Below, piece by piece: positions 1 to 44,987 of a DNA stretch of 44,987 nucleotides (the first letter of the stretch is position 1; each line of letters begins with the position of its first letter). This DNA is from a bacterium (GTDB lineage: Bacteria > SZUA-182 > DTGQ01 > JAFGSM01), in NCBI GenBank assembly GCA_049472355.1, contig JBLIRP010000019.1, positions 1 through 44,987 on the forward strand, written 5' to 3'. The notes beneath the pieces are model-generated. The model was not told where the DNA came from, did no database searches, and saw only the letters and a list, made by a program, of their open reading frames with translations. Made by a program: the position numbers and the translations under genes.

Positions 1-640
1 GGCAAGGTGGAGGGGGTGATCGGGCAATCCTCCGAAGGGGTGTACCTTGCCCAGATCCTTCTGAAGTTCTCCGAAAGGGACCAGAGGAGGCTCTCCATCC
101 ATGATCTGCAGAACGAGGTGAGGGGAAGGCTTTCCTCGTATCCCGGTGCCATCGTCACCGTCACCAGGCCGAGTGTGGTCGGGGGCCAGATGTCTGAGGT
201 GGAGATGGAGATCGCCGGAGAGGACCTCCCCACCCTGGACAGGATGGCCCTGAAAACCAGGGATCTCGCCGGTGAGATCCCTCGAGATCTTCGTGCTCAT
301 GAGCGCGGTCATGCTGATCGGCATCGTGGTGAACAACGCCATCCTGATCGTTGACCAGTTCAACATCCACGTCAGGGAGGGGGCGACCAGGCACGGGGCG
401 ATGATCACAGCGACATGCGAGCGGTTCCGGCCCATCATCATGATCACCCTGGCAGCGGTGCTCGGCATGCTCCCCCTGGCAATGGGCAAGGGCATAGGCG
501 CGGAGATGCGGAATGCCACGGGCATCGGCTCCGCAGGCGGCATCCTTGTGTACGGCGTGCTCACCCTCGTGGTGATTCCGATACTCTATGACCTTTTTAC
601 CCGCAGGCAGGGGAATATCGGACCAGGCAACAACTCATAG
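1..640 (+). pseudogene. AcrB/RND efflux permease, C-terminal part with internal deletion and frame change near 274-290
   Basis: ORF 7..354 encodes a porter-domain segment (EIAGEDLPTL). The frame of 272..640 encodes the last TM helices (MLIGIVVNNAILIVD, RFRPIIMITLAAVLGMLPLAMG, LTLVVIPILY). The roughly 200+ residues normally between them are absent; GAGATC is repeated at 274-279 and 284-289. Confidence 0.8.
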
Positions 641-661
641 AGGGGGAATCCGATAATTGTT

Positions 662-690
662 TTGACAAAGCCGACAATCCTGGGTATACT
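662..690 (+). promoter_or_regulatory. sigma70-type promoter of the TA operon
   Basis: TTGACA (662-667), 17-nt spacer, TATACT (685-690). Confidence 0.75.
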
Positions 691-789
691 TTAATCAAGA
701 TTAAACGATTTCAATCAGATATCAGAATCATAAACAACACAATAAGTAAAAAAAGAAGATGCAGCAATGGAATTGAAAGGAGTTCAGTG

Positions 790-987
790 ATGTTAAAAAT
801 TCATAAAAATATAGTCCTTGATGAAAGTCAAAAACCGATTGCCGTGCAAATCCCAATCGAAGAGTTTGCGCATTTAGAAGAAATAATTGAAAATTATGGG
901 CTGTCAAAATTGATGGATGAGGTAAAGGATGATGAACGGCTTTCAGTTGAAGATGCTAAAAAATATTATCAGTCATTGAAGAAATAA
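790..987 (+). CDS. Putative antitoxin of a RelE/StbE-type TA pair
   Basis: Small acidic ORF with AAGGAG RBS, ending 1 nt before a RelE-like toxin; AT-rich. Alternative start at 787. Confidence 0.7.
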   Translation: MLKIHKNIVLDESQKPIAVQIPIEEFAHLEEIIENYGLSKLMDEVKDDERLSVEDAKKYYQSLKK

Positions 988-988
988 G

Positions 989-1261
989 ATGTGGGAAATT
1001 GAGTATACAAAACGGTTTCTCAAAGAACTTTCAAAGCTCCCCAAAGACATACAGGTTCAGGCAGAACGAATAGTCTTTGATGAATTATTGTCTGCCAATC
1101 CCTTCGAACTTGGATATATCGAACATATGAGAGGTTATCCCGACAAGTACAAAATCCGTATCGGAAAATACAGAATTGGCATCACAATAGATAAACTCAA
1201 CAACCTGTTAATTTGTCAACGTATCGCACATCGTAAAGATATCTACAAAATATTCCCATAA
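989..1261 (+). CDS. relE: Type II TA toxin, RelE/StbE family
   Basis: 90 aa; WEIEYTKRFLKELSKL...YKIRIGKYRI...IAHRKDIYK is the RelE/StbE pattern. Confidence 0.85.
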   Translation: MWEIEYTKRFLKELSKLPKDIQVQAERIVFDELLSANPFELGYIEHMRGYPDKYKIRIGKYRIGITIDKLNNLLICQRIAHRKDIYKIFP

Positions 1262-1325
1262 GTCAATTCTAAAATCACATACCGCATGTCAAATCGAATT
1301 TCGCCCTATCCCTTATCGATAAAAA

Positions 1326-1538
1326 TGGTGAACAACGCGATCCTGATCGTGGACCAGTTCAACATCCATGTCAGGGAGGGGGCGACCAGGCACAGGGCCA
1401 TGATCACAGCGACATGCGAGCGCTTCCGGCCCATCATCATGATCACCCTGGCATAGTGTTCTCCGCATATAGGTAATGAACCGTGGAGCGAACTTGGCAT
1501 GTGCCCCCTCGCCATGGGCACGGGGATCGTGCGGAGAT
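1326..1538 (+). repeat. Degenerate second copy of the RND permease 3' segment
   Basis: 1326-1453 matches 327-454 (128 bp, few substitutions). After a short unrelated stretch, 1494-1538 resembles 462-507. Confidence 0.9.
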
Positions 1539-1650
1539 CCCCTGCGCTGCGTATCCCTCTCGACCGTGAGGGCGAACATTATTTGAAAGGGCGCCTGGTC
1601 CAATAACGAATCTTATTGATTTTTAATATAATTAATTGGTATGATCTGTG

Positions 1651-1666
1651 TGGCACAGTTATTGAA
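1651..1666 (+). promoter_or_regulatory. Possible sigma54 (-24/-12) promoter of the TonB receptor operon
   Basis: TGGCAC-AGTTA-TTGAA; the -12 element is TTGA rather than TTGC. Confidence 0.35.
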
Positions 1667-1703
1667 TAAATAGATGTAAATTAAAAAAAATAGGGAGGAA
1701 TGC

Positions 1704-3806
1704 ATGAAATATTTCTTGTGTCCATATAAACACAGTCTGCCCAGGCCGGTCATTTTCCTCTTTATCGTCTTGGCCGCCATTTTTTTGACGGTTGCATTCT
1801 ATGCACCGATGTGCCGGGCCCAAGAAAGAAATTCGGAAGAATCCATCGACTTTACCGCCCTCAGCCTTGAGGAGCTGAAACAGATTACGATCATCTCCGT
1901 GTTGAAAAGACCTCAAAAACTCTCCGAGGCCACGTCCGCGATCTCCGTTATCACCCAGGAGGACATTCGAAGGTCCGGTGCCACCAGCATCCCCGAATTA
2001 CTGCGAGCCGTGCCCGGATTTAATGTCGCACAGATGGATTCAAGCACATGGGCGGTGAGCGCCCGGGGATTCAATAACCTGAATGCCAACAAGCTGTTGG
2101 TGCTGATGGACGGCAGGAGCCTGTATACGCCTCTTTTTTCCGGTGTTTACTGGAACATACAGGATACGCTCCTGGAGGATATAGAGCGGATCGAGGTCAT
2201 CCGGGGGCCGGGGGCCACATTGTGGGGGGCAAATGCGGTCAACGGGGTGATCAATATCATCACCAAGCATGCGAAGGAAACCCAGGGAGGGTTGGTCATA
2301 TCGGGTGCGGGTAACGAGGAAAAACGCTTCGGGGCGTTCCGGTACGGAGACAAGCTGGGGGAAGGCGCGTATGGCCGTTTCTATCTGAAATATTTCGAAC
2401 GGGATGATTTTTGGAAGGCGCCAAGGCGCTGGCTTGGACCGGGTTTCGAAGAGGACGAGGGGTGGGACTCCCTGAGGGGGGGATGGCGCATGGACTGGTC
2501 CATGTTTGGCGGGGATGCATTGACCCTGCAGGGTGATATGTATGACGGGGAGGACAGCGAGACAATCGTCTTCCCGGACCCGAATTTTCCCTCAATCGGA
2601 AGTCTCGATCTGGAGAATCATTTTTCCGGCGGTGATGTGATTTTGCGCTGGATGCATGCCATTTCCGACGAATCCGATATGGCGCTCCAGCTTTATTATG
2701 ACCGGACAAAACAGGAAAGAAACAAGGGCGATCAATCCCAGTACAAGGAGCGGTTCGACACCTTTGACGTGGACTTTCAGCACAATTTCAGGCTGGGAAC
2801 GCGCCAGGGGATTATCTGGGGCCTTGGATACCGGTTGATCAGCGACCGATTCGAGGCCAGCGAGGCGGATCCCAACAGGCCCGTGTTTCTTATTGATCCC
2901 CAAAGCCGCGACACCCATATCGTGAGCGCCTTTTTTCAGGACGAGATAGCCCTCATCCGGGACAGGCTTCTGTTCACCGTGGGATCGAAGCTCGAGCACA
3001 ATGACTATACCGGGTTTGAGGTGCAGCCGGGCGTCCGGATGCTGTGGAACCCCTCCGACTCGCAAAATGTCTGGGCATCCGTTTCCCGTGCGGTCCGCAC
3101 GCCCTCCCGTTCGGAATACGATACCGAGTCCTCCATCACGGTATCTTCTCCCTGGCCTTCCTGGTCCCGGCCCAGGATGGAGGAGGCGGAGGATTTGCTT
3201 GCCTATGAGGCCGGATACCGGATTCAACTTACCGGGTCCTTCTCCCTCGATCTGGCATCCTATCTGAACGAGTATGATAGCCTCAACATCTTTGGCTATA
3301 ACACGGCGGAGGCGGAAACCTATGGAATGGAATTGGCTGTAAACTGGGATGTGTTGCCGTGGTGGCGCATTCAGGCATCGTATTCATACCTGCATATGCA
3401 CCTCAGTCGTGCCTATCGGTCTCCGCCCCCCTTCGACCCCAATTTTTCGTTTCCTCATGATCCGAATGTCCCGATGTTTCCGCCGCCGTTTGACACATCC
3501 CTGGACAAATCCAGCCCGAATCATCAGTACGTGATCCATTCAGCCTGGGACCTTTACCGGAATATCGATCTTGATCTGGAGATGAGGTATGTGGACAACC
3601 TGGACATCTATGTGGGGAGCTACACGGAGCTGGACGCCCGTATCGGCTGGAAGCCAAGAAGGGATCTTGAGCTTTCCGTTGTGGGCCGAAACCTTCTGCA
3701 CGAGCATCACCCCGAATTCCTGTCTCACGGCTTCCTGCCCTTTTCAGGCGGGGAATACAGTGAAGTGGATCGCAGCATCTACGGGAAGATCACATGTCGA
3801 TTTTAA
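1704..3806 (+). CDS. TonB-dependent receptor (plug + barrel)
   Basis: Signal peptide; plug motifs (AISVITQEDIRRSGATSIPELLRAVPG, IERIEVIRGPGATLWGANAVNGVINIITK); C-terminal RSIYGKITCRF. Confidence 0.95.
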   Translation: MKYFLCPYKHSLPRPVIFLFIVLAAIFLTVAFYAPMCRAQERNSEESIDFTALSLEELKQITIISVLKRPQKLSEATSAISVITQEDIRRSGATSIPELLRAVPGFNVAQMDSSTWAVSARGFNNLNANKLLVLMDGRSLYTPLFSGVYWNIQDTLLEDIERIEVIRGPGATLWGANAVNGVINIITKHAKETQGGLVISGAGNEEKRFGAFRYGDKLGEGAYGRFYLKYFERDDFWKAPRRWLGPGFEEDEGWDSLRGGWRMDWSMFGGDALTLQGDMYDGEDSETIVFPDPNFPSIGSLDLENHFSGGDVILRWMHAISDESDMALQLYYDRTKQERNKGDQSQYKERFDTFDVDFQHNFRLGTRQGIIWGLGYRLISDRFEASEADPNRPVFLIDPQSRDTHIVSAFFQDEIALIRDRLLFTVGSKLEHNDYTGFEVQPGVRMLWNPSDSQNVWASVSRAVRTPSRSEYDTESSITVSSPWPSWSRPRMEEAEDLLAYEAGYRIQLTGSFSLDLASYLNEYDSLNIFGYNTAEAETYGMELAVNWDVLPWWRIQASYSYLHMHLSRAYRSPPPFDPNFSFPHDPNVPMFPPPFDTSLDKSSPNHQYVIHSAWDLYRNIDLDLEMRYVDNLDIYVGSYTELDARIGWKPRRDLELSVVGRNLLHEHHPEFLSHGFLPFSGGEYSEVDRSIYGKITCRF

Positions 3807-4375
3807 CCGGGAAAACAGTTACAGGATGGTGGCTTTATGCCATGATCACGATGTGTGTCGTGGCATTCGCCGGGGTGCGTGCGCATGCCCAAACCCTTTA
3901 CGGGCTGGAATACAAGGTGAAGGCGGGCTTTATCTATAATTTTGCAAAGTTCATCGAATGGCCCGCGGAGAAACCCAGCCATGATCCCAACTCCATTATT
4001 ATCGGCATTATCCCGGACACCCCGGAGACGGATGTCTTTTTCTCCCTGAGGGACAAGAGTGTAGGCGGCAAAGGGATCGAGGTGAAGAAATTCAAGGACG
4101 TGAGAGACAAGGGCGTTGAACGCTGCCATATCCTGTTCTTTGATTCGAAGGATGAGGGATTCGTAAAGGAGTGCCTGTTGATCGTTCAATATCGAAGTGT
4201 TCTAACGGTTGGACATATGGAAGGCTTTATCCAGGCGGGGGGCATCATCAACTTCTTTACCGAAGAGGGCAGGCTTCGATTCGAGGTGAACCTCGATGCG
4301 GCAAAGCGGGCCAGGATCAAACTGGGGTCCCAAATCCTCATGTCCGCTGAGATCGTAAGGGAGAAGGAGCAATAA
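3794..4375 (+). CDS. yfiR: YfiR-family periplasmic protein
   Basis: EYKVKAGFIYNFAKFIEWP and GGIINF...LRFEVNLDAAKRARIKLGSQIL motifs; signal peptide. Confidence 0.9.
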   Translation: MSILTGKTVTGWWLYAMITMCVVAFAGVRAHAQTLYGLEYKVKAGFIYNFAKFIEWPAEKPSHDPNSIIIGIIPDTPETDVFFSLRDKSVGGKGIEVKKFKDVRDKGVERCHILFFDSKDEGFVKECLLIVQYRSVLTVGHMEGFIQAGGIINFFTEEGRLRFEVNLDAAKRARIKLGSQILMSAEIVREKEQ

Positions 4376-4376
4376 A

Positions 4377-6737
4377 ATGTCCTTCCTCCGGAGGCTAATC
4401 GATTTATCTTCCTTTCAAAATATATCCATCAAACGAAAGCTCATTTTGATCATTCTCCTCACCAGTTGGATTACCCTGCTTGTCGCCTCCATCGCCTTTA
4501 TCGTAAAGGACGTGGTTACCTTTCGCCAGGCGATGGTGAAGGACATCACCAGTATCGCGCAGGTGGTCGGCATGAACAGCTCCGGTGCGCTCGTGTTTAA
4601 TGACCCGCGGACTGCCGAAAACAACCTTTCCGCTTTACGTTCAAAGCCGAACGTCACCTTTGCCTGTATCTATGACAGGGACGGAACGGTCTTCGCCACC
4701 TTTTCCGGAAGGGATACAGCGGATGCCTTCACCCCTCCGGCTCCTCAAAAAACCGGTCATTATTTTCACATGGGGCATCTCTATCTATTTCATCAAATCC
4801 TTCTTGAACGGGAGATGATCGGGACCATTTTCATTCAAACCGATCTCTCGGAGATTCATTCGCGCATAAAACAATCGGGGGGAATCGTCGGGATCATTAT
4901 ATCCGTGGCCTTTTTATTGGCGATGATGCTCTCGTTTTTGCTGCACCGTGTGGTTTCCGAGCCGGTCTTGAACCTGGCCATGATCGCGAAGACCATTTCA
5001 AAGGAGAGGGATTATTCCATACGGGCACGCAAGCGAGGCCAGGATGAAATCGGGACCCTTATTGACGGGTTTAATGAGATGCTCGATGAAATCCAGAAAC
5101 GGGATAATGAACTGGAAAGCCACCGTGAACACCTGGAAGAAATGGTGGCCGACCGCACCGCCAAATTGAAAAGGCAGCAAAAGGATTTGAAGGAGGCGCT
5201 CAACCGTGCCGAGCAATTGACGGTTGAGGCCCAATCGGCCAACCGGGCAAAGAGCGAATTTCTCGCAAACATGAGTCATGAGATACGCACCCCCATGAAT
5301 GCCATACTCGGTTTTACGGATTTGCTGGACTCCCGCATCAACGACAAGGAACAAAAGGCCTATCTCAAATCGATCAAGTCGAGCGGCAAGAGCCTGTTGA
5401 CGCTTATCAATGACATCCTCGATCTTTCCAAGATTGAATCCGGGAAAATGGAGCTTCAACTCGAGCCGGTCAACCCCTACTCCATCTTCAGCGAGATTAA
5501 ACACATATTCTCCCCGAACATATCCGACAAGGGGCTCAATTTTTTCCTGGAGGTCGATCCTGCCCTTCCTGCACATCTGCTTTTGGACGAGGTGCGGCTG
5601 CGACAGATCCTCTTTAACCTGGTGGGCAATGCCGTTAAGTTTACCGACAAGGGGTATATAAAACTCTCAGCCAGGAATATGGCGAAGCAGGAGGGGAATG
5701 GCACCATTGATCTCATGATAGCGGTGGAAGACACCGGAATCGGCATTGCTTCGGGGTCCTTGAAGACCATATTCGAGGCGTTCAGACAGCAGGATGGTCA
5801 AAGTACCAAAATCTATGGCGGCACCGGGCTGGGGCTTGCCATTTCAAAGCGATTGGTTGAAATGATGGGAGGCGTCATATCCGCTCAAAGCACCCCCAAA
5901 AAGGGGAGTGCCTTTGAGATCTTGCTCAAGGATGTGAGAGTTGCCTCTACTCGTTTGGTATCTCAGGAGGAAAGGGATTTTGACCCTGGAAACATCACCT
6001 TTGATGAGGCCGTCATACTTGTGGTGGAGGATGTCCCGCTCAATCGTGCACTCATACGGGAATATCTGCGACACACAGAAATCAGCGTCGTCGAGGCCGA
6101 AGACGGCAAACAGGCCCTTGTATGTGCCAGGAAACATCACCCCGATGCCATTTTAATGGACATCAAGATGCCGGTCTTGAATGGATATGAAGCGCTACAC
6201 CGCTTGAGAGATGATGATGCCCTGAAAAAGACACCGGTGATTGCCTTGACGGCTTCGGGGATGAAGAAGGACAAGGAAAGGATCTTGGAGAGCGGATTCG
6301 ACGGGTTTCTGGTGAAGCCCTTGCAGGTCTTCGATCTATACAGGGAGTTGGCCCGTTTTCTTCCCTATTCGACAAGGGAGCGGACGGCACAGCAAACGGC
6401 GAAGGATGCGCGGAAGAGGCGGCCGCCGGAAAAGCTGCCTCCCGAGGCATTGGCAAAATTTCCTGAAATAATCAATGCATTGGAAAATGAAATGATGGGT
6501 TCATGGCGGATTGCCCGTCAAAAGGGGCTTTTTGATGATATCGCCAGTTTCGGCAATCAAATAAAGAGGCTTGGGGATAGATATGCACTGGAGTGCCTGA
6601 AGGAATTCGGCAATGATTTGATCCGGCATGTCAACAGCTTTGATATCGAGAGCATGTGCGCCGCCCTGGAGGCCTACCCCGCATTGATCACCCGGATCAA
6701 ATTGCTTCGACACAAGCATGTCCACGGAAAGAGATGA
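4377..6737 (+). CDS. Hybrid sensor histidine kinase (periplasmic sensor, HAMP, HisKA, HATPase, REC)
   Basis: Two TMs; HAMP (DEIGTLIDGFNEML); H-box FLANMSHEIRTPMNAI; N/G boxes (NLVGNAVKFT, DTGIGI, GGTGLGLAI); receiver ILMDIKMP. Confidence 0.95.
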   Translation: MSFLRRLIDLSSFQNISIKRKLILIILLTSWITLLVASIAFIVKDVVTFRQAMVKDITSIAQVVGMNSSGALVFNDPRTAENNLSALRSKPNVTFACIYDRDGTVFATFSGRDTADAFTPPAPQKTGHYFHMGHLYLFHQILLEREMIGTIFIQTDLSEIHSRIKQSGGIVGIIISVAFLLAMMLSFLLHRVVSEPVLNLAMIAKTISKERDYSIRARKRGQDEIGTLIDGFNEMLDEIQKRDNELESHREHLEEMVADRTAKLKRQQKDLKEALNRAEQLTVEAQSANRAKSEFLANMSHEIRTPMNAILGFTDLLDSRINDKEQKAYLKSIKSSGKSLLTLINDILDLSKIESGKMELQLEPVNPYSIFSEIKHIFSPNISDKGLNFFLEVDPALPAHLLLDEVRLRQILFNLVGNAVKFTDKGYIKLSARNMAKQEGNGTIDLMIAVEDTGIGIASGSLKTIFEAFRQQDGQSTKIYGGTGLGLAISKRLVEMMGGVISAQSTPKKGSAFEILLKDVRVASTRLVSQEERDFDPGNITFDEAVILVVEDVPLNRALIREYLRHTEISVVEAEDGKQALVCARKHHPDAILMDIKMPVLNGYEALHRLRDDDALKKTPVIALTASGMKKDKERILESGFDGFLVKPLQVFDLYRELARFLPYSTRERTAQQTAKDARKRRPPEKLPPEALAKFPEIINALENEMMGSWRIARQKGLFDDIASFGNQIKRLGDRYALECLKEFGNDLIRHVNSFDIESMCAALEAYPALITRIKLLRHKHVHGKR

Positions 6738-6738
6738 G

Positions 6739-7911
6739 ATGAACGAAGCCTGCAATGCATATAGGATCCTGATCGTTGATGACGTTCCCCGCAATATTCA
6801 GGTACTGGCCAATATTCTGAAAGAGGCCGGTTATCAATTGGGATTCGCCAAGGACGGCAAGGCGGCCCTTGCCCACATGGAATCCACCCGGTTTGATCTC
6901 ATCCTGTTGGATATCATGATGCCGGGGGTCGATGGGTACGAGGTCTGTGAACAGATCAAAAGGCATAAGCGGACCAGGGATATACCGGTCATCTTTATCA
7001 CCGCCCTGCATGGGACGGAGAACAAAACAAAGGGATTCGAACTCGGGGCCGTTGATTATATTACCAAGCCGTTTGATGCACTGGAGGTCCTGGCAAGGGT
7101 GAAAACACATCTTACCATCCGGGAATATGCAACACAATTGGAGCGACTGGTCGAAGAAAGGACCCGTCAGCTCATGCATGCGGATCGTCTGGCCACATTG
7201 GGTACGTTTGCCGCAGCCATTATCCATGAAATCAATAACCCGCTCTCCTATATTATAGGGAATACCAAGCTTCTGGAGATGTTCTGGAGCACGGCACGTC
7301 CGATTCTGGAGGCGCATGCCGGCGATGACAAAACCGGGCAATTGTGTAATGATGTAAAGGAGATCGATGGATGGCTCAAATATCTCGGTGAGGGCTGCCA
7401 TCGTATAGCTCAATTGGTCAAGAGCCTGAAGTCATATTCCAGGCAGAGCACGGTCCATAAGGGGCATTTTTTGCTGGCTGATATCATCAATGATGCCCTT
7501 CGTCTGGTCAGTCACAAGATTAAGATTCACGCCGTCATGGTGCAGGTGAGCGTCCCCCCGGATCTGAAGGTATATTGCGATCCACAAAAGATTTCCCAGG
7601 TATTCGTCAATCTTATTGATAATGCCTGTGATGCCGTGCCGGATCAGACCGGCAGGATAACCATCACTGCTGCAATGATAAACGGTCATGCCTCGGTCAG
7701 GATCAAGGATAATGGTCCCGGTATATCGGGTGGAATCGGGGAAGAGATCTTCAATCCCTTTTTCACCACCAAGGGTAACGACATAGGGACCGGGCTCGGG
7801 CTTTTTATTGTCAGGAAGATAATAGAGGAACACAACGGAAGGATCTCATTGTCCCCGGCTGATGGAACCGGAACGGAATTCACCGTTCTCCTGCCTGTTG
7901 AGGGCAAATAA
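6739..7911 (+). CDS. Hybrid response regulator/histidine kinase (REC-HisKA-HATPase)
   Basis: ILIVDD...LLDIMMPGVDG...KPF receiver; HEINNPL H-box; DNGPGI, FFTTK, GTGLGL. Alternative start at 6718. Confidence 0.95.
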   Translation: MNEACNAYRILIVDDVPRNIQVLANILKEAGYQLGFAKDGKAALAHMESTRFDLILLDIMMPGVDGYEVCEQIKRHKRTRDIPVIFITALHGTENKTKGFELGAVDYITKPFDALEVLARVKTHLTIREYATQLERLVEERTRQLMHADRLATLGTFAAAIIHEINNPLSYIIGNTKLLEMFWSTARPILEAHAGDDKTGQLCNDVKEIDGWLKYLGEGCHRIAQLVKSLKSYSRQSTVHKGHFLLADIINDALRLVSHKIKIHAVMVQVSVPPDLKVYCDPQKISQVFVNLIDNACDAVPDQTGRITITAAMINGHASVRIKDNGPGISGGIGEEIFNPFFTTKGNDIGTGLGLFIVRKIIEEHNGRISLSPADGTGTEFTVLLPVEGK

Positions 7912-7926
7912 ACCCTAACGCATTAT

Positions 7927-8014
7927 GGGGTCAGGTCTTGAATTGTCAGTTTTGTCCCGAAAATAGAATCATATTTTCATCCTTCGTGGCGCCGCTAAAG
8001 CGGCATGAGGGTTT
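7927..8014 (+). repeat. REP-like repeat family A, copy 1
   Basis: GGGGTCAGGTCTTGAATTGTCAGTTTT end followed by one palindromic unit TTTTCATCCTTCGTGGCGCCGCTAAAGCGGCATGAGGGTTT. Confidence 0.85.
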
Positions 8015-8848
8015 CTCACGAAGGTAATTACAATCCCCTGGATCTCTGTGGTTTCTTAAACGCACTGTTAGGTACGCCATGCGATCACATGTACCCTCGT
8101 GATGACGGTGCCTTGTATTCATTGACGAACGGGAAACGGCCGGTCCGCAGTTGCGGAAGTCGATACGCTGGGGTAACAGGATACGTGCCGCGGCCATGCA
8201 TCCCGATGAGGGCCGCCATTGAGCGCAGGGGTATCGGTGAAGAGATACAATAAAATCATAGTGTTGCAAGAGGAAATACCAGGGTTTTCTCCAGCAGTCG
8301 GGGGGTGATTTAACTTATTGATTTTTAATCAGATTTCTTGTATAATATAATAAAAAATACTGCCATATGGAATGATGACATCTTCGTTGAAGATGAGGCA
8401 GCATATCACGTCCAAGGCACCTCCTCCTTCTCTCCGGGTATAGTATGCCGCAATCATGAACCGTGGAGAGGTTTTATCTTGAATCGAAGGGGGTGGATTC
8501 CCTCGGAGAGGAGGTGTCTCTGCAGTCCCGTGCAACCGCAGTTGGATATACGCATGGAAAACAGTGGTGAAACAGTATGGCTCGATTCTGGGATGGCCTT
8601 TTACGGCTTCTTTACGACGGCATCCGCTTAGGGGTGCTGTTCTATCTGGTCGTTCAATTCGTCCGCCTGACGCTCTGGTCGGTAAGACACTGAAACGATA
8701 AACTCGTGGAAACCAGGGGGAACAATCCACATCCTTTTAATTCCTTCCAAAAACCACGATAATAGAGGTATGCACCTATACGTGGACGATATGCGTTTGC
8801 CCCCACCCCTTTTCGGGATTAATGGTTCCTTGTGACAGGGAGATCGGA

Positions 8849-9013
8849 ATGACGGATGAACAATTCGACAGAATGATAGGCGCAATTGAATTGCTGGCAA
8901 AAAGCATCACGGAGGGATGCAAAGACATCAAGGACGGCCTTGACGATGTGTCGGCCTCGATCTTGGAGTTGTCTGATTTTATTAATATAGATGAGCCACA
9001 GTACAATGACTGA
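8849..9013 (+). CDS. Small hypothetical acidic helical protein
   Basis: GGGAG RBS then MTDEQFDRMIGAIELLAKSITEG...; 54 aa; no family recognised. Confidence 0.4.
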   Translation: MTDEQFDRMIGAIELLAKSITEGCKDIKDGLDDVSASILELSDFINIDEPQYND

Positions 9014-9468
9014 ATACCGGCTCATCCCATCTATTCGCGATCTACTCGTCACCCGTCTCAACAGTGAGGGTGGTTGACTCAGAGCAATGTATCCAGTATC
9101 CCCTTCCTGGTTGCAGGAGAGCGGTACGATCGAGGAGATCATAGTGATTCGAAAATGCGAAAACGGCCTTGATCATTCCCTTTCCTACCGATGGTTTTGC
9201 AGGCCGCGAACATCCGCCGATCATGCACCAGTGGTTTGGGAAGGCAGGAACGGTATACTCCTCGATGGATTTGATGGCCGATACCTGGTATTCCTGGGCG
9301 AGGATAGACGCCGAAAAATGCACCGATGAGATCAACAGGATATTCGCGGCAATAACGACCCCTGCGGGAAAGGATCGTGGCGAGACCGACATAGAAATTC
9401 CCCCCCGAATCTATACAATAGTATACCATCTACGGATGCAAAATTCATCCGGCATCCGATTACTTTGA
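9006..9468 (+). pseudogene. Probable decayed hypothetical gene
   Basis: ATG at 9006 is in frame with ORF 9087 across a single TGA (9075-9077); a frame change near 9150 leads into ORF 9169..9468. Confidence 0.35.
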
Positions 9469-9542
9469 ATGCAAAAGGATAAGACATCTTTGGAGTGGAC
9501 CGTGTTATGCCTGGATTAATGTATATGCATTGCGATCATGTG

Positions 9543-9587
9543 AAAAGAAAGGGGGCCGGCAGCGGAGTTTCGATACCGCGCCGGCCC
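9543..9587 (-). terminator. Rho-independent terminator
   Basis: GGGCCGGC...GCCGGCCC stem followed on the minus strand by TTTCTTTT, just downstream of 9635. Confidence 0.75.
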
Positions 9588-9634
9588 TGCTGTTTTAGTT
9601 GTCGATTGTCTGTCACATGCTATCGACCATGCAA

Positions 9635-10234
9635 CTACAAATAGGTCCCCGTGAAGGTGAGCGCAGGATTCAGAAGCTGTGCCGCAGTCAGGAGGGAGGG
9701 ATTTATCCCGTAATATCCCTGCCAGAAGGGATTGACCAAGGGGACCCAGAAGTTGAGCCAGGCGGCTGGATTAAAGGTATACAAGCTCTCGAACCCGAGT
9801 GGAAGGGAAATCGGCGCGGGTACTATGGAGGTGCCCGTGGCGGTCGTCGTCGCCGTCTGCATATAGGTGGGAGGCCATGTCTTGAAGGAGCTAAAGGCCG
9901 AGACAAACCCTTCCAAGGGGTCAAAGAATTTCAACGTCGGATCACCGTAGCTGGGGATATAGTTGTAGAGCAGATAGAAATAGGGCAGGGAAGGGTCCCA
10001 GACGAGTGCAGGTTGAACAGGGAGGAAGGTGTTCACGTCCAGTGTGCTTACAAGCGGGGTAGGCGCCCCGGTCACGGGGTCGGGTGGTGAGAGCACCGGC
10101 GACCATAGGGGCCACAGGACGTTATAGGGGGGAAGGGCGGTCCATCCCTGGGCAAACAACGTGTGAGAGACAAGAAAGACGCTCACCAGGATGACGGTGA
10201 GGGTGAGTATACACAGCGAAACGTTTCTCTTCAT
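9635..10234 (-). CDS. Secreted Pro/aromatic/Thr-rich hypothetical protein
   Basis: Signal peptide ending LFA-Q; mature region QGWTALPPYNVLWPLWSP...; own promoter and terminator. Alternative start at 10258. Confidence 0.85.
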   Translation of the reverse strand: MKRNVSLCILTLTVILVSVFLVSHTLFAQGWTALPPYNVLWPLWSPVLSPPDPVTGAPTPLVSTLDVNTFLPVQPALVWDPSLPYFYLLYNYIPSYGDPTLKFFDPLEGFVSAFSSFKTWPPTYMQTATTTATGTSIVPAPISLPLGFESLYTFNPAAWLNFWVPLVNPFWQGYYGINPSLLTAAQLLNPALTFTGTYL

Positions 10235-10470
10235 ACCTCCATACCTGCCTTTCGTCATATATCATTGCCTCTGTACTCTCGTCCCAAAAAGCGGACAACA
10301 GCATCGGAATTCGATGAAATATCCAGCCTTCGCGGACATCCCTCCCTTCCAAGGTATTTCTTTAAACGGGATATTCACGAGAATTCCGGGATGTCAAACC
10401 GGGTGCCCGTACATTGCTCTTTACCTGCTGTTTTCTGCAGAAATTGATTAAAAGAGAATATCCTTATTAA

Positions 10471-10499
10471 ATTATAGCATCCCTGCTGGATTTCCTCAA
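10471..10499 (-). promoter_or_regulatory. sigma70-type promoter with extended -10
   Basis: Minus strand TTGAGG, 17 nt ending TGC, then TATAAT. Confidence 0.65.
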
Positions 10500-10578
10500 C
10501 CCACACCTTCCAAAAGGCTTGCCCTGTAAGGCGATCACCCTATGTGCGGCCTTTCATGATCGATATCGGTATACATGG

Positions 10579-10611
10579 GGAGACCGCCCGCGGTATCTGC
10601 GGGCGATCTCC
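10579..10611 (-). terminator. GC-rich hairpin downstream of the 908-aa gene
   Basis: GGAGACCGCCCGCGG-TAT-CTGCGGGCGATCTCC; no clear U tract. Confidence 0.5.
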
Positions 10612-10630
10612 TTCCAAAGGTTCTCTGATA

Positions 10631-13357
10631 TCAGAACTCGTAGGCGCCTTCGTCGATCCAGTTCCTGATGAATGAAAGGCCCTGGGCGGTGAGTGGCCCC
10701 AGATTCAAGGGCATGAGGGCCTCGTTCGCCGGAAGACCGATGCCGCTCACCCTCTGGTAGAGGACGCTGTTCGCGTAATCCCCGGGGATCACCAGTATGC
10801 CCTCGCCGCTTCCCGTGTAATCGGCCTCCTGATTGACAAGGTTGTCATATGCGTCGCCCACGGTCAGGGGGAGGAAGTTTGCAGATGCGCCAGTATTTGG
10901 ATTGTGACACTGCACGCACCTGCTGGTGAAGATGGGCTGCACCTGCTGGCTGAAGGTCACCGACCCCACGGATACGATGAGGTTGATGTCGGTACCCATG
11001 GGAACCGAGGTCCCTGCAGCAGGGTTCTGGTCGATCACGGTGTTGGGCGGGACCGTGGTGCTGTAGTCATAGGTGATGTTACCCACATCGAGGTTGCAGG
11101 AGGTGATTTCATCCTCGGCCTCGTCAACGGTCAACCCCTCCACATCCGGCACCACCGGACTGGTGCACAGCGTGACCTCGAAGGAACGAACCACCACAAC
11201 ACCGCGGTCTCCCACTACGCGATCATCGGCACCGGGAAATTCAAAGGTCCCTATGATATTGGCGTCCGTGTGGAGCATGGCGTGGAGCACCTCGTCATCA
11301 ACCGCGTCGCGGGTCAGATCGACGGTGATATCGGTGGTGATGCCCGCATTCACATGTGCCTGGCCGATCACGGCTGAGGTGTCGTCGTGTATCACGATCC
11401 ATCCGGGACCGTAGTACCCAACGGATGCCACGGTCACCTCGTCGTAGGGGACGATCGTCTGATCATACACATTGACGAAGGGAACCGAACCGGAGGCGGG
11501 GACCATGCGGTATACCCTGCCGGTATTCCCTGAAGGCCCCGGGTTCTCCGAGGTAAGGACGTACAGCTCGTTGTCGGCATCCTGGCCGAAGGAGCGGACA
11601 TACTCGTTGATGCGGTCGTCATCGCTGGATGCCACCACGATTTCGCCCGTGGGCCACAGCATCCCGTCCGAGGGCGCTGGGGTTGCGATGAAGAGGGTAC
11701 CGTCCGGGTCATCGCCGGCGGTGCTCCAGTCGCCGAACACGTATTTGCCGGTGAAGCCGGTAAGCAGGCTCCCCCGGTACACATAGCCGCCGATTACCAC
11801 CAGGCCGATGCCACCCTGGGCATTGGCATTACGGTACTCGATAATCGGATCGGTGAGCTGTATGCCGTTCGGCCCGATAGTGGGGCATGAGGAAGGTGAC
11901 TGGTTCGGGTTGAAGGGATTGAAGCAGTGGGCGCCCTCCTTGATGTTCCACCCGTAGTTTCTTCCCTTGTTGACGATGTTCACCTCTTCCCAGAGGTTCT
12001 GCCCGGCGTCCGCAACGAACAGGTCGTGATCGCCTCCCGCGTCGAAGGACATGCCGAAGGGGTTGCGGAACCCGAAGGCGAATATCTCGTCGAGCCCGGT
12101 TTTATCCACAAACGGGTTGTCATCGGGAATGGCATACTCGAGATCATCAGTGATGTCGTCTACGTCGATGCGCAGGATGCTCCCCAGAAGGCCGCCGGCA
12201 AGGGTGACGATATCCTGGCCGTTTCCGACCTGGGGATTATGAAGTGTGCCAGTGTCATTGGCACCTCCCCCGTCACCCAGGGAGATGTACAGGTAGCCGT
12301 CTTCGGGGCCGAAGACGAGCTGGCCTGCATTGTGATTGCCCTGGGGCTGATCCACCTCCAGGATGATTTCCTCGGAGTCAATATCCGCCTTATTGGGGTC
12401 CCCGGAATCGACGGTGAATTCGGATATGCGGCTGGTGTGATCCCATCCGACAGGTGCACCCGGGGCGCTGTAATAGACGAAGAACCGGCCGTTGGTGGCG
12501 AACTCGGGATGGAAGGCGAGGCCGAGGAGCCCGCGCTCATCGTAATTATTGGTCAGATTCACCAATTCATCGCTGATGTCCAGGAAGGGTTCCGGGAGTA
12601 CGCTGCCGTCGGGCATCAGGATCATGATCTCGCCGGTCTGGTCCACGATGAACAGCCTGCCGGACCCGTCGCCGGGGGACACCAGCCCCACCGGTGCGTC
12701 GAACCCGTCCGCCACCAACTCGAGGGCGACCATCATCTGTGGGCCGCGGGAGACCACCAGGGCCACCGCCGAACCCCTTGGCACAATGGTATCGGCAGCC
12801 GGGCTCTGGCTGATCACGTAACCGGCGGGTACGTCCTCATCATACTGGCGGCTTATGCTTCCCACAGTGAGTTGCGCGGCAATGATGTCGTCACCAGCAT
12901 CGGCCTCGGTAAGCTCTTCTACGTCGGGCACGGTCCTGGTAGTTGGCTGGGGTGTAAAGGGAGGGTAAGGATAAGGGTAGGAGGGGGTGAAGGGGAATGG
13001 GGGATAATAGCTCGGGAAAAACGGTACCTGAGGGAACGGCCGGAATTGGGGCAATTGGGGAAACTGCGGCAACTGCTGGTAGACCGGGGGGCGGAAGTAT
13101 GTCGGTTGAAACCAGGGGAGCTGCTGAAACTGGTAGGAAGGAAAATTTCCATAGGGGAATTGACCGAAATACGACGGGAATGTCATTTGCTGAATCTGCG
13201 GGAATTGAAACGGCTGGTTGTAGAAGGAACCCGTCAGATAGGGATAATTGAAATTCGTCGGGGGAAGTTGAGCCAAGCTGTGTGGGCATTGAATGAGTAC
13301 GAGACTAAAGACGATTGCTGCAATCGTCATTATATGGAACAAAGAGTGCCTTTTCAT
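10631..13357 (-). CDS. Secreted multidomain protein: Q/P/F/Y-rich region, PASTA, PQQ-type glucose/sorbosone dehydrogenase propeller, beta-rich domain, PASTA, c-type cytochrome
   Basis: PASTA motifs (TVPDVEELT...VISQSPAADT...VALVVS; VVPDVEGLT...VIDQNPAAGT); GSDH motifs (ERGLLGLAFHPEF, HNAGQLVFGP, GFRNPF, NYGW); C-terminal FSQQVQPIFTSRCVQCH...MP...IRNWIDEGA. Confidence 0.9.
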   Translation of the reverse strand: MKRHSLFHIMTIAAIVFSLVLIQCPHSLAQLPPTNFNYPYLTGSFYNQPFQFPQIQQMTFPSYFGQFPYGNFPSYQFQQLPWFQPTYFRPPVYQQLPQFPQLPQFRPFPQVPFFPSYYPPFPFTPSYPYPYPPFTPQPTTRTVPDVEELTEADAGDDIIAAQLTVGSISRQYDEDVPAGYVISQSPAADTIVPRGSAVALVVSRGPQMMVALELVADGFDAPVGLVSPGDGSGRLFIVDQTGEIMILMPDGSVLPEPFLDISDELVNLTNNYDERGLLGLAFHPEFATNGRFFVYYSAPGAPVGWDHTSRISEFTVDSGDPNKADIDSEEIILEVDQPQGNHNAGQLVFGPEDGYLYISLGDGGGANDTGTLHNPQVGNGQDIVTLAGGLLGSILRIDVDDITDDLEYAIPDDNPFVDKTGLDEIFAFGFRNPFGMSFDAGGDHDLFVADAGQNLWEEVNIVNKGRNYGWNIKEGAHCFNPFNPNQSPSSCPTIGPNGIQLTDPIIEYRNANAQGGIGLVVIGGYVYRGSLLTGFTGKYVFGDWSTAGDDPDGTLFIATPAPSDGMLWPTGEIVVASSDDDRINEYVRSFGQDADNELYVLTSENPGPSGNTGRVYRMVPASGSVPFVNVYDQTIVPYDEVTVASVGYYGPGWIVIHDDTSAVIGQAHVNAGITTDITVDLTRDAVDDEVLHAMLHTDANIIGTFEFPGADDRVVGDRGVVVVRSFEVTLCTSPVVPDVEGLTVDEAEDEITSCNLDVGNITYDYSTTVPPNTVIDQNPAAGTSVPMGTDINLIVSVGSVTFSQQVQPIFTSRCVQCHNPNTGASANFLPLTVGDAYDNLVNQEADYTGSGEGILVIPGDYANSVLYQRVSGIGLPANEALMPLNLGPLTAQGLSFIRNWIDEGAYEF

Positions 13358-14073
13358 TGTGTTTCCTTTCTCTATGAACTCAATGGTGTGTGGAAACGTT
13401 GATTGTATTCTGTGTTTTTTGTCTCAAGCGTTATGTATAGACAGGGGATTTGATCGGACTGGAATATCGAATGGAGGGGATCTCCCGTTATCATGACGAT
13501 TGCTTGTAGTGTGGATCACATGGCCGAAGGGTCCGGCGTGTATCGATGTGCCCGTTGATGGTTGACGTAAGGGTGAGGGTATATGCTTGGGGCTGACATC
13601 CTTTTTTAAACGAAACATCCTTTGAGGATGTGACCGAATATGGTGAGAGGGATGAATCGCGGATGTTCTGGATTCCATATACATATTCCCCTTGCAAGGT
13701 TGATTGAATAGCACCGATTATGCAGAAATTGTTATGAGGAAATGAAGAGCATACTGCATATTCTTTGAATTCGGGCAATTACGGGAAAGCGTAATTTTTT
13801 GCTCGATAACGGGTGTCAGTATGGCAAAATGTGATGTATAATCTATGAATGGTACATATATATTTTAGTGCATGGTGGAAGATAAGTCAAAAGCACGGCA
13901 GCGCAGTGTCCCGGAATCCGATAGCATATCGAAAACATACACCATGTATCCCAGGAAAAGGCCATGATCTGCCGTGGCACTACAATTCAAGACATACTAT
14001 TTTCTGTATCATATGTATTGTCTGTAGCCATTGGCATCCATAAGCAAAATACCAGGAAAGGGGAGATGCGGCG

Positions 14074-16146
14074 ATGCAAAGGGATCACGCGGGGCATGAA
14101 CAGCATGACCACGCCGCGCATTCAGGGCCCGACCATGGGGAAGATCGCAGCGGCAATAACCACCAAGGCCATCAGGCGGCACACGACCACAGAGATCATC
14201 ATGCGCATATGGTGGCGGATTTCAAACGAAGGTTCTGGGTATCCACGATCATCACGATTCCCATCCTGGCCCTCTCCCCCATGATTCAGGAATTTCTCGG
14301 CCTGGGGGATTCCCTGCGATTCGTGGGGGACCTGTACGTGCTCTTCCTCCTTGCCACCGTCGTCTTCGTCTATGGCGGCAGGCCCTTCATCATGGGGCTC
14401 GTCGACGAGATCAGGTCGCGGAACCCGGGGATGATGACCCTCATCGGGGTCGCCATCACCACCGCGTACATTTACAGCAGCGCGGTGATCTTCGGGCTGG
14501 GGGGGAAGATATTCTTCTGGGAGCTGGCCACCCTGATCGATATCATGCTCCTCGGCCACTGGGTGGAGATGAGATCGGTCATGGGCGCCTCCCGCGCCTT
14601 GAAGGAACTGGCGCAGCTTCTCCCCTCGCATGCCCATAGGGTCATGCCGGGCGGGGACATCCGGGATTTTCCCCTCAGCGAGATCCGGAAGGGGGACCGG
14701 GTGCTGGTGAAGCCCGGCGAGCGGGTGCCGGTTGACGGAAGCGTGGTGAACGGGGAGTCCTCGATCGATGAATCCATGATCACCGGGGAGTCCTCCCCTG
14801 CATACAAAAAGGCGGGGGGGGAGGTCATCGGGGGCTCCCTCAACGGGGAGGGCGCCATCACCGTGGAGGTGCACAAGACGGGGGAGGAATCCTTTCTCTC
14901 CCAGATGATCGGGCTGGTCAGGGAGGCCCAGGAGAGCAAGTCAAGGAGCCAGGACCTTGCAAACAGGGCGGCCCTGTGGCTCACCGTCATCGCCCTGGGA
15001 TGCGGGGCAGCCACCCTGGCGGCATGGTGGTTCATGGTGGGAAGGGATTTCGCCTTTTCCCTGGAGCGTACCGTCACGGTCATGGTCATCACCTGCCCCC
15101 ATGCCCTGGGGCTGGCGATCCCCCTGGTGGTTGCCGTATCCACCGTCCTCTCGGCCCGGAACGGACTCATCATCAGGAACCGCACGGCGTTCGAGCGGGC
15201 GCGGAACATCCAGGCGATCATATTCGACAAGACCGGCACCATCACTACCGGCAGCTTCGGGGTCACCGACGTGATTCCCTTGCTCCCGGAAAAAATGGAT
15301 GAAGGGCAGGTGCTCCGCTATGCCGCGGCAGTGGAGGCGAATTCCGAGCATCCAATCGCCAGGGGGATCGTCTCATCAACGGAAGAGGTTCCCCGTGTGG
15401 AGGATTTCAGGGCCATCCCCGGCAAGGGCGCGGAGGGCACCGTGGAGGGGAAAAGGGTCAGGGTGGTCAGCTCGGGATACCTGCGGGAGCAGGGGATGGA
15501 GGTTGCGGACCCGCGGGTGGATGAGATCTCCTCCCAGGGAAAGACCGTGGTCTTTGTCATGGTCGAGGAGGCACTGGTGGGGGCGGTCGGCCTCGCCGAT
15601 ACCATACGGCCGGAATCCAGGGATGCCATAGCGCGCCTGAAGTCCATGGGGATTCAATGCATGATGCTCACCGGTGACCGCAGGGAGGTGGCCCGCTGGG
15701 TCTCCGACCAGATCGGGCTGGACGAATACTTCGCCGAGGTGCTTCCCCAGGAGAAGGCATCCAAGGTGAAGGAGGTGCAGGCAAAGGGGCTGGTGGTGGC
15801 CATGACCGGCGACGGGGTGAACGACGCCCCCGCCCTTGCCCAGGCCGATGTGGGCATTGCCATCGGTGCGGGTACCGATATTGCGGTGGAGACCGCGGAC
15901 ATCATCCTGGTGAACAGCAATCCCCTGGATGCGGTGGCCATCATCGGACTTGCCCGGGCTACCTATGCGAAGATGCTGCAGAACCTGGCCTGGGCAACCG
16001 GATACAATGTGCTGGCCATTCCCCTGGCCGCGGGGGTGCTGTATCCTGTGGGCATACTCCTGAGCCCTGCGGTGGGGGCGGTGCTCATGTCCCTGAGCAC
16101 GGTCATCGTTGCCGTCAATGCCACGCTCCTGAAGGTGAAGCGATAG
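14074..16146 (+). CDS. copB: Copper-translocating P1B-3-type ATPase
   Basis: His-rich N-terminus, TGES, CPH transmembrane motif, DKTGT, SEHP, GDGVNDAPALA. Confidence 0.95.
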   Translation: MQRDHAGHEQHDHAAHSGPDHGEDRSGNNHQGHQAAHDHRDHHAHMVADFKRRFWVSTIITIPILALSPMIQEFLGLGDSLRFVGDLYVLFLLATVVFVYGGRPFIMGLVDEIRSRNPGMMTLIGVAITTAYIYSSAVIFGLGGKIFFWELATLIDIMLLGHWVEMRSVMGASRALKELAQLLPSHAHRVMPGGDIRDFPLSEIRKGDRVLVKPGERVPVDGSVVNGESSIDESMITGESSPAYKKAGGEVIGGSLNGEGAITVEVHKTGEESFLSQMIGLVREAQESKSRSQDLANRAALWLTVIALGCGAATLAAWWFMVGRDFAFSLERTVTVMVITCPHALGLAIPLVVAVSTVLSARNGLIIRNRTAFERARNIQAIIFDKTGTITTGSFGVTDVIPLLPEKMDEGQVLRYAAAVEANSEHPIARGIVSSTEEVPRVEDFRAIPGKGAEGTVEGKRVRVVSSGYLREQGMEVADPRVDEISSQGKTVVFVMVEEALVGAVGLADTIRPESRDAIARLKSMGIQCMMLTGDRREVARWVSDQIGLDEYFAEVLPQEKASKVKEVQAKGLVVAMTGDGVNDAPALAQADVGIAIGAGTDIAVETADIILVNSNPLDAVAIIGLARATYAKMLQNLAWATGYNVLAIPLAAGVLYPVGILLSPAVGAVLMSLSTVIVAVNATLLKVKR

Positions 16147-16275
16147 GGAGAACGGCACGCGCATTTACGAATAATGTCAATGCCCCGAATCTATATTTCA
16201 TGGTGACGGCAATCACTACCGTCGAAAGCTTGCCTTCACGATAGTGCACCCGGTCCGAATATGCCCCCTAACCGA

Positions 16276-16785
16276 TCAGATGGCGAGGGAGAGCCAGGCA
16301 AGGGCCGAGGCGACATCCGGGTTTCCCGTATTGATCAGGGCATTGAGGAGCAAGGGATTATCCAAAAGCGTCGGGTCCTGGATAATCAGGGTGAGCACCG
16401 CGGTCACCTGGGGATTCCCGGTGTTGATGATCCAGTCGGCAATGATGACACCGGCAATGGTGGTTACCGGGGTGAGCGGCACGAGCGAGGTCACTGCCGC
16501 AATGGTCGCGGTGGGAGGGGGAGCGACTGCGGGGGCCGTGAATGTTAGTGGCGCCACCGGTGCGGGATTAAAATACCCGGTATTGTAGTAGGGTGACACA
16601 TAGAAAGGATTATAGAACGAGGAATATGAGGTATAGAGCGGGGAAAATGGATACGAGAAGGGTGAGAAAAAATATGAACCCGGATAATAGAATCCGAACT
16701 GCGCCTTGACAATCGCGCGTGTCATCAGAAGGATCAAGAACACCAGAACAACGCAGAACAAACGGAATCCAATATTGTCTCTCAT
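16276..16785 (-). CDS. Secreted Tyr/Phe/Pro-rich hypothetical protein with duplicated INTGNP motif
   Basis: GGAGG RBS at 16793-16797; signal peptide ending VKA-Q; F/Y/P/S-rich region; IINTGNPQV and LINTGNPDV. Confidence 0.8.
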   Translation of the reverse strand: MRDNIGFRLFCVVLVFLILLMTRAIVKAQFGFYYPGSYFFSPFSYPFSPLYTSYSSFYNPFYVSPYYNTGYFNPAPVAPLTFTAPAVAPPPTATIAAVTSLVPLTPVTTIAGVIIADWIINTGNPQVTAVLTLIIQDPTLLDNPLLLNALINTGNPDVASALAWLSLAI

Positions 16786-16925
16786 AACCTTGCCTCCTTG
16801 TCTTACCCTTGAACCCGGATCAGGTGCCTGTGCAGGTGCCTTTTTGTGCCGTGTACCTGTTTCGCTCAGTGAGATTCCCCATTCGTTATTCCCACTGGGG
16901 CCTTCGCAATTATACGATTTTGAAT

Positions 16926-16941
16926 AGCAAGAAAAATGCCA
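16926..16941 (-). promoter_or_regulatory. sigma54 (-24/-12) promoter
   Basis: Minus strand TGGCAT-TTTTC-TTGCT, about 140 nt upstream of 16785. Confidence 0.6.
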
Positions 16942-17177
16942 CAGATAATAATTTTTATTTATGAATAAATTCAAATAGTTTTGCATAACGAACGGGAATT
17001 TTGGAAAGGATCGATGCTCTCCGCGTCATACACCCTATGATATGAAGCGGTGCGGGCGCATTATATAAAAGTGGAGAAAATACAGCGGTTTGTCTTGTAT
17101 CGGATCACGCATAAAACGGGATGCCTGTCATGCATTGTATACCTTTTCGTCCCCTGTGCCTTTTCCGCGAGGTCGAT

Positions 17178-17312
17178 TGATGGCCTCAGAAAAGGTCGAT
17201 TTTACCCTATTCCGTCATTTCGTGCTTGATATGAATTTCGGTGCTTTCAAATAGTTTCGGACTCCGGCCTTCGCCGGGGTGACAGGTTTGGCGACCTCTT
17301 GCGAGGCAATCA
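17178..17312 (+). repeat. MITE-like repeat family B, copy 1
   Basis: Imperfect terminal inverted repeats TGATGGCCTCAGAAAAGGTCG / CGACCTCTTGCGAGGCAATCA; interior homologous to 19934-20066. Confidence 0.8.
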
Positions 17313-17473
17313 TGATCGCCTCTTTCCGAATACGGAATGAACAGGAAAGGGTATATTGGTTGATTAAATCTGAAAACAAATCTATACTGCTTTTCGTATC
17401 AGGGTGGTCCGATTAAGTGAGGACAGGCACCGAAAAAGAGACATATTCTTTTCAGACATTGCAAGGAGGCTGT

Positions 17474-17935
17474 GTGTCAGCGGATACGGAACAACTGGTG
17501 ACCAGGATTCAATCCCTTTTTCAATCGCAAGGCCTGGGCGTTTTGGCGACGCGCGGCAAGGAGTATCCCTACTGCACGCTGGTGGGTTTTGCGGGAACGG
17601 AAGACCTGAGGCACATACTATTCGCGACCCTGCGGAATACCCGGAAATATGCGAACATCAGGGCATATCCCATGATCTCCATACTGATCGACTCAAGGTC
17701 GAACCGGGCGGAGGACTTCAAGGACGCCGTGGCCTTGACCGTACTGGGCAATGCACGCGAGGCGGAAGGTGAAGAGAGGGAGCGGCTGTCCGGGTTATAC
17801 CTGGAAAGGCATCCCCTTCTCAGGGAATTTCTCCGGGACCCCGATTGTGCCCTCATGGTCCTTGAAGTGGAACGATATATCCTGGTGACCCGTTTTCAAC
17901 AGGTCATGGAGATGGATATATCCCCATGCCGTTGA
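17474..17935 (+). CDS. Pyridoxamine 5'-phosphate oxidase-family (split-barrel flavin-binding) protein
   Basis: LGVLAT...PYCTLVGF...FATLRNTRKYANI...ISILID; AAGGAGG RBS before GTG 17474. Alternative start at 17417. Confidence 0.85.
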   Translation: MSADTEQLVTRIQSLFQSQGLGVLATRGKEYPYCTLVGFAGTEDLRHILFATLRNTRKYANIRAYPMISILIDSRSNRAEDFKDAVALTVLGNAREAEGEERERLSGLYLERHPLLREFLRDPDCALMVLEVERYILVTRFQQVMEMDISPCR

Positions 17936-17970
17936 CCCTGCCATGAAATTCGGCGACCCCGATGAGACGG
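17926..17970 (+). pseudogene. Collapsed remnant of the PEP-utilising enzyme gene (start joined to end)
   Basis: ATGCCGTTGA matches the start of 33757; 17948-17965 matches 35922-35939 at 16/18 nt. Confidence 0.65.
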
Positions 17971-17982
17971 CAGCCGGGTGGT

Positions 17983-18169
17983 TTGGGGTCAGGTCTTGAA
18001 TTGACAGTTTTTGTTCCAAAAATATCCCGTATTCATCAGAAAATAGAGCATTTTTATAATTCGTGGCGCCACAAAGCGGCATGAGGGTTTGCTCTGAAAA
18101 TATCCTGTATTAATTTGAAAATATAGCATTTTCATTCTTCGTGGCGCCGCGAAGCGGCATGAGGGTTTG
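17983..18169 (+). repeat. REP-like repeat family A, copy 2 (end motif plus two palindromic units 78 bp apart)
   Basis: TTGGGGTCAGGTCTTGAATTGACAGTTTTT then two TTCGTGGCGCC...GCGGCATGAGGGTTTG units; near reverse complement of 21501-21686. Confidence 0.9.
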
Positions 18170-18267
18170 TCTCCAGGTTGTTCCTCCTTTGGAAAAAGTC
18201 CGGTCCCGATCAGGGATTCCCTGGGCTGGAAATACCATGAGATTCACATCATCAAGGGGGTATGCAT

Positions 18268-18699
18268 ATGGCCGTGTATAGACATATTCAATCGGGTAAG
18301 GTGTTCATGGGGAGGCTGTCCCACGGCGCCGATCTGTTGGGGGAGCTCACCGACATGTGCATCAGGGAAGGGATCCGGCTCGGGCGCATCGATGCATTCG
18401 GGGCCGTTCGGAAGGCCACCCTGGGTTTCTATGATCAGGGGACGCGCACCTACAAGAGCTTCGCCCTGGATCGCCCCCTGGAGATCACCACACTGATCGG
18501 CAATATTTCCCTCAAAGAGGGGAAACCCATGGTCCATGCGCATATCACACTGGCGGACAGGGATGGCTCCGCGTATGGCGGCCACCTTATGCCGGGAACG
18601 ATCATCTTCGCATGTGAATTTGTGCTCCATGTCTATGAAGGGACGCCATTCAACAGGGAATTTGATGAAGATACCGGGCTGCCGCTGTGGAGGACGTAA
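18268..18699 (+). CDS. PPC/DUF296 domain protein
   Basis: GRLSHGADLL...GAV...LEITTLIGNIS...HAHITLAD...GGHL motifs. Confidence 0.9.
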   Translation: MAVYRHIQSGKVFMGRLSHGADLLGELTDMCIREGIRLGRIDAFGAVRKATLGFYDQGTRTYKSFALDRPLEITTLIGNISLKEGKPMVHAHITLADRDGSAYGGHLMPGTIIFACEFVLHVYEGTPFNREFDEDTGLPLWRT

Positions 18700-18761
18700 C
18701 GGATTCCTGCACAATGACCGGGACGTGGCCTGACCCGGACTGCGCCACGGGTGAATCAGCC

Positions 18762-18831
18762 TTGACAAGGATCAAAATTCCGCCTACTCTTCTATTGAGA
18801 AAACAAATTCTTATCAATATCAATTATCAAT
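18762..18831 (+). promoter_or_regulatory. sigma70 promoter of cooT followed by a Fur-family-like operator
   Basis: TTGACA (18762-18767), 17 nt, TACTCT (18785-18790); three tandem TATCAAT units at 18812-18831. Confidence 0.5.
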
Positions 18832-18962
18832 CTTATTTTCTCCGTTGCATTTTTGGTTCAGTCAGGTCATGTTCTTTACCCTGATCCCCGGATCAGGGTG
18901 GTCTGAGAGAAAAACGGATTGTCCGACCGGGAAAGGACCCGGTATACGGAAAGGGAGGGATT

Positions 18963-19169
18963 ATGTGCCTGTCGAACGTATATGTCGATACAAAGAAACA
19001 GGGGAACCTTTTGCTCCAAGAGGTAATGCGGGTGAGCGTCGATGGTGAGGATATTCGGATTCAGACGCTCATGGGCGATAGCAAGAAGATGGAAGGTTAT
19101 TATATACGCCAGGTGGACTTTTTGGATAACTCTATGATACTGGAGAAGAAGGGCGAGACACATGAGTGA
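18963..19169 (+). CDS. cooT: CooT-family nickel-binding protein
   Basis: 68 aa, begins MCLSNVY (Cys2), with LLQEV...GDSK...IRQVDFL pattern. Confidence 0.85.
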   Translation: MCLSNVYVDTKKQGNLLLQEVMRVSVDGEDIRIQTLMGDSKKMEGYYIRQVDFLDNSMILEKKGETHE

Positions 19170-19389
19170 ACATCACCATCATGAGGATGTGAAAAGGCTT
19201 GAGGCCGGGTTACCCTATCTGCTCAAACACAATCAGGAACATGTACAGGATCTTGAAAAATGGATACAAAGGGCCAGAGAGGCCCATCAAGACGCCGTCG
19301 CAGATGAACTGCAGAAGGTCCTGGAGCTGTCCCGCCGGATCACCATACACTTTGAGGCTGCGTTGCATGCACTGGAGCATCGGGAATAA
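19162..19389 (+). CDS. Small His-rich helical putative metal-binding protein
   Basis: MSEHHHHE...LLKHNQEH...KW...; overlaps the cooT stop. Confidence 0.75.
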   Translation: MSEHHHHEDVKRLEAGLPYLLKHNQEHVQDLEKWIQRAREAHQDAVADELQKVLELSRRITIHFEAALHALEHRE

Positions 19390-19546
19390 AGGCGCACCTG
19401 CCGGAATAAGTGCCCGAATGCCGGTGTGCCCTTGAAAAAATACCATCATGAGAAAATTTTACTATGGAATTTCCCCTGAATTTTGTGATGTAAGATGTTA
19501 AGGGGGAGAGGGGTTTTATTTCAACCTTAAGAAAGGACAAAGACAC

Positions 19547-19720
19547 ATGGGCCTATGGAATAAGCTGTTTAGAAGAAATCCGCCGCACTCCGCCATTCAT
19601 CTTGGTCGCAATGAACCCTGCTGGTGCGGCAGCGGTAAGAAATACAAGAAGTGTCACTACGCATCGGACCAGAAATATTTCGCTCGTATCTTCGCACCCA
19701 CCTGCAAAACACCCTCTTGA
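19547..19720 (+). CDS. SEC-C motif miniprotein (57 aa, absent from the ORF track)
   Basis: [65 protein letters not shown]. Confidence 0.85.
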
Positions 19721-19933
19721 AGTCTGAAATCGAGGTGAGTCTCACCTTCTCTATGCATCCGCAGGATATGTCTCATTGTGCATTCGTAACGACGGGCTGC
19801 CGATTCGGCATACGTCCGTAAGATCTTGAGAATAAAGGCCCTTGAACACGTTGACCCTTCGCTGCCTCAAGCACATGGCCTCACATTATTTCCCTTGTCA
19901 TCTTTTGCCGAGTTGTTTTTGAGTAGCTGTCTT

Positions 19934-20066
19934 TTATGGAATCGTAAAAAGTCGATTTTACCCTATTCAGTCATTCCGGCTTGACACTGAATCCAGTTTT
20001 TTCAATTACTTCTGGACTCAGGCCTTCAGCGGAGTGACAAGTTTGACGACTTTTTACGAGGCCATC
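19934..20066 (+). repeat. MITE-like repeat family B, copy 2
   Basis: ATGGAATCGTAAAAAGTCG ... CGACTTTTTACGAGGCCAT termini; internal GTCATTCCG...GAATCC and GGACTC...CGGAGTGAC palindromes. Confidence 0.85.
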
Positions 20067-20290
20067 TTCTTTAGAAAAGCCAGAATTCTGCCTGGTCTTT
20101 CACCCAGGTGCGCAACTTCCATCAGTTGCCGGCGGGGATCATAGTGATCTTCCTGCCGGTGTGATTGGAAAACGTCGGTCCATGCAATATAATAATATAA
20201 AAATGGAGAAATATCGCATTGTTCAGGTCTTGCCATTGTTCGAGTACGTAAAACCGAGCCATAACAATCCATAATCCGGAGGAGGATGCC

Positions 20291-20740
20291 ATGCTGAAAA
20301 GGGGCCTTTTTCATATCGCGGTCGTTTGTGCCTTCATCCTTTTTTTTGCCGTTCAGGTCTGTGCGCATTGTGAAATCCCCTGCGGGATTTACGATGATGA
20401 GATGCGGATCGCTATGATCAATGAGCACATCGCCACCGTCGAGAAGTCCATGAATCAAATCACGGCACTCGAAAAGGCAGATCATGGCCATTCCAACCAG
20501 TTGGTCCGATGGATCATGAACAAGGAGCACCATGCGGATGCAATTCAGGAGATTGTTTCACAATACTTTTTGACCCAGAGGATCAAGCCTGACACGAAGG
20601 ACTACGAAAAGAAGCTGAAGGCCCTTCATCAGATGCTGATTTACAGCATGAAATGTAAACAGACCACGGAGATAGACCATGTGAATACCTTGAAGGGCCT
20701 GGTGGAGGATTTTCAAACCCTCTATTTCGAGAAGAAATAA
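20291..20740 (+). CDS. sodN: Nickel superoxide dismutase precursor with Sec signal peptide
   Basis: Ni-hook HCEIPCGIYD directly after a hydrophobic leader ending VCA; NQLVRWIMNKEHHA and KCKQ motifs. Confidence 0.95.
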   Translation: MLKRGLFHIAVVCAFILFFAVQVCAHCEIPCGIYDDEMRIAMINEHIATVEKSMNQITALEKADHGHSNQLVRWIMNKEHHADAIQEIVSQYFLTQRIKPDTKDYEKKLKALHQMLIYSMKCKQTTEIDHVNTLKGLVEDFQTLYFEKK

Positions 20741-20759
20741 CCTCTACGAGGAGGACCGG

Positions 20760-21359
20760 ATGAGCAAGAGAAACAAACAGGTGATACTGATCGCCCAGTG
20801 TCTGGTCAATCCCTATTGCAGGGTGCACATCCTGGGCCAGAATTTCCCTTTGTCGCATGAATTGACGAATTTTCTGATGGAGAAACGGATCGGCATCATC
20901 CAGTACCCCTGTCCGGAAACAACGGCCATGGGGCTCATGCGGAATCCCCAGGGGCGTCAGCAGTATGACAACGTGTTTTTTCGGAACCACTGCAAGGAGC
21001 TTCTCCGGATACCCATGTTGATGGTAAGGGAATTCTTGAAAAACAAGTACCATCTCGTGTGTTATATCGGTCTGGAAAACAGCCCTACATGCGGGATACA
21101 CTGGGGGAGGCACAAAATCAACAGGTATCAGACGGAGTCCCCCAATCCGGTGGATCAGCCGGACCCGAACGACCCTGTCTTGATGGGCATCATGGCGGAG
21201 ATCCTGTCCGAGGAGTTTGGGGCGGACAACATCAGGGTGCCTTTTCTGGAATTTCCAACCAAATCCCAGCCGGATTCCAGGGAGCGAAGAAAGTTTTGGG
21301 AGGACCTGGACAACGCGATCATGGCGGCTCGTCAGGAAAAAAGAGGGGACCCTGAATAG
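20760..21359 (+). CDS. DUF523/TudS-related (CD3072-like) putative Fe-S desulfidase
   Basis: KQVILIAQCLVN, IGIIQYPCPE...GL.R, QYDN, and SPTCG cysteine motifs. Confidence 0.8.
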   Translation: MSKRNKQVILIAQCLVNPYCRVHILGQNFPLSHELTNFLMEKRIGIIQYPCPETTAMGLMRNPQGRQQYDNVFFRNHCKELLRIPMLMVREFLKNKYHLVCYIGLENSPTCGIHWGRHKINRYQTESPNPVDQPDPNDPVLMGIMAEILSEEFGADNIRVPFLEFPTKSQPDSRERRKFWEDLDNAIMAARQEKRGDPE

Positions 21360-21441
21360 GCCGCAGCGAGGTATAACAAGGATGCTACGTATCTGCGGGT
21401 ATGATCATGAAAGGCATGATCATAAACTCGCCTTTCTGGAT

Positions 21442-21686
21442 AAACCCTCATGCCACGTTGTGGCACCACGAAGCATGAAAATTTGATTATATTCTTGGAT
21501 CAAACCCTCATGCCGCTTCGCGGCGCCACGAAGAATGAAAATGCTATATTTTCAGATGAATACAGGATATTTTCGAGACAAACCCTCATGCCGCTTTAGC
21601 GGCGCCACGAAGGATGAAAATATAATTTTCAATAGGATATGTGATATTTTCGGAGCAAAAACTGTCAATTCAAGACCTGACCCCAA
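21442..21686 (-). repeat. REP-like repeat family A, copy 3 (three palindromic units plus end motif, inverted)
   Basis: AAACCCTCATGCC...CCACGAAG.ATGAAAAT units at 21442, 21502 and 21580, then AAAAACTGTCAATTCAAGACCTGACCCCAA. Confidence 0.9.
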
Positions 21687-21786
21687 GCCACTGAGAAAGG
21701 TGGTGGTATAAATAAAGACATTGATATTAATATGTCAAGAGCTTATGGCGCATCGTATCAACCTCTTATAAACCATGGAGCAAGCT

Positions 21787-22527
21787 ATGAAAAAATCCCA
21801 AAGATTACGTATATTATTATTTACGATACTGATAGTATTTGCAGGAATAAGTAGAGCTAATGCTGATTCTATCCTTTACTTTAATGATTATTGTTTTGGG
21901 ACTGATCAAATGGGTGAGGCACTGAAAGCCCTATCAGGCACTCATACAGCAACCCAAGTTTCTACTTCTTCTGATTTTGCAAGTTTAATAGCAACGGGTG
22001 ACTTTGATTTGGGTATTATGATGATTCAAGACTCTTGGTCAGATAATTATTCAGATGGTATTTATGCCTTGAGTAATTTTGTTAACAACGAAGGAGGAAG
22101 GGCCATCTACACAGATTGGAGTATGGATAATACCTATGCAGCCCTGTTTGATGCTCAGTGGACAGGGGCTGTTAATGACGGGCAGATCACCGTCACCCAT
22201 CCTCAAATGAGCAATGGTATTTCCAACCCAATTTCAATTTATAGTTCGGGATGGGGGGTATTTTCAATGGACGTTGATGGACCCGAACTTGCAGCCTACT
22301 TTAGTAATGGTGCCGGAGCCATTTCCATAGGCAATGGTCAGCGCAGCATCGTCAATGGATTTTTAACTGATACGTTTGTCGATGGGGGTCAAGGCGTGCA
22401 ACTTTATATTAATCAGGTTGGTTATCTAATCGAAACCAAGCCCGTTCCAGAACCCGGTACTATATTTTTGTTGGTTTCAGGGTGTTTGGGGCTTATTGGT
22501 ATCAAAAGAATATCTCTTATTTGTTAG
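21787..22527 (+). CDS. PEP-CTERM sorting-domain protein
   Basis: Signal peptide; C-terminal KPVPEPGTIFLLVSGCLGLIGIKR; AT-rich. Alternative start at 21775. Confidence 0.9.
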   Translation: MKKSQRLRILLFTILIVFAGISRANADSILYFNDYCFGTDQMGEALKALSGTHTATQVSTSSDFASLIATGDFDLGIMMIQDSWSDNYSDGIYALSNFVNNEGGRAIYTDWSMDNTYAALFDAQWTGAVNDGQITVTHPQMSNGISNPISIYSSGWGVFSMDVDGPELAAYFSNGAGAISIGNGQRSIVNGFLTDTFVDGGQGVQLYINQVGYLIETKPVPEPGTIFLLVSGCLGLIGIKRISLIC

Positions 22528-22626
22528 GCCTACTGAAAAGTTTAAGACTTATATACGTTCACCATCGGCTATTTTGAGTTTTTGTTTGTTTGCGTTTCAC
22601 CTTTATCAGCATGGATCATCGAGGGC

Positions 22627-23172
22627 TTAAGCTCGCTTCAGATTAAAACCGGCGATCATCAAGATGAGGGAGGCCAGCAAGGCAATTCCGTATCCTTTCA
22701 TCTGGTAGTTCACTGAGAGAACCTTCTTCTTCTCAAGCGTGGATACATCCTTGGAAATCCAGCCTGGCTTCTCCCAGTCCGTCCCCTCGACATACCACCA
22801 TCCTTCCGATTCACCCTTCCTGGTGAGCTGCTCACCATTGGTGACCTGCTCAATAACTTGAGTCTTGGTCGTATTACTTTCGCGTATATTGGCTCGTGTC
22901 CCCGTTACCAGAATGAATTCACTATTTGATACCGAGAAGTCGATGGCATCCTTGCTTGCAAGAAAAATGACCCCAATGGCTGCACACAAGCTTACCAGAA
23001 TAAATAATTTTCCCAGTAACGTGGATCTCTTGAAATGGTGCCAGAATGCACCAAGGGTACGTAAATAGATTCCTTTGAGGAATTTACCCAACAGGATAAT
23101 GGTGTACACGGCCCCTTGTTGGGTAGACTTCACTGCTATTTGTGCATCATGAAATCCGCTTTCTTCCTGCAT
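22627..23172 (-). CDS. Membrane protein with bacterial SH3 domain
   Basis: GGAGG RBS; TM segment; VTGTRANIRES...VIEQVTNGEQL...EGWWYV...GWIS; C-terminal TM. Confidence 0.85.
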   Translation of the reverse strand: MQEESGFHDAQIAVKSTQQGAVYTIILLGKFLKGIYLRTLGAFWHHFKRSTLLGKLFILVSLCAAIGVIFLASKDAIDFSVSNSEFILVTGTRANIRESNTTKTQVIEQVTNGEQLTRKGESEGWWYVEGTDWEKPGWISKDVSTLEKKKVLSVNYQMKGYGIALLASLILMIAGFNLKRA

Positions 23173-23372
23173 GGTTAACCTCCTTTTGAATAATGATGAT
23201 TTTGGCCTCGTAAAAAAACATGGCTTCAAACAGACATCGATGTGATATCTGACAAGCCTTTTCTAAAAAAATTCATGCAGGCCACAGTTTTCTGATGGAT
23301 CATGCAGTATCCTTTTTTCAGACGTTCTTACAGCATGTATGTATCACCATATATACATATCGGATATTTTAC

Positions 23373-23456
23373 ATAGAGATCTTGGCCAAAGGGGAGAAGA
23401 GCAAGGCCCGGGTGACCGATGCCCTGGGTAAAGGATGCGGGGCATGCGCCGCGGCG
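23373..23456 (+). pseudogene. Fragment of a 4Fe-4S ferredoxin-like domain (HdrA C-terminus-like)
   Basis: GC-rich patch translating IEILAKGEKSKARVTDALGKGCGACAAA, similar to the A.V.EALCKGCGACAAACP motif with two Cys lost. Confidence 0.5.
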
Positions 23457-23704
23457 CAGAAGGATATGAGGCTCCCTCTTTTCTTCCGTTGAATTCGCAA
23501 AGATCGTTTGAAGTATTTCTTTTTTTTTCCCGATAAAAAAAACAAGGGATTCATAAATCCAGCAGCCATGTCTTAAAAATCAATCTTGGGGTAACCAATT
23601 GTGCAGTGGCGATATATTCGGCAGCAAAGGCCGCAATCATTTCTACTTAAAAATTATTTTAAGGGAAATAAAAAAACACTGAACCAATGAAAGGGAGGCA
23701 TAGA

Positions 23705-25378
23705 ATGGCCGGTATCGTTGAAAAAACCAGCAGTTATGTCTTAGGGATCGATCTGGGGACGACGAATTGTGCAGTGGGGATATACAAAGCAGGAAAGACT
23801 GAAATTATTTCCATCGACGGCGCCAAGACCATGCCGTCTGTAATGTCTGTCCTAAAAGATGGCGAGATTCTCGTTGGAACCCAGGCAAGGTCTCGCAGTA
23901 TAATTGCGCCGGAAAGTACCGTCTCATCCATAAAACGGCACATGGCGACAGACTGGACAAAGGAGTTTGAGGGGATCCCAGGGAAGGTCTTTACACCAGT
24001 GGATGTTTCATCTGAAATTCTCTTGAAATTGATCAATGGTGCCCTACAGAATGAAACGATCGATCTCGGGGGCACCCCAAGGTATGCGGTTATTTGTGTT
24101 CCCGCAAACTTCAATGATGCACAAAAGAAGGCTACTCAAATGGCTGCGGAACTCGCTCATCTTGAGGTTTTGACCCTGTTGGAAGAGCCGATAGCCGCTG
24201 CATATGCATACGCTATTGAAAAAGAGCGGGTTCAGACGGTTCTGGTCTATGACCTTGGTGGCGGTACTTTTGATGTTTCCATCCTTGAAGTCAACTCGAG
24301 TGGAAATGCAAATAAAAAGTTTAAAGTTCTTGCCAAGGAAGGTATTCAAGAACTGGGAGGAGATGATTTTGACCAAAGGCTTATGAAAATAGTGGCTGAC
24401 AAGTTTGCTGAGGAATCCGCTATCGATATTCTTGATCTAAGTAAGGACCAGGGAATCAGCGCCAAAAAGGCCAGAGAAGCTCAACAAAAACTGCTTGAGG
24501 CAGTAATTGCCGCAAAGCACGAACTTTCCGAATCAACCAATACCTCAATAGATATACCCAACTTCATCCAGGATGAGAGCGGGAAATCTTACCACATAGA
24601 CAATTTGGAGATCACCAGGGAACAATTCAATGAAGAAATTCGTGACCTGATACTTCAAACCAAAGGGTCGGTTGAAAAGGCTCTAAGCGCTGCAAAACTT
24701 GGGATTGAAGATATTGATCGGATCATCCTTGTCGGCGGTTCCACCAAGATCCCACTGGTACGAGAAATGTTGCATGAAATATTCGGAAGAGAACCTTATT
24801 CCGATACAGATCCGGATACTGCAATAGCTCGAGGCGGCGCCATACTCGGGGCTACAATGATGTTGCCGGATCCGGAATTGGAACGCCCCGAAGAAGACAC
24901 GGCTGATTTTGTGATCGACATCGATAATATTGTCACTCACAATCTGGGTATAGAAGTTGTTGGAGGCAAGTTCAGTTGCCTGATACCAAAGGGTACTCAG
25001 ATACCCGAGGACGGCCCCGCCAGTGCCGGCAAAGAATATACAACGCCGCTGGACAATCTGACGGAGTTGGCTATTGTGGTGTTTCAGTCCTCTGAAGATG
25101 TTGAATATGTATCATCTGATGGCACCAAGTGCATCGGTGAATTCTTTCTCAAGGGAATTCCGCCGAAACCGAGAGGTCAAGAACGTATACATGTTGAATT
25201 TGAGATCGACAGCCAAAATCTATTGAAAGTAAAGGCAACGAGCTCCAGCTCATCAGGTGAGCTTGAAATCCGCGAATCCAACATGATCGATAGACAACAG
25301 AGGATTATGCCGGAGGACGATAGACAGGAACAAGTCAGCGAAGAACTAGAGGAAGAACCAGAGAAGGTTATGGCATAA
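23705..25378 (+). CDS. Hsp70/DnaK-like protein 1 (NBD + SBD-beta, no helical lid)
   Basis: GIDLGTTN, VPANFNDAQKKAT, EEPIAAA, YDLGGGTFDVS, LGGDDFD, LVGGSTKIP, GIPPKPRGQERIHVEFEID; GGGAGG RBS. Alternative start at 23687. Confidence 0.95.
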   Translation: MAGIVEKTSSYVLGIDLGTTNCAVGIYKAGKTEIISIDGAKTMPSVMSVLKDGEILVGTQARSRSIIAPESTVSSIKRHMATDWTKEFEGIPGKVFTPVDVSSEILLKLINGALQNETIDLGGTPRYAVICVPANFNDAQKKATQMAAELAHLEVLTLLEEPIAAAYAYAIEKERVQTVLVYDLGGGTFDVSILEVNSSGNANKKFKVLAKEGIQELGGDDFDQRLMKIVADKFAEESAIDILDLSKDQGISAKKAREAQQKLLEAVIAAKHELSESTNTSIDIPNFIQDESGKSYHIDNLEITREQFNEEIRDLILQTKGSVEKALSAAKLGIEDIDRIILVGGSTKIPLVREMLHEIFGREPYSDTDPDTAIARGGAILGATMMLPDPELERPEEDTADFVIDIDNIVTHNLGIEVVGGKFSCLIPKGTQIPEDGPASAGKEYTTPLDNLTELAIVVFQSSEDVEYVSSDGTKCIGEFFLKGIPPKPRGQERIHVEFEIDSQNLLKVKATSSSSSGELEIRESNMIDRQQRIMPEDDRQEQVSEELEEEPEKVMA

Positions 25379-25427
25379 TATGATTTGTTGAGCCTGGTTC
25401 GCCTGCAATTCCTCGCGGCCTTTTTTA

Positions 25428-25474
25428 CTCCGCGTGGCCTCCCGCCCCAAAGGTGCGGGAGGCCACGTTCGGAG
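25428..25474. other. Strong intergenic hairpin between Hsp70-1 and the GrpE-like gene
   Basis: CGTGGCCTCCCGC-9nt-GCGGGAGGCCACG is a perfect 13-bp stem, extended by CTCCG/CGGAG. Confidence 0.75.
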
Positions 25475-25579
25475 AATGTGGAATCGGTTCAGGATTTTGT
25501 GCTTCGAAGTAACTTTATATATATCTATACATGGAACATTGAATGCAAGGATCGAAGCCCTTAAGGAGGAATTGGAAAA

Positions 25580-26719
25580 TTGGAAAATTGGGATGACAGG
25601 ATCAGTCGCCTTGAGGAAAAGACCACATCTTCCGAAGAACAGGGAGAAGCAATACCGGACTCTAAGGAAGCGAGAATAGAAAAGGTCGAGCAATGTCAGA
25701 GGGGACTTGAAGACCGGCTCAATGAGCTGGAAACAAAATTTGACGAAGTTTGCTCGCACCTGAAACAGATGGGCTCACCATCCCCTCCTGTGAAGGCCGA
25801 TCCGGCTGATGAAGAGATAGTCCTCAAAGAACCTGACCTGGATATCCAGGGCCTCATCACTCAGGCAAAGGCCAAAGAACAGGAAAGTCTTAAAGAAGAC
25901 AGAGAGAGTATTGAGCTGGGTCTAAAGAATGCCGGGTTTTGGCTTGATCGTGGGGAAAGATTGAAGGCCCTGATCAAAGAGTTGGCAAACCCTGTCGATG
26001 AAGCCATAGCAAACAGCAACAGAATCCTGGTACGCCTCCCGGAGGAACTCAAGACAAATCTGGAAAGCAGCCAGCAGGGACTCAACATTATTGGGAGGAT
26101 GCTGCAAGGCTTGGTTGAGCAGGATGATCGACTGAAAAGACTGGTAGAGAGAATTGAATTGGCTGACAATGTAAGGGAGCTTGAGGATGATGAATGGAGA
26201 GAACTTCTGCACGGTGAAACCGATGAGCGGTCAGCACAAGAAAAGATCAACGAGAAGCTGGATGCTATTGGAAGGTCAAACTACAGACTTGTATCCAAAG
26301 CAGGTGAACTCGCTGAAAAAAAACAAAAGATATGGCTTGATTTCATCGTAAAACAGATCCTCCCTATTTTTGATGGTATTAACGATGGAAAGAAGCATAC
26401 CTCGATTCTGATCGATGAATTAATGGAGCGATTTCAGGAATCGGAATCTGAATTGCGTGAATGGTTTGATACCTATGCGACGCTGAGCAGAATGATTTCG
26501 ACCGTGCTGAATGATGTCGGCGTTTACCGGATGGACGTAGAGCCTGGTATGATGATCGATTTTGAGCGCCATGAACCCTCTTTGGTTGAGGCCGATTCCG
26601 AGATGGAAAACGAACAAATCAAAGAAATCGGCAGGGACGGGTATGAGTACGTTAATCAGAATGGAAACCGGCAGACGCTTCGCCTTGCACGTGTGGTTGT
26701 TGTCAAGAATAACGATTAA
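25580..26719 (+). CDS. grpE: Long GrpE-like nucleotide exchange factor with extended coiled coil
   Basis: C-terminal ILPIFDGI...VGVYRMDVEPGMMIDFERHEP...EIGRDGY...LRLARVVVVK matches the GrpE fold pattern; 379 aa; start uncertain. Confidence 0.85.
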   Translation: MENWDDRISRLEEKTTSSEEQGEAIPDSKEARIEKVEQCQRGLEDRLNELETKFDEVCSHLKQMGSPSPPVKADPADEEIVLKEPDLDIQGLITQAKAKEQESLKEDRESIELGLKNAGFWLDRGERLKALIKELANPVDEAIANSNRILVRLPEELKTNLESSQQGLNIIGRMLQGLVEQDDRLKRLVERIELADNVRELEDDEWRELLHGETDERSAQEKINEKLDAIGRSNYRLVSKAGELAEKKQKIWLDFIVKQILPIFDGINDGKKHTSILIDELMERFQESESELREWFDTYATLSRMISTVLNDVGVYRMDVEPGMMIDFERHEPSLVEADSEMENEQIKEIGRDGYEYVNQNGNRQTLRLARVVVVKNND

Positions 26720-26800
26720 AAAATCAAAATGGTCAGACGTAACAGGAAAGTCCGGCATCAATAAATGAAACAGCTCTAAGGAGCTGCCAGGAGATATCGT

Positions 26801-28300
26801 ATGGCGGTTGATAACGAAACCAATCCGGTATTAGGCTTTGATTTAGGCACAACCTTCAGTGCACTGGCCAGGTGGGTAGACAGGAAAGGACCTCAAATCA
26901 TCCAAAACAGGTCCGGGCAGGATACAACGCAATCGGTCGTCTACTATAACCCTGGAAATGAAGAAATTCTGGTCGGCAATATAGCATATAACAGGGGACT
27001 TATGGAGCCGGAAAACATGATCGTCGGTGTGAAACGGCTCATGGATGATGGCAGTCAGAAGGTCGTGCTTGGAGGTAAGGAATTTACTCCCATCCAGCTC
27101 TCTTCTTTGATTTTAGAGAAGATATATGAAGATGCGAGGATGAAATATCCAAAAGGTGCCTTTAAAAGCCGTGGCAGTGTCGTCACCGTTCCATGCTATT
27201 TCAAGGCGCATCAGATGGATAATACCCGCAAGGCGGCTGACATGACGGATATTAATTGTATTGGAATTATTCAAGAGCCCGTTGCCGCTTCTCTTTCCTA
27301 TGCCCTGCAAATCTGTGAGGATCATTTTGACAAGGAGTTCAGCCAGAAAATTCTCGTCTTTGATCTTGGGGGCGGCACCCTTGACATTACATTGTTTCAA
27401 CTTGAGCATACCAATGACACAATATATTTTGAGGTCCTTGCCAGCAACGGCGATGACAGGCTGGGTGGGATGGACTTCGATCGATGTCTTGCAGATCTTA
27501 TTTTGAAAAAAAGTCGTGTTTCTTTAGATGGTGTTGAACCAAAACTGTTCAATAAGGCGCAAAGGAACCTGCTTGAACAGTCAACATTGGCCAAAATCGC
27601 ATTGACTGCCTCTAATGATTACTATGTGGCCATTCCGTTTATACTTCCTGATAAACACATCGAGGTTTCGGTTACCCGTGAAGAATTCGCAAGATGCATA
27701 AAACACTATTTAAATAAGATTTCAGGTATTATTGATAGTCTTTGGGCCACTTCCAAACTAAGACCTTCTGATATTGATCGCGTTATTCGAGTCGGCGGCT
27801 CAAGCCAGATACCATGCATGAAAAAACTGCTGGATGATATCCTGGGCGCTGAAAAAACATGGAGTAATATAAACCCCTCTACGAGTATTGCTGAAGGGGC
27901 GGCAATGTACGCCGCCTATCTTGACAATACCGGTTTTTTCAACAAAAAGATCGATATTCGAACCCGCACCACGCATGCCATGGGAGTCAAAACATCCGGG
28001 AACACGTTCATAGATCTTATTCCTGCAAATCGCCAGACGCCTTGCTCTGCCAAACAAGTGTTCACCACCGCCCAGGATAACCTCAAAAAACTGACCATCG
28101 AAGTCTATCAGGGATCAGGCAAAAAGGTCTCAGAAAAGACCCATTCTCTGATTGGAAAGATACCCATTGATAACCTGCCCCCGAAACGGGCCGGTGAAGT
28201 CGATATCGTCGTCACGTTCTCAATAGATTCTGCACAGATATTGTCGATAACCGTCGAGGTCGAAGGTCAGAAAAAATCGGCAGTTCTTGATTATACCTGA
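26801..28300 (+). CDS. Hsp70/DnaK-like protein 2 (499 aa, no lid)
   Basis: GFDLGTTFS, VTVPCYF, QEPVAAS, FDLGGGTLDIT, LGGMDFD, VGGSSQIP, FTTAQDN...LPPKRAGEV. Confidence 0.95.
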   Translation: MAVDNETNPVLGFDLGTTFSALARWVDRKGPQIIQNRSGQDTTQSVVYYNPGNEEILVGNIAYNRGLMEPENMIVGVKRLMDDGSQKVVLGGKEFTPIQLSSLILEKIYEDARMKYPKGAFKSRGSVVTVPCYFKAHQMDNTRKAADMTDINCIGIIQEPVAASLSYALQICEDHFDKEFSQKILVFDLGGGTLDITLFQLEHTNDTIYFEVLASNGDDRLGGMDFDRCLADLILKKSRVSLDGVEPKLFNKAQRNLLEQSTLAKIALTASNDYYVAIPFILPDKHIEVSVTREEFARCIKHYLNKISGIIDSLWATSKLRPSDIDRVIRVGGSSQIPCMKKLLDDILGAEKTWSNINPSTSIAEGAAMYAAYLDNTGFFNKKIDIRTRTTHAMGVKTSGNTFIDLIPANRQTPCSAKQVFTTAQDNLKKLTIEVYQGSGKKVSEKTHSLIGKIPIDNLPPKRAGEVDIVVTFSIDSAQILSITVEVEGQKKSAVLDYT

Positions 28301-28335
28301 TCCTATGTTAATGTTGTAAGAAAAGGGAGAATGCC

Positions 28336-30033
28336 ATGATACTTGGGGTCGATTTTGGGACTTCGCATACAGTGGCCGCGTCCTTAGAGGATGGCACCTA
28401 TACGGTATGCAGGTTTACCTGCAACGGGGAATCCAAGGAGTATATCCCTTCATTAATAGCCGTAAAGGATGGTTCCATCAAGTTTGGATGGGATGCCGTT
28501 TCGTGTGAAAATGATCCCAACGTTTACCTTATGCGTTCTCTGAAACGTATGTGCGGACATTGTCCGCCTGATCTTGATGTGGAGCTTGCTCCTGATGTTC
28601 ACGTGACTATACTCGAACTGACTGCCCTCTTTTTGGGGCATGTCAAGGAGATGCTCAAGAACAATAGCAGCCTTTCTATCGATAAGGATAAGCCGATCGA
28701 GGTGATGATTGCGACACCCGCCAATGCGAATACAAACCAGCGTTATATCACTATGGAGGCGTTCAAGAAGGCAGGCTTTACTGTCAAAGGCATGCTGAAT
28801 GAGCCCACTGCAACCGCCATAGAGTTCTCTCACCGTTACCTAAAGAAGCCTGGGAATCAAGGCCCTGTGAAGAATGTCGTCGTGTATGACCTGGGCGGGG
28901 GTACATTCGACGCCTCTGTTATCGGGTTGGATAACAACTACTATGACGTGATAACCCATGAAGGGGTAGCAAAGCTTGGCGGCGATGATATCGATACGGT
29001 CATCCTGGACCTGGTCCTGCAAAGGTTAAACAAACAAAGAAAAGAGTTGAGCCAGAGTGACCACATTCGACTTTTGGAAGAATGCAGGAAAAAAAAGGAA
29101 GGCATAGATGGATTCGGTGGAAAATTGACAATCGATGTCAGTCATGTCTTTCATGAGGAGAGACATGTACAGCTTGACAAAAAGGATATCTATAACCACT
29201 GCGAGCCGATAATCCAGCAGAGTCTGGATACGCTCAACACCGCGATCAAGACATTTGAGATGACGGAAACCGATTCTAAGGAAAGACGCAATCTCGACGC
29301 AATCTATTTAACAGGCGGGGCTGTTGCCTTTCCATTAGTCACCCGAAGGCTGCATGATCAATTTGGTAAAAAGGTCCGGATATCTCCTTATCCGGAGGCT
29401 TCCACTGCCATTGGCCTTGCCATCAGTGCAGGCCCTGCCCTGAGCGGCCGGCTTAGAGAAGCCGTCACCCGGAACCTTGGTGTATGGAGAGAATATGGCA
29501 CCAATAAGATCTTTGATACCATCATTGATAAGAGAAGTCGGCTGGAAACGCAATCCGGTACGCTTCGAATAAAGCGAACGTATAACCCGATACACAATCT
29601 TGGCCATCTTCGCTTTATAGAATGCAGCTCCCTTGGGCAGTCCGGTGAGCCGAGCGGAGATATTACGGACATAAAAGAAATCTTCTTTCCATACGATCCA
29701 CAATTGAAGGATGAGGAAAGGCTTTACCAGGTTCCTGTGATGAGTCGTCCGGATTTATCGACACAGGAAGTAACTGAAACATATTCCTATGACTCCCGGG
29801 GGATAATAACACTCGAGATTGAAAACCTGTCTGCGCAATATAAAAAGACGTACATACTCTCCCAAAGGTATCTGCCTGTTGAGGCCGACGAGGACGTTCT
29901 TCCCCAAAGGCATCTGCCGGCTGGGGCCAGCAAGGGCGTTCCTTCCCAAAGACATCTGCCGGGTGAGGCCAACCGGGATGTTCATCCCCAAAGGTATCTG
30001 CCGACTGAGGCCAACCGGGACGTTCATAAATAA
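28336..30033 (+). CDS. Hsp70-family protein 3 with divergent substrate domain and repeat tail
   Basis: GVDFGTSHT, NEPTATA, YDLGGGTFDAS, LGGDDID, LTGGA; atypical C-terminal domain (GVWRE, HNLGHLRFIEC, FPYDP). Confidence 0.9.
   Translation: MILGVDFGTSHTVAASLEDGTYTVCRFTCNGESKEYIPSLIAVKDGSIKFGWDAVSCENDPNVYLMRSLKRMCGHCPPDLDVELAPDVHVTILELTALFLGHVKEMLKNNSSLSIDKDKPIEVMIATPANANTNQRYITMEAFKKAGFTVKGMLNEPTATAIEFSHRYLKKPGNQGPVKNVVVYDLGGGTFDASVIGLDNNYYDVITHEGVAKLGGDDIDTVILDLVLQRLNKQRKELSQSDHIRLLEECRKKKEGIDGFGGKLTIDVSHVFHEERHVQLDKKDIYNHCEPIIQQSLDTLNTAIKTFEMTETDSKERRNLDAIYLTGGAVAFPLVTRRLHDQFGKKVRISPYPEASTAIGLAISAGPALSGRLREAVTRNLGVWREYGTNKIFDTIIDKRSRLETQSGTLRIKRTYNPIHNLGHLRFIECSSLGQSGEPSGDITDIKEIFFPYDPQLKDEERLYQVPVMSRPDLSTQEVTETYSYDSRGIITLEIENLSAQYKKTYILSQRYLPVEADEDVLPQRHLPAGASKGVPSQRHLPGEANRDVHPQRYLPTEANRDVHK
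29860..30027 (+). repeat. Four in-frame 42-bp tandem repeats (14 aa)
   Basis: SQRYLPVEADEDVL / PQRHLPAGASKGVP / SQRHLPGEANRDVH / PQRYLPTEANRDVH. Confidence 0.95.
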
Positions 30034-30092
30034 ATCAGTCACTCAGCCAGGCAGGTGCTCATTGTAATCCAAGCGTTCAATCGGCATTCAAT

Positions 30093-30126
30093 AAAAAAGC
30101 AGGGCCTTCTTGGGGCCCCGCCTTTT
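30093..30126. terminator. Probable bidirectional terminator between convergent genes
   Basis: AAAAAAGCAGGGCC-loop-GGCCCCGCCTTTT. Confidence 0.55.
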
Positions 30127-30161
30127 ATGATACAACGCCATGGTTTAAGACAGCATCGGGC

Positions 30162-30890
30162 TTATCCCTTCGACCTTCTCCTTACTCCTACCAGCCCTAT
30201 CAACCCAAACCCTAAGAGGAACACGGTGGATGGCTCAGGCACGGGTGTGGAAGGGCGATCGGGAGGGGGTTCATCGATGTAAAAATTGTCCATTCCGAAG
30301 CAGTATGCGTTTTCTGAACTCAGGGTGAATGAGGTAATGCTGTCGAAATTATCATCGAGCCACAACCTTTGAACACCATCACCTGGCTCACCATAAAAAT
30401 CGTAGTCAAAACCCCAATCGCTCGAGGGCAAACGCATGCTGTAACCACGATTGTTTGTGATGTATGATTCTTCTTCCCCGCTTGATTGGCCACCGCCGAC
30501 GATAGTGTTCGATGTCATGTCAACGTAATTCAAATCGAAGAATGAGCCATCTATTTTGGTGAAAACTATAGCATAATTTTTAAAGGGATGGGCATGGATC
30601 ACACTATTATTATAGATAGTGTCTTCCTCATTATAGTTAGGGCCATCCTCGCGGATTGAATAATAGTCTCCTATAATTGAGTCACCGCCACTGCCCACAA
30701 AGTCTATACGCATTCCTTCTTCCTCATAGTAATCCACGTCCCACCAAAGCCCTTCGTCTGTTGTTGTGACACTGTTGCCATTTAACAGGTATGCCGTCCC
30801 ACCGGAAAAATCAATTATCAAGCCTGTAACCGGCCCCGCAATGCCAACAAAAAACAAGAAAGCACATAAAAAAACCAACAACCTTTTCAT
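30162..30890 (-). CDS. PEP-CTERM sorting-domain protein
   Basis: Signal peptide MKRLLVFLCAFLFF; acidic body; TPVPEPSTVFLLGFGLIGLVGVRRR. Alternative start at 30905. Confidence 0.92.
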   Translation of the reverse strand: MKRLLVFLCAFLFFVGIAGPVTGLIIDFSGGTAYLLNGNSVTTTDEGLWWDVDYYEEEGMRIDFVGSGGDSIIGDYYSIREDGPNYNEEDTIYNNSVIHAHPFKNYAIVFTKIDGSFFDLNYVDMTSNTIVGGGQSSGEEESYITNNRGYSMRLPSSDWGFDYDFYGEPGDGVQRLWLDDNFDSITSFTLSSENAYCFGMDNFYIDEPPPDRPSTPVPEPSTVFLLGFGLIGLVGVRRRSKG

Positions 30891-30935
30891 CCCAACACCC
30901 CCCATTTCTTTGATGTTGTTTTACCCAAACAACGA

Positions 30936-31068
30936 TGATGGCCTCGTAAAAAGCCGCCAACCTTGTCACTTCGTCGAAGGCCTTAGTCCATACGTTTTAA
31001 AAGAACCGGATTCCGTGTCACGCACGGAATGACAGATAGGGTACAATCGACTTTTTACGATTCCATCA
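30936..31068 (-). repeat. MITE-like repeat family B, copy 3 (inverted)
   Basis: TGATGGCCTCGTAAAAAG ... CTTTTTACGATTCCATCA; reverse complement is similar to 19934-20066. Confidence 0.85.
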
Positions 31069-31179
31069 ATTATTCTACTTAACCAATCAGTAAGTCAATT
31101 CGTGAGCTGCGTCTATAGTTTCCCCCGGATTTTGGACGGCATGCTGAGCTTTCCGGAAGAGAGGAATTGTGGTGTCAAA

Positions 31180-31207
31180 ATTATATCACACCTCAAGGGG
31201 AATTCAA
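31180..31207 (-). promoter_or_regulatory. sigma70-type promoter upstream of the PEP-CTERM gene
   Basis: Minus strand TTGAAT, 16 nt ending TGA, then TATAAT. Confidence 0.55.
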
Positions 31208-31223
31208 CATTGCATTTGGGCAT

Positions 31224-31450
31224 TTGGGGTCAGGTCTTGAATTGACAGTTTTTGAAACAAACCCTCGGGTCAGGGCATTTGGGGTCAGGTCTTGAATTTG
31301 GGAATGGCTTGTGGGAATGGCTTGGGGTCAGGCCTTGAAATGTCAGTTTTTGTTCCCCAGAATAGAATAATATTTTCAGGCTTCGTGATGTCACAAGGTG
31401 CATGAGCTTTTGTTCCAAGAAACTGTCAATTCAAGACCTGCCCCCATTTT
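31224..31450. repeat. REP-like family A, complete small element with both inverted ends
   Basis: Left-end motif GGGGTCAGG.CTTGAA at 31226, 31281 and 31324; one degenerate palindromic unit; right end AAACTGTCAATTCAAGACCTGCCCCC. Confidence 0.9.
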
Positions 31451-31475
31451 ATTTTAATTTGATAATTCACGCAAA

Positions 31476-31497
31476 ATGTGTTACACATATTTATGTG
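31476..31497. promoter_or_regulatory. Putative antitoxin operator
   Basis: Overlapping palindromes ATGTGT-T-ACACAT and CACATA-TT-TATGTG just upstream of the antitoxin. Confidence 0.5.
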
Positions 31498-31522
31498 AAG
31501 CACTTAAAATTGGGAGGGTATC

Positions 31523-31768
31523 ATGGACAGGCAAAATGTCACGTTATCATTGCCCAAATTGTTGTTGAAAAAGGCAAAAATTTTAGCAGCAAGCGAGGAT
31601 AAGTCCCTGAGTGAATTTCTCAGAGAGACCTTAGAGGAAAAGATTAAGGAAGCAAATGGGTATAAAAAGGCAAGAAGCAGACAGGTGAAGATGATTAAAA
31701 CGGGCTTTGATCTTGGGACGAAGGGTACGATAACCATTTCAAGAGAGGAACTGCATGCCAGGAGATAA
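31523..31768 (+). CDS. Ribbon-helix-helix antitoxin
   Basis: QNVTLSLPKLLLKKAKILAA...SLSEFLRE...SREELHAR; overlaps the PIN gene. Confidence 0.85.
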   Translation: MDRQNVTLSLPKLLLKKAKILAASEDKSLSEFLRETLEEKIKEANGYKKARSRQVKMIKTGFDLGTKGTITISREELHARR

Positions 31769-32186
31769 GATATTTGTGGATACAAATATCATCATCTATG
31801 CATATGATACCTCTGCCGGGAAAAAGCATGAGATAGCCGGAAGGATCATGCTCGATCTATGGGATTCTGGATTGGGGGTCATAAGCACACAGGTGCTGCA
31901 GGAATTTTTTGTTAGCGTTACAAGCAAGATACCAATCCCCCTTGATATAAAAAAGGCAAAAGAAATCATTAGGGATTTCTTAAAATGGGAAGTAATTATC
32001 AATGATGGTGCGCGTATCTTAAGTGCAATAGAAATCCAGGCAATGTACAAATACTCGTTTTGGGATTCAATGATCCTTGAATCTGCAATAAGCTCAGGAA
32101 GTTCTCTATTGTTGTCAGAAGATTTTTCTGATGGGCAACTCGTTCACAACGTTACGATCAAAAACCCATTCAAGGCCTCACGATAG
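31755..32186 (+). CDS. vapC: PIN-domain toxin (VapC family)
   Basis: FVDTNIIIYAYD, STQVLQEF, SFWDSMI, LLSEDF. Confidence 0.92.
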   Translation: MPGDKIFVDTNIIIYAYDTSAGKKHEIAGRIMLDLWDSGLGVISTQVLQEFFVSVTSKIPIPLDIKKAKEIIRDFLKWEVIINDGARILSAIEIQAMYKYSFWDSMILESAISSGSSLLLSEDFSDGQLVHNVTIKNPFKASR

Positions 32187-32363
32187 AGTCTGCCCCCATT
32201 TTGTTCGGGTAGACAGGAACAGAATCTTGCCATAAAGGCCATCGCAGGGGCCTTATCACAAATTATTTTCGACAAAAATTATGAGGACGCAAAGGTACCT
32301 GCAAAGGAATAAGACGTAGGGATTTGGTTATACGTAGAATTGTGCTATACTGCGTATAACATT

Positions 32364-33413
32364 ATGGGAAAATTGCCCCTTACAACACAGACACTCTATG
32401 CTGAGCTGGTGGAGCAGCTTGTGGCTCTTGAGGCCCGGCGCTCCATAGGCTCTTTGCCGGGCTGCTTTACCTTCAAAACCGTCAAGGGCGAAAGCTATGT
32501 CTATTTTCAGTATAGCGATATGCACGGATCCCCTAAACAGGTTTACATCGGGAGAAAAACACCCGCACTCGATAAGGTGATCGATAGGTTCCAGGAGGAG
32601 CGAGAAAGAAATAGGGAAGATATCGAAAATATTCAACTACTCTGTGCACAGCTCAGGGCCGGCGGGATATTATTGACGGATACCTCATCCGCTCGGGTGC
32701 TCAAAGTGCTTGCCGACAGCGGGGTTTTCCGTCTGAGCGGGGTTCTTATCGGAACGTACGCGTTTACCGTGCTGGGTAATGTACTCGGTGTCCGATGGAA
32801 AGGTGCGGCGATCAAAACGCACGATATCGATATTGCCGGAGGAAAGCGTATGGAGATCGCCCTGCCCGAGATCCATGCTGATATTCCGCAATCCCTCGAG
32901 AGTCTTAATATGGGTTTTTTGCCTGTACCGCCCCTTGATCCACGCCATCCTTCCACCTCCTTCAAGGTCAGGGGGAATCCCCTCAGGGTGGATATCCTCA
33001 CCCCTTCCAGAACCCATATGACTCATAAGCCTGTCACGATCTCCCGATTCAGGACAGCAGCGCAGCCATTGAGATTTCTTGATTTCCTCATCGAAAGACC
33101 GGTACAAGCGGCGATCGTCGATGGGGGTGGCGTCCTGGTGAATATCCCGTCTCCATCTCGGTTTGCCCTCCACAAACTGCTGGTAGCAAAGGAACGTGAC
33201 GTTTCGATGCATCACAAGACGGAAAAGGACATCATCCAGGCCGTTCAGGTCCTCGACGTCCTGATGGACGAAAGGCCGGGGGACTTACCTCTGGCATGCC
33301 AAGGGCTAAAGAAACGGGGAACCGTCTGGATAAACAAATTACGAGCAGGATTATCGGAGTTAAAAGGGCGGAATCCGGATGTATACGATCATTTGGAAAG
33401 GCTATTGGAATAG
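32364..33413 (+). CDS. GSU2403-family nucleotidyltransferase-fold protein
   Basis: TLYAEL...KTVKGESYVYFQ...YIG; GVLIGTYAF...T.DIDIA; VDILTP; FALHKLLVA...KDI.QA. Alternative start at 32340. Confidence 0.85.
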   Translation: MGKLPLTTQTLYAELVEQLVALEARRSIGSLPGCFTFKTVKGESYVYFQYSDMHGSPKQVYIGRKTPALDKVIDRFQEERERNREDIENIQLLCAQLRAGGILLTDTSSARVLKVLADSGVFRLSGVLIGTYAFTVLGNVLGVRWKGAAIKTHDIDIAGGKRMEIALPEIHADIPQSLESLNMGFLPVPPLDPRHPSTSFKVRGNPLRVDILTPSRTHMTHKPVTISRFRTAAQPLRFLDFLIERPVQAAIVDGGGVLVNIPSPSRFALHKLLVAKERDVSMHHKTEKDIIQAVQVLDVLMDERPGDLPLACQGLKKRGTVWINKLRAGLSELKGRNPDVYDHLERLLE

Positions 33414-33514
33414 CCGGTCCAATCGAGAATCCCAAGACTCCCACTCCTGTGTCTTACGAAATTCGCCTCTACGGAAGAATATAAGGTGGTGTTTATTCTA
33501 CCAGGGAGGACCAG

Positions 33515-33766
33515 TTGTTTAGGGTACAGTATTGTTCAGTTAAGAAAGACCGACGCACAACAATCCCTGACGCAGCGGAGGTACCATGATGAAAAGGGGC
33601 TTTCTTTTTCGCATGTTATATCGGTCTGGAAAACAGCCCTGCCTGCGGGACCCTGGCGGGATTTGCGGGGACGGATTGTGCCCTCATGGCCCTTGACGTG
33701 GAACGGTATATGATGGCGCCCCGGTTTCAACAGATCATGGAGAAGGACGTAACCCCATGCCGTTGA
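33515..33766 (+). pseudogene. Mosaic of collapsed remnants: sodN 5' region, TudS-like fragment, PNPOx fragments
   Basis: 33515-33612 resembles 20219-20319; 33614-33650 matches 21060-21096 (35/37); 33650-33675 matches 17576-17601 (22/26); 33674-33766 resembles 17843-17935. Confidence 0.85.
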
Positions 33767-35952
33767 TCCTTTCGCTTCAATCCCCAAGCGGGAAAATCCG
33801 GAAGGTTGCCGGTTCCAAGGCCGCGGCAATCGCCGAGATGTCCGGACAGGGCATCCGGGTGCCCAAAGGGGTATGCGTGGCGGCCGATGCCTATCAGACA
33901 TTTGTCTCCCAAACGGGGATCCGTGAGCGCATTGTCATGGAACTGGGAAGGAAACCCTTCGAAGAGATGCGGTGGGAAGAGATGTGGGATGCCTCCCTCA
34001 GGATCAGGAACCTGTTTCTCACCGCCCCCTTTCCCCCAGAGCTAAACAGTGCCCTGCGCAAAGCCCTTCAGGGGCATTTTGATCGTGTTCCCGTGGCGGT
34101 CCGGTCCTCATCCCTTTTGGAAGACACCCAGGGGACCTCCTTTGCGGGGTTGCACGAGTCCTTTCTGAATCTCAGGACCATAGATGAGATCATGACGCAT
34201 GTGGTTCTCGTCTGGGCCTCCCTCTGGTCCGATGCAGCGCTCCTGTACCGTCAGGAGCTCGGACTGGATATCCGCAGCAGCGCCATGGCCGTGATCATTC
34301 AGGAGATGATCGAAGGGGAGTCCTCCGGTGTGGCCTTCGGTGTGTCTCCGGAAGACTCGACCCATGCCGTCATCGAGGCGGTATACGGCCTGAACAAGGG
34401 GCTGGTGGACGGGGATGTGGAACCGGACCGATGGATCCTGGACCGGGCCACGGGCCGGATCATTTCCCATATCGCTTCCTCCCGCGATTCCATGGTGGTG
34501 GCGGATACAAGAGGGACCCGGATGGAGAAACGCCCCGGGGATCAGTCCAACCGCCCCCCTCTGGATGAGGGGCAGATCTCCGGGATATTCCGCACGGTGA
34601 AACAGCTCGAGGGGTTGTTTCATGCACCCCAGGATATGGAATGGACGATCCGGGGGAATGAACTCTGGGTCCTGCAGGCACGACCCATTACAACAAGCAC
34701 TCAAAAAGGGGAGGGCGACAACAGATCCTGGTATTTGAGCCTGAGGAGAAGCTTCAACAATCTCAAGGCCCTGGGAGAGCGGATCGAGGGTACGATCCTC
34801 CCGGCCATGGATGAGGAGGCGGACCGGCTCCGGAAGGTCGCCCTGGAACCCCTCTCCGACCAGGACCTTGCCGAGGAGATCAAGCGTCGCAAAAAGGTGT
34901 ATGTGCACTGGAAGGGTGTATACTGGGAGGAGTGCATCCCGTTCGCCCACGGTGCCAGATTGCTGGGTCAGATCTACAATGACCGGGTCCGTCCGGATGA
35001 TCCCTACGAGTTTATGGATATCCTGGTGTCCGAGGCGATGAAGAGCATGGAGCGGAACCGGAGGCTGGAGGAGATGGCATCCCGCGTCCGGGAGCTTTTC
35101 CCGGACGGAGGCGAGGCTTCGGAGATCAGGGATGAGGCGCTTGTACGGGACATCGATTCCTTCGTCCGGGCCTTCAGCGGCCAGGCCTGCGCGCTCGTGG
35201 ATTGTGAGGACGAAAGGAGGGCGATCGCCCGTTTGCTGGTGGAGATGGCCCGTCATGAGAGTTTGAAGGAAACGAAACCCCCCAGGCAAAAGGCCGCTCT
35301 CGTCGAAGGGTTTCTAAACAGCTTTCGTCCGGATGAACGGGCCTACGCATTGGAACTGATCGACCTGGGCCGCAGGAGCTACCGGCTGCGGGACGACGAC
35401 AACATCTATCTGGGCCGGATCGAGTTCCAGTTGGACCGGGCAATGAAGGAGGCCCACAAAAGGCTGGGTGATCGCTGCCGGGATGCGGCGGCGTGCCGGA
35501 GCGAGGAGGAAATCGTCAGGGCACTCAATGACAGGACGTATGTTCCAAAAGGCATACGCCCTCAGGCGGATAAAAAAGGCGAAGTCCCCGTCAAGGCCAG
35601 GCAGTTGAGGGGGCAGCCGGCAGGGCAGGGGATCGCCAGGGGAAGGGCCCGGGTCATCCATGAAACGTCCGAGCTTTTTGCATTCAAATCGGGCGAGATC
35701 CTGGTGTGCGACGCCATCGATCCCAACATGACCTTCATTGTGCCCCTTGCCTCCGCCATCGTGGAAAGAAGGGGCGGGATGTTGATCCACGGGGCCATCA
35801 TTGCCAGGGAATACGGCCTGCCCTGCGTCACCGGCATCCCGGACGCCACGGTCCTTATCCATGCCGGGGACGAGATCACGGTGGACGGCTATCTGGGGCT
35901 GGTGACCATCCATACGGGGACATTCGGCGAACCGGATGACGGAACAAAATAG
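33757..35952 (+). CDS. PEP/pyruvate-binding (ATP-grasp) plus phosphohistidine swivel enzyme; rifampicin phosphotransferase-like architecture, substrate unknown
   Basis: VAVRSS...ED...SFAGLHES, IEAVYGL..GLVDG, PQDMEW...LQARPIT; C-terminal GGMLIHGAIIAREYGLPCV. Confidence 0.9.
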   Translation: MPLILSLQSPSGKIRKVAGSKAAAIAEMSGQGIRVPKGVCVAADAYQTFVSQTGIRERIVMELGRKPFEEMRWEEMWDASLRIRNLFLTAPFPPELNSALRKALQGHFDRVPVAVRSSSLLEDTQGTSFAGLHESFLNLRTIDEIMTHVVLVWASLWSDAALLYRQELGLDIRSSAMAVIIQEMIEGESSGVAFGVSPEDSTHAVIEAVYGLNKGLVDGDVEPDRWILDRATGRIISHIASSRDSMVVADTRGTRMEKRPGDQSNRPPLDEGQISGIFRTVKQLEGLFHAPQDMEWTIRGNELWVLQARPITTSTQKGEGDNRSWYLSLRRSFNNLKALGERIEGTILPAMDEEADRLRKVALEPLSDQDLAEEIKRRKKVYVHWKGVYWEECIPFAHGARLLGQIYNDRVRPDDPYEFMDILVSEAMKSMERNRRLEEMASRVRELFPDGGEASEIRDEALVRDIDSFVRAFSGQACALVDCEDERRAIARLLVEMARHESLKETKPPRQKAALVEGFLNSFRPDERAYALELIDLGRRSYRLRDDDNIYLGRIEFQLDRAMKEAHKRLGDRCRDAAACRSEEEIVRALNDRTYVPKGIRPQADKKGEVPVKARQLRGQPAGQGIARGRARVIHETSELFAFKSGEILVCDAIDPNMTFIVPLASAIVERRGGMLIHGAIIAREYGLPCVTGIPDATVLIHAGDEITVDGYLGLVTIHTGTFGEPDDGTK

Positions 35953-35974
35953 CGTCAGATCGAGAATATCTCCT

Positions 35975-36692
35975 TCAGTCCCTCCGCCTGCCGGGGTGGG
36001 ATCGAAACCGTTCTTGAACCAGGCGGATGACCTCCTTGGTGATTGCATCCGGCGGAAAGGAGACGGCCGGGGATGATATCCCGGGGCCATTCTTCGAAAA
36101 GACCTGGCGGTTACTGGCGTCGAGGTTCCACCTTCCGCCCACGGGTTTTTCTGCATCCATGAGCACATTATGGCGTCTTCGCATCTCCCGGCAGAAGAAC
36201 TCCATGCGCAGTTGTTTGTGCCGGGAGGCATGTTCTTCGAATTCCTCGAGCGAGCACAGGAAGCCCCGATCCGGCCGGATGTCCAACGGCACACCAAGCC
36301 CTTTGCAGGTATCGATGAATGCCCCTTTTCACCCGGAACTCACCCGGTTCCGTGATGATCAGTTTTTGAGGAGATGCATGCCGGAGGCGTTGCGCCAGCT
36401 CGGCAGCGAGGCCCTGGCGGTTTTCCGGGTCGTCGATTCCCCGGTAATACAGGGTGATACCCTCGTTTCGGAGGGATGCGGCGAAGTGCCTCATGGCACT
36501 CAAAAACATAACGATGCGGGCCTTGGACGACCAGACGTGCTCGGCCTCTTCCCACACCTCGGCCATCCAGACCGCATCCTGTGAGGGATCGAACCCGTCG
36601 AAGGCGGAGGCATGCCGGTCCAGTTGATCCCCGAGCACAACGACGAGATGCCGGAGGGGATTGGTTGGATTGTGATGCGTCATCTCTGTCAT
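35975..36692 (-). pseudogene. Cryptochrome/photolyase-related (PhrB-like) gene, frameshifted and 3'-truncated
   Basis: LVVVLGDQL...MAEV.EE..HV...FLSAMRHFA...EPGEFR, then after an extra G near 36322-36325 LRMEFF.REMRRR...PVGGRWNLD..NR; stops at about 240 aa. Confidence 0.85.
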
Positions 36693-36770
36693 GACATCAC
36701 AGTACAAACGCGATGGATTTGAGTAACGGAATGGTTAACGGCATAGAGGGTAACCGGAATCAGCGAAGAC

Positions 36771-37118
36771 CTAAATCTCGACGTATACCTTCCGCTCTTC
36801 CACTGTAACGGGGTATGTTGTGAGGTCCCTTTGCGAGCGAACCACATTCAGGGCCTGGATACCCGGGGGAAAGTGCGCCCACCGGATCACCTTGCCGGTC
36901 TTGATATCGAACCGGGCCCTGTGGATCCTGCACTGAATGATGTGACCGTCGATCAGCTTGCCCTTTTCCAGGGATGCAAACATGTGGGGGCACCGGCTCT
37001 GGATGGCAAAAAAGCCATCCTCCAGGTGAAAGACAAGCACTGATTCCCCATCCACATCGAATTTCTTCCGGCTGCCCGAAGGGATCGCGTCTTCATCACA
37101 CACAAACCTGAGTGCCAT
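36771..37118 (-). CDS. Rieske 2Fe-2S ferredoxin
   Basis: CPH and CRIH motifs, FDIKTG, LTTYPV. Confidence 0.92.
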   Translation of the reverse strand: MALRFVCDEDAIPSGSRKKFDVDGESVLVFHLEDGFFAIQSRCPHMFASLEKGKLIDGHIIQCRIHRARFDIKTGKVIRWAHFPPGIQALNVVRSQRDLTTYPVTVEERKVYVEI

Positions 37119-37366
37119 GATCGCTCCTTTCTCGCTGAATGGTTATGCCCCTCCGGGATGCCGCGAATCCTGAAAACCCATTTGATGTTCCCGAACCTGG
37201 GGGATAAGGAAAGTATTCATTCTCCTGTTGAGTGTATCAGAAATGTGGATAGGAATCTAACATGCAATGGGAAGATGCAGCCGCTGCAAGCCGGTCTTCG
37301 CCGGTCCGTCCTTTGGCGGGCGCGATGACGGTTCCTGCAACAATCCTGGCCGCACGAGGCGAGGGC

Positions 37367-37792
37367 CTATCGCAGCGAGGCCCCGGGGAAGGCATCGATG
37401 TCCGCAGAGTAGGGCTTTATATCGAGAATAGGCGTCTTGTCCACCGCATCCAGCCCCTGTACCAGAAGCGTCCGCCCCTCCCTTTTTATCAATGTGACCA
37501 CGGCAAAGCCGATGGGATTGGGGCGTGATGGTGACCGGCAGGCGAAGACGCCGCGCAGTTCTGTCCCGTGAGGGGTATAGGTCTGCAATCTGTCCCTGTC
37601 CGCCTTGTCCAGCCAGTAAAGCACGATCAGGTGGCTGGCCCTCTCGATGGTTTTCAGCCCTGCTGCATAGGCATCGAAGATCTCCAGGGTGCTGGTCTCA
37701 TCGGTGAAACGCCCCTGTCTGGGGGCCTGCGCAGTTGAGGGAAAGGGGGAATGGATGATGCCTATGGGATCGAGTGTTATATGATATTTCAA
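37367..37792 (-). CDS. trmO: TrmO/TsaA (YaeB)-family SAM-binding protein, single domain
   Basis: PIGIIHSPF...APRQG, GVFACRSPSRPNPIG, GLDAVDKTPILDIKPY. Confidence 0.88.
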   Translation of the reverse strand: MKYHITLDPIGIIHSPFPSTAQAPRQGRFTDETSTLEIFDAYAAGLKTIERASHLIVLYWLDKADRDRLQTYTPHGTELRGVFACRSPSRPNPIGFAVVTLIKREGRTLLVQGLDAVDKTPILDIKPYSADIDAFPGASLR

Positions 37793-37814
37793 CGTGGTGC
37801 CTCTTGTTCCTCTA

Positions 37815-39830
37815 TCATTCCTCTCTCATGAAACAGGCGGTTTGATGAAAGTATCCTCCCCTTAATTCGGGGATCTCCCGGAAACAGCGATCGATTGCAA
37901 TGGGGCAGCGGGGGGCGAAACCGCAGCCGTGCACAGGGGCCTTGCGCTGGTCATCTCGCAGGGGGAATCCCTCTCCATGCCCTGCGTTAGCCGGATTTTC
38001 ATGCGCCCCGAATCGGAGCGAGCCCCACTCCATTATCCCTGCACCGGCACAGGCCGCGGCAGGGCATGTAACCTCCCCGCCGTCGAGATCCCGGTCCGCA
38101 GGATTCCGGGAAAGGGAGGAGGCAAGCCGGATCAGGCTTTCGGTATAGGGATGCATCGGAGCGCCGATCACCTCATTGGTGGGGCCCTTTTCGATGATTC
38201 TCCCCTTGAGCATCACCACCATCCGGTCGCTCACCTTTCTGGCAAGGGCGATATCATGGCTAATAAACAAAATGGCCAGCCCCCTTTTCTCCTGCAGGGT
38301 CATGATCAGCTTCAGGATCTTGGCCTGCACGCTCACATCGAGGGATGAGGTGGGCTCATCCGCGATGAGAAACCTCGGGTTCAGCACCAGGGCCCTGGCA
38401 ATGGCCACCCTCTGTATCTCCCCGCCGCTCAGGTGATGGGGATACTTTCTCAGGAAGTCGTCATCCGAGGGGAGCTCCACATCATCCAGGGCGTGTTTGA
38501 CCCGGATGCGTCGCTCCTCCCGGCCCCCCTTCTTGTGAATGTCCAGGGGCTCCTGAACCGCGTCCAGTACCGTCATCCGATGGCTTATGGTCTCCGCAGG
38601 GTTTTGAAAGATCATCTGCACCCGTTCATAGAATGCCCGTTTTTTCCACACCGTGGTGTCACCTGCCAGGATGATGTCCCCTGCATCCTTGGAGAAGAGG
38701 CCCATGATGGTTTTGGCCAGGGTGGTTTTCCCGGAGCCGCTTTCACCCACCAGGGAGAGGGTCTCCCCCTCGTAGATGGTCATCCCCACCCGGTCCAGGG
38801 CCTTCAGGGCGCCGAAGGATTTGCTCACCTTCACGCATTCCATCAGGGGTACGATACCCCCCCGGTGGCAGGCGATCCGCCGGACACCCGAACCGGTCAG
38901 CCGGGGGACCTCGCGAAGACAGATGTCGATCCTCTGGGTGCACCGGGGATGGAATGCGCATCCCGGGATGCCGTGGGTCATCCTCCCGGGGATACCCTGC
39001 AGGTCCTTGGTGGTGGTCATGTTGGGAAAGGAGCGCAAAAGCCCCCGGGTGTAGGGGTGGCGCGGATTCCGGATCAGGTCCCTGGTGGGCCCCCATTCCA
39101 CGATCCTTCCGCCGTACAGCACCCCCATGACATCGGTGAGCCTGGCGGCCACCGAGATGTCATGGGTGATCAGAAGGGTCATCTTCTCCCGGATGAGCCC
39201 TGCGAGCAATCCCATGATCTCTTCCTTGGTGAGGACATCCAGGGATGCGGTGGGCTCGTCCAGTAGCAGAAGCCCCGGGTCGTTGATCAGGGCCATGGCG
39301 ATCAATGCCTTCTGCTTCTCCCCGCCGCTCAACTGGTGAGGAAAGGCCCGTGCCCTCCGACGGTCGAATCCAACGACGTGGAGCATATCGAAGACCCGCT
39401 GCCGTGCCCGCTCTTTGTCCATCAGGCCGTGCACCAGGATGGACTCCACGATCTGGTCCCTGATGGTATACAGGGGGTGCAGGGCCTCGGCGACATTCTG
39501 AAAGACCATGGCCATATCCCTGCCCCGTTTTTCCCGCAGCCGCTCCTCCGTGAGATCGAGCAGGGATTGGCCGTTCAAAAGGATCTCACCCCGGCGCTCA
39601 CCCTCACCCAGCCCCAGGATGCTCAACCCCAACGTGGTCTTGCCCGCGCCGGATTCACCGATAATGGCCAGGGTTCCCCCCTTGTGAAGGGTCAGGTCTA
39701 TACCGTTCAGGACCTGCAGCCCGTTGTAGGATACCCGCAGGTCTCTGATCTCCAGGCATGCCTGGTCCCTTTCCGCAACCGGTGCGATCAGCCGTTCGTC
39801 CCCTTGGTTTTTATACATGTTTTCAGTCAT
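37815..39830 (-). CDS. ABC transporter ATP-binding protein, fused DppD/DppF (NikD/E) type
   Basis: Two Walker A motifs (GESGAGKT, GESGSGKT), two LSGGE, DEPT, and HPYT...GC.F.PRC tails. Confidence 0.95.
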   Translation of the reverse strand: MTENMYKNQGDERLIAPVAERDQACLEIRDLRVSYNGLQVLNGIDLTLHKGGTLAIIGESGAGKTTLGLSILGLGEGERRGEILLNGQSLLDLTEERLREKRGRDMAMVFQNVAEALHPLYTIRDQIVESILVHGLMDKERARQRVFDMLHVVGFDRRRARAFPHQLSGGEKQKALIAMALINDPGLLLLDEPTASLDVLTKEEIMGLLAGLIREKMTLLITHDISVAARLTDVMGVLYGGRIVEWGPTRDLIRNPRHPYTRGLLRSFPNMTTTKDLQGIPGRMTHGIPGCAFHPRCTQRIDICLREVPRLTGSGVRRIACHRGGIVPLMECVKVSKSFGALKALDRVGMTIYEGETLSLVGESGSGKTTLAKTIMGLFSKDAGDIILAGDTTVWKKRAFYERVQMIFQNPAETISHRMTVLDAVQEPLDIHKKGGREERRIRVKHALDDVELPSDDDFLRKYPHHLSGGEIQRVAIARALVLNPRFLIADEPTSSLDVSVQAKILKLIMTLQEKRGLAILFISHDIALARKVSDRMVVMLKGRIIEKGPTNEVIGAPMHPYTESLIRLASSLSRNPADRDLDGGEVTCPAAACAGAGIMEWGSLRFGAHENPANAGHGEGFPLRDDQRKAPVHGCGFAPRCPIAIDRCFREIPELRGGYFHQTACFMREE

Positions 39831-40665
39831 TTCCGCTCAGCAAACGAGGGTTCAGGGTGGTTTCCAATGCATACCCCATGAATACGAAGCCCATCACCGT
39901 CAGGGAGAGCGCAAATCCTGCGGGCAGAAGCCACCACTTCCACACATCGAGGTAGGAAAAGCGCAGCGCATGGTGCATCATGCTCCCCCAACTGATCATG
40001 GCGGGGTCGGAGACCCCCAGGAAGGAGAGCCCCGCCTCCATGAAGATGCCCCTTCGGATGAACTGGATAAGCACCGCGATCAGGATCGGCCCCATCTCGG
40101 GGATGATATGCCGTATGAGCACATGCCGGTGGCCTGCCCCGAAGGTGCGGGCCGCGGACACGTGCATTCTCTCCTTCAGGGACAATGTCTGGGCCCTGAC
40201 CACCCGGGCGCCTCCCGGCCACATGATCAGGGATAATAGCGCGATCAGCACCATGATATTGGGCCTCAGATAGGCAGCCACCAGGATGGCCAGTATCACG
40301 GGAGGGATCACCAGGAGGGCGTCCACCACCCGCATGGCGATCCGGTCGTAGAGCCCGCCGAACAGTGCTGCGGTGGCCCCGATCATGATGCTCAGGAGAA
40401 CGGAGAGGATGCCCACCCCGATCCCGATGACCAGTGAGGTGCGGGCCCCGTAGAGAAGCCGGGTGAAGATGTCCTGGCCCACGTCGTTGGTCCCCAGCCA
40501 GTGCTTCATGGACGGGGGGCTGAACGGGGCCCTGGTGTAAGCGACCGGCTGATGACCTGCCAGCCGGGGGGCGAACAGGGCCATCACCAGGATCAGGCAG
40601 ATGAGCAGGAGCCCGAACCGGCCCAGCCTGTCCCGCCATAGTACGTGCCAGTAATTAACATGCAT
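39823..40665 (-). CDS. ABC transporter permease (DppC/NikC type)
   Basis: HWLGTNDVGQDIFTRLLYGARTSL, EAGLSFLG, SWGSMM. Confidence 0.95.
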   Translation of the reverse strand: MHVNYWHVLWRDRLGRFGLLLICLILVMALFAPRLAGHQPVAYTRAPFSPPSMKHWLGTNDVGQDIFTRLLYGARTSLVIGIGVGILSVLLSIMIGATAALFGGLYDRIAMRVVDALLVIPPVILAILVAAYLRPNIMVLIALLSLIMWPGGARVVRAQTLSLKERMHVSAARTFGAGHRHVLIRHIIPEMGPILIAVLIQFIRRGIFMEAGLSFLGVSDPAMISWGSMMHHALRFSYLDVWKWWLLPAGFALSLTVMGFVFMGYALETTLNPRLLSGND

Positions 40666-41626
40666 GGGCGACCCTCGGATCGATCCTGGGATAGAGCAGG
40701 TCGATCAGGAGATTGATGATCAGCACCCCGCAGGCCACCATCAGGAGTATGCCCTGGATCATCGGATAGTCTCGGCTGGACAGGGAGTTGTAGAGCAGGG
40801 ATCCCACTCCCGGGTAGGAGAACACGATCTCCACGAACAGGGTGGCGGTGATGATATGGGCAAGCTGCACCCCGAACAGGGTGACCACCGGCAACAAAGA
40901 ATCCCTGCCCGCATGGCGATACCGGATGGTTCCCTCCCTGCATCCCTTTGCCCTGGCCGTTGTGATGAACGGCTTCCCCAGGGTGGTGATCATGGTGTTC
41001 CGGGTGATCAAATACGTAGCGGTCATACGCACCAGGACCAGGGAGACCAGCGGCAGGGCCAGGTGGTGCAGGATATCCATGACCAGGCTGAGGCCCTTCT
41101 TTCCGGCATAGGCGGTCATGGCCCCGGACAGCGGAAACACGCCCAGGCTCACCCCGAAGAGGAGGAGCAGGAGGATGCCGATAAAGAAGTCCGGGAATCC
41201 GTTCAGGGAGATCAGGCCGGTCAGCATGGCCTTGTCGGCGAATAAGGTGCGCCGGTAGCCGGATTCGATTCCCAGGATGCACCCGAACAGGGTGGAGAGG
41301 AACATGGCCACACCGGCCAGCAGGAGCGTCCACGGAAGGGCGCCCAGGATGACCCGGAACACCGGGGCATTGTAGTAGTATGAAAATCCCAGGTCCCCTT
41401 TGAACAGGGAGGCGATATAGGCAAAAAACTGGTGGATCAGGGGTTGGTCGAGGGAAAACCGCCGGGTGATCTCCGCCTTCAATTGCGGGGTCATGGCAAC
41501 GAGCGCCTCTTCCCCGTAGATGGCGAGCAGGGGATCGCCCTTCATCAGCCTGGGCAGCACGAAGGTGATGCCGATGATCAGGAAAAGGGCGATGCCATAG
41601 TTGGCGATGAATCCCGTCTTCTTCAT
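40655..41626 (-). CDS. ABC transporter permease (DppB/NikB type)
   Basis: GDLGFSY, TARAKG, VEIVFSYPGVG, RDYPMIQG, IDPRV. Confidence 0.95.
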   Translation of the reverse strand: MKKTGFIANYGIALFLIIGITFVLPRLMKGDPLLAIYGEEALVAMTPQLKAEITRRFSLDQPLIHQFFAYIASLFKGDLGFSYYYNAPVFRVILGALPWTLLLAGVAMFLSTLFGCILGIESGYRRTLFADKAMLTGLISLNGFPDFFIGILLLLLFGVSLGVFPLSGAMTAYAGKKGLSLVMDILHHLALPLVSLVLVRMTATYLITRNTMITTLGKPFITTARAKGCREGTIRYRHAGRDSLLPVVTLFGVQLAHIITATLFVEIVFSYPGVGSLLYNSLSSRDYPMIQGILLMVACGVLIINLLIDLLYPRIDPRVAHAC

Positions 41627-41993
41627 GTCCGGTTTTTCACATCCCTATGAGAGCGATTCCCCGCACATGGTGAGGCATCAAAAACATTTGCGTACGTTAG
41701 GCCGCAGGGTGCGCGGCGGTGCCTTATTTTCATACCCGGTTGTGCGCGGAAGGCCCATGAATGTTTCATCAATGAAAAACGATACAGGCCCCTTCCTTCT
41801 TATCGGAAAAAACAAATGGGTTTCATACCCCCATCCCGGATGTATCTATCCTTCCGCAGCCCTTTTCATTCGTGGCGATCGGGAAATCCTTCGCCTTTTC
41901 GCCCCCCGCCTGTGCCTTGTTCAAATCGCCCGGACGCGTCACCATGGTGCACGGAATCACGGCGGCCTTCATTGCATGGCCGGATTCGGGTCC

Positions 41994-43613
41994 CTATCGT
42001 ACAAAGGACAGCTTGTTCAGGGGCAGGGGCACGCCGATGGATATCCCCTGCCAGGTGTAAAAAAGATTGAGCCTGCCGTCATGCGCCCAGTACCAGTTCG
42101 GATTATACAGGTACAGACAGGGGATCTCCCCGGCGAAGATCTCCTGGATCCGGTGGATCATCGTGGTCCTCTTCCCGGTTTCCATCTCCCGGACCTGGGC
42201 GCTCAAAAGGTCGTTGAGTTCCTTGTTCCGATCATACCGGGCGCTGTTGAACCCTGTGCCCAGGATCATCCTGTTCAGGATATCCGGGTCACCGCCAAGG
42301 CCCCCGTGACCGCTCAGGGCCAGGTCGAATTTCCACTCGCTCACCATGCTGTCCAGGGTCTTGGACTCCAGGCTGCGTAGATTGACCCGGATGCCCGCCC
42401 GTTTCAACTGCTCCTTGACGATCTCTCCCTCCCGCTCAGTGGGTGCGCCGGGCACGCCGATGCCGGTTCCGCTCACCAGGAGCTCCATCTCGAGGGGCTG
42501 CCCGTCCTTTTCATAGTATTCGCCCTTTTTCCGGTACCCCAGTCCCTTCAGGATGGATTCAGCCTTTGCCGGATCAAAGGGATACTGTTCCGTATCGTCG
42601 TTGAAATAGGGATTTTCCCTGGGGATGATGCCCGGGCTTGCCGGAATCCCGAACCCCCTGAGGCCGATGTCCACGATCTCCTGCCGATCGATGGCGTAGG
42701 CCAGGGCATGGCGGAATTCAGCATTATCCAGGGGAGGTCTTTTATGGTTGATCACCAGCTTTGCCCCCCAGTCGTGAGGCCCCACCAGTACCGAATGGTT
42801 CTCCCTCTTCATTGCATCCGCCAGCTCCGAAGGTATTTGCGTCAGATTGATCTGGCCCTGTCGCAGGGCGGCCGGTGCGGTTTCCTTCCTCATCTTGACG
42901 AATCTGATGTGCTGCACCCGTGGGGGGCCCAGATAGTACCGATCATTCGCCTCGTACAGATAGGTGCCGTGGGCCCTGCTGTAATCCTTCAGCACAAAGG
43001 GGCCGGTCCCGATCAGGGCATCCGGGGTCTGGAATTGCGAGGGGTCCTTTACGTCCTTCCATATGTGGGCGGGAATGATTGGTATGGTCCCTGCAATGGT
43101 ATGGAGAAAGGGGGCATAGGGGGCATGCAGGGATATTTGCACCGTGCGATCGTCCAATGCCCTGACCTCGTTGATCAACCCGGTATCCGCCCATTTATAG
43201 GGGTGGTCCTTGATATAGTTGAAGGTGAAGACCACGTCCCGTGCGGAGAATGCCTTGCCGTCATGCCATTTGACCCCTGTGCGCAGGTAAAAGAGCCAGG
43301 CGTTCTCTTCATCGATGAATTTCCAGGTTTCGGCCAGGGCGGGGACGTGACCCTGTCCATCCTTCCATACCAGGGTGTCGAAGCAGAGGCTCATCCTCAC
43401 ATACCCGGGCCCCCGTGCATAGTGGCCGAAGGGTGAGGGGAACCCCCAGTCCCCTGCCGGATCGGCGATGGTGTAGACCGCGATGCGTCCATCGGACGCC
43501 GGGCTGCCGAGAATGCAGCGGCATTGGAACAAATCCAGGAGGAGCAGACATACGAGTGAAAGTACAATGGTGAGAACAAAACGGCCGGCCGGTTTACTCG
43601 AGGATATGCCCAT
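41994..43613 (-). CDS. ABC substrate-binding protein, family 5 (NikA/DppA/OppA-like), probably nickel
   Basis: PALAETW...LRTGVKWHDGKAFSARDVVFTF, IGTGPF, RHALAYAIDR; GGGAGGA RBS before 43613. Confidence 0.92.
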   Translation of the reverse strand: MGISSSKPAGRFVLTIVLSLVCLLLLDLFQCRCILGSPASDGRIAVYTIADPAGDWGFPSPFGHYARGPGYVRMSLCFDTLVWKDGQGHVPALAETWKFIDEENAWLFYLRTGVKWHDGKAFSARDVVFTFNYIKDHPYKWADTGLINEVRALDDRTVQISLHAPYAPFLHTIAGTIPIIPAHIWKDVKDPSQFQTPDALIGTGPFVLKDYSRAHGTYLYEANDRYYLGPPRVQHIRFVKMRKETAPAALRQGQINLTQIPSELADAMKRENHSVLVGPHDWGAKLVINHKRPPLDNAEFRHALAYAIDRQEIVDIGLRGFGIPASPGIIPRENPYFNDDTEQYPFDPAKAESILKGLGYRKKGEYYEKDGQPLEMELLVSGTGIGVPGAPTEREGEIVKEQLKRAGIRVNLRSLESKTLDSMVSEWKFDLALSGHGGLGGDPDILNRMILGTGFNSARYDRNKELNDLLSAQVREMETGKRTTMIHRIQEIFAGEIPCLYLYNPNWYWAHDGRLNLFYTWQGISIGVPLPLNKLSFVR

Positions 43614-43728
43614 GGGTGTTTCCTCCCGTAATGTAAGGATGAAATGCCGGTGTTGATGGACGGACCGCATGGTTTTTCCCCTCCATCGATCCATTCATGG
43701 TGAATGAATCCCACTTTTTGCCTGCTTC

Positions 43729-43755
43729 GTGTTACCATCGAAAAAATGTTAACAC
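43729..43755. promoter_or_regulatory. NikR-like operator
   Basis: Perfect spaced palindrome GTGTTA-N15-TAACAC about 115 nt upstream of the SBP start. Confidence 0.65.
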
Positions 43756-43875
43756 ATCATTCGGGAAGGATCAACACGTATGATGAACAACCACCGGTTA
43801 TTGTCGTAGAGCGGAGGGCCTGGGAAATTCCCATCCTGAGGCAGCGTGAGGCCAGGTCGAGATGGAAACCGGCCC

Positions 43876-44481
43876 TTAGGCGGCGTCGGATTTCTTTGGG
43901 CCGGGGACTGCCCTTCTCAGGATCACATACCCGATGACGCCTCCCAGGATAAAGGGAAGAACGATTTGGACCCACATGAGGCCATAGGGGAGCAGGAAAA
44001 CGGGCGGGGGATGCTGAAGGTTCGGGGGCACGGTCCGCACGTAATAGGAGACGGCCGCGGTTATCCAGGTAAAGGCCCAGGCGAGAAATGCAGCCACCCC
44101 CAGCCATCGGCGAGGACCGTAAAGCGGCCTTTTATCGAAATAGGAGTAATACGTCTTCCACAGGATAACCACCAGCACGATGAACGATCCCCAGGTATGG
44201 ATATTGAAGGAAGGGCTTTGCAGCTCCAGGGGAGGATGGTTGACGGTCAGCGCGCCGATGAATCCCACGATACCCGCAAAGAGCCCCAGAAAGAACAGCA
44301 CGGTGGCGAAGCTGCCGAATGCCCTGTGCGTGCGGAAGATCCTGTCGTTGGTCTTGATCAGGGCGGGCTGCTTCCTGACATACGCCGCATAGTATCCCGC
44401 CATCCCGGCGACCGTGGCGCATATCATGCCCAGAAAGGTGATAATGGTGTTGAACTCCACCTGGACTATGTGCAAGTTCAT
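43876..44481 (-). CDS. Multi-pass membrane protein, possibly cytochrome b561-like
   Basis: About five hydrophobic segments with His near helix starts (THRAFG, IHTWG). Alternative start at 44532. Confidence 0.7.
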   Translation of the reverse strand: MNLHIVQVEFNTIITFLGMICATVAGMAGYYAAYVRKQPALIKTNDRIFRTHRAFGSFATVLFFLGLFAGIVGFIGALTVNHPPLELQSPSFNIHTWGSFIVLVVILWKTYYSYFDKRPLYGPRRWLGVAAFLAWAFTWITAAVSYYVRTVPPNLQHPPPVFLLPYGLMWVQIVLPFILGGVIGYVILRRAVPGPKKSDAA

Positions 44482-44987
44482 ACATTGACTCGAATTGTGT
44501 AAAACGCCCATACTTCCGGAACATTCATGCATTTCCGGAGGCTTTTAAAACAGGGAATGTGAATGTTCGCCCTGTACTATAAATCACATCCTGGCATGAA
44601 GTCAAAGACGATAAGCACTCGAGACGATGACGATAGACGATAAGGACTTGCTTTTCTTGAGGAAATTATAGGCAGGATTTTGAATGTTTCTCAAGGCAAA
44701 TTTTCAAAAATGATTTGTCATAGGGTGAAAAGGTGACCAATTTGCCGGAGAAGAAGAATTGCTGGAAGGTGGGAAATACCCTGAGAAGGTCAAGAGAGGT
44801 ATTTCTGATGATCAATTCAGGCACACCAACGGCATAGAGACATTGGTGAAATCTTGATAGGCCAGGCTATTCTGGAGTATAGCCGACGAAACCACTGCAA
44901 TGACATTTTTGGGCTTTTTACGACTTCATCACTGTAATCGTAGGTGCCGTCCCCCATAAGGAGCACATAGTGTGGGGCGGGCTCGGT

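Follow-up and report, generated by a model that had tools for sequence, protein, structure and literature searches.

Bacterial derivatives of DnaK were called unexplored 'dark matter' in a 2026 review, which also raised the question whether they partner other Hsp70s (PMC13580251). Several described systems come close to the operon of lid-less Hsp70 genes and a GrpE-like gene analyzed here. Kaur et al. (2020; PMC7159879) describe GAP1-N2 DO-GTPase systems with HSP70 and GrpE, which have in common with our operon a non-housekeeping HSP70 and GrpE, sometimes a second HSP70, and a sporadic occurrence as operons in multicellular bacteria; vWA and kinase themes are shared by their sister systems. 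The GAP1-N2 systems are centered on DO-GTPases, GAP1 and FNIII repeats, in most cases as fusions with DnaJ or TPR, and their second HSP70 is devoid of a peptide-binding domain, whereas all paralogs of the operon keep the beta-sandwich. We rejected membership of the operon in this group: GAP1-N2 was detected in none of five carrier genomes, in a search that recovered the Corynebacterium control, and the selection of neighbors scanned with Pfam gave no match to DO-GTPase, GAP1 or FNIII-DnaJ/TPR; a J-domain was not found either. Lid-less DnaK-like domains fused to protease-effector modules were proposed as sensors in another study (PMC12642450), where a single fused domain with about 50% identity to DnaK is coupled to a cysteine protease and to the pore-former EACC1. 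In contrast, the operon contains separate paralogs with 32–41% identity to the host DnaK, a trypsin, a GrpE-like protein and no recognized effector.

Ter clusters and the TerY-P triad share vWA, kinase-fold and Hsp70-family genes with the operon, as in E. coli, where yegD lies beside yegI-pphC-yegL. The triad consists of a TerY vWA protein, a PP2C phosphatase and an active kinase, whereas the kinase of the operon lacks catalytic motifs and a PP2C phosphatase is missing; YegI and YegL had no BLAST match to the locus proteins. A conserved AAA+ family was found neither by locus clustering nor by Pfam scans, so that the operon does not show the pairing of a MoxR AAA+ ATPase with vWA proteins that defines the MoxR-vWA ternary systems. 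Eukaryotic Hsp110 and the lid-less Ssz1/HSPA14 likewise work together with other Hsp70s and are paralogs whose linker has diverged or whose lid is absent (PMC13580251), but the genes described here are bacterial, encoded in an operon and equipped with their own GrpE-like factor. The initial annotation had proposed a specialized and undescribed system, and this was borne out, the system being specialized, conserved and apparently undescribed: no description was found in the literature searched, although Figure 1-source data 1 of Kaur et al. (2020) and Anantharaman 2012 could list the operon, and two supplements of Kaur et al. (2020) contained no HSP70 or GrpE match.

The window, i.e. the whole analyzed stretch of 44,987 nucleotides, harbors four co-oriented ORFs, as annotated initially, which we denote H1 (Hsp70-1), G (GrpE-like), H2 (Hsp70-2) and H3 (Hsp70-3) and which are separated by 201, 81 and 35 nt (Table 1). 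Pfam assigned H1, H2 and H3 to HSP70 and G to GrpE (E 2.8e-6). Matches of the terminator type were no more frequent in the region than expected by chance (10 found, 7.4 expected), and the promoter scan likewise returned about the chance number (12 found, 11.7 expected).

Table 1. Positions of the genes of the block and of associated features in the window.
Feature	Position	Strand	Remarks
Variable island holding the block	19753-36772	n/a	~17 kb; congener G001 lacks it at the syntenic site
Membrane protein with bacterial SH3 domain	22627-23229	-	divergently transcribed neighbor
Decayed duplicate of the H1 5' end	23550-23643	+	70/94 nt identical to 23718-23811
H1, lid-less Hsp70	23705-25378	+	557 aa; Shine-Dalgarno 5' of ATG 23705
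8-nt tandem duplication	25570-25591	+	just downstream of the ~123-nt deletion in G
G, long GrpE-like	25580-26719	+	379 aa; TTG start
H2, lid-less Hsp70	26801-28300	+	499 aa; ends at last beta-sandwich strand
H3, lid-less Hsp70	28336-30033	+	565 aa
42-nt tandem-repeat tail of H3	29861-30027	+
Terminator-like hairpin 3' of H3	30102-30118	+	consensus match only

With the canonical DnaK-DnaJ-GrpE system, the operon shares the Hsp70 fold, a complete ATPase site, the beta-sandwich and a GrpE-family gene next door, but it differs by the lack of a lid, a diverged linker, altered J-docking residues, several non-redundant paralogs, GrpE proteins of 320–750 amino acids, scores far below the equivalog cut-offs, and the absence of a J gene and of HrcA/CIRCE control. 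The ATPase motifs (D(L/F)GT(T/S), EP.A.(A/S) and DLGGGT(F/L)D) are kept in H1, H2 and H3, as previously noted, and D8, K70, E171, D194, T199 and D201 are 98–100% conserved in all five Hsp70 groups of the alignment; fold and ATPase residues thus place the proteins, as predicted ATPases, within the Hsp70 superfamily. The helical lid was correctly annotated as absent: in the AlphaFold model of H1, the beta-sandwich ends at residue 522 and residues 524–557 form a disordered, acidic tail, and in the alignment no helical stretch long enough for a lid follows the beta-sandwich of H2 or H3. The linker motif of the DVLLLD type known from DnaK (PMC13580251) is indeed replaced by IDIDNIV, IDIRTRT and LREAV, but it is diverged and not lost outright; hydrophobic residues remain at the DnaK linker positions 389 and 391 of the alignment, and the H1 linker was modeled as a beta-strand. 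The H1 model deviates from ATP-state DnaK by an rmsd of 2.4–2.5 Å and from ADP-state forms by about 24 Å, a comparison in which AlphaFold may favor the ATP-like state. At the positions of R167, N170 and T173 of DnaK, which we take to be the J-binding or J-docking residues, the alignment shows T or Y, E, and V or I for H1, and G, Q, and I or V for H2. R167 and T173 are retained in HA, which together with the vWA-fused HB-vWA represents the further lid-less Hsp70s of fuller operons.

None of H1, H2 and H3 reached the equivalog cut-off for DnaK (TIGR02350/PRK00290) or HscA. In a tree with DnaK, HscA, HscC and YegD, as had been called for, no paralog grouped with DnaK and each position formed one clade: separate clades were obtained for H1 (0.95), H2 (1.0), HA (0.995) and HB-vWA (0.999), none of them with DnaK, HscA or HscC, and YegD was far from all four. 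The paralogs thus differ from housekeeping DnaK in the lid, the DVLLLD linker, the R167/N170/T173 set, the clustering and the TIGR02350/PRK00290 scores. Elsewhere, the host genome (87.5% completeness) contains a separate hrcA-grpE-dnaK cluster on contig C116, upstream of which lies the only CIRCE of the genome (up to 3 mismatches), and five J-domain genes; in agreement with the initial annotation, no dnaJ or other J gene lies near the block and no CIRCE is present in the window. All four genes of the block are under purifying selection. For H1, dN/dS was 0.20 relative to L040 and L047, for H2 0.07–0.18 and for H3 0.16–0.21 (0.07–0.25 for the Hsp70s overall), and for G 0.28–0.53, including 0.37 against L039, a relative with likewise disrupted N-terminus, which is similar to the values of intact pairs.

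G belongs to a family of proteins of 320–750 amino acids with an extra helical module. The long helix, short helix and C-terminal beta-domain of the GrpE fold were recognized, with a Pfam score above the cut-off, and the top fold matches were GrpE proteins (1dkg_B, Z 11.0, rmsd 4.9, 142 aligned residues); matches to four-helix bundles (Z 8–10) were discarded, as they were below the bar of the tool for helical bundles. In the predicted structure, an extra helix pair (residues 89–180) precedes a full GrpE module (216–377), so that one chain of G, with only one beta-domain, is predicted to imitate a GrpE dimer as a pseudo-dimer. This arrangement is suggested by the monomer model (pTM 0.76) together with coevolution, with intra- and inter-chain contacts being inseparable in these data, from which the registers were also partly read. 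The sequence signal for the pseudo-dimer is weak (HHalign probability 11%, with 5/100 shuffles scoring as high), and so is a direct comparison of the N- and C-modules as repeats, which had a probability of 9.8% in a different register. The annotation of G as GrpE-like stands, with the qualification that its N-terminus is shortened here: a deletion of ~123 nt near position 25547 removed the ancestral start and ~41 N-terminal codons, and translation likely restarts from a TTG that follows an AAGGAGG motif. We rejected an assembly error as the cause because a contig from another study (X6 record 22) spans the junction without differences.

The four-gene arrangement proposed initially is conserved only in part. 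H1 precedes G in 22/24 genome loci and 31/32 metagenome loci, and H2 follows G in 22/23 and 41/43 loci, respectively, the metagenome set holding near-duplicates. These counts leave aside 15 weak matches (L027–L032 and L090–L098), of which 11 carry a J-domain gene and L027 scans as canonical grpE-dnaJ, as well as L077, which contains only the end of G. H3, by contrast, follows H2 in 0/22 genome loci and in three of the 19 metagenome loci with enough flank, so that a unit of three Hsp70s was not upheld. H3 belongs to a separate, common family that occurs elsewhere without H1, G and H2 and is found in the operon of only three close relatives; we rejected it as core member and regard it as a recruit that joined the operon within a single lineage. 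H1/G/H2 units are carried by Desulfobacterota, Cyanobacteria, KSB3, planctomycetes and bacilli with 45–55% core identity across phyla, and their natural size ranges from a minimal form of three genes, which recurs in many close relatives, to operons of up to ten genes. The distribution is sparse: besides the seeds, carriers were found among 1/400 cyanobacterial, 0/400 Bacillota and 0/250 Desulfobacteria genomes, with none of H1, G and H2 having an ortholog in the latter set. In Desulfonema, H1, HA and G-H2 were co-retained at three distant loci.

Fuller operons additionally encode HA, HB-vWA, vWA proteins, a trypsin and a pseudokinase with variable tail (genome loci: HA 17/21, HB-vWA 7/21, trypsin 8/21, vWA 7/21, kinase-like 13/22). 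The kinase-like protein has neither the HRD aspartate nor a DFG motif; the triad of the trypsin is intact. A J-domain gene was present in none of the system loci, whereas the 11 canonical-grpE control loci gave matches. In the host genome, at the completeness stated above, tblastn detected no ortholog of HA, HB, vWA or pseudokinase. The block is thus the stripped core of a larger, rare, multi-phylum operon, which goes beyond the initial annotation. This core combines intact ATPase sites with absent lids; H1 and H2 have lost the J-docking residues, none of the system loci has a J gene, the gene order is fixed, and each position corresponds to one clade.

Horizontal transfer of the block, as initially suspected, is corroborated by the empty site in G001 and by the occurrence of G in 0/19 relatives of the class; no relatives of G were detected in the viral contigs or plasmids searched. 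The island additionally carries Ni-SOD, two PEP-CTERM genes, a PIN pair, a nucleotidyltransferase and a PPDK-like gene. Profile searches verified both PEP-CTERM genes that were said to enclose the block. Conservation of the SH3 gene with the system was not confirmed, and both the SH3 and the PEP-CTERM genes were rejected as members, as they had no matches in related loci, although the three four-gene relatives offered little upstream DNA. A low GC value of the block was correctly noticed (0.466, within the lowest 4.7% of 488 genome windows; genome 0.540), but the AT-rich zone extends beyond it (0.448 for 19753-23704 and 0.459 for 30034-33500).

A function in conflict and defense or in envelope assembly had been suggested, and the neighbors in related loci lend some support to the link to envelope or stress, whereas the defense-island signal is weak. 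TerF-type vWA genes, which occur in seven genome loci, and TerD-like genes are each confined to a minority of the loci, both being interleaved in Vecturithrix; TerD was assigned by Atlas similarity only and by none of the Pfam, NCBIfam and PDB sequence searches. PspA, amidase, GH3, OmpA and Calx-beta genes are further neighbors. The kinase-like proteins of Bacillota have TcaA-NTF2 or YARHG tails, and five of the six listed contain a hydrophobic segment scoring at least 1.8. Cyanobacterial pseudokinases mostly have no membrane segment, which weakens the envelope reading outside Bacillota.

We tentatively prefer, although with somewhat less than even confidence, to regard the block as a reduced core with recruited H3 that likely serves as a J-independent, ATP-switched surveillance and remodeling device tied to envelope or Ter-type stress and not as a general folding chaperone. 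The lid-less Hsp70s would clamp peptides briefly without trapping them, and G would reset their nucleotide state. In full operons, the place of J proteins would be taken by vWA proteins and the pseudokinase with its variable, often envelope-type tail, which would act as loaders and sensor, and the active trypsin would deliver the output. Since these accessories were not found in the host genome, the core would act here alone or with other partners, and the loader-and-output model leaves its role unexplained. J-independence is also challenged by the five J-domain genes of the host, which could act in trans, and by the residues retained in HA. It is conceivable, but rather doubtful, that up to four non-redundant lid-less Hsp70s form a hetero-oligomer on a single-chain, pseudo-dimeric G, are loaded by vWA and pseudokinase adaptors in place of J proteins and convert an envelope or invader signal into proteolysis by trypsin; an Hsp70 cycle lacking both lid and J-domain would then be used for signaling.

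Instead, the operon could be an anti-phage or anti-element conflict system with a ternary grammar, in which Hsp70s and vWA proteins sense invader proteins above a threshold and free the trypsin to act on a death or dormancy target. The combination of NTPase chaperone, vWA protein, trypsin, inactive kinase, variable non-enzymatic tails and one FGE-sulfatase tail echoes the systems of Kaur et al. (2020), and the sporadic occurrence and location on an island point in the same direction. Helicase-nucleases resembling Hhe/Mokosh lie upstream in L005 (broken), L043, L052 and L055, and SspC/SspD-like genes are present in L023. Many carrier hosts are filamentous or multicellular, which would also fit. 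However, Pfam scans of the loci revealed no conserved nuclease or pore-forming effector in the operon, and of the 195 flanking proteins in 33 loci, the majority gave no PADLOC match, many of the matches being to generic domains. PADLOC 2.0 system models did not recognize the core beyond weak partial similarities (PDC-M61B, 1e-7 for H1/H2; ZorA, 0.0025 for G). The slow evolution of the core across phyla and the purifying selection on a stripped core without effector also argue against a conflict system, which we consider unlikely.

Similarly improbable appears a private proteostasis add-on for complex proteomes, in which the lid-less paralogs partner each other or the housekeeping DnaK in the manner of Hsp110, as exchange factors or as enhancers of disaggregation. 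Such a role was proposed for bacterial DnaK derivatives (PMC13580251) and agrees with the docked, ATP-like state of the H1 model, the persistence of the core without accessories and full-length, DnaK-sized Hsp70 matches in the five carrier genomes checked. It accounts neither for the conservation of the trypsin, vWA and pseudokinase genes nor for the sporadic spread on islands and the lack of CIRCE control, and the dedicated GrpE-like gene suggests that the paralogs are reset by G and are not exchange factors themselves. The missing accessories, the deleted 5' end of G, the decayed duplicate of the H1 start and the expanded repeat tail of H3 could mark the block as a decaying, functionless remnant of a larger operon, but all four frames are open, selection is maintained even between the two copies of G with disrupted N-termini, and the same three-gene form recurs in close relatives; we judge decay very improbable. 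RNA-library contigs overlapping H1 and part of G also speak weakly against it, although run X16, which gave no cover over H2/H3, consists of contigs from the study to which the possible source also belongs, had no silent control and allows no firm statement on expression.

An Hsp70 cycle without lid and J-domain would represent a way of using this family that is new, and a one-chain GrpE would imply that the asymmetry of the GrpE dimer can be hard-wired. With its fixed paralogs, dedicated exchange factor and lack of a J protein, the operon makes the question of Hsp70 partnering testable, and Priestia, Niallia, Domibacillus and Desulfonema are culturable carriers.

The block in the window represents the reduced form of a real, conserved and apparently undescribed variant of private Hsp70-GrpE systems. 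The window comprises contig C60 of genome G000 in full. The initial annotation of four co-oriented genes for three Hsp70s (H1, H2, H3) and a GrpE-like protein (G) agrees with the ORFs and Pfam calls, and each ORF is preceded by a Shine-Dalgarno-like site. The Hsp70 paralogs score far below the NCBIfam cut-offs for DnaK and HscA (best 374 vs 648 bits); identity is 33% between H1 and H2 and 23–25% between H3 and either of them. The normal hrcA-grpE-dnaK genes of the genome, together with the sole CIRCE found, are located on contig C116, and the genome contains five J-domain genes. A second non-housekeeping cluster (G000:C69:16425-19170; L002:5417-8474) encodes TPR-like, small J-domain and GrpE-like proteins and an Hsp70 of 590 aa, placed loosely with HscC in the tree. 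Near the housekeeping dnaK, a gene on the minus strand (L001:2303-3154) encodes a low-complexity protein of 283 aa that is rich in Gly and Tyr and has a signal-like N-terminus.

Coordinates of the Hsp70-GrpE genes and of further features in the window
Feature	Position	Strand	Description
H1	23705-25378	+	ORF, Pfam HSP70
G	25580-26719	+	ORF, Pfam GrpE
H2	26801-28300	+	ORF, Pfam HSP70
H3	28336-30033	+	ORF, Pfam HSP70
H3 C-terminal tail	29861-30027		42-nt (14-residue) repeat, four copies
Island genes	31523-33413		DUF6364 antitoxin-like gene, PIN-domain gene, NTP_transf_8 nucleotidyltransferase
Repeat families	19932-20066, 30936-31070, 17177-17311; 21433-21692, 17978-18173; 31317-31450		Dispersed short intergenic repeats

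A search with G gave 104 close homologs, and 327 cluster representatives reach E ≤ 0.001. Genome scanning yielded 30 loci, 24 of them with true family members, and 50 of 60 metagenome loci were counted. H1 lies upstream of G in 22/24 genome and 31/32 metagenome loci, and H2 downstream in 22/23 and 41/43 loci with enough flank, both metagenome counts including near-duplicates. Carriers include Desulfobacterota, Vecturithrix (KSB3), cyanobacteria, Phycisphaerae, Chthonomonadaceae and Bacillaceae; outside the seed genomes the system is rare (1/400 cyanobacterial, 0/400 Bacillota and 0/250 Desulfobacteria genomes). No H1 or H2 orthologs on their own were found among the 250 Desulfobacteria genomes, and Desulfonema magnum retains H1, HA (a further lid-less Hsp70) and G-H2 at three distant sites. 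In one lineage, a superfamily-1 helicase of ~1500 aa with a C-terminal Vsr-like nuclease (Hhe/Mokosh-like) is co-oriented directly 5' of H1 in the three-gene core (L043, L052, L053, L055, L056; broken in L005).

While the order H1-G-H2 is thus fixed across phyla, H3 is not part of the conserved unit, and the proposed unit of three Hsp70s is not supported: H3 follows H2 in 0/22 genome and 3/19 metagenome loci with 3.6 kb of flank (L040, L041 and L047, 79–81% identity). The H3 family is large (1256 matches) and occurs elsewhere without H1, G and H2. Relatives at ~33% identity are partnered with a short GrpE-like gene (5/5), and those at ~49% lack H1/G/H2 and adjoin phosphoglucomutase (3/3). H3 is a recruit to the operon from a separate family. 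In same-order genomes (L034-L038), an H3-family Hsp70 and a short GrpE-like gene form their own two-gene module, often near an HD-domain protein. The repeat in the H3 tail occurs in one or two copies in relatives.

In a tree of 54 sequences, from which 30 near-redundant or partial rows were omitted, each gene position forms one clade (H1 0.95, H2 1.0, HA 0.995, H3 0.99, and 0.999 for HB, an Hsp70 with a vWA domain where the lid would be), and none nests inside DnaK, HscA or HscC. A 573-aa Hsp70 from Ectobacillus (L024:7681-9402) combines an N-terminal half with HA-type motifs and a C-terminal half with H1-type motifs and is probably an HA/H1 chimera. Across 42 H1, 55 H2, 21 HA, 12 HB and 9 H3 sequences, catalytic residues are 98–100% conserved, with clade-specific signatures around P143 and E171. 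DnaK R167, N170 and T173, which we take to be J-domain contacts, are substituted in H1 and H2, and two of the three are kept in HA. The suspected lack of a J-domain gene was borne out by a profile search without a match among the ORFs of the system loci or of the window between 13 and 37 kb, whereas 11 control loci were positive. Replacement of the DnaK linker is only partial, since positions 390 and 392 are charged or polar but 389 and 391 remain hydrophobic. The predicted H1 structure (pLDDT 85.5, pTM 0.79) consists of nucleotide-binding domain and beta-sandwich and, as anticipated, has no helical lid. It adopts an ATP-like docked state, with an rmsd to 4b9q and 5nro of 2.4–2.5 Å (about 470 residues aligned) vs about 24 Å to 2v7y.

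The model of G (pLDDT 92.4, pTM 0.76) has a first helix pair (89-152 and 155-180), a linker, a second helix pair (216-284 and 286-312) and a GrpE beta-domain; the GrpE match corresponds to this C-terminal module. In length, the two N-terminal helices correspond to those of a second GrpE subunit that lacks the beta-domain; when they are aligned to 31 canonical GrpEs, the best match, on the short-helix motif, is weak (E 0.003, probability 11%, 5/100 shuffles as high). Among the top 10 inter-module couplings (243 sequences, Meff 140), 6 fit a pseudo-dimer register, compared to 15% expected and 0–3 for shifted registers. Because the tested registers were partly derived from the same couplings and inter-chain contacts would look alike, a single-chain pseudo-dimeric GrpE is a prediction. 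The first ~41 codons of G were lost in the window's lineage; L039 represents an intermediate, its N-terminus being frameshifted and the 8-nt duplication shared with the window, and an independent run crosses the 5' junction of G without differences.

The longest form of the operon contains, in this order, vWA (two to three copies), trypsin, HA, HB, H1, G, H2 and a kinase-like protein. In genome loci with enough flank, HA is present in 17/21, trypsin in 8/21, HB and vWA each in 7/21 and the kinase-like gene in 13/22. The trypsin retains His, Asp and Ser, with no evident signal segment. The kinase-like protein has a kinase fold without HRD aspartate and DFG motif and is therefore regarded as a pseudokinase; its variable tail carries InlB B-repeats, TcaA-type NTF2, YARHG or FGE-sulfatase domains, and a B-repeat also occurs on one G homolog (P0174). 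L071:4120-8693 has three trypsin-domain genes after the pseudokinase, the two complete ones with TPR-repeat fusions. In Vecturithrix, a TerF-type vWA gene (E 7e-69) is interleaved with the operon, as are genes that are TerD-like by Atlas (score 0.95, TM 0.80) but not confirmed by Pfam, NCBIfam or PDB sequence searches. Three related TerD-like proteins without Pfam match (L007:3085-5888 and 12661-13227) resemble Atlas clusters, one of them often phage-derived. Bacillota versions have PspA, amidase or GH3 genes downstream, and some cyanobacterial versions OmpA or Calx-beta surface proteins. By tblastn, HA, HB, vWA and kinase-like accessories were not found in the window's genome, and two trypsin-like matches lie on other contigs.

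Anatomy and gene linkage of the system are observations. Mechanistically, lid-less, J-blind Hsp70s may bind peptides with fast exchange and be reset by G, vWA and pseudokinase adaptors would stand in for J proteins, and the trypsin could be the output. Stress surveillance is our tentative first choice of function because of the Ter and envelope neighbours; against it, neither a loader nor an output accompanies the core that is retained in the window. Anti-phage defense ranks below and seems rather unlikely, as there is no conserved effector and few of the 195 proteins flanking 33 loci gave a convincing PADLOC match (raw count, system flanks alone). Support of proteostasis in the manner of Hsp110 appears doubtful as well, and decay is highly improbable. 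The dN/dS of G was 0.37 between two N-terminally disrupted copies and 0.28–0.36 to 0.53 for other pairs, and values of 0.16–0.25 indicate purifying selection on H3.

Our literature search, beyond whose reach were the 2012 Ter paper and the Kaur 2020 Figure 1-source data, found no description of an H1-G-H2 operon. In the available portions of the following sources, HSP70-GrpE themes appear only inside DO-GTPase/GAP1-N2 systems (Kaur et al. 2020, PMC7159879), whose defining parts described there were not found in the present system, lid-less DnaK-like domains are fused to protease-EACC1 modules (PMC12642450), CoCoNuT CnuD, which belongs to McrBC systems, is Hsp70-like but degenerate (PMC11090510), and DnaK derivatives are functionally unknown or out of scope (PMC13580251, PMC11019930).

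In the congener G001 (97% complete), window positions 19454-19752 and 36773-37136 map side by side (C20:21283-21580 and 21588-21951), therefore ~17 kb including the block are missing there. G was found in 0/19 same-class genomes and not among the viral contigs or plasmids searched. The GC content of the block is low compared to the genome (0.466 vs 0.540), but the proposed contrast to its neighbours did not hold, as the immediate flanks are equally AT-rich. The island also holds antitoxin-like, PIN-domain and nucleotidyltransferase genes. The intergenic repeat families have about 20 to 100 BLAST matches in the genome, and two copies of one family bracket the Hsp70 region in inverted orientation.
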